A stretch of DNA of 64,000 bases from an uncultured Gemmatimonadales bacterium (lineage in GTDB: Bacteria; Gemmatimonadota; Gemmatimonadetes; Gemmatimonadales; GWC2-71-9). Position numbers and translations under genes: made by a program. Position 1 is the stretch's first letter, and the number at the start of each line of letters is the position of its first letter. The notes under the pieces are model-generated. The model saw only the letters and a list, made by a program, of their open reading frames with translations, did not search any database and had not been told where the DNA came from. The stretch lies in NCBI GenBank assembly GCA_963779755.1, contig CAVZZO010000001.1, positions 736,001 to 800,000 on the forward strand, read 5' to 3'. This document shows positions 1-64,000 of the stretch, one piece after another.

Positions 1-2
1 TG

Positions 3-2633
3 GTCTCCGCCACCGACGAGGGGGGGAAAGCCGTTTCCGGCAAATCGGTGAACTTCACGGTGACCGCCGGCGGGGGCCAGTTGAGTCTGGCTCAGGCGGT
101 CACGGATGTGGCCGGCCGGGCCAAGGTCACCTGGACCCTCGGCTCCACCGCCGGCAGTCCCCAGACGGCCGAAGCCCACGCGGCTAGCGACGGGCACCTC
201 ATCGGGCAGTTCAGCGCCACCGTAACAGCGGGCCCTCCTGCGAGCATCACCGCCCTTCAGGGCGACAGTCAGTCGGTTACCGCTGGCCTCCCCGTCGCTC
301 TGGCGCTCAAGGTGAAGGTCGCCGATCAATTCGGAAACCCGGTCACTGGTCGCGGGGTCACCCTTCAGGTTACTGCCGGCGGCGGCAGCCTGACCGGCAG
401 CTCGGCCACGACGGATGCCGCCGGTACCGCCACGCTTGCCGGCTGGACGCTGGGGGACTCGGCCGGCACCAACACCTGTACCGCGACCGTCGCCGGAACG
501 CCGCTCACGAGGAAGTTCACCGCCACGGGGCTCCGCCCCGTGCTGGCGCTGAGCACTCCGCCCTCTTCCACCGCGCAAAGCGGGGTCCCCCTGGCGCAGC
601 AGCCGGTGGTGCAGGTGACCGATGGCCAGGGCAACAGCGTGCCGCTGCGAAGCCGGCTTGTCACGGCCTTCATCACCGGGGGAAGCGACTCGGTACTCGG
701 TACCAGTACGGTGGCCACCGATTCCACCGGCCGTGCCACCTTTACGGACCTCGCGGTGGCCGGCTCCGTCGGCTCCCCGACCCTGGGCTTCAGCTCTTCC
801 GGCATGCAGAGCGTAACTCCCCTGCCCATTGCCCTGAGCGCCGGCCCCGCCGCCGTGGTCAATGTCTACGAAGGCAACAACCAGACGACTGTGGCCGGCT
901 TCCCGGTGTCGATTCCCCCGGCTGTCCAACTCACTGACCAGCAAGGGAACCCGATTCCCGGCCAGGGGGTCACCTTCGCAGTGACGCTTGGCGGGGGGTC
1001 AATCACCGGGGCCTCGCAGACCACCGATGCGCAGGGCATTGCCCGGGTGGGCAGCTGGATGCTGGGGCCGAACAACGGCACCAACCAGCTGACGGCGACG
1101 GTTGCCGATCCCGGCATCGCCGGAAACCCGGTGACCTTTACTGCCACCGCGGCTCCGCCCGTGCTGGGGCTCGCCACCCCGCCGCCGTCGTGGACTCTGA
1201 GCGGGGCGACACTTTCGCCGCAGCCGGTGATACAGATTCAGGATGAGACCGGGAGTTCCATCGCTCTTTCCGGCAAGGTGGTCACCGTCAGCCTGACGTC
1301 CGGATCCGGTAGCCTGGGCGGTACCACCACGGCCACTACCGACGCCACCGGCAAGGCGGTCTGGACGGACCTGGCCCTGACCGGGCCGGTCGGTCCCTAC
1401 ACCCTCTCTTTCTCCGCGACCGGGATGCAGACGATAACCGCCGCGATTTCGATTACTACCGGCCCACCCACCACCCTGGCGCTCAACGGAGGCAGCGGCC
1501 AGAGCGCGCAGGCGGGAACCACGCTGCCGGTGGCGCCTTCGGTGAAGGTGACCGATGCCAACGGCAATCCGGTCGGGGGAGTTCCGGTATCCTTTCAGGT
1601 CACCACCGGCGGCGGCAGTGTGACCGGCGGCAGTGCCACTACGGATGGAACCGGGGTGGCTACCGTGGGTTCCTGGACGCTGGGGCCGCAGAGCGGCACC
1701 AATACGCTGACCGTCACCTCCACCGATCCCGGCCTGGGCGGCCAGCAGGTTCTGATCTCCGCCACTGCGACGGGCAACTTCTGGCGTTCGCTGGCCGGCG
1801 AGCCTGTCGGTCTCCTCTACTCGGCATCGGGGATCAGCAACGGACTCCTCTACGTGGCGGGCGGCAAGGACAGCACGCTCGCCATCAGGCCGTTGCTGGA
1901 GGTTTATGACCCGGCCACCAACACCTGGGCCACGCGCGCCACCATGCCGACGGCCCGGGCTGCCGGCGCGGGCGGCTTCCTCAACGGGGTCTTCTATCTC
2001 AGCGGGGGCGTGCTCTCCGACAGCACTGGCTCCAACGCGATGGAGGCGTACAACCCCCAGACCAACACCTGGACCGCCGGCCTGGCGCCGCAGCCCTTCG
2101 TCGGCGGTTACTCGGCCAGCGCGGTGCTGAACGGAAAACTCTATGTTGCCGGCGGCGGCGCGCCCACCGGCGCCCAGGAATCCGGTCTGGAGGTGTACGA
2201 TCCCGCGACTGATTCCTGGTCCAGCAAAGCGCCCCTGCCGGCGAGTCGCAAGTATGCCTCGGGCGTGGTTCTGAACGGGAAACTCTATGTGGTGGGCGGA
2301 TTGCAGGGCACGCTGCTGGACGGTGCGCTCCTGGTGTACGACCCGCAGACCGATTCCTGGTCCAGCGGGGCCTCCATGCCCACGCCGCGCTACCTCGCGA
2401 ACGCGGCAGCCATCAACGGGAAGATCTATGTTGCCGGCGGGCTGCTCAGTGTGAGTTCCAATACCCCGGTCGTGGAGGTATATGACCCCACCACCGATTC
2501 GTGGAGCACGGTAGCTCCCATGCCCATGGGTCGGGACGGGTCGGCCACGGCGGCTATCAACGGACTCCTCTACGTGGCTGGAGGGAAGCCTACAGACAAC
2601 ATTACGGGGCGCACCTCGGTGTACGTCCCCTGA
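3..2633 (+). CDS. Surface/secreted protein with repeated Ig-like (invasin/intimin Big_1-like) domains and a C-terminal Kelch beta-propeller; 5' end lies outside the window
   Basis: The frame is open from the window start. Repeated VxFxVTxGGGS...TDxxGxA..WTLG units are followed by about six Kelch repeats (NGKLYVAGG...VYDPxTDSW). Confidence 0.85.
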   Translation, partial: VSATDEGGKAVSGKSVNFTVTAGGGQLSLAQAVTDVAGRAKVTWTLGSTAGSPQTAEAHAASDGHLIGQFSATVTAGPPASITALQGDSQSVTAGLPVALALKVKVADQFGNPVTGRGVTLQVTAGGGSLTGSSATTDAAGTATLAGWTLGDSAGTNTCTATVAGTPLTRKFTATGLRPVLALSTPPSSTAQSGVPLAQQPVVQVTDGQGNSVPLRSRLVTAFITGGSDSVLGTSTVATDSTGRATFTDLAVAGSVGSPTLGFSSSGMQSVTPLPIALSAGPAAVVNVYEGNNQTTVAGFPVSIPPAVQLTDQQGNPIPGQGVTFAVTLGGGSITGASQTTDAQGIARVGSWMLGPNNGTNQLTATVADPGIAGNPVTFTATAAPPVLGLATPPPSWTLSGATLSPQPVIQIQDETGSSIALSGKVVTVSLTSGSGSLGGTTTATTDATGKAVWTDLALTGPVGPYTLSFSATGMQTITAAISITTGPPTTLALNGGSGQSAQAGTTLPVAPSVKVTDANGNPVGGVPVSFQVTTGGGSVTGGSATTDGTGVATVGSWTLGPQSGTNTLTVTSTDPGLGGQQVLISATATGNFWRSLAGEPVGLLYSASGISNGLLYVAGGKDSTLAIRPLLEVYDPATNTWATRATMPTARAAGAGGFLNGVFYLSGGVLSDSTGSNAMEAYNPQTNTWTAGLAPQPFVGGYSASAVLNGKLYVAGGGAPTGAQESGLEVYDPATDSWSSKAPLPASRKYASGVVLNGKLYVVGGLQGTLLDGALLVYDPQTDSWSSGASMPTPRYLANAAAINGKIYVAGGLLSVSSNTPVVEVYDPTTDSWSTVAPMPMGRDGSATAAINGLLYVAGGKPTDNITGRTSVYVP

Positions 2634-2653
2634 TTCGAAGCGCCTCGCAGTAC

Positions 2654-2688
2654 GAAGCCGGCGGCCCCCCTGGGAGTCGCCGGTCTTC
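2654..2688. terminator. Imperfect GC-rich hairpin between convergent genes, possible bidirectional terminator
   Basis: GAAGCCGGCGGCCCCC / GGGAGTCGCCGGTCTTC inverted repeat between the stops at 2633 and 2708; no strong U tract. Confidence 0.4.
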
Positions 2689-2707
2689 GCTGCTGGCCTG
2701 TCACGCC

Positions 2708-3808
2708 TCAGAAGAACTCCCGGGCCAGCCGCCACGCGATGCCGACGAACGGCTGGTCCGTGTTGGTGAGCAGCGCGACGATGAGGCGCTGCTCGGGGTA
2801 GATCAGCAGCATGGCGGTGCCGCCGACCGAGCCGCCGCTGTGGGAGATCACCCGGCGGCCGGCGGAATCGGTGCCCACCGCCCAGCCGATGCCGTATCCC
2901 GTCGCCTTGCCGTCGCGGGTGTGCTGCGAGCTCCAGAGCAGCTGTATGGTCTCCGGCTTCAGGAACCCGGGCTCAAGGTACGCCTCGGCATAACGGACCA
3001 GGTCTTCCGTGGTGGAGACGAAGCCGCCCCCCGCCCACTTGTAGCTGTTGTCCACCCAGGCGGCGTTGACTTCCGGCCCGCTGGAGTCGCGGGTATAGAA
3101 GCGCGCCCGCCAGGGAATCAGGCTGTCGGGAAACTCGGCGACGGTGTGGGTCATTCCCAGGGGAAGAAAGACCTGTTCCCGCATGTAGCGGAGATAAGGC
3201 TCGCCCGAGGCTCCTTCCACCACGGCGCTCACCAGCGCGTATCCGTAGGTGCTGTAGTAATACCGGGTGCCGGGCTCGAACAGCAGGGTGTCGTTCTCGA
3301 AAATCGAGAGGCCGGCGGTGACGGAGTTGTAGTGCCGGGCGCTGTAGAACTCCTCACCCCGGTAGTGCCGGATACCGGCCAGGTGGCCGGCCACCTGGCG
3401 CGTGGTGATGGGCCACCGCTTAACCGGAAACGACGGCACATAGCGCTGGACCGGCGCATCCAGGTCCAGCCGGCCGCGTTCCCACAACTGGCCCACCGCG
3501 GCGGCGGTGAGTGACTTGGAGATGCTCCCCACCCGAAAGCGCGTGAGCGCCGTGGCCGGCACCCGCTGCTCCAGATCGGCGTAGCCGAATCCCTCGCTCC
3601 AGATCACTGCGCCGTCTTTCATGACGGTCACCGATACCCCGGGGATATCCGCCCTTCGCATACTGTCGACCAGCAGCCGTCGCGCGGCGGCCACCCGGGC
3701 AGCCCAGGCGGCCGGGGTGGGCGAGAGCACGTAGCCGCTGTCCTGCGCGGCTCCGGGGGCGGGGACCAGGAGCAGCATGCCGGCCAGAACGAGGAGAGAT
3801 TTGCGCAT
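2708..3808 (-). CDS. Secreted serine hydrolase, beta-lactamase/PBP-like (AmpC-type) family
   Basis: Signal peptide; SxxK (GSISKS), YSTY and HSGG motifs. Confidence 0.9.
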   Translation of the reverse strand: MRKSLLVLAGMLLLVPAPGAAQDSGYVLSPTPAAWAARVAAARRLLVDSMRRADIPGVSVTVMKDGAVIWSEGFGYADLEQRVPATALTRFRVGSISKSLTAAAVGQLWERGRLDLDAPVQRYVPSFPVKRWPITTRQVAGHLAGIRHYRGEEFYSARHYNSVTAGLSIFENDTLLFEPGTRYYYSTYGYALVSAVVEGASGEPYLRYMREQVFLPLGMTHTVAEFPDSLIPWRARFYTRDSSGPEVNAAWVDNSYKWAGGGFVSTTEDLVRYAEAYLEPGFLKPETIQLLWSSQHTRDGKATGYGIGWAVGTDSAGRRVISHSGGSVGGTAMLLIYPEQRLIVALLTNTDQPFVGIAWRLAREFF

Positions 3809-3848
3809 GGGAACCGGGAAGCGGGAAAGGGGAAACGCGGCGCCGGAA

Positions 3849-4607
3849 TCAGGTGACCCGTCCGGCGCGCAGCGCGAGTGGCCAGGTTACCCGGCGTGGG
3901 GCGTCCGGACGGTCCCAGAGCGGCAGCAGCTGGCGCTCCAGCCCGGTTACGGGATCGTCGCCGCGCTCGGCCCGGTAGCGGACCACCGCCGACCAGGTCC
4001 GCACGTAACCCAGAAAGTGGTCCAGCGTCCAGTCGCAGGCGATCTCCAACGCAGGGGCCGGCAGTTCGGGGAAGGGGAAGGGCACCCCCGCGTAGCCGCT
4101 ATCCACCATGTGTCGCTCCGGAGGCCACCAGGGGCCGATGGTCTGGTCGTAGAAGACGCCCATGCAGCGGTCGATCGCGGAGGTCACCCGCGCCCGTCCG
4201 TAGGTCCAGACCGCGAGCACGCCGCCCGGCTTGAGCACCCGCCGCGCTTCGGCAAAGAACGGCTCCAGCGGAAACCAGTGCAGCGCCTGCGCGACGCTGA
4301 CCAGGTCGGCCGATCCATCCGCCAGCGCGCTCCGCTGGGCCAGCGCCAGGTGATAGTGGATGCCCGGACGCCGGACGGCGTGGGCCAGCTGCCGCCGGCT
4401 GGCATCGCTGGCGGCCACGCGGTCGAAATGGTCCACCAGGGCGGCGGCGGCCTGCCCCGTTCCGGTGCCGCAGTCCCACGCCAGCCGCCGCGCCGGAGCC
4501 ATGCCGGCGAGGAACTCGAACAGCGCCGCCGGATAGCCCGGGCGGCAGGCCGCATAGCTGCCGGAGACCGCCTGGAACCGGTCGCGAAAATGGGCCGGGC
4601 CGCTCAT
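3849..4607 (-). CDS. Class I SAM-dependent methyltransferase
   Basis: WDCGTGTGQ motif I; AQALHWF; RVLKPGG. Confidence 0.9.
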   Translation of the reverse strand: MSGPAHFRDRFQAVSGSYAACRPGYPAALFEFLAGMAPARRLAWDCGTGTGQAAAALVDHFDRVAASDASRRQLAHAVRRPGIHYHLALAQRSALADGSADLVSVAQALHWFPLEPFFAEARRVLKPGGVLAVWTYGRARVTSAIDRCMGVFYDQTIGPWWPPERHMVDSGYAGVPFPFPELPAPALEIACDWTLDHFLGYVRTWSAVVRYRAERGDDPVTGLERQLLPLWDRPDAPRRVTWPLALRAGRVT

Positions 4608-5248
4608 ACCGACCGGGCGATGAGATACTGGGCCAGCCAGTACGTCACCAGAATGACGACCTGGCTGTGGCGCAGCGGCCGGCGGAAGCGATCCAGCGCC
4701 AGCACGGTATCGGATATCAGGAAGAGCACCGCGCCGGCCAGTGCGAGCAGCGCCGGCTGGCTCCGCATCTGCAGCCAGCGTTCATCCGCCTGCCATACCA
4801 TGAGGAGGATAGCGGCGACATACACCAGGACCGGGCCGCGCATGCGCCCCAGGGTGGGCCAGAGCGTGCTCAGCACCAGTGCGCCTGAGCCGACCAGCAG
4901 AGCGGCAGGCAGCAGGCTCAGGCGCCATCCCGCGGCCGCGCCGAAGGCCGCGGCATAGCAGAGGTGCGTCACCAGGAAGCTGCCGAGTCCCGCGAGAAAG
5001 CGCTCGCGCGGCAGCATGAGCAGGACGTCGCCGAGCAGCGAGGCGCCCAGCCCCAGGACGATGAGTGGCCGGTAGGGGGCGGCGACCGAGCCGGGGAGCA
5101 CCAGCGCCAGGACCAGGATGAGCGCGGTGGTGAGCGGTTTGAAGATGTAGACCAGGAGCCGCGGGCCGGCGGCCGCTCCCTGGATGGCCGCCAGCGCGGC
5201 GAGGAGGATCGCCGCGCTCAGCGGGAGCGTCAGCGCCGCGCCATTCAC
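4604..5248 (-). CDS. YhhN/lysoplasmalogenase family membrane protein
   Basis: FKPL, GDVLL, FLAGLGSFLVTH, FLISDTVLA and YWLAQ motifs. Start re-called to GTG 5248, which overlaps the upstream stop (GTGA). Confidence 0.85.
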   Translation of the reverse strand: MNGAALTLPLSAAILLAALAAIQGAAAGPRLLVYIFKPLTTALILVLALVLPGSVAAPYRPLIVLGLGASLLGDVLLMLPRERFLAGLGSFLVTHLCYAAAFGAAAGWRLSLLPAALLVGSGALVLSTLWPTLGRMRGPVLVYVAAILLMVWQADERWLQMRSQPALLALAGAVLFLISDTVLALDRFRRPLRHSQVVILVTYWLAQYLIARSV

Positions 5249-5406
5249 GCGCCCCAGTGCTCCGCCAGCCGGCGGCCGAAGTACATGCCGAATCCGGAAG
5301 CGATGGTGCTCACAAAGAAGGCGGTCATGATGCCGAAGTGCGCCGCCGCCCACCAGCCGACGGAGCCCAGCACGGATGCGCCGGTAAACCCGAGGAGGCC
5401 CTTCAT
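5245..5406 (-). CDS. Small membrane protein (53 aa, two hydrophobic segments)
   Basis: MKGLLGFTGASVLGSVGWW...GMYFGRRLAEHWGA; its stop is coupled to the yhhN-like start. Confidence 0.65.
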   Translation of the reverse strand: MKGLLGFTGASVLGSVGWWAAAHFGIMTAFFVSTIASGFGMYFGRRLAEHWGA

Positions 5407-5509
5407 CGCTTTCCAACCTAAGGAGAAGGCGGCAGTGGGGAAAGCACTTGCGGCCGGGGAGCCGGCAGGGACAAGATGGTCCAGGCATCCCCGGAAAGCG
5501 GAGCATACC

Positions 5510-5725
5510 ATGGCTTCAGTTAATCAGGCCGCCAGGATCGCCGAAGCGGTTCGGCAGAGCTGCATCCAGGCCGCGCTGGACGGCTATGAAGACGCCGGCC
5601 AGCGGGGCCTCTGCCACGAGGGCGCGTGGGAAGCGGCGGTCGACGCCATCCGGAGGCTGGATCTGGCCCCATTGCTCCGAATGGCCGGCGATCCCGCGGA
5701 GGACACCGGGGCCGGTCCTCACTAG
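5510..5725 (+). CDS. Small conserved hypothetical protein (71 aa)
   Basis: GGAG RBS; AEAVRxxCIxAALxGYEDAGxxGLCxEGAWExAV pattern; lies 8 nt upstream of murB. Confidence 0.65.
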   Translation: MASVNQAARIAEAVRQSCIQAALDGYEDAGQRGLCHEGAWEAAVDAIRRLDLAPLLRMAGDPAEDTGAGPH

Positions 5726-5733
5726 AATTCGGT

Positions 5734-6810
5734 ATGCCCATCTCCGCCAGCCGCGTAGAGGAGCGGGTTCCGCTCGCGCCCTATACCACGCTCCGCCTGG
5801 GCGGCGCCGCCCGCTACTTCATGGAGGCCCGCAGCGAAGGGGAACTGCGCGACGCCCTTGCCTGGGCGGCGCAGCAGCGCCTGCCCGTCTGGATTCTGGG
5901 TGGCGGGAGCAATCTCATTGTGCCCGACGCCGGCCTGCCGGGACTGGTCATCCGGATCGCTATCGCCGGCGTGGAGTTCGCCCTGGCGGGGAGCGAGACC
6001 ATCCTCCGGGCCGGCGCCGGCGTGGACTGGGATGAGGTCGTCCGCCAGGCGGTCGAGCGCGGGCTGGCCGGCATCGAATGCCTCTCCGGCATTCCGGGGC
6101 TGGCCGGTGCCACGCCCATTCAGAACGTCGGCGCGTATGGGCAGGAGGTCGCCGACACGCTGGTCTCGGTGACCTGCCTCGACCGCGCCACGCTCGAGCC
6201 GGTGGAGTTCGGGGCGGCGGAATGCGACTTCGGCTACCGCCAGAGCCGGTTCAAGGGCCGCGACCGGGACCGCTTCGTGGTGACGGGTGTGACCTTTCGC
6301 CTGGGCGAACGGCGCCCCGAGCCGCGGTACCCCGAATTGCGCCGCGCGGTCGAGTCCAGCCCGGGCTACGCCGCCCTTCCCGACGCACGCGCGGTGGAGG
6401 CCGTCCGCGAGACCGTGCTGGGGCTGCGGCGCCGCAAGAGCATGGTACTGGATCCTGAGGATCCCAATACCCGGTCGGTCGGATCGTTCTTCACCAACCC
6501 GGTGCTGAGCGGCGACCAGCTGGAGCGGCTGGTCGAGCGCTGTCGCGGGCTGGAAGGTGGCGCCGTCATCCCCACCTTTCCGGCGGAGGACGGCCGGCTC
6601 AAAGTCCCGGCGGCGTGGCTGGTGGAGCAGGCCGGGTTCCGGCGGGGCTACCGCCGCGGCGGCGCCGGCATCTCCACCCGCCATGCCCTGGCGCTGGTGA
6701 ACCTCGGCGGCAGCACGGCGGAGCTGCTGGCGCTGGCGGCGGAAATCGAGCAGGGCGTGGCCGAGCGCTTCGGGGTCCGGCTGGAGCGCGAACCGGTGGA
6801 ACTGTCGTGA
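5734..6810 (+). CDS. murB: UDP-N-acetylenolpyruvoylglucosamine reductase
   Basis: LGGGSN, GIECLSGIPG, PIQNVGAYG, FGYRQSRFK, GSFFTNP, HALALVN and LEREP motifs. Confidence 0.95.
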   Translation: MPISASRVEERVPLAPYTTLRLGGAARYFMEARSEGELRDALAWAAQQRLPVWILGGGSNLIVPDAGLPGLVIRIAIAGVEFALAGSETILRAGAGVDWDEVVRQAVERGLAGIECLSGIPGLAGATPIQNVGAYGQEVADTLVSVTCLDRATLEPVEFGAAECDFGYRQSRFKGRDRDRFVVTGVTFRLGERRPEPRYPELRRAVESSPGYAALPDARAVEAVRETVLGLRRRKSMVLDPEDPNTRSVGSFFTNPVLSGDQLERLVERCRGLEGGAVIPTFPAEDGRLKVPAAWLVEQAGFRRGYRRGGAGISTRHALALVNLGGSTAELLALAAEIEQGVAERFGVRLEREPVELS

Positions 6811-6827
6811 GTGGCGATGCTCACGTT

Positions 6828-7166
6828 TCACACGTTATACCACACCCCATAGCCCTCCGCCCGCAGCTCCAGAGCCAGCTCCCGCTCGGTGAGTTCCGCC
6901 TCTTCCCGGGTCATGGGCGGATACATGTGATAGAAATCCGGCCGCAGGCGCACCCCGTACCGATAAACGAAGCGGTTCCCCTTCCGGCCCGTCAGGTGCC
7001 GGCCCAGTCGTTCTTCGGGAGAGAGGCAGGTGGAGCCGACGTAGAGGCAGAGCCGGCCTCGTTTGTATCCGGGATTCTCCCGGAGAAAGGCCCGCTCCTT
7101 CAGGACCTCGCGGTCCAGCTCGACCACATACACCCGGCAGTGGGCCGGAGGGTCCGGGGAAGACAT
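6828..7166 (-). CDS. Small GIY-YIG-nuclease-like protein
   Basis: VYVVEL...LYVGST..PEERL..H...A...E pattern of the GIY-YIG fold. Confidence 0.6.
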   Translation of the reverse strand: MSSPDPPAHCRVYVVELDREVLKERAFLRENPGYKRGRLCLYVGSTCLSPEERLGRHLTGRKGNRFVYRYGVRLRPDFYHMYPPMTREEAELTERELALELRAEGYGVWYNV

Positions 7167-7261
7167 CGCGCCCGGAGCATAGCAGCACCCCAACGAAAGA
7201 GGGAAGCGAGCCTGCCCGCTTCCCTCTCCCCTCTCTCTCCACGGTTCTCGTGTCTGAGGTT

Positions 7262-8383
7262 TTATCGGCTTGCCACCGCGTTGGGCCGGATCAACAGGTC
7301 GGCGAACAACCCCGCGTGGTCCGAGGGCCAGATGGGGAACGCCGGTCCCTGGATGCGATCGGAAGGCAGATACCCGGTTCGTGTGATCCGTCCCTGGAAT
7401 TTCGCGGCCGGGTCGGGATAGCGGGCCAGCACGTAATCGATCCGCTGGTCGAATTCCGACTGCGCCAGGAGGTTGGAAAGATCATCCGCATGACAGCAGG
7501 TCAGGCCCTCCACGCCGGGTCGCATGGCCAGCCACAGGTCGGTGAACCCCGCCCCCGCCCCGGTGAGCACCTGGTACATGGGCGAGCCGGGCAGGCCATT
7601 GAGGTCGCCCATCAGTACCACCGGAAGGGCGGTCTGGGTCGCCGCCACCAGCTCGGTGGCCTGAGCCGCCCGCAGCAGGTCGAGCCCGGGCTGCTGGCCC
7701 GAGGCCAGGTGGGTATTCACTACCAGGAAGACCCCCGCCGTCGTCGCCACCTGGGCCATGACATACCCGTCGACCAGGCTTACCCCCGGCGCGATGGTGC
7801 CGATGACTGCGGCGAAATCCTGCTCCACGGGCGTGCCGACCACGCTCGCCTGATCGGCATCGATCAGCAGCGCGTTATGGTCCGTCAGGCTGACGCCGGG
7901 CAGGGGATTGGCGGTGGTGGTCACAACCTGCGCTCCCACCTGATAATGCAGGCCGCGCTGGGCCAGGTCCTGCATCAGCACCGGCAGAAAGTCGAGGTGC
8001 TGCACGATCGGGATTCCCAGGCCGGTGAGGTCGATATCGAGCTTGGTGACTTCCTGCAGTCCGACCACCGCCGGCCGCAGCTTCGCGATTTCCGCCGCCA
8101 TAGCCTGGGCCCGCGTCGGATAATCGGTTTCCTGCAGCGCCTGGATGGCGGTAAGCAGAGCCGGGAGATCGTCGTTGGGGTCGGGGCTCACCAGGGCGGT
8201 AATGACGGCGTCGGCGTCGGCGCCGATGTACATGTTGCGGCTGAGGAAGCCGGTGTGGCTCGCTCCCTCGGCCATGGCGGGCAGGGCAGCGGAACCCGCC
8301 GACGGTCCCATCGGAGAATCGTCAGAACAGGCTGCCAGCAGTCCGAGAGCCAGGACCGCTGACGGCAGGAGCAGGGGTCGCAT
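7262..8383 (-). CDS. Endonuclease/exonuclease/phosphatase (EEP) family lipoprotein
   Basis: Lipobox LAAC; SRN, GLQE, NTHL, GDLN, RIDY and PSDH motifs. Confidence 0.9.
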   Translation of the reverse strand: MRPLLLPSAVLALGLLAACSDDSPMGPSAGSAALPAMAEGASHTGFLSRNMYIGADADAVITALVSPDPNDDLPALLTAIQALQETDYPTRAQAMAAEIAKLRPAVVGLQEVTKLDIDLTGLGIPIVQHLDFLPVLMQDLAQRGLHYQVGAQVVTTTANPLPGVSLTDHNALLIDADQASVVGTPVEQDFAAVIGTIAPGVSLVDGYVMAQVATTAGVFLVVNTHLASGQQPGLDLLRAAQATELVAATQTALPVVLMGDLNGLPGSPMYQVLTGAGAGFTDLWLAMRPGVEGLTCCHADDLSNLLAQSEFDQRIDYVLARYPDPAAKFQGRITRTGYLPSDRIQGPAFPIWPSDHAGLFADLLIRPNAVASR

Positions 8384-8524
8384 CGGTGTCTCCGGATTGA
8401 GGGTGCGCGCGGCAATCGGCCCTAACTTGGCGGAAGGCAGTCAAGCGACGGTCAAGTCCCTGTGTGAAGGCATCTTCATGCCCGCTTCGTGAAGCCTTCT
8501 CGGGCTTTTCCCACCTTTCTGGTC

Positions 8525-8758
8525 ATGATTTCCACCCTGGCCGATCTGCCCGCCGGCACCGAGGCAACGCTGGAGCGGCTGGAGCTCGAGCCCGATGCGT
8601 CGATCCGCCTGATGGAGCTGGGCTTCTATCCCGGCGCGACGGTGCTGGCGGTTGGCGCGGCTCCAGGCGGCGATCCGCGGGTATTCCGGGTGGACGGGGC
8701 CGATGTAGCCCTGCGGCGGGAAACCGCCCGCCGGGTCCTGCTGCGGGACACGGCGTGA
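8525..8758 (+). CDS. feoA: Ferrous iron transport protein A
   Basis: RLMELGFYPG...APGGDP...ALRR; its stop overlaps the feoB GTG. Confidence 0.9.
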   Translation: MISTLADLPAGTEATLERLELEPDASIRLMELGFYPGATVLAVGAAPGGDPRVFRVDGADVALRRETARRVLLRDTA

Positions 8759-10650
8759 GTTCCTGCCACGGCGGCGCCGCCACCCTGCGCCTCGAGCCTT
8801 CCGCTGCGGCGGCCACCCAGAGCGTGACGGTGGCCCTGGTGGGGCCTCCCAACGCCGGCAAGTCCACCCTGTTCAACCGGCTGACCGGGCTGCGGCAGAC
8901 GGTCGCCAACTACCCCGGCGTGACAGTCGAAGTCCGCCGGGGCCGGCTCAGGATGGGTCGGGGTCGGGACGTGGAGCTGCTCGACCTGCCGGGCACCTAC
9001 AGCCTGCAGCCCCGCAGCGAGGACGAGCAGGTGACCGACGATGTCCTGCGCGGGCGGATGCCGGGCGCCGGAAAGCCCGATGCCGTCCTGCTGGTGCTGG
9101 ATGCGACCAATCTGGGCCGGCACCTGGTGCTGGCGGCGCCGGTCCTGGCGCTGGGGATCCCCACCCTGGTGGTCCTGAACCTGGTGGACGATCTGGAGCG
9201 GCGCGGCGGAACGGTCGATGCCGCGGCGCTGGCCCGGCAGCTTGGCGCCCCGGTGACCCTGGCCAGCGCAGCCACGGGACGCGGGCTGGAGACCATCCAC
9301 CAGTTCCTCGCCGGCCGGTTCGCGGTCCCCGCGCGGATTCCGCTGCCGGTGATCCAGAACATGCCGGCCTGCCGCGAGTGGGCGGGCCGGCTGGCGCGGG
9401 GTTCCGATTACCGGCCGCCCCTTGCCTCGGCCTGGACCAGGCGGCTGGACCGGGTGTTCCTCCACCCGGTGGCGGGGCCGCTGATCTTTCTGGCGGTGGT
9501 GGTTGCGGTGTTCCAGGCGATGTTCAGCGCCGCTGCCCCTCTCTCGGATGCCATGGAGACGGCAATCACCGGGATGGGGGGCATCCTGGTGGCGCTGCTG
9601 CCGGCCGGCTGGGTCCGCGATCTCCTGGCCCAGGGGGTGGTCGCCGGGGTTGGCTCGGTGCTGGTCTTCCTCCCCCAGATCGCGGTGCTGTTCCTGTTCA
9701 TCGGCGTGCTGGAGGACTCCGGCTATCTGGCCCGCGCGGCCCTTATCGCCGACCGCACCCTGGCCCGGGTGGGATTGCAGGGGAAGTCGTTCATCCCCCT
9801 CCTGTCGGCCTATGCCTGTGCAGTGCCCGCGGTGCTGGCGGCGCGGACGATCGAGAGCCGGCGCGACCGGCTGGCGACCATCCTGATCGCGCCGTTCATG
9901 ACATGCGCGGCCCGGCTGCCGGTGTACACCCTGATCATCGCCGCCTTCCTGCCCAACCGATCGCTCCTGGGTCCGGTGTTCGGCGTCCGGGCCGCCGCGC
10001 TGCTGGGCCTCTATGTGTTGGGGCTGCTGGCGGCAATCGGCACGGCCCGGCTGCTCAAGTCCACCATCCTGAAGAGCGACCGGACGCCCTTCGTGCTGGA
10101 GCTGCCGCCCTACCGCTGGCCTACGCTGCGCTCGCTGGGGCTGCGGCTGGTGGATCGCTCCCGCGCCTTTCTCGCCCGGGCGGGCACGGTGATCCTGGCC
10201 GTGACCGTGGGCCTCTGGGTGCTCTGCCATGTGCCGCGGGTGAACGGGAACGATCCCGACCTGAGCCGCAGCGTGGCCGGCACCCTGGGCCGGGCCATCG
10301 AGCCGGCCATCCGGCCGCTGGGCTTCGACTGGAAGGTGGGGGTGGGCCTGGTGACCTCGCTGGCCGCACGCGAGGTGATCGTGGGGACGCTGGGTACCAT
10401 CAACGGCATTCAGGGCGATGACTCACCCGAAGGGCTGCAGCGGGCGCTGCGGCGCGATCTCTCACCGGCCGGCGCGGCGGCCCTGCTGGTGTTCTTCGCC
10501 TTCGCGATGCAGTGCATCTCGACCATCGCGGTGGTCCGCCGCGAGACGGGCAGCTGGCGGCTGCCGGCGCTGCAGTTCGGCTACATGCTCACCCTGGCGT
10601 GGACCGGCGCCTGGGTGGCGCATTTCCTGGTGACAAGATTGATCGGCTGA
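8755..10650 (+). CDS. feoB: Ferrous iron transport protein B
   Basis: G1 GPPNAGKS, NYPGVT, DLPG and NLVD motifs; membrane part with LEDSGYLARAA, CAVP, MTCAARLP and ELPPY. Confidence 0.95.
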   Translation: MSSCHGGAATLRLEPSAAAATQSVTVALVGPPNAGKSTLFNRLTGLRQTVANYPGVTVEVRRGRLRMGRGRDVELLDLPGTYSLQPRSEDEQVTDDVLRGRMPGAGKPDAVLLVLDATNLGRHLVLAAPVLALGIPTLVVLNLVDDLERRGGTVDAAALARQLGAPVTLASAATGRGLETIHQFLAGRFAVPARIPLPVIQNMPACREWAGRLARGSDYRPPLASAWTRRLDRVFLHPVAGPLIFLAVVVAVFQAMFSAAAPLSDAMETAITGMGGILVALLPAGWVRDLLAQGVVAGVGSVLVFLPQIAVLFLFIGVLEDSGYLARAALIADRTLARVGLQGKSFIPLLSAYACAVPAVLAARTIESRRDRLATILIAPFMTCAARLPVYTLIIAAFLPNRSLLGPVFGVRAAALLGLYVLGLLAAIGTARLLKSTILKSDRTPFVLELPPYRWPTLRSLGLRLVDRSRAFLARAGTVILAVTVGLWVLCHVPRVNGNDPDLSRSVAGTLGRAIEPAIRPLGFDWKVGVGLVTSLAAREVIVGTLGTINGIQGDDSPEGLQRALRRDLSPAGAAALLVFFAFAMQCISTIAVVRRETGSWRLPALQFGYMLTLAWTGAWVAHFLVTRLIG

Positions 10651-10673
10651 TTTCCAGATAGCTTTACCGCGCC

Positions 10674-10701
10674 CTTCGCGACTCTTCGCGTCTTCGCGGT
10701 T
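10674..10701. repeat. Solo arm of the cgcgaagac-type short-unit repeat family
   Basis: Reverse complement AACCGCGAAGACGCGAAGAGTCGCGAAG closely matches the arms at 22618 and 22844. Confidence 0.7.
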
Positions 10702-10702
10702 C

Positions 10703-12019
10703 TCAGTTCCCGATCTCCTGCACCACCTCGCTCCCTGCCTCCGCGCCCTTGCGCAGCTCGAAATGCGCCGGGGCGCCCAAGCGCAGCCAGACGTTCCCGT
10801 TCTTGCGGGTAAGGGTGGAATCGCCCGGGAAGAGAAACAGCCCGGTCGCATCCACGGTGTCGAAGGCCACCTCCTCCCGCAGGTCGCCCACATCGGCAAC
10901 ATGGGGCTCCCTCTGCGCCACCGGATCGCCGTAGTTCAGCGCCACATCCGCGCGGAGCGGGGCCTTGCCCGGCAGCACCAGGTCGCCGCCCCGGATCAGC
11001 ACGTCGTGGGCGCCCCCGGTATTGTAGGGCAGCCGGGTGTAATCGGCCGAATCGGCTTGCCGGTAGGAGCCGGTGCCGATGGCGTCCAGCGCCCCCAGGA
11101 TACCGGCTACGTTGATGGCGCGGAGCCGCTGCTTCCCGGGGTCGTGGGGCAGCGCGCCGCTCTCGATCAGTACGGTGCTGGTGCCCCAGGTCTGTACCAG
11201 GTCGCCGAAGGCGCGCGGGTTGAAGGTGTCGTCGTACTTGGCGATATGGCCGGGAATGTCATGTCCCAGGAGCCGGGCCAGCACCGCCGCCACCAGCCGG
11301 GCGCGGGAGCGCACCGCGTTCCAGGTCCCGGCGGTATCGGTGGCGGGCGCCAGCAGCGCGATGGCCGAGCGGTGGCCGTCTATGCCCACCCGGGTGCGGG
11401 CTCCCTGGTCGTGCAGGTTGAAGCCGAAATCGGGCACCAGGCTGTCGCGCAGGCCCTTGAGCGCCCGTGCCTCGGGCGTCGCCAGCCGCCGGGCGTCGCG
11501 GTTGATGTCAATCCCGGCGGCGTTCTGCCGCTGGAAGAGCTGGGCTCCGTCCGGATTCAGCATGGGCACAAAGACGATGGTCAGGTTGCGGCGCAGCCGC
11601 TCCCGGAGGGAGTCGCCCCGGGCCTGGGCCAGGAAGCGGAAGATGTCGGCCAGGGCCATGGTGGCGGTGGATTCATCACCGTGCATCTGCGACCACAGCA
11701 ATACCTTGACGGGCCCGGTCCCGTAGGTCACCGCCCGGATGCCGCGTCCCTGGAGGGATTGCCCGATCTCGGCCGAGTGGAGGTCGGTGCCGGCGGTGAA
11801 GGGTGCCACCGCCTGCCAGAACTCGTCGTGGGTGAACCGCCGGGTGGCGATAGCCGCCACGTGGTAGCTGTCCGCCACCCGCAGGCCTTTGGTGAGCACG
11901 TCGAGCGTGCAGCAGCCGGCCGGCGAGTCGGACGTCCCTCCCCGAGCCGGCATCTGGGCGGCGGCGGGGAGGGAGAGGGACAGGGACAGCGCCAGAAGCG
12001 CCGCGACTGGACGACTCAT
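10703..12019 (-). CDS. Secreted M14 zinc carboxypeptidase family protein
   Basis: Signal peptide; QMHGDE, VPMLNPDG, DINRD, FNLHDQ and LIESG motifs. Confidence 0.9.
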   Translation of the reverse strand: MSRPVAALLALSLSLSLPAAAQMPARGGTSDSPAGCCTLDVLTKGLRVADSYHVAAIATRRFTHDEFWQAVAPFTAGTDLHSAEIGQSLQGRGIRAVTYGTGPVKVLLWSQMHGDESTATMALADIFRFLAQARGDSLRERLRRNLTIVFVPMLNPDGAQLFQRQNAAGIDINRDARRLATPEARALKGLRDSLVPDFGFNLHDQGARTRVGIDGHRSAIALLAPATDTAGTWNAVRSRARLVAAVLARLLGHDIPGHIAKYDDTFNPRAFGDLVQTWGTSTVLIESGALPHDPGKQRLRAINVAGILGALDAIGTGSYRQADSADYTRLPYNTGGAHDVLIRGGDLVLPGKAPLRADVALNYGDPVAQREPHVADVGDLREEVAFDTVDATGLFLFPGDSTLTRKNGNVWLRLGAPAHFELRKGAEAGSEVVQEIGN

Positions 12020-12097
12020 GGGCAGGGCTCGTTGGTGTGGGAACTCTCGCAAGATATCGTTTCGCAGTTTATCTCTGCCCGGCCGACGGCGGAATCG

Positions 12098-12229
12098 TCA
12101 GTCGCCGGAATCTCGGTTCCGGCCGCGCCACGCCGCGACGGCGATGGCGGTGCAGACCACGATGGAGGGCAGCACCAGGATCACCATGCCGCTCAGCATG
12201 GCATGGACGAAGCGTTCCATGGTGCTCAT
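12098..12229 (-). CDS. 43-aa single-TM peptide ending the oxidase operon (below the ORF-track cutoff)
   Basis: AGGAGG RBS; MSTMERFVHAMLSGMVILVLPSIVVCTAIAVAAWRGRNRDSGD*. Confidence 0.65.
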   Translation of the reverse strand: MSTMERFVHAMLSGMVILVLPSIVVCTAIAVAAWRGRNRDSGD

Positions 12230-12254
12230 GGGGCGGCCCTCCTGGGGCGTTGGC

Positions 12255-12557
12255 TCACGGCAGGGGGAGCCGGTGGGAGAAGAGCCGGAAGGCGTCGGGC
12301 CAGAGGTGGTCCATCATGATCAGCACGAATACCAGGGCGGGGATCAGGGCCCAGGCCAGCCGCCGCTCGTAACGGAGGTGCATGAAGAACATGAGGGCGA
12401 TGGCGGCCTCAATCACGGCCAGCCCCAGCAGCGCCGCCAGCCGCTCGTGGACCGTGAGCCCGGCGTAGGTCAGGGCCACCTCGACCGCCACGATGGCGAT
12501 GAGCGCGATCCAGACGATGATATGGGTGCGGAAGCGCGGCTCGGCGTGTTCGGTCAT
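12255..12557 (-). CDS. coxD: Cytochrome c oxidase subunit IV family protein
   Basis: Three TM segments; FFMHLRYE motif; operon position. Confidence 0.85.
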   Translation of the reverse strand: MTEHAEPRFRTHIIVWIALIAIVAVEVALTYAGLTVHERLAALLGLAVIEAAIALMFFMHLRYERRLAWALIPALVFVLIMMDHLWPDAFRLFSHRLPLP

Positions 12558-12595
12558 GGGTGGACTCGTGGTTCGAAGTTCAGGTCAGGGTCACA

Positions 12596-12684
12596 AGGGC
12601 CAGGGTCAAAGGTCGAAAGTCAAAGTCCGGCGCCGGCCAGTTTCTCGCGCCCGGGTTCGACCTTCGACCTTGGACCTTGGTCCT
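12596..12684. repeat. Inverted pair of 7-nt-unit tandem arrays (aaggtcg-type)
   Basis: Left arm AGGGCCAGGGTCAAAGGTCGAAAGTCAAAGTCCGG; right arm reverse complement AGGACCAAGGTCCAAGGTCGAAGGTCGAACCCGG. Confidence 0.75.
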
Positions 12685-12713
12685 CTGGAGCCATGCATGG
12701 GGGCCATTCCTCG

Positions 12714-13358
12714 CTACCGGGCCGCGTTCATCAGGTAGACCAGCGGGAACACGAACATCCACACCAGGTCTACGAAGTGCCAGTACAGTCCCAGCGTTTC
12801 GATATGGCCATCATTGAGGCGGCCGCGGCGGAACATCAGAGCGATGGTGCCGATGGCAATGACCCCGCAGATCACGTGGGCCAGGTGCAGCCCGGTAATG
12901 CCGAAGAACGACGCGCCGAAGATCGCCGAGCCGCCCAGGGGATTATGCGACGGGCTCCAGCCCTCATGAAACATGCTGAACCACTCGCGCAGATGCAGCG
13001 CGGCGAAGAGGATCCCCAGCAGCGCGGTAACCCAGAGCCAGCCGGTGCTCGCCGCCCGCCGCCCGGCCCTGGCCGCGGCGACCGCCGCCAGCATGCTGAG
13101 GCTGCTGGTGAGCAGGATCAGGGTCATCACCATGCCGTTGATGATGGTCGGGCTGAACTTGAAGGGCGTGGTCCAGTTGGGGCTGCCCAGGCGCAGGAAG
13201 CCGTAGGCGAACAGAATGGCGCCGAAGGTGGCCGCGTCGGCGATGATGAACAACCAGATGACCAGCTTCTTCGACTCGATCCGGAAGGGAGATTCCTCCT
13301 GTGCGCCGGCGTGGGCGTGCGCGCCGGCGGCCGGCATGGTCGTATCGGTATGAGTCAC
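12714..13358 (-). CDS. coxC: Haem-copper oxidase subunit III family protein (second copy)
   Basis: WLFIIADAATF, LLTSS, TGLHLAHV and GLYWHFVDLVW motifs; GTG start with GGAGGA RBS. Confidence 0.9.
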   Translation of the reverse strand: MTHTDTTMPAAGAHAHAGAQEESPFRIESKKLVIWLFIIADAATFGAILFAYGFLRLGSPNWTTPFKFSPTIINGMVMTLILLTSSLSMLAAVAAARAGRRAASTGWLWVTALLGILFAALHLREWFSMFHEGWSPSHNPLGGSAIFGASFFGITGLHLAHVICGVIAIGTIALMFRRGRLNDGHIETLGLYWHFVDLVWMFVFPLVYLMNAAR

Positions 13359-13395
13359 GGGTCCTCCGGAAGAAGGTCGGTCGCTCGCCCGGGGT

Positions 13396-13992
13396 TCAGA
13401 TCCTGAACACCAGCACCACGAACACGTACAGCCACAGCGCCGTCATGAAATGCCAGTAGAGCGCCGCGCCGCGCAGCGCGCCGGCCGGTGAGGGGCCGGT
13501 CATCCGCCCCAGCTTCGCCCGGACATACTGCAGTGCCACCAGCCCGCCGGTGAGGTGCAGCGCGTGCAGCACCGTCAGCAGATAGAAGAACGCGCTGCTG
13601 GGGCTGCTGCTCAGCGAGAGACCCTGGGCCACCAGCTGCCGCCAGGCGATGATCTGGCCCGCCAGGAAGAGCAGCCCCAGCACCAGGGTCAGGGTGATCC
13701 AGCGGAGCGCGTTGGGCGCCACCACCAGGTCGGCCCGGTTCTGCTGGCCCGGCAGGCCCGCCGTGGTTGCCTGCCGCGCGCCGGACAGTTCCAGCGTCAC
13801 GCTGCTCAGCAGGACGATGGCCGAGTTGAGAAACAGGATGGGCGGGAGACGGAAGTGCAGCCAGTCTGCCGCGGCCCCCTCGCGGACCACCATGGCGCTG
13901 GTGTAGGCCGCGAAGGACATGGCGATGGTCGCGATCCCGACCCAGACACCGGTACGGGTCGCTCGGGGAGGCGCGGGTCGCACGGCGGTCAC
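13396..13992 (-). CDS. coxC: Haem-copper oxidase subunit III family protein (first copy)
   Basis: LLSSVT, FFYLLTVLHALH and LYWHFM motifs; GTGA overlap with the coxA stop. Confidence 0.88.
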   Translation of the reverse strand: MTAVRPAPPRATRTGVWVGIATIAMSFAAYTSAMVVREGAAADWLHFRLPPILFLNSAIVLLSSVTLELSGARQATTAGLPGQQNRADLVVAPNALRWITLTLVLGLLFLAGQIIAWRQLVAQGLSLSSSPSSAFFYLLTVLHALHLTGGLVALQYVRAKLGRMTGPSPAGALRGAALYWHFMTALWLYVFVVLVFRI

Positions 13993-15803
13993 ACGGCCTC
14001 CCCGGGCACGGTCTCGGGCGAGGTCTGCATGACATAGTCGCCCTGCGAGCCGGCCACGCCGTAGACGTCAGGCAGGTGATGCACCACGGGGTGGCGGCCG
14101 CCGAAGTTGTCGACCGGCGGCGGCGAGGTGGTGCTCCACTCCAGCGTGGTGGCTTCCCACGGGTTGTCCGGGGCCACCGGGCCGCGGCGCTTGCTCCAGA
14201 AGAAGTTCCACAGGAAGATCAGCTGCACCGCGCCGGTGAAGAGCGCCGCCACCGTGATGAACCGGTGCAGCGGGATCGACCCCTTCATGTACTCGTCGGT
14301 GAACGCGGAGTAGCGGCGGACGTTGCCCGCCAGGCCCAGGTAGTGCATCGGCATGAAGATGCAGTACACCCCGATGAAGGTCAGCGCGAAGTGGATCTTG
14401 CCCAGCTTTTCGCTCATCATCCGGCCGTAGATCTTGGGGAACCAGAAATAGGTCCCCGCGAACATGGCAAAGATGGCGGCGACCGCCATGACGAAGTGGA
14501 AATGCGCCACGACGAAGTAGGTCCCGTGCAGGTAGGTGTCGATGGACGGCTGCGCCAGGAAGAAGCCGCTGATGCCGCCGCTCACGAACACCGAGATGAA
14601 GCCGAGGCAGAAGAGCGCGGCCGCGGTGAAGCGGATCTTGCCGCCGTACACGGTGCCGATCCACAGCAGGGTCGCGATCGTCGCCGGGATGGTAATAATC
14701 AGGGTCGGAATGGAGAACAGCGTTGCCGAGAAGGGGTTCATCCCGCTCAGAAACATGTGGTGGCCCCACACGGTGTAGCTCAGGAAGCCCACGGCCACCA
14801 TGCAGCCGATGATCACGCGGGGGCCCAGCAGGGGCTTACGCACGAATGTCGGCAGGATGTGGGAGATGATCCCGAACGCCGGCAGGATGGCGATGTACAC
14901 CTCGGGATGGCCGAAGAACCAGAAGAGATGCTGCCACAGGAGCGGGGAGCCCCCGGCGTGGTCCTGCAGCCGGTCGCTCACCACCAGCCCGGCCGGAATA
15001 AAGAAGCTGGTACCGGCCAGCCGGTCGAGCAGCAGCAGGATGCAGGCGGGGAGCAGGACCGAAAAGGCGATCAGGCCGATCACCGAGGTGATGAACCAGG
15101 CCCAGGTGGTGTAGGGCATCCGGCGCAGCTTCATGCCCTTGGTCCGCAGGTCCAGCGTGGTGGAGATGAAGTTGAGCGAGCCCAGCAGCTGGCCGATGCA
15201 GAAGATCCCGATGGATACCACCCAGAGCGTCTGCCCCAGCCCCTGGCCCGGGCCGGCGTCCTGGCCCACGGCGCTGAGCGGGGCGTAAGCGGTCCAGCCG
15301 GAGAGGGCCGGCCCCTGGGGCACGAAGAACGACGCCACCAGCACCAGGAACGCGAGGCAGGTCACCCAGAACGACATCATGTTGAACCGGGGAAACGCCA
15401 TGTCCTCGGCGCCGATCTGGATCGGCAGCATGTAGTTGCCGAAACCGGCGAAGGGAGCGGTGGTCAGTACGAAGAAGACCATGATGGTCCCGTGCATGGT
15501 CATGAGCGAGAGATACATCTCGGGGGTCATGACCCCGCCGGCGGCACCGGTGGGCGCCAGGGTACTCAGGCCGGGAATGGCGAACTTGGGCCATGCCAGG
15601 TGCAGCCGCATGAGCCACGACAGCACCATCCCCGTCACCACCGCCACCAGGGCCAGATCGAGATATTGCTTCCCGATCACCTTGTGGTCGAGGCTGAAGA
15701 TGTGCGTCCGGATAAAGCCGTGCGGGGGTTCGTGCTTGATCTGGCTGATCTTCGCAGCGGTTTCCCGGCGACGGGGTGCGGCGGGCGCTGGGGTGTCGTC
15801 CAT
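13989..15803 (-). CDS. coxA: Cytochrome c oxidase subunit I, A1 type
   Basis: DHKVIG, TMHGTIM, DMAFPRFN (D-channel), WFFGHPEVY, WGHH, AHFH and RRY motifs. Confidence 0.97.
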   Translation of the reverse strand: MDDTPAPAAPRRRETAAKISQIKHEPPHGFIRTHIFSLDHKVIGKQYLDLALVAVVTGMVLSWLMRLHLAWPKFAIPGLSTLAPTGAAGGVMTPEMYLSLMTMHGTIMVFFVLTTAPFAGFGNYMLPIQIGAEDMAFPRFNMMSFWVTCLAFLVLVASFFVPQGPALSGWTAYAPLSAVGQDAGPGQGLGQTLWVVSIGIFCIGQLLGSLNFISTTLDLRTKGMKLRRMPYTTWAWFITSVIGLIAFSVLLPACILLLLDRLAGTSFFIPAGLVVSDRLQDHAGGSPLLWQHLFWFFGHPEVYIAILPAFGIISHILPTFVRKPLLGPRVIIGCMVAVGFLSYTVWGHHMFLSGMNPFSATLFSIPTLIITIPATIATLLWIGTVYGGKIRFTAAALFCLGFISVFVSGGISGFFLAQPSIDTYLHGTYFVVAHFHFVMAVAAIFAMFAGTYFWFPKIYGRMMSEKLGKIHFALTFIGVYCIFMPMHYLGLAGNVRRYSAFTDEYMKGSIPLHRFITVAALFTGAVQLIFLWNFFWSKRRGPVAPDNPWEATTLEWSTTSPPPVDNFGGRHPVVHHLPDVYGVAGSQGDYVMQTSPETVPGEAV

Positions 15804-15856
15804 GAGCCTGCCCTTTCAGGGAAGAGAGTGCGCCGGCCAGAGGCCGGGCTCGGGAA

Positions 15857-16657
15857 TCAGTAGCCGGCCTGCTCCTGAAGCCAGGCATCGAACTTGTCCG
15901 GCGCCATGACATCCAGGTATGCCCGCATGTTGTAGTGCCCCAGCCCGCAGAGCTGGGTACAGACGATCTCGGTGTGCGCCGTCTGCGTGGCGGTGAAATG
16001 GACCGGGATCACCAGGCCGGGCACGAAGTCCTGCTGCAGCCGCAACGCGGGCACAAAGAAATTGTGGCTCACGTCCTTGGCATGCAGGGTCAGCAGCACC
16101 GGTTTGTTCACGGGCACGCCGAGGGAGGCCGTGACGATATCGTCCCGGGCCGCCACGTCGTTGGCCGGATCGAGCCCGAAGAAGTTGTAGTTGCCCTCGT
16201 CGATCAGCTCGGGATGAATGGTGCCGAACTTTCCATCGGGGCCGGGGTAGCGAAAGTAGAAGGCGAACTGTTCCGCCTGGACGTCGATCTGGAGCGCGTC
16301 GGCCGGGGCCGGCGAGAGGTAGATCTGGCTCCAGATCCGGGTGCCGACCAGCGACAGCACGATGATCTCCACGCCGACCAGCGCCGAGGCCAGCACCACC
16401 AGCGGGGTGGCTCCGCCGGGGAAGGTCTTGACCGGCCGGTCGTCCCGTTTGTCGCCATAGCGCCAGACGAACGTGGCCAGCGCCAGCTGGGCCAGCACAA
16501 ACAGCACGCCGGAGGCGATGAGGGTCTCGGTGAGCTGATGGTCGATGCCGGCCCCGGTCGTGGAAATGTCCGGCGGCAGCCACCAGATCCGCGCAATGAA
16601 AATGCCGGTGGATACGACGGTGATGATCGCCAGAACCACCGCGAACAGCTTGCCCAT
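15857..16657 (-). CDS. coxB: Cytochrome c oxidase subunit II (CuA), no fused haem c
   Basis: Membrane anchor; DVSHNF and CTQLCGLGHYNM CuA ligands; GAGGAGGA RBS. Confidence 0.93.
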   Translation of the reverse strand: MGKLFAVVLAIITVVSTGIFIARIWWLPPDISTTGAGIDHQLTETLIASGVLFVLAQLALATFVWRYGDKRDDRPVKTFPGGATPLVVLASALVGVEIIVLSLVGTRIWSQIYLSPAPADALQIDVQAEQFAFYFRYPGPDGKFGTIHPELIDEGNYNFFGLDPANDVAARDDIVTASLGVPVNKPVLLTLHAKDVSHNFFVPALRLQQDFVPGLVIPVHFTATQTAHTEIVCTQLCGLGHYNMRAYLDVMAPDKFDAWLQEQAGY

Positions 16658-16688
16658 CAGTCCTCCTCGTCGCAGAGAACCCAGGCGA

Positions 16689-16859
16689 ATCCGCGGACTG
16701 CGCAGATTGCGCGGATATCAGATCGAGGATGTGTCCGTGTCGTGAAACCGCTGAGGCCTGTCCCCGGGCCCATCGAAGATGTCCCGCGCAGGCTACGCAG
16801 ACCGGCGCCCGGCGGGGTGCCAATCTGCGTAGTCTGCGCGATCTGCGTGATCTGCGGAT
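16689..16859. repeat. Inverted pair of 9-nt-unit arrays (gcagattac-type) inside the oxidase operon
   Basis: Left arm ATCCGCGGACTGCGCAGATTGCGCGGAT; right arm reverse complement ATCCGCAGATCACGCAGATCGCGCAGACTACGCAGATT; partial internal copy near 16784. Confidence 0.75.
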
Positions 16860-17578
16860 CAGTAGGGCAGTGCCTTGAAGACGAAGTCCGCCGTCGCCGC
16901 GCCGCTGGCCGGGACGGTCACTTCCGCGGTCTGCCGGCCGAACCGCTCATGCCACGCGGTGACGGTGTACTTCCCGGCCGGCAGGCCTTCCAACGAGAAC
17001 TTCCCATCCTTGTCGGTGACCGCGTAGTGCCCGTTGTCGAGCACCACGAAGTAGCCGTGCATCCAGGGATGGATGTTGCATTTCACCGGGATGAACTCCG
17101 GCTTGGCATAGCTGGTCTCGATGGGCGGCGCCCCGGACGGCTGCGACTTGTTCCATTCGGGGTTGGTCTTGGCCAACGGATGGATGTTATGCGACGTCTT
17201 GTCGTTATTCCGGATCTCGAGCGGTTGATTGACCTGCATGACCGCGACGTGGGGGACATACTGGCAGCCCTTCTGGTCGTAGTCGACCTTCTGCGTCGCG
17301 GCCTTGCCGCCGGCGGGGGCGCCGGCCGAGATGTACACTACCACGTTGGCCAGCGTGTTACCCTCGCCCTTCACCACTGTTTCGGTCACGACAGGGGAGG
17401 AGTGCTGGGCCGCGCAGCTGGGCTCCTTGGCCATATCGATCGGATGCATCTTGGGCGGCGTGCCGGTAAAGGTCACCGTCCCGGTAATGGAACCGGCCGC
17501 GGGTGCCGGTGCCGCCGGCGCGCCCAGGGTGGCGGTGAAGAGAATCAGAATGGGTGCAGCAACCTGAAGTGTACGCAT
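16859..17578 (-). CDS. Periplasmic cupredoxin-like protein with a carboxypeptidase-regulatory-like beta-sandwich domain
   Basis: Signal peptide; HNIH...VKCNIHPWM type-1 Cu ligand set; TDKDGKFSLEGLPAGKYTVTAWHE. Confidence 0.8.
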   Translation of the reverse strand: MRTLQVAAPILILFTATLGAPAAPAPAAGSITGTVTFTGTPPKMHPIDMAKEPSCAAQHSSPVVTETVVKGEGNTLANVVVYISAGAPAGGKAATQKVDYDQKGCQYVPHVAVMQVNQPLEIRNNDKTSHNIHPLAKTNPEWNKSQPSGAPPIETSYAKPEFIPVKCNIHPWMHGYFVVLDNGHYAVTDKDGKFSLEGLPAGKYTVTAWHERFGRQTAEVTVPASGAATADFVFKALPY

Positions 17579-17611
17579 CGTTTGACGTCCCTCGACAGAA
17601 AGTCCGGACTG

Positions 17612-18469
17612 TTAGCGGGTGCCAGCCGACTCCGGTCCGATCGGAGCCAGCTCGTTCTGATGTTGCGGCAGCCAGGCGTGCCAGACCGCGGCCTCAGGCG
17701 TCTGCAGCGGCTGCAGGGTGCGGAGGAAGTGCACCAGATCCCAGGCGTCGGCCGGCTGGATGTAGTCGGCGAACGACGGCATGGGGGTGCCGTCCAGCCC
17801 CGTCATGAAGATCCTGTAGATGTCGCGGTTGGTCGAGCCGCACTTGAAGCGCGGCACACCGGCGGCAAAGTTGTACGGCCGGATCGGCTGGTCCTTGCTG
17901 TCGGTCAGCGTGGAGGCCGAGGGGCCGTCGCCGTGGCCCGCGGGGCCGTGGCACTTCCAGCACTCCAGCTTCTGGAACAGTTCCCGCCCGTGCAGGATGC
18001 TCTCGATCGTCACCGGCGGCTCGGGCGGGATATTGATGGGCGTCCCCGCCGACTCGTGCTGCCAGCGGGGCGAGAAGGTCTTGATGTAGGCGATCAGATC
18101 CACCCGCTTCTGCGAAGGCAGCGGCCGCCACTGGGGCATGTTGGTGGTGACGAAGCCGCGGGTGATCGCGTCGTACAGGTCCTGATCGGTGGGCAGCGTG
18201 CCGCTCGGCGTGGACCGGCACTTGAACGTGGCCTGGGTGAAATCCCGCGGCTTGGGGTCGATCCACATGGCGTTCTCACCCTGGCCGTCGCCATTGGGGC
18301 CGTGACAGCCGATGCAGAACCGCCGGTAATACTTCTTGCCGGCCGCGGCGCTGCCGGTCATGCCGTCTACCTTCGTGACCGCCTGGGCCCGGGCCGCCGT
18401 GGCGCCGGCGGTGGTCAGCACCAGGCCGAGCGCGGCGGTGCAGGCCAGCGTGGAGTACAAGCGACGCAT
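17612..18469 (-). CDS. Periplasmic dihaem cytochrome c
   Basis: Signal peptide; CIGCH and CWKCH, each followed by an MP axial-Met motif (NMPQW, PMPSF); GGAGG RBS. Confidence 0.92.
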   Translation of the reverse strand: MRRLYSTLACTAALGLVLTTAGATAARAQAVTKVDGMTGSAAAGKKYYRRFCIGCHGPNGDGQGENAMWIDPKPRDFTQATFKCRSTPSGTLPTDQDLYDAITRGFVTTNMPQWRPLPSQKRVDLIAYIKTFSPRWQHESAGTPINIPPEPPVTIESILHGRELFQKLECWKCHGPAGHGDGPSASTLTDSKDQPIRPYNFAAGVPRFKCGSTNRDIYRIFMTGLDGTPMPSFADYIQPADAWDLVHFLRTLQPLQTPEAAVWHAWLPQHQNELAPIGPESAGTR

Positions 18470-18487
18470 CTCAAACCTCCCGGGTGG

Positions 18488-19948
18488 TCAGAAGTCGAAG
18501 TCGAGCCCGAGGAAGACGCTGGTGCTCTTCACCGGCGTCGTGGGCGTCAGGGGGTCGACCCCGGCGCCGTCTCCGCTTAGCGGCATGGTTCCGATCGTCT
18601 TGGTGAAGGAGATCTCACCGATCCAGGCCAGGCCCGCCCGGCTGAACATGATGGGATACCAGCGGTACCCCAGCGTGTAGGCGTCCACGTTGCCCATCTT
18701 GTCGGGGATGCCGGGATCCACCTGCTGCGACATCCGCACCAGCTCGCCCCGCCCGATGAAGACGAACTGCGGGTTCACGTAGTAGTGCGCCTCCAGCAGG
18801 TAGTCGTTCCACTTGGAAGCCTGCGTCCCGGCGCCCAGCGCCGCGTCCGAATGGGCGTGCATGAAGAAGGGGATGAACTCGAGCTGGCCGAGGAAGAGAT
18901 CGCCCACGGCGCCCAGCCGGTAGAAGGTCTTGCCGTCGCTGCCGGTCCCCGGAATCGGCTCGCCGCCCACCGTGATGAACGAGGTCGGCCGCTGGCCCAG
19001 GTACCCGAACACCCCGATCCGGGACACGCCCAGCCGCCCGGCGTCGAAGGCCTGGTCGAAGGTGCCGAAGAAGTCGTAGCCCTGGCTGGTGGTCAGCCCG
19101 GCCTCGCCGTTGGACTGCTCCAGCACGGCGACGCTGGCCCGGGTATAGCTGTTGATCGAATGGCCCAGCCATTCGGCGCCGATCTGGTTCTCGCCCAGGT
19201 CGAACCCGGTGCCGTCGCCCACCGGCGCGAAGTGATAGCCCTGATAGAACCCGCCGTTGTTGGACAGCGTCATGCCGCGCTTCTCGGAGAGCATGTTGTT
19301 CAACTCGAACTTGCCCACCTTGAGGTTGGCCCAGGGCGACTTGAACAGGTTGTTGAAACGGACGAACACGGCCTCGAGCGCCGCGCCCCCGTCTTCGAAG
19401 ACCGGGACGAAACCAAAGGAAATGTTCTTGTAGAGGGTGCCCAGCATGAGGAGGTCTGCCCCGCCGATATCGAAACCCGACTGGGTGACGGTCCGCTCGA
19501 TGGTGCCGCCGGTGCCGTCGTCCACCGGCTGGTTGGTGGTGCGCTCCATGCGCCACTGCGGCGTGGTGCGCACCGCCGCGGGCCAGTAGGCCGGGTTGGT
19601 CCAGATGGGCGAATCCCGCTCGTTGCCCATCTGATACCCGTTGTCCTTGAAGGTCTGCCCGAACTCGTTGAGCTCCGGCCACGCCGTGTGGCAGGCCGAA
19701 CAGGGCAGCCCGTATTTGCGGGCAAAGGCCGGAATGGCGGCATTGCGGTGCACCGCATTCAGTCGGGAAGCGATGTACGCGCGGACCGCGGGGGCGGTGG
19801 CGGACAGCGCTACCGGGGCGGCCACGACGGCCCGCGCCGGAGTGGCGGCGGGAGCGGGGGCAGCAGCGAGTGGGGGGACGGCCGGCGACGCCAGTGCCAG
19901 CGTGCCGAGCAGTCCGAGCGAAAGGCCCTTCGTGAACCACGCCATCAT
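18488..19948 (-). CDS. cyc2: Cyc2-like outer-membrane fused cytochrome c-porin
   Basis: AIPAFARKYGLPCSACH...PELNEFGQTFKDNGY N-terminal signature; amphipathic beta strands; C-terminal GLDFDF. Start re-called to ATG 19948 (or 19945) behind AGGAGG. Confidence 0.8.
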   Translation of the reverse strand: MMAWFTKGLSLGLLGTLALASPAVPPLAAAPAPAATPARAVVAAPVALSATAPAVRAYIASRLNAVHRNAAIPAFARKYGLPCSACHTAWPELNEFGQTFKDNGYQMGNERDSPIWTNPAYWPAAVRTTPQWRMERTTNQPVDDGTGGTIERTVTQSGFDIGGADLLMLGTLYKNISFGFVPVFEDGGAALEAVFVRFNNLFKSPWANLKVGKFELNNMLSEKRGMTLSNNGGFYQGYHFAPVGDGTGFDLGENQIGAEWLGHSINSYTRASVAVLEQSNGEAGLTTSQGYDFFGTFDQAFDAGRLGVSRIGVFGYLGQRPTSFITVGGEPIPGTGSDGKTFYRLGAVGDLFLGQLEFIPFFMHAHSDAALGAGTQASKWNDYLLEAHYYVNPQFVFIGRGELVRMSQQVDPGIPDKMGNVDAYTLGYRWYPIMFSRAGLAWIGEISFTKTIGTMPLSGDGAGVDPLTPTTPVKSTSVFLGLDFDF

Positions 19949-20192
19949 ACCGCCTCCTGGTGGAAGTACGGCAGGCCGGGACGGGTGCGGAGGACACCGG
20001 AACCCACGGGCAAACCAGCAGCGGCGAAACAGCGCCGCGGTGACGCCAAAAAGCTGACCCGGCGGCAGCTGCGACCAGCCAGGGATCAGGAGGAAACGCC
20101 GAATTGCCTCGACGCGTTGCTCGATATGCTCGGTCTGATCGGAGAGCGGCACGGCGATCAGGGGGGATCGCCGGTCGGAATTATCCAGCGAT

Positions 20193-20221
20193 GAAATACA
20201 AACTGGCGGATTTCTTGTCAA
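20193..20221 (-). promoter_or_regulatory. Putative sigma70 promoter for the cyc2-cox operon
   Basis: Minus strand TTGACA-17 nt-TATTTC within an AT-rich patch. Confidence 0.55.
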
Positions 20222-20567
20222 GCAGAAGCTTTACAGCAACCAGCTTGTAACAAATGGTGCAAGGCGACTGAATGGCCGGGAAACAGCGCGTTCCTCTCCC
20301 TGTGGCCGCACGGTCGGGACAGTATCCCCGCACTTCCCGATCGACCTTCTTGCCCGGCTGTCCCCTGACAGGTCCGTAGCCGCGCCGCGAGATCGCCGCC
20401 GCCGGGGATCGACATCGGCCGCGGTAACCACCGGCCCCCCGCGGCTCCCTGCTCCCCATGTCCCGGGACTGGTTCCCATGACTCTTCCTGGGTATTTCTC
20501 AGGTCCGGGCCGCGATGCCTGCCGCAGATGTACGGTCCTTCCTCCACCCGCCTGATCCGGGGGTATT

Positions 20568-22607
20568 ATGCGATTTGCGCCTGTCCTGATGCTTGCCGTT
20601 CTCGCCGCGCCGGCTGCGGCGCAGCAGTCCTCCTCCTGGCCCGCCCGTCCCATCCACCACGACATCCCGATGACCGACATGATCCAGCGGGCGTTCGCCG
20701 CCGGCACGCGGGATTCCAGCGGGAAACCGGGCCCCCACTACTGGCAACTGCACACCGACTATGCCATCCAGGCCAGGTTCGACCCGGCCACCGGGCTGGT
20801 CACCGGCAGCGAGCATGTGACGGTGCAGAACCCGAGCGACAGCGCGCTCAACGCGATCGTGCTGCGCCTGGACCAGAACCTCTTCACGGCCAACGTTCCG
20901 CGGGCCGAGGTGGTCACCCAGATCACCGGCGGTATGCAGCTCAGCCGGTTGCAGGTGAACGGCCAGCCGGTGGATCTCAACCCGCCGCCGCGGCGGCGCC
21001 GGTTCGGCGGCCAGGCGCCCCAGGTAACGCTGGCGGCGTACGATACGTCGCAGACCGTCTCGGTCATCACCCTGCCCGAGCCGGTCGCGGCCCACGGCAG
21101 CTTCACCCTGGACGCCGACTGGACCTTCACCGTGCCCAAGGTGGACTCGGGGACGCGGGGGGTGCGCATGGGCGCCTGGGGCGATTCGCTCTACCAGGTG
21201 GGCCAGTGGTACCCGCGGGTCGCGGTCTACGACGATCTGCGCGGCTGGGACACCGATCCCTACCTCGGCCCCTCGGAGTTCTATAACAACTTCGGCCATT
21301 TCGACGTGAAGCTCGACCTGCCGGCCGGCTGGATCGTCGGCGCCACCGGCACACTCCAGAACCCCGGGGAGGTGCTGACGCCGGCGGTGCGGCAGCGGCT
21401 GTCGCAGGTGCTGGCGGCCGACTCGACCATCCGCATTCTGGGACCCGACGAGTTCGGCCCCGGCAAGGCGACCGCCGCGGGCGAGCGGCTGGTGTGGCAC
21501 TTCACCGCCGACACGGTGGGCGACGTCGCCTGGGCGGCCTCCAACCAGTTCGTGTGGGATGCGACCAATGCCGCCATTCCCGGCGGCTCGAAGATCCCCG
21601 TCTACATCATGTATCTCCCCGGCCACGAGAAACAGTACGCCGCCGCCGGCCCCATCGCGCGGCACGCCCTCGAGTTCTACTCCGGGCTGTGGATGCCCTA
21701 CAGTTTTCCCTCGCTCACCATCGTGGACGGCCCCGAGCTGGGGATGGAATATCCCATGTTCATCATGTCCAGCGCCGGCGCGGCCGATCATGAAATCGGG
21801 CATCAGTGGTGGCCCATGATGGTGGGCACCAACGAGACCTGGTACGGCTTCATGGACGAGGGTTTCAACCAGTACATGAACATCCTGTCCCGCGACGACC
21901 GGATGAGCCGGCCCGCCAATCTCGACGGCTACGGCCAGGCCTACGGCCAGATCAGCGGTAACGAGCGGGAGGCGCCGCTCATGTGGGATGCCAACTACGG
22001 CGGCCCCATGTACTCCTTTCAGGCGTACGGCAAGGCGCCCATGATGCTGTCGATGCTGGGAGGGATCGTGGGAGACACGGCGGTGTGGCGCGCCATGAGC
22101 GGCTACGCCAAAGCCTGGAAATTCAAACACCCCAGCCCCTGGGATTACGCGTTCTATATGGATACCGCGCTGCACCGGGACCTGGGCTGGTTCTGGTACT
22201 ACTGGCTCTTCACCACGGACGCGGTAGACGGCTCGATCCAGGGGGTGAAGACCAGCGGCGGCCGCACCACGGTGACGGTGCGGCAGGCGGGCGAGATGCC
22301 CTCACCGGTAGTGCTGGCGGTGCATTTTGCGCCCCAGGGGCCGGCCATTCGCGCGATGCGCAACGCCACCGTGGTCGATGACTCGACCGCCGTCGTGCGC
22401 TGGCCCGCGAGCGTCTGGTGGAACGGCAGCCGGACCTTCGACGCGACGCTCGATTTCGGGCCCCGGAAGATTGACCGCATCGTGTTCGATCCCCACTGCC
22501 GGTTCCCCGACAACAACGTGGACGACAACACCTGGCCCCGCCAGGCGGCGCCGGCGGATACGGCCCAGGCAAGGGGCCGCTTTGCCGGGCCACAGTGCCG
22601 GGGGTAG
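20568..22607 (+). CDS. Secreted M1 family zinc aminopeptidase
   Basis: Signal peptide; GMEYP; HEIGHQWW...MDEG. Confidence 0.92.
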   Translation: MRFAPVLMLAVLAAPAAAQQSSSWPARPIHHDIPMTDMIQRAFAAGTRDSSGKPGPHYWQLHTDYAIQARFDPATGLVTGSEHVTVQNPSDSALNAIVLRLDQNLFTANVPRAEVVTQITGGMQLSRLQVNGQPVDLNPPPRRRRFGGQAPQVTLAAYDTSQTVSVITLPEPVAAHGSFTLDADWTFTVPKVDSGTRGVRMGAWGDSLYQVGQWYPRVAVYDDLRGWDTDPYLGPSEFYNNFGHFDVKLDLPAGWIVGATGTLQNPGEVLTPAVRQRLSQVLAADSTIRILGPDEFGPGKATAAGERLVWHFTADTVGDVAWAASNQFVWDATNAAIPGGSKIPVYIMYLPGHEKQYAAAGPIARHALEFYSGLWMPYSFPSLTIVDGPELGMEYPMFIMSSAGAADHEIGHQWWPMMVGTNETWYGFMDEGFNQYMNILSRDDRMSRPANLDGYGQAYGQISGNEREAPLMWDANYGGPMYSFQAYGKAPMMLSMLGGIVGDTAVWRAMSGYAKAWKFKHPSPWDYAFYMDTALHRDLGWFWYYWLFTTDAVDGSIQGVKTSGGRTTVTVRQAGEMPSPVVLAVHFAPQGPAIRAMRNATVVDDSTAVVRWPASVWWNGSRTFDATLDFGPRKIDRIVFDPHCRFPDNNVDDNTWPRQAAPADTAQARGRFAGPQCRG

Positions 22608-22617
22608 AATGCTCTTT

Positions 22618-22870
22618 AACCGCGAAGACGCCAAGAACGCCAAGGTCTGTTTGTGGAGGAGCGCCTTTAACGCCTCGCCCGCGTCCGGCGTGCCGTTACC
22701 CTGAACCCGCTTTGCGCGCCTCGCGCGTCCCGCCTAAGTGGAAATGCCACCGCATGGACGTCGCGCAATACGTTGGTGGGAGGAGTTTCGTGTCTTGTGC
22801 GACAGGCGAGGGATCGAACGCATTCCCCGCCCATAGGCGCCTTCTTCGCGTGCTTTGCGTCTTCGCGGTT
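22618..22870. repeat. About 250-bp MITE/REP-like element with 27-bp terminal inverted repeats made of 9-nt units
   Basis: AACCGCGAAGACGCCAAGAACGCCAAG versus reverse complement AACCGCGAAGACGCAAAGCACGCGAAG (24/27 identical). Confidence 0.75.
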
Positions 22871-22895
22871 TCATTTCCCTTCCAGAGGAGGCTTG

Positions 22896-24289
22896 ATGCG
22901 CAGATCTGTCTTGGTGTCCGCTATCGTCCCTGGGCTCGTTGCGGCGGCGCTTCACGCCCAGGACCCGGGCGTCGCCGTGCGCCCTTCGACCAGAAGCACG
23001 GCGGCAGCAAGTCGGTACAGCTGGTGGCCCACGTGGTGACCCATCCCGGCGCCTGGAAGGCTGCGGACATCGAGATGGAGCAGGATCCCGGCCGTCCCTA
23101 CGTGTACATCTCCGGCTTCGTCAACAACGACGCGCAGATCTACGACGTGCGCGATCCGGCCCACCCGAAAAAGGTCTTCGACTGGACCATCGAGAACCCC
23201 GAGCTGCACCGCGGCATCGGGGCCATGGACGGGAAGTACTTCAAGGTGGGGAACCGCTATTACTACGCCCAGTCCTGGCAGTTCATGCAGGGAAGCCCCG
23301 ACACCGATCTCGGCGCCATCATCTGGGACGTGACCGGGCTGCCCGATTCCTCGAAGGTGAAAGAGGTGGCGCGGATCCGCTATCCCCAGTCGCCGGGCGG
23401 CTTCCATAATACCTTTGCCTACAAGCACTCCGACGGGCGGGTGCTGTACTTCGCCACCGTCAACCAGCCCTACGCGCTGATCTATGATCTGGGCAAGATC
23501 GTGAGCGGAGCGGATACCAGCACCTGGCTGGTCGGCAAGGTCCCCAACCCCACGCCCTTCCGCCAGATCGGGGCCGGCGGATACCACGACTTCTACGTGG
23601 GCTACGACCCGGCCACCCATCAGGACAAGTTCTACGGCGCCGGGCTGGGCGGCTATTCGGTGTGGGATGTTACCCACCCCGAGCAGCCCACGGCGATGTT
23701 CACCATCACCGGGCTGGGCATGGACATCGCCCATACGTTTACCCCCTCGCCCGACGGGCGCTACGCCGTCACCGAGACGGAATACCAGTACACCCCGCTG
23801 CGGATCTGGGACCTCCAGCCCGGGCAGACGGGCAAGCAGCAGAACCTGGATATCGCCATGAGCGCCTGGGCCGCCGACTGGCGCGACCTCTCCCATAATC
23901 ACGAGGTCCGCTGGCCCTACGTGTTCGTCTCAGCGTACGAGGACGGCTTCCAGGTGTTCGATCTGAAAGACCCCGCAAACCCGAAGACCGACGGCTGGTA
24001 CTTCACCTGCGAATGCCAGCACGAGCACGGCTTCGGCGGGACGCCGGATAACGGCTGGCAGAGCACCACCAGTGTGGAGCAGGGGGCCTTCGGGGTGGAC
24101 GTGCGCAACTCCGACGGGCTCATCGCGCTGTCCGACATGCGCACCGGCCTCTGGCTGTTCCGCCTCAACGGCTTCAAGGGGTGGAACGGAAAGGACGTGG
24201 GCATGCCCAACATCTCCAGCGTGCAGGACTGGGACCACGGCCCGGCGGCCGCCATGACGCCGGCCGGCTCGCCGGGCGGCGGCCGGTGA
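22896..24289 (+). pseudogene. Secreted LVIVD-type His-rich beta-propeller protein with an apparent frameshift near 22982-22984 (real or a sequencing error)
   Basis: GAGGAGG plus ATG 22896 gives a signal peptide (MRRSVLVSAIVPGLVAAALHAQDP). The mature domain (PFDQKHGG..., IYDVRDP, VWDVTHP, VFDLKDP, HN/HD/HT motifs) is in the -1 frame. Confidence 0.7.
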
Positions 24290-24777
24290 AGCTGTTGGGG
24301 CTCTGGGCGGCGGGACTCCTGGCGTGCGCGCCGGGAGCCGCCGCCGCGCAGAGCGGCCCGTTCGACATTCCGCTCTTCGCCGCCGCACCGGCGCCGGCGG
24401 CGCAGGGCCAGGCGAGGCTGGTCTACGCCGACTCGCCCTTCGGCGTGGCGGTCACCGAGGACGGCCGCGCCAGGTTCGACGTGCAGCTCACCGCCCGCGG
24501 CCTGCCCGATCCGGCCTTCCTCGGCCCCTACCACACCTATGTCGCCTGGGCGGCCACGCCGGACCTGGCCCAGTGGGTGCGGCTGGGGCCCGTCACCAAC
24601 GGCCGCACCACGGTCGGCCCGGTTGAGTTCAACAAGTTTCTCTTCGTCGTGACTGCCGAGCCCGATACCGCGGCCGCCGGCAAGCGGGGGCCGACGGTGC
24701 TGCACGGAACCTCCCCCAGCGGCTGGCTGCAATCCTTCCTCACGCACCCGCTCTTCCGCGGCGTGTCGGCGTACTGA
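24286..24777 (+). CDS. Secreted hypothetical protein
   Basis: GTGA overlap with the upstream stop; signal peptide; SPFGVAVT...YVAWA...FVVTAEP. Confidence 0.75.
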   Translation: MKLLGLWAAGLLACAPGAAAAQSGPFDIPLFAAAPAPAAQGQARLVYADSPFGVAVTEDGRARFDVQLTARGLPDPAFLGPYHTYVAWAATPDLAQWVRLGPVTNGRTTVGPVEFNKFLFVVTAEPDTAAAGKRGPTVLHGTSPSGWLQSFLTHPLFRGVSAY

Positions 24778-24810
24778 TGGTTCCGCTCGCCGTGTGAGCT
24801 CTCCGAAATA

Positions 24811-24955
24811 GAATCCACAGATTACACAGATTACGCAGATTACTGGTGATTGATTTCCGTGATTACTTCAACCCGCAAGCCATCTGGTCGTCGATGCTGG
24901 GAACCCCGCTCAGGGAAGGGGTTAATCTGTATAAATCTGTGTAATCTGTGGATTC
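24811..24955. repeat. Inverted pair of 9-nt-unit arrays (acagattac-type)
   Basis: 22-bp perfect inverted repeat GAATCCACAGATTACACAGATT at both ends, around an AT-richer core. Confidence 0.85.
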
Positions 24956-24984
24956 CTCCTCGCGCTCTCGGCGTCCTCGGACTC

Positions 24985-26619
24985 ATGGTCGTGCTGCTAT
25001 GGCCGCGGTATGCCCTTGCGCAGGAGCCCATGCACGGCATGCAGGGCGGTCACACGATGCCCATCCCCATGCCGCCCGGCATGCCCATGATCCCGGGCCT
25101 GGTGGGCATCACGCCGCCGGTGACCCCGTTCCTGCCGGGGCAGGGAGTGGATCCCGCCACCCTGCCCCTGGCAAAACCGGGGACAGTGGTGCGGCTGGCC
25201 GACGGCGATACGCTGGACCTCACCGCCATGCTGGTGCGCCGCACCATCCGGGGACGCACCTTCACCATGTACGGCTTCAATGGGCAGGTGCCCGGCCCGT
25301 TGCTGCGGGTTCCGCAGAATGCCACCATCATCATCCGCTACCGCAACCGGATCGACCTGCCGGGCACGGTGCACTGGCACGGGGTGCGGCTGGATAACCG
25401 CTTCGACGGCGTCCCCGGGGTGACGCAGGCGCCGGTGGCCCCGGGCGACAGCTTCACCTACCGGGTGCATTTTCCCGATGCCGGCATCTACTGGTACCAC
25501 CCGCACGTGCGGGAGGATATCGAGCAGTCCATGGGGCTCTACGGCAACATGCTGGTGGACTCCCCGGACCGGGACTATTACTCCCCCGCCAACCGGGAGG
25601 AGGCGCTGGTCCTGAGCGATCTCCTGATCAACGGCGACAGTCTCATCCCCTTCGGCCGGGAGGGCCCGGATTTCGCGCTGATGGGTCGGCTGGGTAACGT
25701 GCTGCTGGTGAACGGCGAGCCCGCCTACCGCCTGCGGGTGCACCAGGGCGAGGTGGTGCGGTTCTACCTCACCGACGTGTCCAGTTCGCGTACCTGGAAC
25801 CTGTCCTTCGGCGGGGCGCCCATGAAGGTGGTCGCGTCCGATGTGAGCCGGTTCGAGCACGAGGCGCGGGTCCAAAGCGTGGTGCTGGCGCCCGCCGAGC
25901 GCTATGTGGTCGAGGTCCGCTTCGAGCGGCCGGGGACGTACACCGTGGTGAACTCGGTGCAGGCCATCAATCACTACCGCGGCGAGTTCGAACCCGAGGT
26001 GGACACGCTGGGCACCGTCACCGTAGACTCCACGCCGGCCGCGCCCGATTATGCCGCAGCCTTCGACTCCCTGCGGGCCTACTCCGCGGTGACGCGGGAG
26101 ATCGACCGCTACCGTCCCGACTTCGACCGGCCGCCGGACAAGACGCTCACCCTGACGGTGCGGACCACCGCGCTGCCGCTCGCCACCGTGCAGTTCATGA
26201 GCATCGACACCGCCTATTACGCGCCGGTCGAGTGGGTGGACGGGATGCCGATAATGAACTGGCTCTCGACCAGCAAGCAGGTACGCTGGATCCTGCGGGA
26301 CGAGGCCGGGCGGGAGAACGACGACATCGACTGGCACGTCAGGCGCGGCTCGGTGGTGAAGCTCCGGCTGTTCAACGACCCGAAATCGTTTCACCCCATG
26401 CAGCACCCCATCCACCTTCACGGTCAGCGGATGCTGGTGGTGGCCCGCGACGGCGTGGCCACCACAAACCTGGTGTGGAAGGACACGGTGCTGGTGCCGG
26501 TGGGGTCGACGGTGGACGTGCTGATCGACGCCTCGAACCCCGGCAACTGGATGCTGCACTGCCATATCGCCGAGCACCTGGGCTCGGGGATGATGACCGT
26601 GCTGCACGTGGATCCCTGA
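24985..26619 (+). CDS. Three-domain multicopper oxidase with a Met/His-rich N-terminus (start uncertain)
   Basis: HWHG, WYHPH, HPIHLHG and HCHIAEHLGSGM motifs. Confidence 0.93.
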   Translation: MVVLLWPRYALAQEPMHGMQGGHTMPIPMPPGMPMIPGLVGITPPVTPFLPGQGVDPATLPLAKPGTVVRLADGDTLDLTAMLVRRTIRGRTFTMYGFNGQVPGPLLRVPQNATIIIRYRNRIDLPGTVHWHGVRLDNRFDGVPGVTQAPVAPGDSFTYRVHFPDAGIYWYHPHVREDIEQSMGLYGNMLVDSPDRDYYSPANREEALVLSDLLINGDSLIPFGREGPDFALMGRLGNVLLVNGEPAYRLRVHQGEVVRFYLTDVSSSRTWNLSFGGAPMKVVASDVSRFEHEARVQSVVLAPAERYVVEVRFERPGTYTVVNSVQAINHYRGEFEPEVDTLGTVTVDSTPAAPDYAAAFDSLRAYSAVTREIDRYRPDFDRPPDKTLTLTVRTTALPLATVQFMSIDTAYYAPVEWVDGMPIMNWLSTSKQVRWILRDEAGRENDDIDWHVRRGSVVKLRLFNDPKSFHPMQHPIHLHGQRMLVVARDGVATTNLVWKDTVLVPVGSTVDVLIDASNPGNWMLHCHIAEHLGSGMMTVLHVDP

Positions 26620-26668
26620 CTACCGCGGGCAGATTGCCCGGGTGCGGCCCCGGAGTTCTATTGTCCCC

Positions 26669-28618
26669 ATGCAGCCTGATCGCTGGGAGCGCCTCAAGCG
26701 CCTTTTTCACGAGGCCCTGAACCTGGGCGATGCGCGCGAGGCGTTCGTCACCCGCGCGACCGCCGGCGATCTGGACCTGGCCGAGGACGTCCTTTCCCTG
26801 CTCGCCGCCAACGACAACCGCAGGCCGGCCGGCACGCCGCCGCCAAGGGTGCCCGCGCAGCAGGGGACCCGGCTGCTCGAGCTGCTGGAGGTAGAGGAGG
26901 AGCTGGCCCGGGCCCTCCATGATCGCTACACCTTCGAAGGTCCGGTCGGCCAGGGGGGCATGGCCATCGTACTCCAGGCCACCGACCTGCGCCACGAGCG
27001 GCCCGTGGCGGTCAAGGTGCTGGCTGCCGGGACCGCCGGCGGCATCGACACCCGGCGCTTCCTGGCGGAGATCCGGGTAACCGCGAAGCTCCACCACCCG
27101 CACATCCTGCCGCTGTTCGACTCCGGCGAAGCCGGCGGATACTTCTACTATGTCATGCCGCTGGTGGCCGGCGAATCCCTGCAGCAGCGGCTGGCCCGCG
27201 AAGGGCCGCTTCCGCTGGAGACCGCCGCCAGAATCGTCGGGGATGTGGCCTCCGCCCTGGACTACGCCCATGCGCAGGGTGTGGTCCACCGCGACATCAA
27301 GCCGGGGAACATCCTCCTGGCCGGCGGCGAGGTCTTCGTGGCCGATTTCGGCATCGCTCGCGCCCTGGGCAGCGACAGCACCAGGCGGATCACCGAGCCG
27401 GGTGGGGCGATCGGCACGCCGACCTACATGAGCCCGGAGCAGATTGGCGGGAAGGCCGATCCCGACTCCCGGGCCGACGTGTATGCCCTGGGGTGCGTGG
27501 CCTACGAGATGCTCACGGGTGACCCGCCGTTCGGCGGAGGAGAGGCCACCAGCGTGATGCGACGCCACCTGGCCAGCCCGGTGCCGCCCGCCTCGGCGCT
27601 GCGGGAGCAGCTGGGACCGACAGTGGACGCGGTGCTGGCCCGCGCTCTGGCCAAGGCGCCGGCCGACCGCTGGACCCGGGCGGGGGAATTCGCCGGGCAG
27701 CTGGCGACGGTCCTGGCCGGAACTCCCGCCCCCGCCGGCGCGAGCGGTGCCGCGACGCCTGCGGGAGCGTGGCGTCTGGACCAGGAAATTCGTTTCTGCG
27801 TCGCGCCCGACGGCGTTCGCCTGGCCTATGCCGTGAGCGGCGACGGGCCGCCACTGGTCAAGGCCTCCAACTGGCTCAGTCACCTCGAGTTCGACGCCGC
27901 GAGCCCGCTCTGGCGCCACTGGTGGGCCGGCCTCTCCGGTTCGTTCCGCATGATTCGCTACGATGAGCGGCTCAACGGTCTCTCCGACTGGGAGGCCGCG
28001 GACGTCTCCCTGGAGGCCTGGGTCGGCGACCTGGAAGCGGTGGTAGATGCCGCAGGCCTCGAGCGGTTCGTCCTCCTCGGGATCTCGAAGGGTGGGGCGA
28101 TCGCCACGGCCTATGCGGCGCGGCATCCCGAGCGGGTGAGCCATCTTGTGCTTCACGGCGCCTTCAGCGTCGGAGCCCTGGCCGGCCGGCCGACCGATGA
28201 ACGGCGCCACCGGGTGGGCATCGAGGCCGACATGATGCGGGTGGGCTGGGGGCGGGAGAACCCGGCGTTCCGGCAGGCGTTTACCACCATGTTCTTTCCC
28301 GAGGCCAGCGCCGAGCAGGCGAACTGGTTCAACCAGCTGCAGCGGGTGTCGGCCTCAGCGGAGAATGCCGCGAGAATGCTGGAGGCGACCTATACGATCG
28401 ATGTGCGTGCGGAGGCGCCACGAGTCACCACGCCGACGCTGGTGCTGCACTGCAGCGGCGATGCGCGGGTACCCTTCGAGGAGGGCCGCAGGCTGGCCGG
28501 CCTCATCCCCGGCGCTCGCTTCGTGCCGCTGCCCAGCCCCAATCACATCCCGCTGGAGCATGAACCTGCCTGGCAGCGGTTCATGGACGAACTAAAGGCG
28601 TTTACCGGGGTAACCTGA
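26669..28618 (+). CDS. Hanks-type Ser/Thr kinase fused to an alpha/beta-hydrolase domain
   Basis: GQGGMA, VAVKVL, HRDIKPGN, DFG and GTPTYMSPE motifs; C-terminal GISKGG nucleophile elbow, D and NH. Confidence 0.9.
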   Translation: MQPDRWERLKRLFHEALNLGDAREAFVTRATAGDLDLAEDVLSLLAANDNRRPAGTPPPRVPAQQGTRLLELLEVEEELARALHDRYTFEGPVGQGGMAIVLQATDLRHERPVAVKVLAAGTAGGIDTRRFLAEIRVTAKLHHPHILPLFDSGEAGGYFYYVMPLVAGESLQQRLAREGPLPLETAARIVGDVASALDYAHAQGVVHRDIKPGNILLAGGEVFVADFGIARALGSDSTRRITEPGGAIGTPTYMSPEQIGGKADPDSRADVYALGCVAYEMLTGDPPFGGGEATSVMRRHLASPVPPASALREQLGPTVDAVLARALAKAPADRWTRAGEFAGQLATVLAGTPAPAGASGAATPAGAWRLDQEIRFCVAPDGVRLAYAVSGDGPPLVKASNWLSHLEFDAASPLWRHWWAGLSGSFRMIRYDERLNGLSDWEAADVSLEAWVGDLEAVVDAAGLERFVLLGISKGGAIATAYAARHPERVSHLVLHGAFSVGALAGRPTDERRHRVGIEADMMRVGWGRENPAFRQAFTTMFFPEASAEQANWFNQLQRVSASAENAARMLEATYTIDVRAEAPRVTTPTLVLHCSGDARVPFEEGRRLAGLIPGARFVPLPSPNHIPLEHEPAWQRFMDELKAFTGVT

Positions 28619-28776
28619 CGGAACGATCCGGCATGCCCCGGCCGTCGGCCGAGGAGAGCCCGGAGCCGGGCATGGCGTTTCCCACATAATCTGTTTGCTT
28701 TGCTGCGTGCCGTCGCTGCCGCGGTCCGCCGGAAGGGAGCCGGCGCCCGGTGAACTCGAGCCGATCTGGAGTCTCC

Positions 28777-30846
28777 ATGCGCTTTCCCGTCGTTGTCGGT
28801 CTGATCCTCGCCGCCGTTGGCGGTGCCCCCGCCGTCCATGCCCAGAGTCTCGCCAGCGTCCTGCCCGACAGCATCAAGCCCCTCAAGGTGGTGGACCTGG
28901 CCTACATGGACACCACGGTGAGCGCCTGTACCGACTTCTTCCAGTTTGCCAACGGCGGCTGGCTGGAACACGATACCATCCCGCCGGACTACTCCAGCAG
29001 CGGCGTGGGCCGGGAGATGCAGGACCGCAACGAGCTGGTCGTCCGGTCGGTGCTGGAGGACGCCCAGGCCCGGCGCGACAGCCTGCCGGCGGGCCATACC
29101 ATCCGCAAGCTGGGTACCTTCTACGCCACCTGCATGGATTCCGCGGCGGCGCAGCAGGCGGGCATCGCCCCCATCCGGCCCTGGCTCTCGGCGATCGATT
29201 CGGTTGCCACCCGGTCGAAGCTCATGCCGGCGGTGGCCGCCCTGCAGGTGAAGGGCGTCAACGTGCTCTTCCACTACTTTGCCCAGCCCGACCCGCACGA
29301 CGCCGCCCATTACGTCGCCTGGCTGTACCAGGGCGGCCTCGGCCTGCCCGATCGCGACTACTACACCGACTCGAGCGCCGCGGGCGACTCCACCCGCCAG
29401 GCCTATACCGGGCATATCACCCGCACTCTGATGCTGGCGGGCGAAGACACCGCCGCCGCGGCCGCCGACGCGCAACGGGTGCTGACGCTGGAAACCGCTC
29501 TGGCCCGCGCCTCGCTGACGCGGGTGGCCCAGCGCGATCCGGCCGCCACCGACCACCCGATGACCCTGGCGCAGATCGGCAAGCTCACGCCCAACCTGGC
29601 GTGGCCCGGGTATTTCCGGAGCATCGGCATTCTGGAGCCGCTGGGCAAGGTGAACGCGGCCATGCCGAAGTTCCTGCAGGGAGTGGACAGCCTGCTGGCG
29701 CATGCGCCCCTGGCCGCGTGGCGGGCGTATCTGCGCTATCACACCGTGGCCATGGCGTCGCCCTGGCTCAGCACCCCGTTCGTCAACGAGAACTTCGCCT
29801 TTTCTTCCCGCTTCACCGGCGCCAAAGCGCTGCTCCCCCGCTGGAAACGCTGTCTGCGCGAGGCCGACGGCGATCTGGGTGAGGCGCTGGGGCAGGCCTA
29901 CGTCGAGCAGACCTTCCCCCCGGAGGCGCGGGCGCGCGCCAAGGCAGTGATCGACGACATCCGGGCCGCTTTTGGCCAGCGGCTGCAGCAGCTCTCCTGG
30001 ATGTCGGACAGCACCCGGGCCCAGGCACTGGACAAGCTGGCCCGGATGAACGAAAAGGTGGGCTACCCGGAGCACTGGCGCGATTATTCGAAACTGCAGG
30101 TGGAGCCGGGTTCCTTTGTTCTCAATGTCGCACGGGCCAACGCGTTCGAATGGAACCGTACGGTCAACCGGCCCGGCATGCCGGTGGATACCACCGAGTG
30201 GGGCATGACGGTCCCGACGGTGAACGCCTATTACGATCCATCGAAAAATGAGATGGTCTTCCCGGCGGGCGCGCTGATGCCGCAGACCTTCGACGCTTCG
30301 GCCGATGACGGCGCCAATTACGGCGCGCTGGGCGGGAGCTGGGCGGGGCACGAGCTGACCCACGGCTTCGACGATGAAGGGCGGCACTACGATGCCGAGG
30401 GCAACCTGCGGGACTGGTGGACCCCGTCGGACTCGGTGCAGTTCACCCGCCAGGCCGATCTGGTGGTGGACCAGTTCGACCATTACATCCAGGTGGACAC
30501 CTTCCACGTGAACGGCCGGCTGACGCTGGGCGAGAACATCGCCGACTTCGGCGGCGTGCTTACCGGCTACGATGCGCTGCAGCGTGCCCTGGAGCGCAAC
30601 GGCCGGCCCGGCCTGATCGACGGGTTTACGCCGGAGCAGCGGTTCTATCTGGGCTTCGCCCAGAGCTGGCGCATCCACAACCGGCCCGAACGGCTGCGCA
30701 CCCGGGTCCGCACCGATCCGCACGCGCCGGAGCGCTGGCGCGTGAACGGACCGCTGTCGGACGATCCGAATTTTGTGAAGGCGTTCGGCTGCAAGCCCGG
30801 CGATGCCATGGTCCGGCCGGCGGACCAGATCCCGCATATCTGGTAA
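28777..30846 (+). CDS. Secreted M13 (neprilysin/PepO) metalloendopeptidase
   Basis: DFFQFANGGW, VNAYY, HELTHGFDD, GENIAD and DPHAP motifs. Confidence 0.95.
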   Translation: MRFPVVVGLILAAVGGAPAVHAQSLASVLPDSIKPLKVVDLAYMDTTVSACTDFFQFANGGWLEHDTIPPDYSSSGVGREMQDRNELVVRSVLEDAQARRDSLPAGHTIRKLGTFYATCMDSAAAQQAGIAPIRPWLSAIDSVATRSKLMPAVAALQVKGVNVLFHYFAQPDPHDAAHYVAWLYQGGLGLPDRDYYTDSSAAGDSTRQAYTGHITRTLMLAGEDTAAAAADAQRVLTLETALARASLTRVAQRDPAATDHPMTLAQIGKLTPNLAWPGYFRSIGILEPLGKVNAAMPKFLQGVDSLLAHAPLAAWRAYLRYHTVAMASPWLSTPFVNENFAFSSRFTGAKALLPRWKRCLREADGDLGEALGQAYVEQTFPPEARARAKAVIDDIRAAFGQRLQQLSWMSDSTRAQALDKLARMNEKVGYPEHWRDYSKLQVEPGSFVLNVARANAFEWNRTVNRPGMPVDTTEWGMTVPTVNAYYDPSKNEMVFPAGALMPQTFDASADDGANYGALGGSWAGHELTHGFDDEGRHYDAEGNLRDWWTPSDSVQFTRQADLVVDQFDHYIQVDTFHVNGRLTLGENIADFGGVLTGYDALQRALERNGRPGLIDGFTPEQRFYLGFAQSWRIHNRPERLRTRVRTDPHAPERWRVNGPLSDDPNFVKAFGCKPGDAMVRPADQIPHIW

Positions 30847-30888
30847 CCTCGACCCTCTCGATCCTCTGGACCGTCGAGAGGGTCGAGG
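30847..30888. repeat. REP-like palindrome (cctcgaccc family), probably a terminator or mRNA stabiliser
   Basis: Perfect 15-bp inverted repeat CCTCGACCCTCTCGA / TCGAGAGGGTCGAGG directly after the stop. Confidence 0.8.
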
Positions 30889-30980
30889 GGATCGAGAACC
30901 CGGCGCCTGGTGCTATCGCTGGTCCGGAGCGGCCGAGCCCCGCACCTTGACGAAGCCTGGGGCCGCTAGCTTTCTACGTC

Positions 30981-32756
30981 ATGTACGACGTCATCCTGAT
31001 CCACCCTCCCTCGATTTACGATTTCCGTAAACGGCCGGTCTTCTACGGCCCCATTGCGGACGTCGTACCCTCCTCGCCCGTCTTCGAGATGTACCCCATG
31101 GGGTTCGCCACCCTGGCCTCCCATCTGCGGCGGGCGGGCTACCGGGTGCGCATCGTGAATCTGGCACTGCTCATGATGCGCGACCGCAACCTGGACGTGG
31201 ATCGCTACCTGGGGCGGCTCCAGGCCCGGCTCTTCGGCGTCGACCTGCACTGGCTACCGCACGTGCACGGCAGCCTGGCGGTGGCCCAGCGGCTGAAAGC
31301 GTTGCATCCGGGCACTCCGGTCGTCTTCGGGGGGATTTCCTCTACCTACTTCTACCGGGAGCTGATCGAACGGCCCGAGGTCGATTTCGTCTTGCGGGGG
31401 AGCCTCTGCGAGCCCGCGCTGGCGGCGCTGGTGCGGGAGCTCCGCGGGCAGCGCGACTACGCCGCCGTGCCGAATCTGGCCTGGAAAGCGCAGGGCGAGG
31501 TCCGCGCCAATCCGATCGCCGCCCCGGAGCACGGGATGGACGCCTTCGACATCGATCTGGGCATGATGATCCGGCAGGTGGTGGGCCGCCTCGATTTCTG
31601 GAGCAACGTGCCCTTCCACGCCTGGTGGCGCCACCCCATCACGGCGGTCTTCACCGTACGCGGATGCGGCCATGGCTGTGTCACCTGTGGCGCGGCCGAC
31701 GCGGCCTTCCGCCGGTTCATGATCGGCCACCACCCCATGTATCGAAGCCCCGACGCCATCGCCGCGCTAGTGCGGAAATTTGCGCTGCTCACCCGGGCGC
31801 CGGTCTTCCTGGTGGGCGACCTGCAGGACGGCGGCCCGGAGTACGCCAATGCCGTGGTGGACGCGCTGGGCCGCACCGGCGTCGGCAACAGCATCGGATT
31901 CGAATTTTTCACCCCACCGCCGCCGGAGCTCATCAACCGGATCGACCGCGCCCTTCCGGTCTGGTTCGCCGAGCTGTCTCCCGAAAGCCACGATGAGACG
32001 ATCCGCGGCCGGTTGGGCAAGGGCGGCTACACCAACGCCGAGCTGGAAGCCGGGATCGCGGCCATCCTGCGGAGCCGCCGCTGTACCGGGCTGGATCTTT
32101 TCTTCATGGTGGGCCTGCCGGAACAGACCTACGAAAGCGTGATGGAGGGGATGGCCTACACCGAGGCCCTCTTTGCCCGCTTCGACCAGCGCCTTTCCGC
32201 CTTCATCACCCCCATGGGGCCGTTTCTGGATCCGGGCAGCGACGCCTTCGAACGCGCGGACGAGCTGGGCTACACCCGCTTTGCCCGGACGCTGGAGGAG
32301 CATCGCCGGCTGCTGGAGCACAACGACTGGCAGGACATGCTGAGCTACGAGACCCGCTGGATGACCCGCCGCCAGCTGGTGGATGCCACCTACGATGCGG
32401 CGGAGCGGCTGAACGCCGCCAAGACCAGCTATGGCCGCCACGACGCCGCGACCGGCGCCAGAGTGGCCGGCCGGATCGCCGCCGCCCGGGCGCTGCGGTG
32501 CCGCCTGCGCCCGGAGGGACAGGCCAGCGCCGACCCGGTGCCTGCCGATCTCGAGCCCCGGCTCCGGGCCGATGTCATGGCGTTCTCCGCTGCCATGGTC
32601 CAGGAGAAGAGCGAGCTCTTTCCGCCGAGCGCGTTCTTCCGGTCGTTCCGGCTGGGGGGGATCGCGCGGCTGCTGCTGCGGGATGTCCTGAAGCGCCGAG
32701 AGCATGCGACAAGGCCGCGCATCAAAATCGAAGGTCGAAGTCCGGCAGGGGATTGA
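30981..32756 (+). CDS. Cobalamin-binding radical SAM protein (resembles the TIGR04190 family)
   Basis: N-terminal DVILIHPPSIYDFRK B12-binding domain; RGCGHGCVTCG (CxxxCxxC); SPESHD and FMVGLP. Confidence 0.85.
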   Translation: MYDVILIHPPSIYDFRKRPVFYGPIADVVPSSPVFEMYPMGFATLASHLRRAGYRVRIVNLALLMMRDRNLDVDRYLGRLQARLFGVDLHWLPHVHGSLAVAQRLKALHPGTPVVFGGISSTYFYRELIERPEVDFVLRGSLCEPALAALVRELRGQRDYAAVPNLAWKAQGEVRANPIAAPEHGMDAFDIDLGMMIRQVVGRLDFWSNVPFHAWWRHPITAVFTVRGCGHGCVTCGAADAAFRRFMIGHHPMYRSPDAIAALVRKFALLTRAPVFLVGDLQDGGPEYANAVVDALGRTGVGNSIGFEFFTPPPPELINRIDRALPVWFAELSPESHDETIRGRLGKGGYTNAELEAGIAAILRSRRCTGLDLFFMVGLPEQTYESVMEGMAYTEALFARFDQRLSAFITPMGPFLDPGSDAFERADELGYTRFARTLEEHRRLLEHNDWQDMLSYETRWMTRRQLVDATYDAAERLNAAKTSYGRHDAATGARVAGRIAAARALRCRLRPEGQASADPVPADLEPRLRADVMAFSAAMVQEKSELFPPSAFFRSFRLGGIARLLLRDVLKRREHATRPRIKIEGRSPAGD

Positions 32757-32791
32757 CCCCGCGCCCGACTTCGACCTTTGACCTTTGGCCT
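32711..32791. repeat. Inverted 7-nt-unit element (aaggtcg family) overlapping the radical SAM 3' end
   Basis: AATCGAAGGTCGAAGTCCGGC ... GCCCGACTTCGACCTTTGACCTTTGGCCT around an inner GGGG-ATTGA-CCCC hairpin. Confidence 0.7.
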
Positions 32792-32824
32792 CTACTTCGT
32801 TCCAGAGCCCGCCTCACCCGTGCC

Positions 32825-33235
32825 TCACTGCATCTGCACCTCGAAGTTGATGGTTCCGGTGTAATTCGTCAGCACCAGGGCGATCTGCCACACACCGCCC
32901 GCGGCGGCCGAGGGGGTAATGTCGCCGCTGGCGGGAACCCCTCCACTGTAGACCACGGCGCCGTTGGCGTCCTTGATCGTGAGCGTCAGGGTGCCGGAGG
33001 TGGTCTGCGTCGCCGGGTGGATGACCACGCTGCCGGAAGAGGCGCTCCACGAGTAGGTCTGCACGTCGCTGACGTTTACGACGCCCGTTGCCTGGAAACT
33101 GAACTTCACGTTCGGCGTGTTCACTACCTGTGGCTGGTACTGCGGGGCCAGCACGCTGCTGCCCCCGCAACCGATCGCCGGCAGCACCAGCGCCAGAGCG
33201 ACCAGCGTTGATCGCATTCGTAAATGGGCCCGCAT
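32825..33235 (-). CDS. Hypothetical lipoprotein (beta-sandwich)
   Basis: AGGAGG RBS; lipobox AIGC; Ser/Thr-rich beta strands. Confidence 0.75.
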   Translation of the reverse strand: MRAHLRMRSTLVALALVLPAIGCGGSSVLAPQYQPQVVNTPNVKFSFQATGVVNVSDVQTYSWSASSGSVVIHPATQTTSGTLTLTIKDANGAVVYSGGVPASGDITPSAAAGGVWQIALVLTNYTGTINFEVQMQ

Positions 33236-33494
33236 GGAACACCCTCCTCCTTTGGAGGAATTGACGGATAGACAGACGGTCGCCTGTCCCCCTGCCAGCC
33301 GGCATCCTGGGCAAGCCCGGGGCCGGTGCGGCCAGTGACGGGCCGGCAGTGACACAACGCTCTCCGGCGAAAAGGCTTAGGCATCAGGGAAGGCCGAGCT
33401 GGGACCCATAAGGAACTGAGTCAAGTGTAACGATGTGATGCGGAACAGGCCTCTTTCGATACAGGTAGGCAGCCCGGGCATCCCTGCAGAAACC

Positions 33495-33527
33495 TGACCC
33501 CCTCGACCTGTGAGGCCGAGGGGGTCA
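33495..33527 (-). repeat. REP-like palindrome (cctcgaccc family) downstream of the LVIVD gene
   Basis: 15-bp stem whose single mismatch is a G-U pair only on the minus (transcribed) strand. Confidence 0.7.
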
Positions 33528-33556
33528 AGAGTACCTGGAGGACCGAGGGGCTCAGA

Positions 33557-35560
33557 TCACCCCTTGGCCATCTCCCGCACCGTCTGGGCCAGCATCTTCA
33601 CCTTCGCCTGGTCGGACGAACCGGCCGCATCGCTGTCGAGCTGGGATGCCAGGCTGTTCAGCGCGCTGCTCCGTCCGGAGCCGGACATCGACTCCGCCTT
33701 GGCCAGCTGGGCGCGGATGGCGCCGATCCGGTCGCTGGAGAGGCCGCTGCTGCGCTGCAGCTGGTCCACGTAGGTCCGGGCGACCACAAAGCTGGCCGGC
33801 CAGGTGTAGTGGGGCTGGTCCTGGACGTTGAGGCGATCCAGTTTCGCCATCTTCGCCGCCTCGAGCTCGTTCCGGGTCAGCATCGGGCTGGGCTTGAGCG
33901 CCAGCACGTCGAGTCCGCGGGCGATCTCGGAGCTGTAGATGTCGCCGTTGTACCAGTAGGCCGACCAGGAACCGGCGCCGACCATCTTGGTGGAGTCCAC
34001 CGGCCCGCGATCGAAGAAGGCGATCTCCCGCGGGTTGGCCGGGTCGGTCCAGTCGAACACCGAGACGCCGCCCTGATACCACGACTGCACCATCACGGTC
34101 CGGCCCGGCACCGGAATGAGCGAGCCGTTGTGGGCCACGCAGTTTTCCTCGGAGGTCTGCACCGCCGGCATCTTGTAGTAGCTCTGGAAGTCGAGCTGCT
34201 TGCTGCTGGTGATGGTGAAGATGGCGTCGGCGCCCCATTCCTTCGGGTCGGTGGCACGGCACTTGGGCTGCCCGCCGCCGCCCCATTCATCGGAGAACAG
34301 GAGCTTGCTGCCGTCGTTGCTGAAGGTCGCCGAGTGCCAGTAGGAGAAGTTCGAGTCGGATACGGCGGCGACGCGGCGCGGATTCACCGGATCGCTGATG
34401 TCCAGCAGGAAGCCATATCCGGCGCAGGCGCCGCCCGCCATGCCCATGGCGGGATAGACCGTGATATCGTGGCACTGGTCCGGCCCGGTCCGGGGGCGGT
34501 TGGCGTTCCCTCCGGTGAGACGGTTGACCAGATCCGGCAGGCCGGCCCGGAGCGTCGCGCTGTCCGCGGCGGTGGGCTCACCCGTGCCGTTGCGCGCCTT
34601 GACCACGCTGTCCAGCAGCATCTTCGCGAACCGGTCGGGAAGCGCCATCTTCTGTTCCCCGATCGAAATGATGAAAGCGCCGCGGGCCTTCTCCCGCTCC
34701 AGCTCCACCTGATCGGCCTGGCTCAGCCCGTGGGTGGGCGGCGCTTCCAGGTCGTTGAAGATCCGGGGATGCGAGACGATGGCCGCCTGCTCCGGATGGG
34801 CCAGCGGCACCTTGATGACCTCGATCCGGAAGTGTGCCGAATTCGGGTCTTCCTGGGGCGAGGCGTTGGAGCAACCCGCCAGCTCGCTGGGCGAGCGCAC
34901 GCCCGCCTGCCCGGAGACGTAGACGTAGACGTTCTCCTTGTCCTTCGGATCCACCAGCAGGGTATGGGTGTGCGACCCGCGGCAGGTCTGCACGCTGGCG
35001 ACCACGCGGGGATGCTCGATGTCGCTGATGTCCACGATGCGCACGCCGCGCATCCGGTCCGCACTCACCGTGTCCTGGACGCCCTCGCCGCCGCAGTCTA
35101 CCCGGCCGTTCAGCGCCTCGGCCGACACGAAGAGCAGGTGGCCGTAGACGGAGACGTCGTTCTGGGAGGCGGGACAGAACCAGGACGTCTTGAGCACCGG
35201 CTGCGCCGGATTGGACACGTCCCAGATCAGGATCCCGTCGTAGTTGCCCTGGAAGACGTAGTTGCCCTGGAAGGCGAGGTCCGAATGCGTGGCCTCGGCG
35301 AAAGGCTTCGGCTCCAGAGAGTTGGAGAGCAGCTGCATGTTCCAGGCGGCCTGCGCCGCGTCGGTCAGGCCGGCGCTCAGGCCCACCCGCGGATCGGGGC
35401 TGGGCGCCTTGACCCACGCGGCCGGCATGGCCTGCGACATATTGGGCGCGGGGGCCGAGCCGGCACCCCCGGAGGACGAGGACGCGCAGGCGCCGGCAGC
35501 CACCAGGCTGCCCGCCAGCGCGAAGAAACGAACGGAGGACGCGATGCGTGGCATAGACAC
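33557..35560 (-). CDS. LVIVD-repeat beta-propeller lipoprotein
   Basis: Lipobox AGAC; SDLAFQG, CPASQNDVS, TCRGSHTHT, CHDITV, YWHSATF and NCVAHNG; adjacent to a DUF305 gene. Confidence 0.85.
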   Translation of the reverse strand: MSMPRIASSVRFFALAGSLVAAGACASSSSGGAGSAPAPNMSQAMPAAWVKAPSPDPRVGLSAGLTDAAQAAWNMQLLSNSLEPKPFAEATHSDLAFQGNYVFQGNYDGILIWDVSNPAQPVLKTSWFCPASQNDVSVYGHLLFVSAEALNGRVDCGGEGVQDTVSADRMRGVRIVDISDIEHPRVVASVQTCRGSHTHTLLVDPKDKENVYVYVSGQAGVRSPSELAGCSNASPQEDPNSAHFRIEVIKVPLAHPEQAAIVSHPRIFNDLEAPPTHGLSQADQVELEREKARGAFIISIGEQKMALPDRFAKMLLDSVVKARNGTGEPTAADSATLRAGLPDLVNRLTGGNANRPRTGPDQCHDITVYPAMGMAGGACAGYGFLLDISDPVNPRRVAAVSDSNFSYWHSATFSNDGSKLLFSDEWGGGGQPKCRATDPKEWGADAIFTITSSKQLDFQSYYKMPAVQTSEENCVAHNGSLIPVPGRTVMVQSWYQGGVSVFDWTDPANPREIAFFDRGPVDSTKMVGAGSWSAYWYNGDIYSSEIARGLDVLALKPSPMLTRNELEAAKMAKLDRLNVQDQPHYTWPASFVVARTYVDQLQRSSGLSSDRIGAIRAQLAKAESMSGSGRSSALNSLASQLDSDAAGSSDQAKVKMLAQTVREMAKG

Positions 35561-35592
35561 TTCCGGTAAAGGGTCGGGCTGGGGGGGGAACG

Positions 35593-36237
35593 CTAGTTGG
35601 ACTTCTCGGACTTAAGCTGGTCGATAACCATGGCGGTGAGCATCTTGCGCATGCGCGCAATCTCGGTGCTCTGATCGGACTGGATTTCGGACGCGATCTT
35701 GTAGACCAGGTCCTCCTGGGCCGCGCCGGTCTTGCTGAACAGAGTATCTACCATGGTCAGGGCGCCGGTATGGTGCTGGATCATGAGCCGGAGGAAGAGC
35801 CGGTCGAACTCCGGCCCGCGCGCCGAATCCAGCTCCGCCATCTGCTGGTCGGTCAGCATCCCCGGCATCATCATGCCCATGGTCAGGTGCTCGGCCGAGC
35901 CTTCGGGCACCGGCTTGCCATGGTCGCGCAGCCAGCGCTGCATGGTCTGGATCTCGTCCTTCTGGGAGTTGATGATCCGACTGGTCAGCGTCAGGATCGG
36001 CTCGCTGGCCCCATGGCTGGGCGCCCAGCGGGACATGATCAGCGCCTGGGCATGATGGGCGATCATCCCGGTCATGAAGTCCACGTCCGCCCTGGTGTAG
36101 CCGCGGATCACGGTATCGGTGCTGGCAACCGTGGGGCTGGACTGCGCTGCGACGGGCGTGGCGGCCCCGCCGCTCAGGGCAACGGCAAGGATCGCGACCG
36201 CGGCCAGACCGGCCGCTCGCGGAAACGGTGTGTGCAT
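35593..36237 (-). CDS. DUF305 family secreted protein
   Basis: ADVDFMTGMIAHHAQA and FLRLMIQHHTGA paired HH motifs. Confidence 0.9.
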   Translation of the reverse strand: MHTPFPRAAGLAAVAILAVALSGGAATPVAAQSSPTVASTDTVIRGYTRADVDFMTGMIAHHAQALIMSRWAPSHGASEPILTLTSRIINSQKDEIQTMQRWLRDHGKPVPEGSAEHLTMGMMMPGMLTDQQMAELDSARGPEFDRLFLRLMIQHHTGALTMVDTLFSKTGAAQEDLVYKIASEIQSDQSTEIARMRKMLTAMVIDQLKSEKSN

Positions 36238-36468
36238 GGATGTTCTCCGTCCTTCGGATTGGGTCCTACCCGGCCACAGAAGGTAGGAAGGTTCCGTCCG
36301 GATCGAAAGTCAGGACCCGGCTCCGTCCTCCGTACGCGGATGCCGGCCAAAGGATTCAGATCGGAACGAACGACGCGGGCGGTTCCGGCGTCTGTCCTGG
36401 CTGGCCAGGGTTGCAGAGAGGCCCGGGGGGCGCTCAATTCCCAGTCTCGCCCAAACAGGTCACCTGCC

Positions 36469-39400
36469 ATGAACGCTCGGTTGTCCGCCACGTTCCCGTT
36501 TTCCGCTGCTCGTTTCCCTTACATCTACATCCTGACTCTGGTACTCGGCCTGGCGGCGTTCGCCGCTTCCCCGGCCCGGGCCCAGCATCCCGATCCCGAC
36601 CGGGCCGGCTTCGACGGCAACTTCGAAGCTCCGCCCGACGACAGCGGAGCGGACACCACCGCCATCCTCAAGCTGCGCCATCTGGGGCCGTCGGTGGCCG
36701 GTGGCCGGGTTGCCGCCGTCGCGGGTGTGCCGGGCGATCCCTTCACCTACTATGTCGGCGGCGCCGCGGGCGGCCTCTGGAAGAGCACGAACGGGGGGAA
36801 CAGCTGGAGCAACGTTTTCGCCGACCAGCCCGATGCCTCCATCGGCGCCATCGCGCTGGCGCCGTCCAATCCCAACGTCGTCTGGGTGGGTACGGGCGAG
36901 AGCAACCCGCGCAACGATATCACCAACGGGCACGGGGTCTATGTCTCGCCGGATGGGGGCCAGAGCTGGCGCTTTGCCGGCCTGAAGGAGACGGGCCAGA
37001 TCTCCCGCATCATCGTGGATCCGCAGGACCCCAACACCGCCTGGGTGGCGGCGCTGGGGAAGGTATGGGTACCCAATCCCGACCGGGGCGTCTTCAAGAC
37101 CACCGACGGGGGCCGCACCTGGAAGAAGGTCCTGTTCGTGAACGATACCGTGGGCGCCTCGGAGATGGCCATGGAGCCGGGTAACCCCAACGTGCTCTAC
37201 GCGGGGATGTGGCAGGTCCGGCGCTTTCCCTGGCTGCTGCAGGACGGCGGCACCGGGAGCGGCATCTACCGTTCGCTGGACGGCGGCGATACCTGGAAGA
37301 AGCTGACCAACGGCCTGCCGTCGGGCGTGCTGGGCCGGAGCGCCATCGCGGCCGCCCCCAGCGACCCCTCGCACCTCTACGTGCTGCTGTCGTCCAAGGA
37401 CGGGACGCTGTGGAGTTCCACCGACCGGGGCGACCACTTCACCAGGGTCACCAAGAACCGCGCCCTCAGCGTTCGCCCCTGGTATTTCTCCCGTATCGCC
37501 GTGTCACCCGACGACGAGGACCGGGTGTACTTCGCCTCCTTCAACCTCATGCAGTCGGATGACGGCGGGAAGACGGTGCACCCGATCGACCGCGAGGTGC
37601 ACGTCGACCACCACGCCCTCTGGATCGACCCGACCAACGGCAAGCGCATTCTCCAGGGCAACGACGGGGGCGCCTGGGTCACGGTAGACGGCGGCAAGAG
37701 CTGGAACGGCTTCAACAACATCCCGCTGGAGCAGTTCTACATGGTCGCGGCCGACGCGCGGACGCCCTACCGGCTCTGCGGCGGGCTGCAGGACAACAGC
37801 GGCTGGTGCGGCCCCTCCAGCGAGACGGGCCGGCGGGGCATGAGCCAGGCCCGGTGGTTCGCCGTGGTGGGCGGCGACGGCGAGTATGTCGTGCCGGCGC
37901 CCAGCGACAGCAATATCGTCTACGGGGAGTCGCAGAACGGCGACATCACCCGCATCGACCTCCGCAACGCGATGTACCACTCGATCCGGCCCTACTATCC
38001 CGGCGTCGAGGAGCGCAGCGCGGCCGATCTCAAGTACCGCTTCAACTGGACCACCCCGGTGGCCGTCTCGCGCACCGATGCCAACACCGTGTTCCTGGGC
38101 GCCAATGTGCTGTTCAAGTCTACCGACGGCGGCGAGCACTTCGAGGCCATCTCCCCCGACCTCACCCGCAATGAGAAGGACAAGCAGCAGGTGAGCGGCG
38201 GCCCCATTCAGTACGATATTTCGGGCGCCGAGACCTACAATACCATTCTGTCCATTACCCTGGCTCCCACCGATTCCAACGTCATCTGGGTCGGGTCGGA
38301 CGACGGGCTGCTGCACTACACCCGCGACGGCGGCAAGACCTGGAGCGACGCCACGCCCCATCTCAAGGGCGTGCCGGGGGAGGGCCGCTTCTACCAGGTG
38401 GGCGTCTCGCCCTTCGACCCCGGCACCGTGTACGCGGCGCTCGACCGCCACATGTTCGCCGACGATCACCCCTACGTCTTCAAGACCACCAACTGGGGGA
38501 AGAGCTGGACCCGGATCGACCAGGGGCTGGCGGACTATCCCGCCCGGGTGGTGCGAGAGGACCCGCACCTGCGCAACTTCCTGGTGCTGGGGACGGATAA
38601 CGCGCTCTACTGGTCGCGCGACGGCGGCGCCAGCTGGAACGACTTCGGCAGCGCCTTCCCCACCGCCCCCGTCTGGGACCTCAAGTTCGTCCCCAATAGC
38701 CGCGATCTGGTCGTGGCCACCCATGGGCTCGGGCTCTTCGTGCTGGACGACATCTCGCCGCTGGAGCAGCTGACACCGGAGGTGAAGTCGCAGCCGGTGG
38801 CGCTGTTCACCGTGCCCACCGCCACCCGCTGGTACACCGGGTCGTTCGATTATCCCGACCCCTCGCGCCTCAGTATCGAAGGGGCGCCCACCGGCGCGGT
38901 GGTGAGCTACTGGCTGCGCGATTCCATCGGCGGCAAGCCCGACAGCGCGGCCTCCGACAGCGGTGGCGCGGAGGCCGGAGGCCGAGGCCCGCGCGGCGGC
39001 CGGGGCGGCGCGGGCGGCGCGGGCGCGAAACCGGTGACCATCACCATTCTGGATGCCGGCGGCGATACCGTCTACAGCCAGGACGGCAAGGCGGAGAAGG
39101 GGATCAACCGCTGGAACTGGAACCTGCGCACCCGGGGCGCCACCCCGCTCAAATTGGGCGAGGAGAGCGGGCGCGGCTTCTTCGGCGGCCGGGGCGGCGC
39201 CAGCGGGCCTGCCGTGCTGCCCGGTACCTACACCGTGGTGCTGACGGTGCAGGGAAAGAGCTACCGCGAGCCGGTCGAGGTCCGGCCCGATCCGCGCCTC
39301 CCCTGGGACAGCGCGGCAGCCCGGGCGCAGCACCAGGCGGGGATGCAGATGCAGCGGGAGGTCTCGGCGCTCAACGAAATGCTCAACGGCATCCACCGCA

Positions 39401-39819
39401 TCCGCACCCAGATCGGGAACATCCGGCAGACCCTGAAGCCGGAGGAAGAAGATCAGACCGCCCCGGCCGACACCGCGGTGGTCAACGCCGCGGGCAAGCT
39501 GGATCGCAAGTTCCGGGTGCTGTTCGATTCGATGTACAACACCGACGTGCAGCGCGGCGTGATCCAGGACGATATCCACTACCTTACCGCGTTCGCCGAC
39601 AAGCTCCGCGGCCTGAGCTACGCGGTGCAGGGCGGCTACGACCAGGCGCCCCGCCAGCCGGTGCTGGAGGAGCTGCCCGGCATGCGGAAGCAGCTGCAGG
39701 CCTTCCTGGATCAGTACAACGGGCTGCTGGAGCAGGACCTGGCGCAGTTCAACCAGCTGGCCACCGAACACAACGCGCCGGTTATCGTGGCCGGGAAGAA
39801 AGTGACGATCGGGTCGTAG
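36469..39819 (+). CDS. Large secreted VPS10/sortilin-like BNR-repeat (glycosyl-hydrolase-like) protein
   Basis: GPSVAGGRV; many SxDGGxTW Asp-boxes; GGLQDN; ISPDLTRN. Confidence 0.88.
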   Translation: MNARLSATFPFSAARFPYIYILTLVLGLAAFAASPARAQHPDPDRAGFDGNFEAPPDDSGADTTAILKLRHLGPSVAGGRVAAVAGVPGDPFTYYVGGAAGGLWKSTNGGNSWSNVFADQPDASIGAIALAPSNPNVVWVGTGESNPRNDITNGHGVYVSPDGGQSWRFAGLKETGQISRIIVDPQDPNTAWVAALGKVWVPNPDRGVFKTTDGGRTWKKVLFVNDTVGASEMAMEPGNPNVLYAGMWQVRRFPWLLQDGGTGSGIYRSLDGGDTWKKLTNGLPSGVLGRSAIAAAPSDPSHLYVLLSSKDGTLWSSTDRGDHFTRVTKNRALSVRPWYFSRIAVSPDDEDRVYFASFNLMQSDDGGKTVHPIDREVHVDHHALWIDPTNGKRILQGNDGGAWVTVDGGKSWNGFNNIPLEQFYMVAADARTPYRLCGGLQDNSGWCGPSSETGRRGMSQARWFAVVGGDGEYVVPAPSDSNIVYGESQNGDITRIDLRNAMYHSIRPYYPGVEERSAADLKYRFNWTTPVAVSRTDANTVFLGANVLFKSTDGGEHFEAISPDLTRNEKDKQQVSGGPIQYDISGAETYNTILSITLAPTDSNVIWVGSDDGLLHYTRDGGKTWSDATPHLKGVPGEGRFYQVGVSPFDPGTVYAALDRHMFADDHPYVFKTTNWGKSWTRIDQGLADYPARVVREDPHLRNFLVLGTDNALYWSRDGGASWNDFGSAFPTAPVWDLKFVPNSRDLVVATHGLGLFVLDDISPLEQLTPEVKSQPVALFTVPTATRWYTGSFDYPDPSRLSIEGAPTGAVVSYWLRDSIGGKPDSAASDSGGAEAGGRGPRGGRGGAGGAGAKPVTITILDAGGDTVYSQDGKAEKGINRWNWNLRTRGATPLKLGEESGRGFFGGRGGASGPAVLPGTYTVVLTVQGKSYREPVEVRPDPRLPWDSAAARAQHQAGMQMQREVSALNEMLNGIHRIRTQIGNIRQTLKPEEEDQTAPADTAVVNAAGKLDRKFRVLFDSMYNTDVQRGVIQDDIHYLTAFADKLRGLSYAVQGGYDQAPRQPVLEELPGMRKQLQAFLDQYNGLLEQDLAQFNQLATEHNAPVIVAGKKVTIGS

Positions 39820-39841
39820 TCTTCGACCGGTACTTCCACCC

Positions 39842-39882
39842 CTCGACCCCCTCGACCTGCCGGACCGGTCGAGGGGGTCGAG
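39842..39882. repeat. REP-like palindrome (cctcgaccc family) between convergent genes
   Basis: Perfect 16-bp inverted repeat CTCGACCCCCTCGACC / GGTCGAGGGGGTCGAG. Confidence 0.8.
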
Positions 39883-39887
39883 AGTGT

Positions 39888-42140
39888 CTAGGGCGTCGAG
39901 ACGGCGCGGAGGGAGGAGCGGTATCGCTCGAGCAGCCGGCGGGAGATCGCCAGCGCGTCGCCCACAGGCTCGGTGGCGTAGGAGCCGGTGGCGTGCGACC
40001 AGGCCTGCTCCCACTGGCAGCTCCAGGCGGCGAAGGGCGTCCGGTCGAACGGCGTGCCGCGGTCGAGGGCGCGATTCAGCCGCCGGAAGAACTCCCGCCA
40101 CCGCGGCCGGTAGTAGTCCGAGAACATCCCCTGCCACTGTTTGTAGGCGTAGAGGTTGAGGTCGTCGTTTTCCCCTTCGGTGCACTTCTCGCCCCAGAGC
40201 GTGATGATGTTCCGCGCGTTCCATTGATACAGCCGGCCCTCGGAGGGGCTGGTTGCCCAATGCTGCGCGTCCGCCAGCCAGCGGCCCAGCAGAAACTCCT
40301 TCCGCGTGCCCACCAGCGTGTCGAGATCGGTGATGAGGCCGAGTATCCGCCCCTCGGCGGCCAGCAGGGCGGGGCGGTCTCCGCGTCGGTAGGCTCCCTG
40401 CACGGAGTCCACCAGGGGCAGGCCCAGCTGTCCCAGGACCTGCCGGGTGAGGTTCACGACATCATAGCGGTAGGCGTCGTTTGCTCCGAGATGGGGCGAG
40501 GCCGCGAGCAGACTGTCCAGCGCGGCCACCAGCAGCCGGGGATCGTAGGGCGGCACCGGCTGGGTCCGGTACGCGGCCCCGGAATCGTAGAACTGCGGGC
40601 GTTCGGCCAGGAAGGTCCCGGTCTGCGGGGCGGACCGGTAAGCGGTGGCGAGCAGGATCTGCCAAGCGTGCCAGGCCTGCGGGTCGGCCGCTCCGTAGCG
40701 GCGGCGGACCCAACCGCAGGCCCAGGGCACGAGCGCGGGCACGCTGTCGCGCCAGACCTGATCCAGCACCAAGTCGGGGACGATGGGGTTGTAGCCGAGG
40801 CCTTCCATGGTCATGCCGAGGCCGTCGAGGCGGCCGTGCTCCGGGCTCCGCAGCGCGGTGTCGAGGTTGGCCGCGATGCGGGGCAAGTCGCCGTTGACCG
40901 TGACCTGGCCGCCGAAATTGTAGAGCACGTTCCAGATCCAGGGCTTCCCGTAGAAGGCTTCGCGGCGTTTCCACACCGGATTGCGATCGCCATACAGGTC
41001 GAGCACGATCATTCGCCCGTCGGGCACGGCGCCCAGCAGCGCGCGGGCCTGGGGCTCACGCCAGAACTTCGCCTGGTAGTAGAGGAACCACCCCTGGAGA
41101 ATCCACACGGCGGCGGAATCGGCGCCCTGCATGGCCCCGTAGATGGCCCGGCCCATCCCGGCCAGGAAGGTGGAGTCGTCGGTGGGAGGGTTGATCTCGT
41201 TGAAGGGGTCGGCGGCGTAGTGGTGGTCGGTGCCGAACAGTTCCGCCTGCCGCCGGATGAAATCGCGGCCGAACCGCTGAAACAGGGAATCCGTCGGGTC
41301 GAGGAACCAGGTCCCGGAGAAGCCGGCCGACCAGTCGCCGGTCTGGTGGATCTTCGCTCCGGGGATCACCTGCGTGATGGCCCGGGGGACATGGCCGGTG
41401 AACCCCTGCAGCACCGGCGTCATGCCCAGCGCGCGCTCGCGCGCCAGGATCTTCCGCTCCAGCGCCACATGGCTGTCGATCCAGCTCTGTGGCAGCGGCC
41501 CGCCCAGGCCGTCGATGTTGCCCATCCAGCCCCAGGGGAAATAGGCTGGCCCCACCAGGAACCCGGCGATCTGCCTGCGGCTGAAGCCGAAATCTTCCAG
41601 GACCTTCTGCCAGACCGCTTCCTGGCCGGTGACGGCGAGCGGCAGGTTGATCCCTTTCATCGCCATCCAGTCGATCATCCGCTGCCAGTCGGGCCAGTCC
41701 CACCATGCCATGCTGTAGCTGAAGGTGCAGTAGTTGAAGAAGTAGCGGTACTGATACGGGGTGCCGCGGTGCACCGGCGCGGGGACCCGCGGCAGAGGGC
41801 GGGGCAGGGTCATCGGCCGCAGCGGAGTGTCCAGGTTCCCCCCCGCCACTTCCTCGAGATACCAGTTGAGCGCCGACGCGATGGCGACGCCGTTGGTGCC
41901 GCGCAGGATAACCGTGTCGCCCCGGCTGGCTACCTCGAACGCATCGTGCCCACCCTCCTGCGGGATCCGCTCGAGGTGGAACTCGCCTGCCCGGCCGGGC
42001 ACCACGCGCGCGACCAGCTCGCGGGCAGCGACCAGGGAGGAATCAGGATTGAAGGAATGGAGGGTGGAGGGGGCCGAGTTCCCTGGGGCCGCGGCGACGC
42101 CCAGCAGCAGGAGACCCAGGCGGGGGAAAAGAAGCATCAA
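39888..42140 (-). CDS. Alpha-N-acetylglucosaminidase, GH89 (NAGLU family)
   Basis: YRYFFNYCTFSYS, IDWMAMKGIN, WMGN, DPFNE and MEG motifs. Confidence 0.95.
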   Translation of the reverse strand: MMLLFPRLGLLLLGVAAAPGNSAPSTLHSFNPDSSLVAARELVARVVPGRAGEFHLERIPQEGGHDAFEVASRGDTVILRGTNGVAIASALNWYLEEVAGGNLDTPLRPMTLPRPLPRVPAPVHRGTPYQYRYFFNYCTFSYSMAWWDWPDWQRMIDWMAMKGINLPLAVTGQEAVWQKVLEDFGFSRRQIAGFLVGPAYFPWGWMGNIDGLGGPLPQSWIDSHVALERKILARERALGMTPVLQGFTGHVPRAITQVIPGAKIHQTGDWSAGFSGTWFLDPTDSLFQRFGRDFIRRQAELFGTDHHYAADPFNEINPPTDDSTFLAGMGRAIYGAMQGADSAAVWILQGWFLYYQAKFWREPQARALLGAVPDGRMIVLDLYGDRNPVWKRREAFYGKPWIWNVLYNFGGQVTVNGDLPRIAANLDTALRSPEHGRLDGLGMTMEGLGYNPIVPDLVLDQVWRDSVPALVPWACGWVRRRYGAADPQAWHAWQILLATAYRSAPQTGTFLAERPQFYDSGAAYRTQPVPPYDPRLLVAALDSLLAASPHLGANDAYRYDVVNLTRQVLGQLGLPLVDSVQGAYRRGDRPALLAAEGRILGLITDLDTLVGTRKEFLLGRWLADAQHWATSPSEGRLYQWNARNIITLWGEKCTEGENDDLNLYAYKQWQGMFSDYYRPRWREFFRRLNRALDRGTPFDRTPFAAWSCQWEQAWSHATGSYATEPVGDALAISRRLLERYRSSLRAVSTP

Positions 42141-42201
42141 CCGGATTCCGTGAGGAGACCCCTGAATCTATCCGGCCGGCCGGGCAGGGTCATGGCTTTC
42201 C

Positions 42202-43644
42202 TCAGAGGCGCGAAGCCTGCTCCCTCAGGATATCGAGCCCCAGGTCAACCGTCTTCCGATGGGTGCGAAAGGACAGGATGGCCATCCGCAGGGTGTAGCG
42301 GCCGTCAATCATGGTCGAGGAGAGAAACACCCGGCCATCGCGGCGGATGCCCTCCACCAGCCGGCGGTTGAGGTCGTTCGCCTGGTCGAGCGGCATCCCG
42401 CGCGGGGCGAGCCGGAACGGCACGATCGAGAGATCCGGCTCGGACGCCTCGAAACCGAGGGCTCGTACCCGGTCGTAGAAGTACCGCGCCAACAGCAGCT
42501 TCTCTTCCAGAGCCGCCCGAAACGGCTCTGTACCCAGCAGGATCAGCGGCAACCACATCCGCAATGCGCGGAAGTGCTTCGACAACTCTGGCGACAGCTC
42601 TGCCGCGGCCAGCGCCTCCGCCTCGGCGGGCGCATCCTGGAGGTAGGCGGCCGCCGCGCCGCCGGTCGTGCCGGCGTGTCGCACCAGGACCATTCCGGCG
42701 CCGTAGGGGAGAAAGAGTCCCTTGTGCGGGTCCAGGACGACTGAGTCCGAGCGCTCGATCCCGCGGAGCCGCTTCCGGCCCGAGGCGGTCAGCAGAAAAA
42801 ACCCACCGTAGGCCGCGTCCACATGAAACCAGCAGCCGGCCTGGCGAGCGACTTCACCAAGGGCGTCCAGGGGGTCCACCGCACCGGTGTCGGTTGTTCC
42901 CGCGGCGGCCGCCACCAGCCAGGGCCGCAGCCCCGCGGCACGGTCCTGGTCAATCGCCCGGGACAGCGCCTCCGGCTGCATGCGGAACCGCTCGTCCATG
43001 GGGATGTAACGGAGCGGGGCCTCCGCCAGCCCGGCAAAGCGCAGGGCCTTCATGAGGCAGTGATGCGCCTGGGCGGTGAGATATACGGCGGCACGGGAAT
43101 AGCCGGCCGCCTTGAGGCCGTGCGCGTCTCGCGCCGCCACAACGGCCGCCAGGGTTGCGAGGCTGCCGCCGGAGGCGATATGCCCCCCGGCCGGCGCCGG
43201 ATACCCGGCGAGATCCGCCACCCAGCGGACCAGCATCTGTTCCATCCGGACCGGCCCCGGTCCGGTGAAGAAGAGGCCCGCGTACTTGTTGCTTACCGCC
43301 GCGAGGTAATCCCCTAGCGCCGAATGATACAGGCCGCCGCCCGGGATGTAGGCCACGTGGCCCGCCACGGCGGGCTGGCCACCCGGCTCGATCACCTCCC
43401 GCTCCAGCAGCCCGATTGCCTCTTCGATCGGCAGGCCGCGGTCCCTGATGGGCTGCCGCGCAACTCCCGGCCCCTCACCGGTATCACGGAAGGCTTTCCT
43501 GCCAGCCAGCCCGCGCAGAAACCGCTCGGAGGATGCGATGACCGCCTCGCGCAGACGCCGGCGCCGGGTGGTGCCCGGTTCCAGGGGACGGGATGCCCGC
43601 TCCAGCCGGCCCAGCTCGGCGACGAGCCGTTCGTCCTCCGTCAT
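42202..43644 (-). CDS. Group II PLP-dependent decarboxylase
   Basis: SGGS, AGTTDTGAVD, HVDAAYGG and DPHK (PLP Lys) motifs. Confidence 0.92.
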   Translation of the reverse strand: MTEDERLVAELGRLERASRPLEPGTTRRRRLREAVIASSERFLRGLAGRKAFRDTGEGPGVARQPIRDRGLPIEEAIGLLEREVIEPGGQPAVAGHVAYIPGGGLYHSALGDYLAAVSNKYAGLFFTGPGPVRMEQMLVRWVADLAGYPAPAGGHIASGGSLATLAAVVAARDAHGLKAAGYSRAAVYLTAQAHHCLMKALRFAGLAEAPLRYIPMDERFRMQPEALSRAIDQDRAAGLRPWLVAAAAGTTDTGAVDPLDALGEVARQAGCWFHVDAAYGGFFLLTASGRKRLRGIERSDSVVLDPHKGLFLPYGAGMVLVRHAGTTGGAAAAYLQDAPAEAEALAAAELSPELSKHFRALRMWLPLILLGTEPFRAALEEKLLLARYFYDRVRALGFEASEPDLSIVPFRLAPRGMPLDQANDLNRRLVEGIRRDGRVFLSSTMIDGRYTLRMAILSFRTHRKTVDLGLDILREQASRL

Positions 43645-44105
43645 GACCGGGGCGGCGCCGGCTGGTATGTGCCCGGTTCCAGCCGCGCGGCGATGGACAA
43701 CCGGTTCCAGGCGTTGATGGCGGCTACTGCCAGGGAAAGATCCGCCAGCTCCTGCGCCGTCAGGTGCCGGCTCGCTTCCCCAAACACGTCATCCGGCACG
43801 TGGTCCGGCTGCAGCAGGGTCGCCGCCTCGGTCCAGGCCAGGGCCGCGCGTTCCCGTCCGGTGTAGTAAGGCGATTCCCGCCACGCATCGAGGCCGTAGA
43901 GCCGCTGCTCCGTCTCTCCCAGGGCGCGCAGATCTTTCCAGTGCATGTCAATGCAATAGGCGCAGCCATTCACCTGCGAGGCGCGGAGCCGGATCAGGTG
44001 GAGCAGCTTCTCCTCCAGGCTGCAGCCGGCAAGGTACCGGTCCAGGGCATCCATGGCGTCGTACACGCCAGGCGCGACAGCGGCGTAGTTGATGCGGGGC
44101 TTCAT
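43641..44105 (-). CDS. AhpD/carboxymuconolactone decarboxylase family protein
   Basis: RASQVNGCAYCIDMH and INAWNRL motifs. Confidence 0.92.
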   Translation of the reverse strand: MKPRINYAAVAPGVYDAMDALDRYLAGCSLEEKLLHLIRLRASQVNGCAYCIDMHWKDLRALGETEQRLYGLDAWRESPYYTGRERAALAWTEAATLLQPDHVPDDVFGEASRHLTAQELADLSLAVAAINAWNRLSIAARLEPGTYQPAPPRS

Positions 44106-44614
44106 GGGCTCAGGCTCCGGGCAGAGTGGGCAGAGGGGGCAGTGGCACCGTCCAGCGGCACCGCGCCGGTGGCGAGCACTACGGCCAGGCGCAGGAGCAG
44201 TGGTGGAGTGTTCGTCTCCGGCTCCGCCTGGGCCAGGAGTACCGCCGCGGCGGACGCGGAGAAGACCGAGTAATCCAGGGGCGACTTGATGCCGAACGAA
44301 ACCGCCATGGCGGTGCCGAAGAGCAGCAGCAGTCCGGCGCTGGCCCACGCCGTCCAGCGCGGCATGAGGTTCAGGACCAGCGCGATGCCCAGTACCAGCT
44401 CCGCCGCCGTGGCACTCCAGGCGAGGAACGGAATGGCGGCCGGCGGCATGAACGAGTTCACCTGCGCCGTGTACTGCACAAAATGCGCAAAGTCGCCGTA
44501 GCCGACGTCCTTGCCCCAGAGGCCGAAGCGGCTGGCGATTCCGGAGAGAAACGCCGCGCCCAGTGCGAGGCGCGCGTACGCCGGCACCCAGCGGTAACGG
44601 TTTCCCGTCTTCAC
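44102..44614 (-). CDS. DoxX family membrane protein
   Basis: RLALGAAFL, ATAAELVLG and GIKSPLDYSVF; GTGA-coupled start. Confidence 0.85.
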   Translation of the reverse strand: MKTGNRYRWVPAYARLALGAAFLSGIASRFGLWGKDVGYGDFAHFVQYTAQVNSFMPPAAIPFLAWSATAAELVLGIALVLNLMPRWTAWASAGLLLLFGTAMAVSFGIKSPLDYSVFSASAAAVLLAQAEPETNTPPLLLRLAVVLATGAVPLDGATAPSAHSARSLSP

Positions 44615-45045
44615 TTCCCGGTCCTCGTGCCCAGCGCGGAATCGTTGCGGATGCTGAGCTCTCCTCCGCGGTCGCAGGTGAAGCTCGCCAGGAAACGTAC
44701 CGGTTCGGTCCGGCTGGCGTTGGCGGAGATCAGGTGAGCCCGCATGGGGGCTTCGTAGAAACTCTCTCCCGCATGCACCACCCGTTCGGCCCCGCCCTCC
44801 AGCTGGAGTCGCAGCGCACCCTGCGTCACGTAGCCCACGACGGGGCAGGGGTGGCGATGCGGCAGCGAGGAATCCCCGGGGGCATAGGTGACGTCGAGCA
44901 GGACGGTACGCAGGCTGTCTCCCTCCAGGTGGGGCAGCGGTCCCTGGAACACGGTCCGGTCTCCGGTCCCGGAGGCCGCAGGCGAACATGCCCCCCCCAG
45001 CAGCGTGAGCAGGATGAGCATGATTTGTCCCCGGTATGGTGTCAT
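44611..45045 (-). CDS. Cupin-domain lipoprotein
   Basis: Lipobox-like GGAC; PHRHP...G...GESFYE..H cupin motifs. Confidence 0.85.
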   Translation of the reverse strand: MTPYRGQIMLILLTLLGGACSPAASGTGDRTVFQGPLPHLEGDSLRTVLLDVTYAPGDSSLPHRHPCPVVGYVTQGALRLQLEGGAERVVHAGESFYEAPMRAHLISANASRTEPVRFLASFTCDRGGELSIRNDSALGTRTGK

Positions 45046-45133
45046 GGCTTCTGTTCTCCCGGCGCCCAACCTATGATCAAGTGGTATCGTCAAGAAGTGC
45101 CAAATATGACATTTTGACTGGTCCGGTATTCCA

Positions 45134-46621
45134 ATGCCCAGGCGGGCTCAGGCGTTTTCGCTCATGTTGCCACCGCGTGCTGGCGGAGAAGGCGCTATCA
45201 GCTGGCTTTACAACAGCTTACGAGCTTCGATCCTGGAGGGTCGGCTGCCCCCCGGCGCCCGGTTGCCGGCCACCCGGGACCTCGCCCGGCACTATGGGGT
45301 GGCTCGGGGCACCGTGGTGACAGCATTCGAGCAGTTGGGGGCGGAGGGCTATCTGGAAGGCCGGGCCGGGTCGGGCACCTATGTGGCTCCGGTGCTGCCG
45401 GACGAGCTGCTCCACGCCGGTCGCACGACTCCGGCGACACGGGCGGGGAAGGAGGCGAGGGTGACGCTATCCGGCTACGGCGTACGGACCAGGCCGTTTC
45501 CCCCGTTCGCCGCCGCGCCGGCCCGAGCCTTTCGCACCGACCGGCCGGCGCTGGACCTGTTCCCGGTCGAGCTCTGGGCCAAAGTGGCAGCGCGGCGCAT
45601 GCGGCGGCTGACGCCGGCGCAGCTGCTGGGTTCGCCCGCAGCGGGCTATGAGCCGTTGCGCCGGGCCATTGCCGGCTATCTCGCCACCTCGCGCGGAGTG
45701 CGTTGCCAGCCGGAGCAGGTGGTGATCGTCTCCGGCGTGCAGGAGGCGCTCGATCTGGTGGCGCGGGTCTTCCTCGAGCCGGGGGCTCGCGTCGCGATGG
45801 AGGATCCGGGCTATATCGGCGCGCGTCTGGTTTTCGAGGCCGCGGGCGCGTCCCTCAGGCCGGTGCCGGTGGATGACGAAGGATTACGATTGGAGGAGGA
45901 CGCGCTGGCCGGCGCGAGTGTCGTCTATGTGACGCCGGCGCATCAGTTCCCCACCGGGGCCGGCATGAGTCTCGCCCGGCGCCTGGGGCTGCTGGAGTGG
46001 GCGCAGCGCCACGGCGCGCTGATCTTCGAGGACGATTACGACAGCGAATACCGCTACGCCGGCCGGCCCATGCCGGCCCTCCAGGGCCTGGACCAGTGCG
46101 ACCGGGTACTTTTCGCGGGGAGCTTCAGCAAGGTGCTCTTCCCGTCGCTCCGGCTGGGGTACGTGGTGCTGCCGCCGGCGCTGGTGGATCCGGTGACGGC
46201 AGTGCTCTCGATCACCAGCCGTCACGGGCCCCTGCTGGACCAACTGGTCCTCACCGATTTTATCGCCGATGGGCACTTCGGCCGGCATATCCGGCGCATG
46301 CGGGAGATCTACGCCGAGCGGCTGAGCGTCCTGCTGGAGGAGGTGCACTGCCGGCTGGCGGGACGGCTGGAAATCCGCGGTGTCGAGGCGGGCCTGCAGA
46401 CGGCGGCCTGGCTGGCCCGGGGCCTGAGCGGCGATACTGTCACGGCGGCAGCGGCGCGGCGCGGAGTGGATCTCACCCCGCTCTCGCGCTACAGTGTCGG
46501 CCCGCTGCGCCCGGATGGTCTGCACCTGGGCTTCGCGGCGGTGGCTCCGCCGGAGATTCGCCGGGGGGTGCAGGTGCTGGGCGAGGTGCTCGATGGGATG
46601 GGAGAACAAGCGGGACGATGA
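45134..46621 (+). CDS. MocR/GabR-family (GntR wHTH plus aminotransferase-like) transcriptional regulator
   Basis: RLPATRDLA, GSGTYV, TPAHQFPTG, EDDYDSE and SFSKVLFPSLRLG motifs. Confidence 0.95.
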   Translation: MPRRAQAFSLMLPPRAGGEGAISWLYNSLRASILEGRLPPGARLPATRDLARHYGVARGTVVTAFEQLGAEGYLEGRAGSGTYVAPVLPDELLHAGRTTPATRAGKEARVTLSGYGVRTRPFPPFAAAPARAFRTDRPALDLFPVELWAKVAARRMRRLTPAQLLGSPAAGYEPLRRAIAGYLATSRGVRCQPEQVVIVSGVQEALDLVARVFLEPGARVAMEDPGYIGARLVFEAAGASLRPVPVDDEGLRLEEDALAGASVVYVTPAHQFPTGAGMSLARRLGLLEWAQRHGALIFEDDYDSEYRYAGRPMPALQGLDQCDRVLFAGSFSKVLFPSLRLGYVVLPPALVDPVTAVLSITSRHGPLLDQLVLTDFIADGHFGRHIRRMREIYAERLSVLLEEVHCRLAGRLEIRGVEAGLQTAAWLARGLSGDTVTAAAARRGVDLTPLSRYSVGPLRPDGLHLGFAAVAPPEIRRGVQVLGEVLDGMGEQAGR

Positions 46622-46644
46622 GGACGGTCGCTGGTCGTCCCTTC

Positions 46645-47064
46645 TTACCGGTCGTCCGATCTCCGCAGCACCGGCTTCACGTCCACCACCGGGGTGCCGT
46701 CGATGGCCTCGAGCGGCTCAACCTGAAGCCAGTCCGGCCCCGCCTCCAGAATCCGGACCCGGTGCAGCCCGATGGGGTTGGGCCGGTCGGGTGAGCGGGT
46801 GGCAAATACGCCGGTGAGCGGATTGGCGGGATCGCTTCGGGGATGCACCACCAGAGTGTCGCGCCGGGCACGGTCCAGCCAGGTGAGCAGGATGACCTCC
46901 TGCCCCGCGGCGAGTCCTTCCAGCGCAGCGATAAGCCGGGGATCGAACTCGACCCGGGCTCCGGGTGCGCCCTCGTACCCCTGCATCGGAGCGCGAGAGC
47001 GCTCGGTCAGGGTCGACCGGACGGTGCCGACCGGATGCAGAACGGGGAGCTCATCGGCCGTCAT
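46645..47064 (-). CDS. tsaA: TsaA/TrmO-like SAM-binding tRNA methyltransferase family
   Basis: GVFATRSPDRPNPIGL and DGTPVVDVKP; ATGA-coupled start. Confidence 0.85.
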   Translation of the reverse strand: MTADELPVLHPVGTVRSTLTERSRAPMQGYEGAPGARVEFDPRLIAALEGLAAGQEVILLTWLDRARRDTLVVHPRSDPANPLTGVFATRSPDRPNPIGLHRVRILEAGPDWLQVEPLEAIDGTPVVDVKPVLRRSDDR

Positions 47065-47471
47065 GTGCCCTCCGGGCGCATGGTGTAGCACCACGCTTCG
47101 CCCTCCAGCACCATCTCTCCCGTCTGCCGGATGACCACCATGCGGAGCTGTGTCACCGGCTTGGTCGGGTGGACGCTGAGCACTTCGCCGGTGGCGGTGA
47201 TGGTATCCCCGATGTACACGGGACCGGTGAACTTCCACTGCTGGCTCATGAACACCGAGCCTGGGCCCGGGAGATCCATGGCCACCAGCGCGTGTAGCAG
47301 GCCGGTGGTGAGGCCGCCCTGCACCACCAGGCCGCCGAATTTCGTGCCCCGGGCGAAGGCCTCGTCGAAGTGCAGCGGATTGTAGTCGCCCGTAAGCTCC
47401 GCAAAGGTCCTCACGTGCGCCTGGGTGAGCGTGAGGGAGCGCCGGGCGGTCTGGCCCACCTGCAGGGACAT
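47061..47471 (-). CDS. MaoC family (R)-hydratase/dehydratase
   Basis: FAELTGDYNPLH, PGPGS and PVYIGDT motifs. Confidence 0.92.
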   Translation of the reverse strand: MSLQVGQTARRSLTLTQAHVRTFAELTGDYNPLHFDEAFARGTKFGGLVVQGGLTTGLLHALVAMDLPGPGSVFMSQQWKFTGPVYIGDTITATGEVLSVHPTKPVTQLRMVVIRQTGEMVLEGEAWCYTMRPEGT

Positions 47472-47498
47472 GAGGTTCCTCCGGTCCGATGAAGCGTT

Positions 47499-47651
47499 CT
47501 AGCCCTTCTGCTTGAAGTACTGCACTTGGCGTTCGTGCTTCTCGGCCGCCTTTCGCGTCGTGAAGGTGCCGAGGGTCCGACGCTTGCCGGTCTTCGGGTT
47601 CTTCTTCTTGGAGTAGAGCCGGTACTTGCCGTCGGCGAGTTTGCGGATCAT
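47499..47651 (-). CDS. 50-aa highly basic conserved small protein (below the ORF-track cutoff)
   Basis: AGGAGG RBS; MIRKLADGKYRLYSKKKNPKTGKRRTLGTFTTRKAAEKHERQVQYFKQKG*. Confidence 0.8.
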   Translation of the reverse strand: MIRKLADGKYRLYSKKKNPKTGKRRTLGTFTTRKAAEKHERQVQYFKQKG

Positions 47652-47688
47652 GGATGCCTCCTGGCCGGGTACTGTATCATAGTCTCGG

Positions 47689-47722
47689 AGGACGGCAGGA
47701 CGGCAGGACGACAGGACGGCAG
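47689..47722. repeat. 8-nt tandem repeat (ggacggca, about four copies)
   Basis: AGGACGGCAGGACGGCAGGACGACAGGACGGCAG. Confidence 0.75.
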
Positions 47723-47723
47723 G

Positions 47724-48167
47724 TCAGGGGGTCAGCGCGGCCGCGCCGGCCTGTGCCACCCGGGCATCCTGGTGGGACTGCATGCCGGACACGCCGATGG
47801 AGCCGATGACCTTCCCCTCTTCGATCAGGGGGATGCCGCCCTCCAGGGGAATGGCCGTCTGCACGCCGAGGAGGCGGAGACCGATACCCCCCTCGGCAAT
47901 CGCGTCCTGGAGAATTTTGGTGGGCCGGCGAAAGTCCACCGCCGTCTGCGCCTTGGCCTGGGCAATCGCCACGCTGGCGTGCTGAGTCCCGTCCAGGCGC
48001 TGGAAGAGCAGCAGGTGGCCCGTGCTGTCCATGATGGCAATGGCCATGGGCCAGCCCTGGCGCAGCGCCTCGGCTTCGGCCGCGGCCATGACCTGCCTGG
48101 CGCGGGCCAGGGAAAGCGGTGGACCATAGGCCGGGGTGGCAGGGAGACGGGTCGGGTCGGCTGACAT
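47724..48167 (-). CDS. GlcG/HbpS family haem-binding protein
   Basis: IAIMDSTGHL, AQAKAQTA, GGIPL and IGSIGVSG...D motifs. Confidence 0.9.
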   Translation of the reverse strand: MSADPTRLPATPAYGPPLSLARARQVMAAAEAEALRQGWPMAIAIMDSTGHLLLFQRLDGTQHASVAIAQAKAQTAVDFRRPTKILQDAIAEGGIGLRLLGVQTAIPLEGGIPLIEEGKVIGSIGVSGMQSHQDARVAQAGAAALTP

Positions 48168-48278
48168 GAGGAATACTCCGTTCACGGCGTTCTGAAACCT
48201 CCAGGGGGAAAATAGCCGTACTGGGGCGGACCATCTTCCGCCGATAGCCATCGCTGCCCGGCGCCAGGGAGAACATCC

Positions 48279-48776
48279 ATGCGACGCTTGCCCGTCATCC
48301 GCAGGGCCATCCCGGCCCTGCTCCTGCTTCTGGCCATGCCCTCCTGCGCGCCGCGGGCGCCCGAACCCGCGGCCGTCCTGCCGGAGGGCGGGGGGTATGA
48401 TCCCGCCCTGGCCGCGAGGCTCGGCGCGGACCAATACGGCATGCATCCCTACGTGCTGGCCCTGCTTCGAGCCGGGCCCAAACGCAACCAGGACTCCGCC
48501 ACGGCCGCGGCCCTGCTGCGGGCCCACCTGGCCAACATCACGCGGCTGGCGCGGGAAGGGAAGCTGGTGCTGGCCGGGCCGTTCCTCGAGGACGGCGATC
48601 TCCAGGGGATCTACGTGTTCAACGTTGCGTCAGTGGTGGAGGCTCGGGCGCTCACCGAAACCGATCCGGCCATCCGGGCCGGCCGTCTGGTGATGGAGCT
48701 GCATCCGTGGTACGGCAGCGCGGCCCTGCAGGAACTGAACGCCCTCCACTCTCGGGTGAGCCGGGAGAATCCGTGA
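48279..48776 (+). CDS. YciI family lipoprotein
   Basis: LGADQYGM, HLANI, LAGPF and DPAIRAG motifs. Confidence 0.85.
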   Translation: MRRLPVIRRAIPALLLLLAMPSCAPRAPEPAAVLPEGGGYDPALAARLGADQYGMHPYVLALLRAGPKRNQDSATAAALLRAHLANITRLAREGKLVLAGPFLEDGDLQGIYVFNVASVVEARALTETDPAIRAGRLVMELHPWYGSAALQELNALHSRVSRENP

Positions 48777-48910
48777 GAACAACGGGAATGGGAGAACTGG
48801 CGGTGGCGCCCCGGGGATACGCCCCGGTACGGAATACGGCCACCGGCCCGCGTCAACCTTTCGACGCTGCAGATTGTCTAACCGCCTGATTCCTCCGCAG
48901 GTGGTACCCC

Positions 48911-51442
48911 GTGATCCCGGTTGCTGGTGTGCTTCTCATGCTGCAGGCCCAGGCGCTGGCCCCGGCCCCGCCGCCGGCCACCTCGGTGCGGGCCACGCGC
49001 GCCACCGTTGCGCCCGTCATCGATGGGCGGGACACCGACGCCGTCTGGCGCACCGCTCCCGCCATTTCCGAATTTCTGGAAGCCCGCCCGAGCGAGGGTG
49101 CCGAGCCCCGGCTGCCGACCGAGGCGCGGGTGGCGTACGATGCGCACAACCTGTACGTCTTCGTCCGTGCCTACGATTCCCATCCGGACAGCATCGTCAG
49201 CCTGCTGTCCCGTCGGGACGATCTGCCGGCCTCCGACCACATCACCCTGCTCCTGGATTCCTACCACGACCGGCGGACCGGGTTCGAATTCGCGGTCAAT
49301 CCGGCGGGCGTCAAGGCCGATTACGCCATCTATAATGACGGCAACGAGGATGCGGCCTGGGACGCGGTCTGGGACGCGGCCACCCGTGTGGACTCGCTGG
49401 GCTGGACGGTGGAGTACCGGATTCCCCTCTCCCAGCTTCGCTACTCCACCTCCGGTGACGCCACGTTCGGGATTCTGATCTGGCGGGTCATCGAACGATA
49501 TACCGAGGTGGTCACCTGGCCTCTCTACCGGCAGTCGAGGTCCGGCTTCGTCTCCCAGTTCGGCCAGTTGACCGGCCTGCGGGGCCTGGGAAGCCCCAAT
49601 CATGTGGAGCTCATGCCCTACATGGTGAGCAAGAATGTCCAGATACCGGAACCGGGCGGCTTCGGGCGTGACCAGCAGATCACCGCAGGCGGCGACCTGC
49701 GATACAAGATGGGCTCCAACCTGCTCCTCAACGCAACGGTGAATCCCGATTTCGGGCAGGTCGAGGCCGATCCGTCGGTGCTCAACCTGGGTGCCTTCGA
49801 GACCTTCTTTCAGGAACGCCGGCCCTTCTTTGTGGAAGGGAAAGGGCTGTTCGACTTCCCGGTCAACTGCGTGGTGGTGGTAGACTGCAACACGGGCGAG
49901 GGGTTGTTCTACTCCCGCCGGATCGGGCGGGCGCCGGAGCTAGCCGACATCTACGGCAATCAGTCCTCCGCTACCGCGACGCGGATTCTGGGGGCGGGCA
50001 AGGTGACGGGTCGGTTACCCGGCGGCTTTTCCATCGGGGCGCTCGATGCGGTCACCGATCATGTGGCGGGTCCCGGCGGCACCACCCTGGAGCCCACGAC
50101 CAACTATGCCGTAATTCGGGGAAACCAGGACTACGCGTCGGGCAACGGGAACGTGGGGGTCATGCTGACCGGCGTGAACCGCTGGCTGGACGCCAGTTCG
50201 GACCCCTATCTGCACCACACCGCCTACAGCGGCGGACTGGATGCCCGGCGCCGGTTTGCCGGCCGGTTCGAGGTCTCGGGCTCGTTCGACCTTAGCCGGG
50301 TGACCGGCACGCCGGCGGCGATCGCGGCAACCCAGCGGAGCACGGTCCATCTCTACCAGCGGCCGGACGGCCATCTGGTGTACGACTCTACCCGCACGTC
50401 CCTCACCGGCACCAATCTGGAAGTGCGCTTCGCCAAGGTCGGCGGCCGGCGGCTCCAGTTCGAGACGGCCTACCAGCACCGCTCGCCCGGCTTCGAGGTC
50501 AATGATCTGGGGTTCCTGCGGCAGGCCGACTTCCAGGCCTGGACCACCTGGGCAGCCCTGGCGTTCCGCACCCCCAATCGGGTGTTCCAGTCGTTGCGGT
50601 GGAACTTCAACAACTGGGAGTACTGGAATACCGCCGGGCTCCCGACCGAGCGGGCCTTCAACACCAATGTGCACGTCCAGTTCAACAACCGCTGGTGGCT
50701 GCACGCCGGCGGCACGGCGGGGCAGCTGGGCTCCACCTACTGCGACCGCTGCGCCCGCGGGGGTCCGGCCATCCGGCAGGATCCCTATATCTCGCCCTGG
50801 GCCGGCATCGAGGGCGACAGCCGGCACGCGCTGGTGCCCTACTTGTGGGTGAACTATTACCGGGGCGACCAGGGCCGCTCCGAGTCCATCAGTCTCGAGC
50901 CGGAACTGGACCTGAAGGTCTCCAGCCGCTTCACCACCTCCCTCAGCGCGCGCTGGTCTCATAATCGCGACCACACACAGTACTACGGCACCTTCACCGA
51001 CCCGGCGGGCGGCCCGCACTACACCTTCGCGCACCTGGAGCAGCGTACCCTGTCCTTCACCTGGCGGCTGGGATACACCTTCACCCCCACGGCCACGCTG
51101 CAGGTCTACGCGTCACCCTTCATCTCGAAGGGCACCTACGGCGATATCCGGGAGCTGGGCTCGCCCCGGGCCGCGGCCTACGACGCCCGCTTCCAGCCCT
51201 ACGGCGATTCCACCGTATCGGCCGATCCGGGCGGCTTCAACGTGCAGCAGTTCCGCTCTAACGTGGTGTTCCGCTGGGAGTACCGGCCGGGTTCAACCCT
51301 GTTCCTGGTCTGGAGCCAGGGTCGGGACGGCTTTGCCCCGCTGGAAGGCACCGACGGCTTCGGGCGGAATCTGGGGAATCTGTTCGACCGGCGGGCGAAC
51401 GATACCTTCCTGATCAAGCTGTCGTACTGGTTTGCGAGGTAG
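48911..51442 (+). CDS. CBM9-like plus DUF5916-like outer-membrane protein
   Basis: PVIDG..D..W, WTVEYRIPLSQLRY, TVNPDFGQVEAD, ERRPFFVEG and LFYSRRIG; C-terminal KLSYWF. Confidence 0.85.
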   Translation: MIPVAGVLLMLQAQALAPAPPPATSVRATRATVAPVIDGRDTDAVWRTAPAISEFLEARPSEGAEPRLPTEARVAYDAHNLYVFVRAYDSHPDSIVSLLSRRDDLPASDHITLLLDSYHDRRTGFEFAVNPAGVKADYAIYNDGNEDAAWDAVWDAATRVDSLGWTVEYRIPLSQLRYSTSGDATFGILIWRVIERYTEVVTWPLYRQSRSGFVSQFGQLTGLRGLGSPNHVELMPYMVSKNVQIPEPGGFGRDQQITAGGDLRYKMGSNLLLNATVNPDFGQVEADPSVLNLGAFETFFQERRPFFVEGKGLFDFPVNCVVVVDCNTGEGLFYSRRIGRAPELADIYGNQSSATATRILGAGKVTGRLPGGFSIGALDAVTDHVAGPGGTTLEPTTNYAVIRGNQDYASGNGNVGVMLTGVNRWLDASSDPYLHHTAYSGGLDARRRFAGRFEVSGSFDLSRVTGTPAAIAATQRSTVHLYQRPDGHLVYDSTRTSLTGTNLEVRFAKVGGRRLQFETAYQHRSPGFEVNDLGFLRQADFQAWTTWAALAFRTPNRVFQSLRWNFNNWEYWNTAGLPTERAFNTNVHVQFNNRWWLHAGGTAGQLGSTYCDRCARGGPAIRQDPYISPWAGIEGDSRHALVPYLWVNYYRGDQGRSESISLEPELDLKVSSRFTTSLSARWSHNRDHTQYYGTFTDPAGGPHYTFAHLEQRTLSFTWRLGYTFTPTATLQVYASPFISKGTYGDIRELGSPRAAAYDARFQPYGDSTVSADPGGFNVQQFRSNVVFRWEYRPGSTLFLVWSQGRDGFAPLEGTDGFGRNLGNLFDRRANDTFLIKLSYWFAR

Positions 51443-51511
51443 GAATCGGGAATCGGGAATCGGGAATCAGGGATCGGGAATCAGGAATCAGGAATCAGGA
51501 ATCAGGAATCA
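51442..51511. repeat. Heptamer tandem array, 10 copies of GGAATC(A/G)
   Basis: Directly visible; fills the whole gap between two convergent stop codons. Confidence 0.95.
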
Positions 51512-51970
51512 GGGGCCGGCCGCTCCCTCGCCGGGAGCGAGGGGGAAGGTGAACATCACTGACGAGGCCGGCTCCTCCTCCCCTCCCGCACGGCGGTAGA
51601 TCCGGAGAGCCGGGGCATTCGCCGGGCTGGTCAGCACCCAGGCCTGCCGGCAGCCGAGGGCGCGCCCGTGCGCCAGCAGCGCCTGGAGCACCTGCCTCCC
51701 GATGCCGCGGCCCCGGTAGTCGTCGGCCACCCCCACCTCGTTAATGAACAGCTCCGCCGGTTTGTCCGGGTGGATGTAGTGGATGCCCGAGGCGATGCCG
51801 ACGACGAGGCCGTCCGCCAGCGCGACGATCAGATGATGGCGCGGATCGGCGAGAAACTCCGCCGTGAGGCCGTCGTCGGCCGCGCCGTCGAACACGCCTG
51901 GCGCCACGCGCCGCAGCAGGGCGGCATCGCGGGAGGCCAGCAGCCGGATATCCAGGCCGTCGGTCGTCAT
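51509..51970 (-). CDS. GNAT N-acetyltransferase
   Basis: INEVGV..YRGRGIG acetyl-CoA motif; N..A..IY. Confidence 0.88.
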   Translation of the reverse strand: MTTDGLDIRLLASRDAALLRRVAPGVFDGAADDGLTAEFLADPRHHLIVALADGLVVGIASGIHYIHPDKPAELFINEVGVADDYRGRGIGRQVLQALLAHGRALGCRQAWVLTSPANAPALRIYRRAGGEEEPASSVMFTFPLAPGEGAAGP

Positions 51971-52174
51971 GGGCTTCGTGGCAGGAGGTTGTCCGGGGAC
52001 TGGACGCGTGCCCGCGCCAGGCCTGCCGGGGCACACACCCAGATGCGGCCGCGACCGGAAATGCGCAAGAGGAAAAGGTTGCGTTTTCCCGGCCCGGTCC
52101 CGAGGTTGAGGCGCTCCCCCTCCCCCCGTCCCCTCCGCCCGTGCGGGCGGCCTCCCCCGACCGGAGGTGGTCCC

Positions 52175-53287
52175 ATGCTCGCCGTGCCCAGGCTCTGCGC
52201 GCTCATGTTGTTGATCGCCGGCTGTGCCGCAACGGACAGCTCTCATCCCGCGCCTGCTACCCGCACCTATTACATCGCTGCCGATGTCGTACCCTGGGAT
52301 TACGTGCCCGGTGGAATGAACGGCATTACCGGCAAGCCCTATGCCGACTCCGCCTTCGTCAAAGGCGGCGCCCGAGCGGTCAGCAGCATCTATCGCAAGG
52401 TGCTGTACCGCGAGTACACCGACAGCAGCTTCGGCGCGCTGAAGCCGCGGGAGGCAAAATGGCAGCACCTGGGCTTTCTCGGCCCGGTGATCCGGGGCGT
52501 GGTGGGTGATACCATCAGGGTCGTGTTCCGGAACAACGGACCCCAGCCGTTCAGCGTGCATCCGCATGGGGTGTTCTACGACAAGTCCTCAGAGGGCGCG
52601 CCCTATGAGGACGGGACGGCGAGCGCGGACAAGGCGGATGATGCGGTGCCACCGGGCGGGACCCACACCTACGTCTGGCCGGTGCCGGAGCGGGCCGGCC
52701 CCGCACCGGGCGAGGGTAGTTCGGTGATGTGGATGTATCACTCGCACACCGACGAAACCCGGGACATCAACAGCGGCCTCCTCGGTGTGATGCTGGTGAC
52801 CGCCCGGGATCATGCGCGGGCGGACGGCAGCCCGGACGATGTGGACCGGGAGATCGTCGCTACCTTCGCGCAGGTGCATGAAGAGGATAGCTGGCTCGCC
52901 GGGCAGAATATCCCCACGGCGCTGCTCAAGGCCGGGCCCGCTGCGAACCCCGCGGAGCGGCAGAACTTTTATCCCTGGTTCGTCAAGTTCAGCATCAACG
53001 GGTATATCCATGGCACGCTGCCGCTGGCATCGGTCACCCTGCGCCGCGGTGAGCATGTACGCTGGTACATCATGGGCTCCACCAATGATTTCGACTTCCA
53101 TACGCCGCACTGGCACGGCAACACCGTCACCATCAACCACTCACGGATGGACGTGACCTCCATCCTGCCGATGCAGATGGTGACGGCGGATATGGTGCCC
53201 GACAATCCCGGCACCTGGCTCTTCCACTGCCACGTGTCCTTTCACAACGCGGCGGGCATGGCGATGCGGTATCGGGTGGTAGAGTAG
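52175..53287 (+). CDS. Two-domain multicopper oxidase lipoprotein, ceruloplasmin/hephaestin A-domain-like
   Basis: GGAGG RBS; lipobox IAGC; TYYIAA..WDY, YREYTD, HLGFLGPVI, HPHG, YHSH, HTPHWHG and HCHVSFHNAAGM. Confidence 0.9.
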   Translation: MLAVPRLCALMLLIAGCAATDSSHPAPATRTYYIAADVVPWDYVPGGMNGITGKPYADSAFVKGGARAVSSIYRKVLYREYTDSSFGALKPREAKWQHLGFLGPVIRGVVGDTIRVVFRNNGPQPFSVHPHGVFYDKSSEGAPYEDGTASADKADDAVPPGGTHTYVWPVPERAGPAPGEGSSVMWMYHSHTDETRDINSGLLGVMLVTARDHARADGSPDDVDREIVATFAQVHEEDSWLAGQNIPTALLKAGPAANPAERQNFYPWFVKFSINGYIHGTLPLASVTLRRGEHVRWYIMGSTNDFDFHTPHWHGNTVTINHSRMDVTSILPMQMVTADMVPDNPGTWLFHCHVSFHNAAGMAMRYRVVE

Positions 53288-53296
53288 GCGGGTATC

Positions 53297-53321
53297 CGGC
53301 CCGGCCGGGGGGACCGGGCCG
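53297..53321. terminator. Hairpin between convergent genes
   Basis: CGGCCCGG...CCGGGCCG 8-bp stem. Confidence 0.4.
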
Positions 53322-53651
53322 TCAGTCCAGCGGCTCCGGACTCCCCCCGGAATCATCCGGTTGGGCCTCGATGACGCCGGACTGAACCACCTGGACCGGA
53401 TAGCCGTCCAGCGTCGTCGGGAGTTGCCGCCGGAGGTCTGGAGAATCCTGCGCCACCAGGATCTGCACGGCCGGTTTCCCGTGGAGCTCCCCCTCGCCCA
53501 CCCCCACCACGCCCGGGATCGCCATCAGGCTGTCGGTGTGGCGGGCCAGCACCTGGCCGATGGTCATCGCGGGGGGCTTGCCGCCTGCCGGCCCGGACGG
53601 GCGGCAGGCGGCGAGCAGAAGCAGCAACAACGCGACACGTCGCGAACTCAC
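53322..53651 (-). CDS. Small lipoprotein resembling the prodomain of the adjacent protease
   Basis: Lipobox LAAC; LMAIPGVVGVG...LPTTLDGYPVQVVQSG; GTGA-coupled start. Confidence 0.75.
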   Translation of the reverse strand: MSSRRVALLLLLLAACRPSGPAGGKPPAMTIGQVLARHTDSLMAIPGVVGVGEGELHGKPAVQILVAQDSPDLRRQLPTTLDGYPVQVVQSGVIEAQPDDSGGSPEPLD

Positions 53652-54721
53652 TTCCCGTCGATGGTGACGCCCATGGCCTGCAGCGCCGGCCCGATGGGAT
53701 TGGCGATGGTGGTGGTGGAGCTGCCGGCGAAGAGCAGGCCGACCGGATTGGCCGAGGCGTTATCGGTGACAATGAGCGAGCCGGAATCGCCGGCCCGGCT
53801 GAAGGGCCCATGCGCGCCGCTGATCACGATCTGGTTGACGAAGGTGGCCACGCCGCTGGAGTACTGCACGCTGATGGTGGCGTTGACGGCGCTGACGGTG
53901 CCCCTGTTGCACCCGGTGGTGCGGCCGCATTTCTGCACCTTCTGCCCGATGGAGGCCGAGACGGTGGTCGTGTTGGGAACGCCGTAGCCGCCGCCATAGG
54001 TCTGGTTGTCCACGGCACCGGGCCGAATCTCGGCGATGGCCACGTCCACCGTGTTGTTGCCGCTGAAGCTGATCGGCTGGAACTTCGAAAGATCGGCGAT
54101 CACATCGCTGGTGGACGCGCTGCACTGGGTGTCGTAGCGGCCCGGCTGGAGAATATCCTCTCCGATCGAGGCCGCGTTCTCCCGCGCCAGCACGTGATTG
54201 TTGCTCAGCACGTACAGATGACCTCCACCGGTGACCCGGGCACCCAGTGTCCCCGCCGAGCACTCATTCCAGTTCCCGATAGACACGCCGATAGGAACGG
54301 GCCGGGTGAACCGGCTGGTCGGATCGGTCTTGCCGCCTCCGTTGCCCTTCCCCGCCGGTTTACCGTGCGGCAGGATCGCGCTGAAGGGGCCGGTAACGCT
54401 CTGGACCACCGGAATATTGTCGAGGGTGCGGGGCATGGTGAGTCCCGGCCGCGAGGTGAAGATCACTACCGCCGGTGCGTTGCCGCTCGTCAATGTGACG
54501 CCTACACCCTCCACACCCTGCTGGCGCATCAGCCCGGGCGCATACTTGTCCTTGGCCGCGGTGGCGGCCCGCAGGTCGGGCCCCTGGGTGCCGCCGCGTG
54601 CCAGCTCCGGCGAGTTGGTGGAATTGGCCGTAGGGGTACGATCAGAAGAACAGCCGGCGGCGAGGAGCAGTGCGGCGAGAGCGAGACAAACACTCGCATG
54701 CCCCGGGAGGCGAAGGCGCAT
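53648..54721 (-). CDS. Trypsin-fold serine protease lipoprotein with an N-terminal prodomain
   Basis: Lipobox AAGC; GTLG, SNNHVL (His), DVAIA (Asp), GRTTG and GDSGS (Ser). Confidence 0.88.
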   Translation of the reverse strand: MRLRLPGHASVCLALAALLLAAGCSSDRTPTANSTNSPELARGGTQGPDLRAATAAKDKYAPGLMRQQGVEGVGVTLTSGNAPAVVIFTSRPGLTMPRTLDNIPVVQSVTGPFSAILPHGKPAGKGNGGGKTDPTSRFTRPVPIGVSIGNWNECSAGTLGARVTGGGHLYVLSNNHVLARENAASIGEDILQPGRYDTQCSASTSDVIADLSKFQPISFSGNNTVDVAIAEIRPGAVDNQTYGGGYGVPNTTTVSASIGQKVQKCGRTTGCNRGTVSAVNATISVQYSSGVATFVNQIVISGAHGPFSRAGDSGSLIVTDNASANPVGLLFAGSSTTTIANPIGPALQAMGVTIDGK

Positions 54722-54922
54722 GGGATGACCTCGAATGAATAGAACCGGTGTTTCAAACGCTGCCGCGGGTGAGACGCGGCGGTGGGCGCAAGGTCCTTGT
54801 TTTGAGGATACAAGCCGGTCCACCTCTCCGCCAGTGGGGCGGCATTCCAGGGATGCGAAAACTTGCGCGTGGTTACCGGCGCGCCCCCCTGTGAGCAAAT
54901 GCCGCCCGGGTTGGGATCTCCC

Positions 54923-57337
54923 TCACTCCTCCCGGAGCACTCTCGCCGGATCGGTCCGGGCCGCCCGGGTAGCGGGGATCAGGGCCGCTCCCAGGGCCAC
55001 GCCAAGCAACAGCAGCGTCCCTCCGGCATACACCAGCCCATCGAAGGCGGGCGCGTGAAAGAGCAGTGAACGGATCAGGCGGGTAGCGCCCAGCGCCGCC
55101 AGTACGCCGAAGACACTGCCGAGAACCGCCAGCCGCAGCCCGTAGCGGGCGATCAGGCCCAGCACGTTGCCGGAGGTAGCCCCCACGGCCATGCGCACTC
55201 CGATTTCCTGGCGGCGCTGCGCCACCGCGAGCGACAGCACGCCAAAGATCCCCATGGCGGCGAGCAGAATGGCACAGGTGCCGAAGACCAGCGTGAGCGT
55301 GCCGAGCGCCCGGTTGGGGCCCAGCGCGTCGGCGACGATGGCGTCGAGCGGACGCAGGTCGCTGAGAGCCACGCCGGGCTGGAGAGCGCTCACCGTCCGG
55401 CGCAACAGCCCCGCCGCGGCCGCTCCGGTGCCGGGACGGTAACGCAGGGCGACACTGAGCCCAAGCGGCCGCGCCTGGCGCATGGGGATGTAGATCTCGA
55501 TCCGCGACGGGCTCTGCAGCTCGTAATGCCGCACGTTGGCCACCACCCCGACCACGGTGATCCATTCGGGCGCGCCTCCGTGCTGCAGATGATCCGCGAA
55601 ACTGACGCGCTTGCCCACCGGGTTCTCTCCGGGCCAGAACTTCTCGGCCATGGTCTGGTCGATGACGGCCACTTTTGTCGCGTGCTCCCCGTCCTCCGGC
55701 GTGAAGCTCCGGCCCCTGCGGATCGGCATGCCCATGGTCTGGAAATAGTCCGGGGTCACCACGTTGTAGAGGACCGATTCCACGCTTTCGCGGGCGATGG
55801 GGCGGTTGTCGGGCACAATACCCTGCTCCCAGGAACGCGGCAGCAGGGGGACCAGCAGGGTGGCCGCCGCGCTGGTGACATCGGGCGATGCCTCCAGCCG
55901 GTCCACCAGCGCGTCGTAGAAGCCGGCCCGCGCCGAGGCAGAATCCAGGGTGCCTTCGGGGATCTGCAGGCGGGCGGTCAGAACGTCGTGGGCGCTGAAT
56001 CCGATGTCCACGCTGGCCAGCCGCCCCAGGCTGCGGCCCAGCAGGCCGGCGCCCACCAGCAGCACCAGCGAAAGCGCCACCTGGACTACCACCAGCCCGT
56101 CCCGCAGGCGCCGCGCGTCGCGGCCGCCGGCCGCTCCACCGGTCCGAGCCGAGTGCTGCAGCCGGCCGACCCCGGCCCGGCCCAGACGCAGCGCCGGGAG
56201 CAGGCCGGCCAGAATGGCGCTGAGCAATGTCGTTCCCAGCGCGAACAGCAGCACCTGCGGACTGAGTGATACCCGCGCCAGCAGGAGGGACGGCAGATCC
56301 AGCGGGAGCAGGGAAGGGAGGAGCCGGACGGCTACGGCGGCAACGCCGATGCCGAGGATACCGCCCAGGGCGGCCAGCATCGCGTTCTCGGAGAGCAGCA
56401 GCAGCACCAGCCGGCGTCGGCCCGCCCCCAGAGCGGCCCGCACCGCCAACTCGCGGGCACGGCCTTCGCCCCGGGCCAGCGCGAGGTTCGCGACGTTGGC
56501 GCAGGCGATGAGCAGCAGGAGCCCCACGGCGCCCAGGAGCACCCAGAGACCGGTGCGCACATCGCTGAGAAAGAGGTCGTCCAGGCGGCGCAACTCCGGT
56601 TTCGCCACCGGCTTGCCGTAGTCCTTCGCCAGATCGCTCGCCACCCGGCTGAGATCGGCCTGCGCGGCATGCATCGTGGCGCCGGGCGCGAGGCGGGCCA
56701 CCGCCCGCATGCCGAAGGAGCTTTCCTCCTGGTCCCACGGCAGGTCGCGCAGCGCGCCCATCGGGAGGTAGGCTTCGACGTCCGCCGAGGGGTAGCCGGC
56801 GCCCCGCGGCAGCACGCCGACGATGGTCGCGGTAACCTGGTCGGTGGTAAGGGTCCGGCCGATAATACCCGGGTCGCCGCCGTAGACGCGCTGCCAGAAG
56901 CCGTATCCCAGTACCGCGACCGGCGCCGCCCCGCGTTCCGTTTCCTCCGCCGACGGCACCCGTCCCAGCGCCGCCCGCATTCCCAGGGTACCGAAGAAGT
57001 CTCCCAGCACCAGCCGGGCATTCAGCAGCTCCGAGCCGCCGGCGCCCCGCCGCACGAAGGTCCAGCCCGCCGATGCGCCCCAGTCGGAGAACAGGCGGCT
57101 CTTCCCGCTCCAGGCGCGATAAAAGGGAACCGAGAGGGAGATCAGGTAGCCCTGGGGGGAACGGACGTCGGGGGTGACCAGCCGCCCGGGATTCTCGTAT
57201 GGCAGCCCCCGGAGCAGGACGTTCTGCACCAGGGAAAACACGGCAGTGGTGCCGCCCACACCCAGCGCCAGGGCGCCCATGGCGAGCAGAGAGTAGCCGG
57301 GACGGCGGAGCAGGGCGCGCAGGGAGGATCGGATCAT
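54923..57337 (-). CDS. Duplicated orphan ABC permease (MacB/FtsX twice, ADOP-like)
   Basis: LLIACANVANL..RELAVRAALGA and QRRQEIGVRMAVGA; no adjacent ATPase. Confidence 0.92.
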   Translation of the reverse strand: MIRSSLRALLRRPGYSLLAMGALALGVGGTTAVFSLVQNVLLRGLPYENPGRLVTPDVRSPQGYLISLSVPFYRAWSGKSRLFSDWGASAGWTFVRRGAGGSELLNARLVLGDFFGTLGMRAALGRVPSAEETERGAAPVAVLGYGFWQRVYGGDPGIIGRTLTTDQVTATIVGVLPRGAGYPSADVEAYLPMGALRDLPWDQEESSFGMRAVARLAPGATMHAAQADLSRVASDLAKDYGKPVAKPELRRLDDLFLSDVRTGLWVLLGAVGLLLLIACANVANLALARGEGRARELAVRAALGAGRRRLVLLLLSENAMLAALGGILGIGVAAVAVRLLPSLLPLDLPSLLLARVSLSPQVLLFALGTTLLSAILAGLLPALRLGRAGVGRLQHSARTGGAAGGRDARRLRDGLVVVQVALSLVLLVGAGLLGRSLGRLASVDIGFSAHDVLTARLQIPEGTLDSASARAGFYDALVDRLEASPDVTSAAATLLVPLLPRSWEQGIVPDNRPIARESVESVLYNVVTPDYFQTMGMPIRRGRSFTPEDGEHATKVAVIDQTMAEKFWPGENPVGKRVSFADHLQHGGAPEWITVVGVVANVRHYELQSPSRIEIYIPMRQARPLGLSVALRYRPGTGAAAAGLLRRTVSALQPGVALSDLRPLDAIVADALGPNRALGTLTLVFGTCAILLAAMGIFGVLSLAVAQRRQEIGVRMAVGATSGNVLGLIARYGLRLAVLGSVFGVLAALGATRLIRSLLFHAPAFDGLVYAGGTLLLLGVALGAALIPATRAARTDPARVLREE

Positions 57338-57447
57338 GGCGGGCTCCGGGGGGATGAGTCGTGGCCAGGCGTGGTGAGGACTCCTGCTTGGATAGCCCGG
57401 GCTGGCTCAGGGTTGCAAGGCACTACAGGCATAGCCACGCCGGTGCT

Positions 57448-57990
57448 TCACGTTCCCCGCCTCTTATGCCACTCCGAGTCCACCGCCGGTGGCAAGGAAT
57501 CGAGGTGCTTGAGAAACGTCACCGCCTTCCAGATATTCTCGTCCGAAATCTCCTTCCCGGACGAATCTTTCCCCCACTGCCCGTCCCACCAGAACATCCC
57601 CGTGTAGCGCACGCCGTTCTTCACGATCCAGAATAGTTGATTGTCGGGCTTCCGCGGCGGATGCAGCACAAATACCGGAGGACTCGGATAGAGAATGCCT
57701 TTGCTTTCGCGCCTCGCGGCATTATTCGGATCGCCATGGCAGCCCGCGCAATTGCCTTTGAAGATCTTCATTCCCGCCAGCAGATTTTCTTCGGTGGGCG
57801 CAACCGGATTCGATACCTGCGGCGCGCGTCGCGCCGCCGCCCGTTCCAGCGCCAGATGGGCAAAGGCCGTTTCCAGCGTCCCCGGTTTGGCTTTCGCGCT
57901 TACGGGTAGCCAACCAAGCCACGCCGCCGCTATCCCCGTCACCGGAACCGTCAGGATCCCAACGACAAACCCCAGCAATAACTTCTTCAT
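57448..57990 (-). CDS. Membrane-anchored monohaem cytochrome c (low GC)
   Basis: N-terminal TM segment; CAGCHG; FWIVKNGVRYTGM. Confidence 0.9.
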   Translation of the reverse strand: MKKLLLGFVVGILTVPVTGIAAAWLGWLPVSAKAKPGTLETAFAHLALERAAARRAPQVSNPVAPTEENLLAGMKIFKGNCAGCHGDPNNAARRESKGILYPSPPVFVLHPPRKPDNQLFWIVKNGVRYTGMFWWDGQWGKDSSGKEISDENIWKAVTFLKHLDSLPPAVDSEWHKRRGT

Positions 57991-58236
57991 GACCACTCCC
58001 ATGCTTCTGGATCTGAGGAATAACTGCCAGGTTTATGGTCGATCAGGGACGGATTGCGTGCGCACTACGGCGATAGTTCCCCACCTCTAACAGCACGGGC
58101 GGCAGTGGTAGGCAAGGGGATATCCGCGGCGCCGTCGGAAGGCTGCCTCACCTTACACTACCCGGGATATCCCCGCAGTGTTTCACCTCGAAGGTGGTCT
58201 CCTCGGCCCGAGTGAGAATGGTATCCCTGGATTCGT

Positions 58237-58710
58237 CTACAGATCCTTCCCCAGGCACACGCTGGTCGCCGGGGAGAGGCAGTACTCGCCGTAGAGGGGA
58301 ATGTCGGTGAAACCGGCTGCGCGGTAGAGCGCCTGCGCGGCGGCGGACCGCACGCCCGTCTCCAGAACCAGGCGCCCGGCGCCGAGCGCGCGCGCCTCCG
58401 CCTCCAGCCGCTGGAGCAGCAGCCGCCCCACGCCCTGTCTCCGTGCCTCGGGTGCCACGTACATGCGCTTCAATTCCGCCGTTCCGGCATCCAGCAGCCG
58501 CACCGCGCCGCAGCCCACGGGCCGGTCATCCAGGCGGGCGATCAGAAAGACGCCGCGGCCGGGGGCGACCTCGCCGTCGTCCAGGGCGAAGTGGGTGGCG
58601 CCGGGCTCCGGGTAGATCCCGCGCATCTCGGCATTCAGCGCCGAGATGAGCAACAGGGCTTCGGGGGCGGTGAAAGGGGAGGGAGAGAGCACGGCCGGCA
58701 TGCGGTTCAC
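58237..58710 (-). CDS. GNAT N-acetyltransferase
   Basis: VGCGA, ELKRMYV..ARRQGVG and LETG motifs. Confidence 0.9.
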   Translation of the reverse strand: MNRMPAVLSPSPFTAPEALLLISALNAEMRGIYPEPGATHFALDDGEVAPGRGVFLIARLDDRPVGCGAVRLLDAGTAELKRMYVAPEARRQGVGRLLLQRLEAEARALGAGRLVLETGVRSAAAQALYRAAGFTDIPLYGEYCLSPATSVCLGKDL

Positions 58711-59156
58711 CCCAGTGTCTTGCGGTAGGCGTGCTGGGTCTTCCAGCGTTCGTAGCCCAGCCGTTCGTAGAACGGGTGGGACTCGGCGCGGGTGATGTTG
58801 CTGCGGACGGCGATCTGCCGGAGTCCCCGGTCGCGGGCCCAGGTCTCCGCCGCAGCCACCAGGCGCCGCCCGGCACCGCTGCGGCGGCTCGATACATCCA
58901 CCACCAGACCCAGGATTTCAGCACGGGTACCGTATTCCAGAATCTCCACCTGCGCCACGTGAGTCCATCCAATCACCCGCTTTCCCGGCTGCTCTGCCAC
59001 CAGGACGGTTCCGTCCGTGCGCGCGAGCAGCCGTGCCAGCCGGGCGGCCATTTCCGTTGCGGCCACCCCGTAGCCCAGCTCGCCGCTCAGCGCGGCAATC
59101 TCGGCGGCGTCGGCCGCCCGGGCGGTACGGATTACGGGGAGCGAGAGCTCAGCCAT
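58707..59156 (-). CDS. GNAT N-acetyltransferase
   Basis: GLVVD..RRSGAG and RSNITR..SHPFYERLGY. Confidence 0.9.
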   Translation of the reverse strand: MAELSLPVIRTARAADAAEIAALSGELGYGVAATEMAARLARLLARTDGTVLVAEQPGKRVIGWTHVAQVEILEYGTRAEILGLVVDVSSRRSGAGRRLVAAAETWARDRGLRQIAVRSNITRAESHPFYERLGYERWKTQHAYRKTLG

Positions 59157-59406
59157 CGGAAGGAGGCAGTTGGGCGCCCTGCGGCCGCGTCAGGAGGCGC
59201 TCGGCGAACTCCAGCCGCTCCTCGACCTCGGCCAGCCGCGCGTGGACCTGGTCGAGCTCGTCCAGCCGGTGCAGGTCGGTGCGGAACCGGTCCTGCTCGC
59301 CCGTCAGCTCCCGCTGCCGCCGCATGACCCGGAAGAGCACGATCCCCACCCAGGTGCCACCGGTGACGAAGCCGGTGAGGAGGGCCCAGACGATGGTGTT
59401 TTCCAT
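59149..59406 (-). CDS. Small membrane protein with a coiled coil
   Basis: TM helix followed by RLAEVEERLEFAERLL. Confidence 0.75.
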   Translation of the reverse strand: MENTIVWALLTGFVTGGTWVGIVLFRVMRRQRELTGEQDRFRTDLHRLDELDQVHARLAEVEERLEFAERLLTRPQGAQLPPSDG

Positions 59407-59469
59407 GCCGGAATATATCAGCGGCGGACGGCTGCTTTCGGTGCGGGGGGAGAGGCGCGGTGGGCCTCC

Positions 59470-59651
59470 CTACGGGAGCGGCTCCAGGTTTGGAGCGGTG
59501 ATGGTCCCGCCGGCATCCGGCGGGCCGGTCACCACGATCCTTCTGGGGTAGTCGAAGGTGGCATCCAGGGCAGGCTGGCGAGCCGGCCTTCCTGGCGTGC
59601 GGTGATGGCCTGATTGAAGAGTTGGTCGATGGCCGGCAGGGCCGAGGGCAT
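59470..59651 (-). pseudogene. Possible frameshifted gene remnant
   Basis: LPAIDQLFNQAITARQEGRLASLP continues as LDATFDYPRRIVVTGPPD...LEPLP* only if one base is added in a C run near 59568. Confidence 0.25.
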
Positions 59652-59706
59652 GACGGGAGACCCCGGCACCCGCCGGGCGTCTTCCCCCGCTACCGGTTCC
59701 GGCTTC

Positions 59707-59946
59707 TCAGTTGTCCTCGCGCCGGGTACGAACCACCGAGAGGCGGGGCCGCGGCGAGCCCTGGCGGAACTCGAAATGCCGGTCGTCCAGCAGCCGTCCC
59801 GGCGGATTGGCTATCCCACGCGAGAGAAGCGATGCCAGCGTGCGCATCGCCAGGACCTGGGCCGGTTCCCAGGTTCCCGGGTTCAGGAAGGGATAGAGCC
59901 CGGCATATTCCGGGCGAAGACGAGCTTCCCGACCGTGCGCGTTCAT
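59707..59946 (-). CDS. Small hypothetical protein
   Basis: REARLRPEYAGLYP...GTWEPA...RLLDDRHFEFR pattern. Confidence 0.7.
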   Translation of the reverse strand: MNAHGREARLRPEYAGLYPFLNPGTWEPAQVLAMRTLASLLSRGIANPPGRLLDDRHFEFRQGSPRPRLSVVRTRREDN

Positions 59947-60093
59947 GGTCCGATTCCCTCAGTCGCAGCCGTCAACGACAATCTCCCCCCCGGCGGTGCG
60001 TCCACCGCCACCGGGAGAAGTAACACGGGAGGTCGTTTCAGGGGAGATGGGGCGGCCGGGGAAGGCGGCCGTCCGGGAGAGCCTCGTTTGCGG

Positions 60094-60741
60094 TCAGGCC
60101 ACCTGCACCCAGGCGGGCGCCACCCCGGTGCCCATCCCGGCCTTGTGGCCCAGGAACAGATTCAGCAGCCCCAGTTGCTCGAGCTCGCGCGAGTTGGCCA
60201 GCGGGCCCGAATCCACCGGCTCGAATCCGACCTGCTCGATCAGGTGGCGCACCTCGTTCTTGGCGTCCTGGTCATCGCCGGCATAGAACACCTGCGGGCA
60301 GTGGCCGTCTTTCCGGTCGCCGCCCAGGATCTGGGAGAAGATGGTATTGAAGGCCTTCACCACCCGTGCGCCGGGCATGGCCTTCTGGATCTTCTCCGCG
60401 GCGGAGCTGTCCCCGCTGATGATCAGGGCCGACATATCCGCTTTGACAGGGTTCGAAATATCGATCACCAGGGCTCCATTCAGATCGCCTGAGGCCTGGA
60501 GCGCGTCGGTCGCTTCCGAGTAGGGCGTGGCCAGGATGACCAGGTCGGCACCACGGCCGATCTCGTTCCGGGGCACGGCCCGTGCCGAGCCGCCGACGGC
60601 GCGGGCAACCTCCTCGGCGTGCCGTGGGTGCTTCGCGGTGATCTGCACCTCGTGCCCAGCCTCCGTCAGCCGTCTGGCAAAGGCGGACCCCATGCGGCCC
60701 GCGCCGATGATTCCGACCATCACTGGCTCCCCCTCTCGCAT
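60094..60741 (-). CDS. NADP oxidoreductase, F420-dependent (NpdG-like) family
   Basis: GIIGAGRMG, ILATP, IDISNP, VVKAFNT and GDD motifs; the start may be 60720. Confidence 0.9.
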   Translation of the reverse strand: MREGEPVMVGIIGAGRMGSAFARRLTEAGHEVQITAKHPRHAEEVARAVGGSARAVPRNEIGRGADLVILATPYSEATDALQASGDLNGALVIDISNPVKADMSALIISGDSSAAEKIQKAMPGARVVKAFNTIFSQILGGDRKDGHCPQVFYAGDDQDAKNEVRHLIEQVGFEPVDSGPLANSRELEQLGLLNLFLGHKAGMGTGVAPAWVQVA

Positions 60742-60802
60742 TTCATCAACGGGGGCATGATGCCCCCATTCCCAAATTGCGAAGGAGCGCGCCTTCGTAA
60801 AG

Positions 60803-61117
60803 TCAGGAGAATCGCTTGGGGGCGACGGCTTCTACCCGGACCGCTCCGCGGGCCTCGTCCAGCTCCACCTGCACCTGACTCTCCGGCTGAAGCGCCCGGA
60901 AGAGGGCGCTCTCCAGGAAATGGTGCACGTGCGAGCCGCCCTCGCCCCGGGCACAGGTGCAGGCGAGGAAGTGCAGCCGCGCGGTACCCTCCCGCCCCCC
61001 ACTGGTCAATGGGATCGCCGGGCCCAGGGGACCGATTCGCGCGGCGCTGTCAGGCGAGATCTCGAGCTTGCCGTCGAGCGGGGTCTTGCGGGAGACGGAA
61101 CGCTGTTCGAGGAGCAT
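60803..61117 (-). CDS. Small hypothetical protein with a CxC...HxHH cluster
   Basis: SRKTPLDGKLEIS...CTCARGEGGSHVHHFLES; AGGGAGG-like RBS region. Confidence 0.7.
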   Translation of the reverse strand: MLLEQRSVSRKTPLDGKLEISPDSAARIGPLGPAIPLTSGGREGTARLHFLACTCARGEGGSHVHHFLESALFRALQPESQVQVELDEARGAVRVEAVAPKRFS

Positions 61118-61147
61118 GGGAGGGACCGGCCAATCGGATATGGGGTA

Positions 61148-61504
61148 ACCACAGGCTACACAGATGTACGCAAGCTACTCCCACCGCGGGCGCGGGGCGC
61201 CGTCAGGGGTCCGCGGCGGGCCCCGCAGCCTCCCTGAGCCGCACAGATCCGAATTGTTGATCCACGGATTACACAGATCACACGGATGGGTTCCATGCCG
61301 GGCGGCACCCCCGATGCCGGAAGGGTCCCTGTACGGTGACCGCAGATTACGCAGACTGATACCATGTCCGGGGCCGCGGTCCGATGCCGGCCCCAGGCAC
61401 CAAGAAAGAAGAAAGCGCAGTGGTTTTTTGGGGGCGGCGGCAACGCTCCACGGAGGGCCGCAGGCATTGGAGCAAATCTGCATACATCTGTGTAATCGGC
61501 GGAT
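61148..61504. repeat. Composite acagattac-type element: terminal inverted arms plus two internal direct copies
   Basis: Arms near 61148 (CTACACAGATGTACGCA), 61260, 61340 and inverted at 61476 (reverse complement ATTACACAGATGTATGCAGATT). Confidence 0.75.
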
Positions 61505-61631
61505 CACATGGACGGACCTGAGCCAACCGTCTGGCTCCCCCCGGATATGGCTCGCCGGGCGGGCCCGTGACCTGCGCCTGGGCCCGCAGGCCTGCCATAT
61601 TGCTCGTTCCTTCCCTTACCGGACCCGCTTT

Positions 61632-63353
61632 GTGACTACTCGACGGGATTTTCTCTGTCGCAGCGCGATCACCGCCGCCGGCTTCACCCTTCCAGCCGGC
61701 GCACTCTCCCAGACCGTCAGGCCGGGGACGGCCAGTGGCGCCCCAGAGCCGGGCGCGGCGTTCCTGGATGTGCGCCGCCCGCCGGACAGCGTCACGGCGC
61801 AGACCGCGCGAGGCGACCAGCAGCTCCGGAGCGTGGGGGGCAGGTGGCTGGGTAGCGGTCTCTCGGTCTCCTTCCGGGAGGTGCCGGGGGCCCTGCGGGC
61901 CGAGCTGTCGGCTCCCGGCGCGGCCGTCGCGCGGCTGCACCTGCGCTGGCGCGGCGTGCTCTCGGCGATGCGGCGGATTATGGGCGACGCCTGGGAACGG
62001 GGCTATGGCGATCTGGAATGGCGCGGGTTTGTGCCCAACCGGGTGATGCCCTGGTACGCGGCGGCGTGGGACGGCCAGGCGACCCACGGCTATGGCGTCC
62101 GCACCGGGGCCAACGCCTTCTGCTTCTGGCAGCTGGACCAGGGGGGTATCAGCCTCTGGGCCGATGTGCGCAGCGGCGGGGTGCCCCTTCAGCTCAGGGG
62201 GCGCCCCCTGGTGGTGTGCGATATCACTTGCCGGCCCGGCCGTCCGGAGGAGAGCCCGTTCGACGCCATCCACGCCTTTTGCGGGGAGTTGTGTCTCCAT
62301 CCCCGCCTTCCCACCCAGCCGGTCTACGGCAGCAACGACTGGTACTGGGCCTACGGCAATAACAGTGCGGCCAGCGTTCGCGACGACGCCCGGCGCATCG
62401 TGGAGCTGTCGCCCTCCGGGAACAACCGGCCTTTCGTGGTGATCGACGACGGGTGGCAGCCGGAGCGGGGGGCGGACAAGGCCGGCGTCGGCACCTGGGA
62501 CCGCGGCAACGAGAAGTTCCCCGATATGCCTGGGCTGGCGCGCGAAGTCCGGCGGATCGGGGGCCGGCCCGGAATCTGGATCCGGCCTCTGCTGGCCCCG
62601 GACGGTATCCCCGATGCCTGGCGTCTCGCGCGCGACCGCACGGTGCTCGATCCCACAGTCCCTGAGGTGCGGCAGAAGATCGCAGACGACCTGCGGCGCC
62701 TGACCCGCTGGGGCTATGAGCTGATCAAACACGACTACTCCACCTGGGACGTGCTGGGGCGCTGGGGCTTCCGCATGGGCGCCTCAATCACCGACGACGG
62801 GTGGACTTTCCGATCGGGGCCCGGCCGGACGACGGCCGAGGTCCTCAACGATCTCTACGGCGCCATCCGGGAGGCGGCCGGTGGCAGTCTGGTTCTCGGC
62901 TGCAACACGGTAAGCCACCTCTCCGCGGGCCGGTTCGAGATGTGCCGCATCGGCGACGATACCAGCGGCACGGAGTGGGACCGGGTGCGCCGCATGGGAG
63001 TGAACAGCCTCGCCTTCCGCGGCGCGCAGCACGGCGCCTTCTACGCGGCCGATCCCGATTGCGCCGGCGTCACTACCCGCATTCCCTGGCAGCTCAACCG
63101 CCAGTGGCTCGATCTACTGGCCCGGAGCGGGACCATGCTCTTCGTCTCGCTTGCTCCCGATGCGCTGGGGATACAGCAGCGGCGCGATCTTCGGTCCGCG
63201 CTGGCGCAGGCCGCGCTGCCCCGGCCGCTGGGCGAGCCGGTCGACTGGCTGGACGATACCTGGCCCACGCGGTGGCGCTTTCAGGGGCGGATGCAGCAGT
63301 ATGACTGGGTGGGGCCCGACGGAGTGACGGAGGTGGGGGGACGTGATACGTGA
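61632..63353 (+). CDS. Tat-exported alpha-galactosidase-like glycoside hydrolase (clan GH-D, GH36/27-like)
   Basis: TRRDFL Tat motif; NDWY, VIDDGWQ, KFPDM, IKHD, RIGDD and DPDC. Confidence 0.8.
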   Translation: MTTRRDFLCRSAITAAGFTLPAGALSQTVRPGTASGAPEPGAAFLDVRRPPDSVTAQTARGDQQLRSVGGRWLGSGLSVSFREVPGALRAELSAPGAAVARLHLRWRGVLSAMRRIMGDAWERGYGDLEWRGFVPNRVMPWYAAAWDGQATHGYGVRTGANAFCFWQLDQGGISLWADVRSGGVPLQLRGRPLVVCDITCRPGRPEESPFDAIHAFCGELCLHPRLPTQPVYGSNDWYWAYGNNSAASVRDDARRIVELSPSGNNRPFVVIDDGWQPERGADKAGVGTWDRGNEKFPDMPGLAREVRRIGGRPGIWIRPLLAPDGIPDAWRLARDRTVLDPTVPEVRQKIADDLRRLTRWGYELIKHDYSTWDVLGRWGFRMGASITDDGWTFRSGPGRTTAEVLNDLYGAIREAAGGSLVLGCNTVSHLSAGRFEMCRIGDDTSGTEWDRVRRMGVNSLAFRGAQHGAFYAADPDCAGVTTRIPWQLNRQWLDLLARSGTMLFVSLAPDALGIQQRRDLRSALAQAALPRPLGEPVDWLDDTWPTRWRFQGRMQQYDWVGPDGVTEVGGRDT

Positions 63354-63411
63354 GACGTGAAACGTGAGACGTGAGAGATGAAGGGGAAGAGGGAAGAGGG
63401 AAGGGGGAAGG
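63342..63411. repeat. Adjacent 7-nt tandem arrays (cgtgaga-type, then gggaaga-type)
   Basis: ACGTGATACGTGAGACGTGAAACGTGAGACGTGAGA followed by GGGGAAGAGGGAAGAGGGAAGGGGGAAGG. Confidence 0.75.
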
Positions 63412-63590
63412 CGCGGACGCGAGCAGGGAGAGGGGAGCCGCAGCCAGCGGAGATTGCCGCAGCGGCGTCGGGACGCACCCGAGGGGATGGGATTTCGAAC
63501 ATCGGAGCGGACCGTCAGTCGCGGAGGCAAGCTCTGCCCGACCGGCGGAGCGGATGGTGAGGCGCGAGGGCGTTGAACCCGGAGGTAGCT

Positions 63591-64000
63591 ATGGCACGGC
63601 GTGCGGAGTCGGCTCCGGCCTTCCTGTTCGATCTCGATGGGACGCTGGTGGACAGCGTCTATCAGCACGTGCTGGCCTGGCGGGAAGCGCTGGAGGGAGC
63701 GGGAATCCAGCTGGCCGTCTGGCGCATCCACCGCCGGATCGGGATGAGCGGCGGGCTCTTTCTCAATGCCCTGGCGCGGGAGACGGGACGGGACGTCCTG
63801 CCGGAGGAAGCGGCTGGAATCCGCCGCCGTCACGCCGAAGCGTTCCAGCGCCGCTCCGCCCAGGTGCGGCCGCTCCCCGGCGCGCGCGAGCTGCTTCGCT
63901 TTCTCACCAGGACCGGCGTCCGCTGGGCCATCGCTACCAGCGGTCGGCTGGAAACGGCGGGCCCCGTGCTGGAGATGCTGGAGGTACCCGCCGGGATCCC
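63591..64000 (+). CDS. HAD-superfamily hydrolase (3' end outside the window)
   Basis: GGAGG RBS; FLFDLDGTLVDS motif I; PGARELL; IATS. Confidence 0.9.
   Translation, partial: MARRAESAPAFLFDLDGTLVDSVYQHVLAWREALEGAGIQLAVWRIHRRIGMSGGLFLNALARETGRDVLPEEAAGIRRRHAEAFQRRSAQVRPLPGARELLRFLTRTGVRWAIATSGRLETAGPVLEMLEVPAGI

Follow-up and report, generated by a model that had tools for sequence, protein, structure and literature searches.

A nine-gene block in a Gemmatimonadales bacterium that probably wires the outer membrane to an A1 oxidase without the K-channel lysine

We analysed nine genes of a Gemmatimonadales bacterium that probably form an electron wire from the outer membrane to oxygen, with the case for Fe(II) as its donor evenly balanced. 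The chain would work much as the rus chain of Acidithiobacillus does, yet the block is distinct from a rus operon. The reading that we prefer, and to which we give an even chance, is a branch of aerobic respiration dedicated to taking up electrons from outside the cell, for which dissolved or organically chelated Fe(II) would be the most likely donor. As seen from ORF mapping of the window (the whole stretch of 64,000 nucleotides that was analysed), the minus strand carries all nine ORFs, which together span 12098..19948 (Table 1). ORF positions, domain matches, the haem motif and structure models agree with the original prediction of nine co-oriented genes of these kinds.

Table 1. Genes of the block, listed from the porin-cytochrome gene onwards
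Product	Position	Strand	Basis and features
Cyc2-family fused monohaem cytochrome c/~16-strand porin	18488..19948	-	486 aa; signal peptide, Ala/Pro linker and helix, CSACH at 83-87, barrel, C-terminal Phe
Periplasmic dihaem cytochrome c, Kustc0457 family	17612..18469	-	profile match to PDB 6h5l_B, E=7e-71
Type-1-copper-like cupredoxin domain inserted in a CarboxypepD_reg sandwich	16859..17578	-	domain matches, fold model, conserved columns
CoxB with CuA ligands, no fused cytochrome c	15857..16657	-	COX2 match, conserved columns
CoxA, A1-type, K-channel Lys absent	13989..15803	-	COX1 match, conserved columns
CoxC-like subunit 1 (short COX3)	13396..13992	-	PF00510, E=8e-9
CoxC-like subunit 2 (short COX3)	12714..13358	-	PF00510, E=7e-15
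CoxD (COX4_pro)	12255..12557	-	PF03626, E=2e-10
43-aa single-helix membrane peptide, basic tail, conserved	12098..12229	-	tblastn and HMM in related loci

The intergenic gaps along the block are 18, 33, 201, 53, -4, 37, 156 and 25 nt. Pfam and NCBIfam label two cytochrome c domains in the dihaem protein, COX2, COX1, COX3 (twice) and COX4_pro; no family in either collection matched the porin or the 43-aa peptide. The peptide gene follows coxD and is itself followed by an M14 peptidase gene. We found the peptide by tblastn in 21 of the 58 long loci described below, and its HMM matched 55/55 forward and 0/55 reverse segments taken after coxD, where forward segments can include the CoxD tail. It is probably a small oxidase subunit or assembly factor.

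We examined the best 80 of 583 confirmed relatives of the locus, 58 of which had at least 7 kb of sequence downstream. All eight larger genes occur in the same order in 54 of these 58, in both Gemmatimonadota and Acidobacteriota, as the proposed synteny check had looked for, and the gene association is not due to chance. The porin-dihaem-cupredoxin triad was found without an oxidase in three long loci (L034, L039, L067), and FeoB near the operon in one of the 80. All 80 loci come from MAGs, none named as a known iron oxidiser. Of the 300 genomes sampled from the phylum, 26 contain both the porin and this CoxA and the other 274 contain neither, a count that includes kin rather than independent samples only. 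An independent CoxA search returned close orthologues (at least 76% identity) in those 26 genomes, the next best match being at 49%. This co-occurrence supports the predicted outer-membrane-to-oxidase wire.

The Cyc2 motif of Keffer et al. (10.1101/228056) is AXPXFAR[Q/K][T/Y] shortly before a single CXXCH, with PXL four residues downstream. The porin has it at residues 71-79, with CXXCH at 83-87 and PXL at 91-93; in the aligned family, 74 of 79 sequences carry the pattern without the leading A and 58 of 79 with it. Structurally, the family is defined by a fused barrel of ~16 strands like OprP/OprO, a length of at least 365 aa and a signal peptide. The AlphaFold2 model (pLDDT 79.6, but below 50, and thus of low confidence, in the haem region) is a beta-barrel of ~16 strands, as read by eye from the DSSP string; the protein has 486 residues, the last of them Phe, and a signal peptide, likewise judged by eye. 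The top Foldseek matches of the model were the porins Omp38, Omp32, PorB and OprP, and 2o4v (OprP), 4rjw and 4rjx (both OprO) were matched as well, so motif and predicted fold both uphold the designation as a Cyc2-like cytochrome-porin, and the suggested structure prediction did yield a barrel. A profile search gave no PDB match for the porin; 2887 of 8000 scored sequences were homologues. Acidic and His residues of the barrel region (for example D160, D165, E192, E215, E222, H239, H263 and H388) are conserved in 77-79 of 79 sequences, and would fit a metal-ion path.

The two periplasmic carriers, whose N-termini look like export signals, belong to families other than Cyc1 and AcoP, as had been suspected. 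The dihaem protein matched 6h5l chain B, which we infer to be Kustc0457, over its full length (E=7e-71), in contrast to short stretches only of 1h1o (E=0.053), which we take to be A. ferrooxidans Cyc1, and of cytochrome c4 8uf3 (E=0.076); we therefore rejected its assignment as a Cyc1 of the cytochrome c4 family. In Leptospirillum, an acidophilic autotroph, the corresponding comparison is with cytochrome 579, against whose model the dihaem protein scored 50 bits, missing the cut-off of 280. It has two CXXCH motifs and two distal Met (M111 and M230), predicting His/Met haems as in Kustc0457 (PMC8042395), and two extra invariant Cys (C84 and C210); counts in the key columns were 76/76, 75/76 and 76/76. 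In Kuenenia, kustc0458-0457-0456 encode an HAO-like nitrite reductase, a dihaem cytochrome c and a type-1 cupredoxin (PMC12053348). The dihaem gene is thus paired with a type-1 cupredoxin gene in both systems, whereas the partner in Kuenenia is an octahaem reductase rather than a porin and an oxidase, and the extra Cys pair is absent from 6h5l_B in the alignment.

The cupredoxin domain (approximately residues 95-180) is, in the structure model, inserted in a carboxypeptidase-regulatory/transthyretin-like sandwich, and scores Z 10-11.6 to NirK, plastocyanin and amicyanin. The cupredoxin fold and the His...Cys-x-x-His-x-x-Met ligands H130, C167, H170 and M173, conserved in 70/70 sequences, predict type-1 copper binding; C55 and C105 are invariant and could form a disulfide. 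We rejected a single-domain AcoP/Cup for this two-domain protein: AcoP chains (12-13% identity) appear only at Foldseek ranks 36, 43 and 46, below amicyanin and plastocyanin, and none is among its 28 profile matches at E up to 5.

Both carrier families are generic: in anammox bacteria they serve nitrite-reducing HAO, in rhizobia cbb3 oxidases. On plasmids of Sinorhizobium and Phyllobacterium a dihaem of this family forms a fusion with cbb3 subunit II and a member of the cupredoxin family lies close by, and in genome G260 of the same phylum the two carrier genes directly precede coxBA, which indicates that the two proteins are carriers that feed oxidases. Complex prediction gave 0.58 for porin and dihaem against 0.28 for the best control, with at least 94% of contacts agreeing between runs and partner pLDDT of at least 82. 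Of 157 solved complexes 116 attain this mark, as do 2 of 215 mismatches, but only 18 solved complexes, along with both mismatches, do so at 0.60 or below; the prediction thus lends weak support to a porin-dihaem pairing.

The rus operon of Acidithiobacillus, Acidiferrobacter and Acidihalobacter runs cyc2-cyc1-cup/acoP-coxBACD-rus. Common to both systems are the order porin-cytochrome, dihaem, cupredoxin, coxBA, coxC, coxD, and an oxidase that lacks K354 as well as the CoxB entry Glu, the latter replaced by Val in both. They differ in the dihaem and cupredoxin families, in the two COX3 and the small peptide found here, in the absence of ctaAB from the operon (ctaA sits elsewhere in the genome), in CoxA, which is A1 and has lost T351 here but is listed as A2, with T351 retained, for rus, and in the host, here without RuBisCO. 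No rusticyanin gene was found in a search of the locus. To call the block a complete rus-operon-like chain was therefore an overstatement.

Nor is the layout new, since rus-resembling COX clusters were reported for Gemmatimonadetes MAGs in a 2020 preprint (10.1101/2020.03.01.968255). In those clusters other cytochromes c replace Cyc1, COX3 is duplicated and ctaA lies elsewhere, all of which holds here, and they very likely represent this operon family; a MAG of a name series similar to that of the preprint carries the operon (locus L026). The sections of the preprint examined do not assign the dihaem and the cupredoxin to families and make no mention of a lysine-less A1 oxidase, and 'cyc2' is absent from the main text of its journal version (PMC8239418). 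The preprint infers transfer from acidophiles. True descent from a rus operon, acquired whole from ancestors of acidophilic iron oxidisers, would fit the identical gene order, the lysine-less CoxA and the Val in CoxB, but we consider it very improbable given the profile and Foldseek results for the carriers, the different CoxA type and T351 state, and the porin-less dihaem-cupredoxin-coxBA block with an intact K-channel in G260. That none of the three downstream parts is orthologous to its rus counterpart speaks against the transfer proposed in the preprint. Because the carriers differ in family from Cyc1 and AcoP, and because the same relay occurs without the porin, the block likely arose by convergent assembly, as originally suggested: a porin-cytochrome/dihaem/cupredoxin cassette would have been placed in front of a two-COX3 A1 oxidase independently of the rus operon.

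CoxA is of the A1 type, with the helix VI Glu and Tyr in 56/56 sequences. The haem-copper features (six metal-binding His, Tyr cross-link, CuA, and D134, N141 and E301 of the D-channel) are conserved in 55-56 of 56 CoxA and 63-65 of 65 CoxB sequences, the CuA ligands of CoxB being H198, C233, C237, H241 and M244. K-channel Lys354, in contrast, is present in none of the 56, replaced by A, M, T, V, I or L; Thr351 has become A in 48 and S in 8; and the K-channel entry Glu of CoxB (subunit II Glu78) is V in 62, I in 2 and G in 1 of 65. A different Glu, E97 of CoxB, is conserved in 64/65, and T371 and S342 of CoxA, polar residues unique to lysine-less proteins, are invariant. Two sister CoxA proteins (G039 and G086; 48-49% identity) also lack the lysine, and no Cyc2 motif was found within 16 kb of their genes; judging by these two, absence of the lysine extends beyond the porin clade.

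In model A1 oxidases, mutation of the K-channel all but abolishes activity. It is conceivable, though improbable, that the chain is protective rather than energy-yielding, and removes Fe(II) or O2 at the surface (Fenton avoidance, or O2 scavenging for anaerobic modules) via an oxidase that is slow or poorly coupled: the K-channel has lost its Lys, its Thr and the entry Glu, and the genome has two other A-type oxidases. Conservation of the metal ligands and D-channel and the invariant T371 and S342 speak against this, as does the growth of Acidithiobacillus on iron, which lysine-less oxidases support; loss of the lysine is common to this oxidase and the rus-operon oxidases of proven iron oxidisers. 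The operon oxidase is an extra one, because housekeeping respiration is served by a separate, canonical caa3 oxidase whose K-channel is intact, and the genome also holds an ACIII-like cluster. As a natural, conserved A1 oxidase with the D-channel intact and the K-channel lysine gone, it offers a direct test of whether the K-channel is required.

In the energy-yielding wire that we favour, the donor would pass an electron to the porin's one haem at the outer membrane, the dihaem protein would pick it up on the periplasmic face, and the cupredoxin would deliver it to CuA of CoxB. CoxA would then reduce O2, with protons entering via the D-channel and possibly via a substitute polar path (T367, T371, S342, H315 and CoxB E97). 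Electrons would skip the quinone pool and alternative complex III; proton-motive force would be gained, with carbon and NADH still derived from organic matter (lithoheterotrophy).

Consistent with the predicted host, all homologues with an organism name among the 120 matches listed for each protein were from Gemmatimonadota, for MurB (6/6) as for the porin (7/7). Neither RuBisCO nor acetyl-CoA synthase was found in the 97%-complete genome, which bears out a heterotroph. The description of the window as a peptide- and glycan-degrading gene set holds for its M1, M13 and M14 peptidases and alpha-N-acetylglucosaminidase, but the window also encodes two multicopper oxidases, FeoB, a kinase and others.

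Cyc2 membership alone says little about the donor, because Cyc2-like genes occur in 119/301 genomes of the phylum and this genome carries two further ones, neither adjoining an oxidase. The ARKY form of the porin motif resembles the N-terminus of Cyt572 of Leptospirillum (YPGFARKY in the mature protein), a cluster 3 Cyc2 that forms a chain with Cyt579; as a lead only, the resemblance points to that cluster. Reports of Fe(II) oxidation exist for Cyc2 from clusters 1 and 2 and for two members of cluster 3, and every Cyc2 tested in the reports covered oxidised Fe(II). A monohaem barrel is predicted to suit small, dissolved Fe2+, yet the same text calls cluster 3 function 'most uncertain' (Keffer et al., 10.1101/228056). 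It is possible, though less probable than Fe(II), that the same wire accepts reduced humics or quinones, other soluble shuttles, Cu(I), or electrons from neighbour cells or conductive particles. The carriers are donor-agnostic, the hosts are soil-type heterotroph MAGs, the genome holds several multihaem clusters, Cyc2 proteins of cluster 3 and more distant ones have unverified functions, and the electrode oxidiser Tenderia also has Cyc2; the reported tests, the predicted fit of the barrel to Fe2+ and the putative metal-ion path favour Fe(II) instead.

The role of cyc2 homologues in organisms without known iron oxidation is, according to Keffer et al. (10.1101/228056), an open question. Most such homologues stand alone; this porin is tied genome-for-genome to its own carriers and terminal oxidase, and the chain is therefore complete and can be expressed and assayed. 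We tentatively suggest, while holding it doubtful as a whole, that common soil Gemmatimonadales and Acidobacteriota have independently built a rus-like iron-to-oxygen wire from an anammox-type dihaem/cupredoxin relay and a K-lysine-less A1 oxidase in which helix VIII threonines, S342, H315 and a deeper CoxB glutamate form a substitute polar path, and may be overlooked soil iron oxidisers living by Fe(II)-fuelled lithoheterotrophy. With Fe(II) as the donor, iron oxidation would have contributors in two abundant soil phyla that are usually regarded as simple heterotrophs.

As described, the nine genes of the operon are co-oriented, and consecutive genes are separated by −4 to 201 nt. Pfam matches identify the dihaem, COX2, COX1, two COX3 and COX4_pro; CarboxypepD_reg was the only domain it gave for the copper protein, and the 43-aa peptide had no match in Pfam or NCBIfam. 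The host is indeed a member of Gemmatimonadota: among the 120 matches listed for each, every organism-named homologue of MurB (6/6) and of the porin (7/7) belonged to that phylum, and the window CoxA grouped with Gemmatimonadota rows in a quick version of the CoxA tree. The host genome, 97% complete, spans 4.23 Mb. The GC content of the operon (0.65–0.68) is slightly below that of the window, and we claim no sign of recent transfer from it.

Rfam gave no matches in window 7000–23000; the promoter scan returned 0 sites (1.0 in shuffled sequence), and 6 terminator-like sites were found against 4.6 expected. By eye, a candidate promoter with a perfect TTGACA, a 17-nt spacer and TATTTC lies ~245 nt upstream of the porin start; it breaks the last-base rule of the scan. 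A feoB gene lies ~1.4 kb from the operon end, preceded by a short ORF that reads as feoA by eye (no Pfam match at 1e-6); feoB linkage as a conserved feature was ruled out, as it occurs in 1 of 80 related loci. The window also holds two multicopper oxidases.

Coordinates of the operon, its surroundings and the loci compared with it
Feature	Sequence	Position	Strand
Nine-gene operon	window	12098-19948	-
Cyc2-like porin	window	18488-19948	-
Dihaem cytochrome c	window	17612-18469	-
Candidate promoter	window	20193-20221	-
feoB	window	8464-10650	+
Multicopper oxidase	window	24850-26619	+
Multicopper oxidase	window	51668-53287	+
Cyc2-like paralogue (L081)	host, C1	1564644-1567001	
Cyc2-like paralogue (L082)	host, C1	1594436-1595857	
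Second A-type CoxA	host, C3 (L083)	1734583-1736514 (12584-14515)	
Multihaem cytochrome cluster	host, C1	249634-253532	
Multihaem cytochrome cluster	host, C1	711511-723722	
Multihaem cytochrome cluster	host, C3	769232-781201	
Atypical cbb3 cluster, S. meliloti pSymA	L084	4095-12843	
Atypical cbb3 cluster	L085	10001-15695	
Sister oxidase, genome G039	L087	5090-9261	
Sister oxidase, genome G086	L088	5987-9916	
Porin-free block, genome G260	L089	5386-15160	

Motif, predicted fold and length all place the porin in the Cyc2 family, in line with its original description as a Cyc2-like cytochrome-porin. The 486-aa protein carries AXPXFAR[Q/K][T/Y]-CXXCH-PXL, given as the defining Cyc2 pattern by Keffer et al. 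(10.1101/228056) and present in 74 of 79 porin family rows. Its AlphaFold2 model (mean pLDDT 79.6, pTM 0.77, haem region below 50) is a barrel of ~16 strands whose Foldseek matches are porins, including OprP and OprO, both reported as templates for Cyc2 (10.1101/228056; PMC13741234). No sequence match was found in Pfam, NCBIfam or PDB, and hits in the ESM Atlas were limited to unnamed clusters and a Porin_O_P lead in 20% of members. The ARKY form of the motif resembles that described for Cyt572, a cluster 3 Cyc2 (PMC13741234). A helix is predicted at residues ~50–70, ahead of the cytochrome motif, and paralogue L081 has a similar segment; in several Acidobacteriota homologues the motif appears to begin directly after the signal peptide. 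The host has two further Cyc2-like genes, L081 and L082, neither with an oxidase beside it. One has the RQT motif form and no redox neighbour, and the other directly precedes a monohaem cytochrome c gene.

The dihaem and the cupredoxin had been suspected to differ in family from Cyc1 and AcoP, and both do. Against PDB, a profile of 76 dihaems matched 6h5l chain B over its whole length at E=7e-71 (next match, E=8e-9), versus E=0.053 for 1h1o, which we take to be A. ferrooxidans Cyc1. The dihaem is thus of the Kustc0457 type. 6H5L is described as a Kuenenia HAO-like structure (10.64898/2026.07.28.741245); that protein was crystallised together with the His/Met dihaem Kustc0457 (PMC8042395), the gene for which adjoins a type-1 cupredoxin gene (PMC12053348). 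Two dihaem cysteines, C84 and C210, are invariant (76/76) and occupy matching positions in the two haem domains; neither 6h5l_B nor a rhizobial homologue has Cys there. The pair could form an inter-domain disulfide. In the copper protein model (pLDDT 86.5), a transthyretin-like sandwich carries the cupredoxin as an insertion; the four type-1 copper ligands are kept in 70/70 rows, and AcoP appears in the Foldseek ranking only at rank 36 and below.

In cultured rhizobia a cbb3 subunit II carries the dihaem family as a fusion (40% identity) and the cupredoxin family is encoded nearby (28% identity, ligands kept), with no porin annotated in the stretches examined. We read both families as general oxidase-feeding carriers. 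The atypical cbb3 clusters L084 and L085, which have the fused dihaem and a cupredoxin of this family, also have SCO and hemA nearby; L084, on S. meliloti pSymA, is testable in a model organism.

The operon CoxA is of A1 type, with every His ligand and the D-channel retained. None of 56 CoxA rows has the K-channel lysine; Ala or Ser takes the place of the K-channel threonine, and mostly Val that of the CoxB entry glutamate. A substitute proton path may run through the invariant polar residues T367, T371, S342 and CoxB E97. Supplementary file 5 of PMC8239418 lists rus-operon oxidases as also lacking the lysine; in contrast to the operon CoxA, they are A2 and keep the threonine. Gemmatimonadetes and Acidobacteria entries in that file retain the lysine. 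Lysine loss as a specific mark of iron oxidation was ruled out, since the residue is also missing from two sister oxidases that have no porin (in G039 and G086); these share S342 and T371 with the operon CoxA and have no Cyc2 motif within 16 kb. Both are A1 oxidases with two COX3-like genes and adjoin genes resembling anaerobic aromatic-degradation functions (a BadF/BadG ATPase in L088).

We compared the best 80 of 583 confirmed relatives from one-per-species genomes, all MAGs (30 titled Gemmatimonadota, 44 Acidobacteriota, 6 other or unassigned). After 22 loci with less than 7 kb downstream were left out, the dihaem was present in 58/58 loci, the cupredoxin in 57 and all eight larger genes in 54; gene order is rearranged in L069. 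We also sampled 300 other genomes of the phylum evenly: 26 have close porin orthologues (23/124 in the host's family, 3/70 in a second family), and close CoxA orthologues, searched for independently, occur in exactly these 26. Any Cyc2-like match was found in 119/301 genomes, a tally that takes in the unpublished genome G157, itself outside the 26. Three loci (L034, L039, L067) have the porin–dihaem–cupredoxin triad with no oxidase within 10 kb. Genome G260 has dihaem, cupredoxin, coxB, coxA, COX3 and a COX4-sized ORF; the K-channel is intact, a porin is lacking, and the block follows a cytochrome bd-like subunit I and cytochromes c. Both halves therefore exist apart, as modular, convergent assembly would predict. 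The G260 dihaem is of Kustc0457 type fused to an EB_dh domain, and its oxidase is A1.

Published rus gene orders were taken from PMC10654088. The original label of a rus-operon-like locus holds in part: the operon is real, conserved and proposed to operate like the rus chain, but its dihaem, cupredoxin and A1 oxidase exclude it from membership. The layout is of a kind already reported in a 2020 preprint (10.1101/2020.03.01.968255), whose Table S1 may list this family, and both PMC11316326 and PMC10367259 mention cyc2 from MAGs of Gemmatimonadota and Acidobacteriota. A literature search, with most subscription journals outside its reach, found no test of this operon and no link between a Kustc0457-type dihaem and Cyc2. 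Neither this search nor the accessible parts of the cited sources yielded mention of the dihaem's Kustc0457 identity, the lysine-less A1 oxidase or the genome-for-genome co-occurrence of porin and CoxA.

From the parts and their linkage, which sequences and models show, we infer a path in which an external donor would reduce the porin haem and electrons would pass through dihaem, cupredoxin and CuA to O2. Complex prediction weakly favours porin–dihaem contact (0.58 versus 0.28 for the best control). That the operon forms an outer-membrane-to-O2 wire is, in our judgement, probable. For Fe(II) as its donor the chances appear even overall. Cyc2 proteins assayed from each of the three clusters are reported to oxidise Fe(II), among them a heterologously expressed cluster 3 protein (PMC13647500; PMC7029218); in distant homologues the activity is putative (10.1101/228056). 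The fuller reading, in which such a wire arose by convergence, takes its electrons from Fe(II) and ends in an A1 oxidase lacking the lysine, is rather doubtful.

Elsewhere the host genome encodes a canonical caa3 oxidase, an ACIII-like cluster, a NiFe hydrogenase, a haem A synthase away from the operon, and a second A-type CoxA in which Trp replaces the helix VI Glu and the K-channel Lys is absent. It also has large multihaem cytochrome clusters, with ORFs of up to 23 CXXCH. Searches of this genome, at its 97% completeness, turned up no RuBisCO or acetyl-CoA synthase; the ATP-citrate lyase search gave no signal in any control genome, and the host may fix carbon by other routes. The proton-motive force from the wire would be added to a heterotrophic metabolism.
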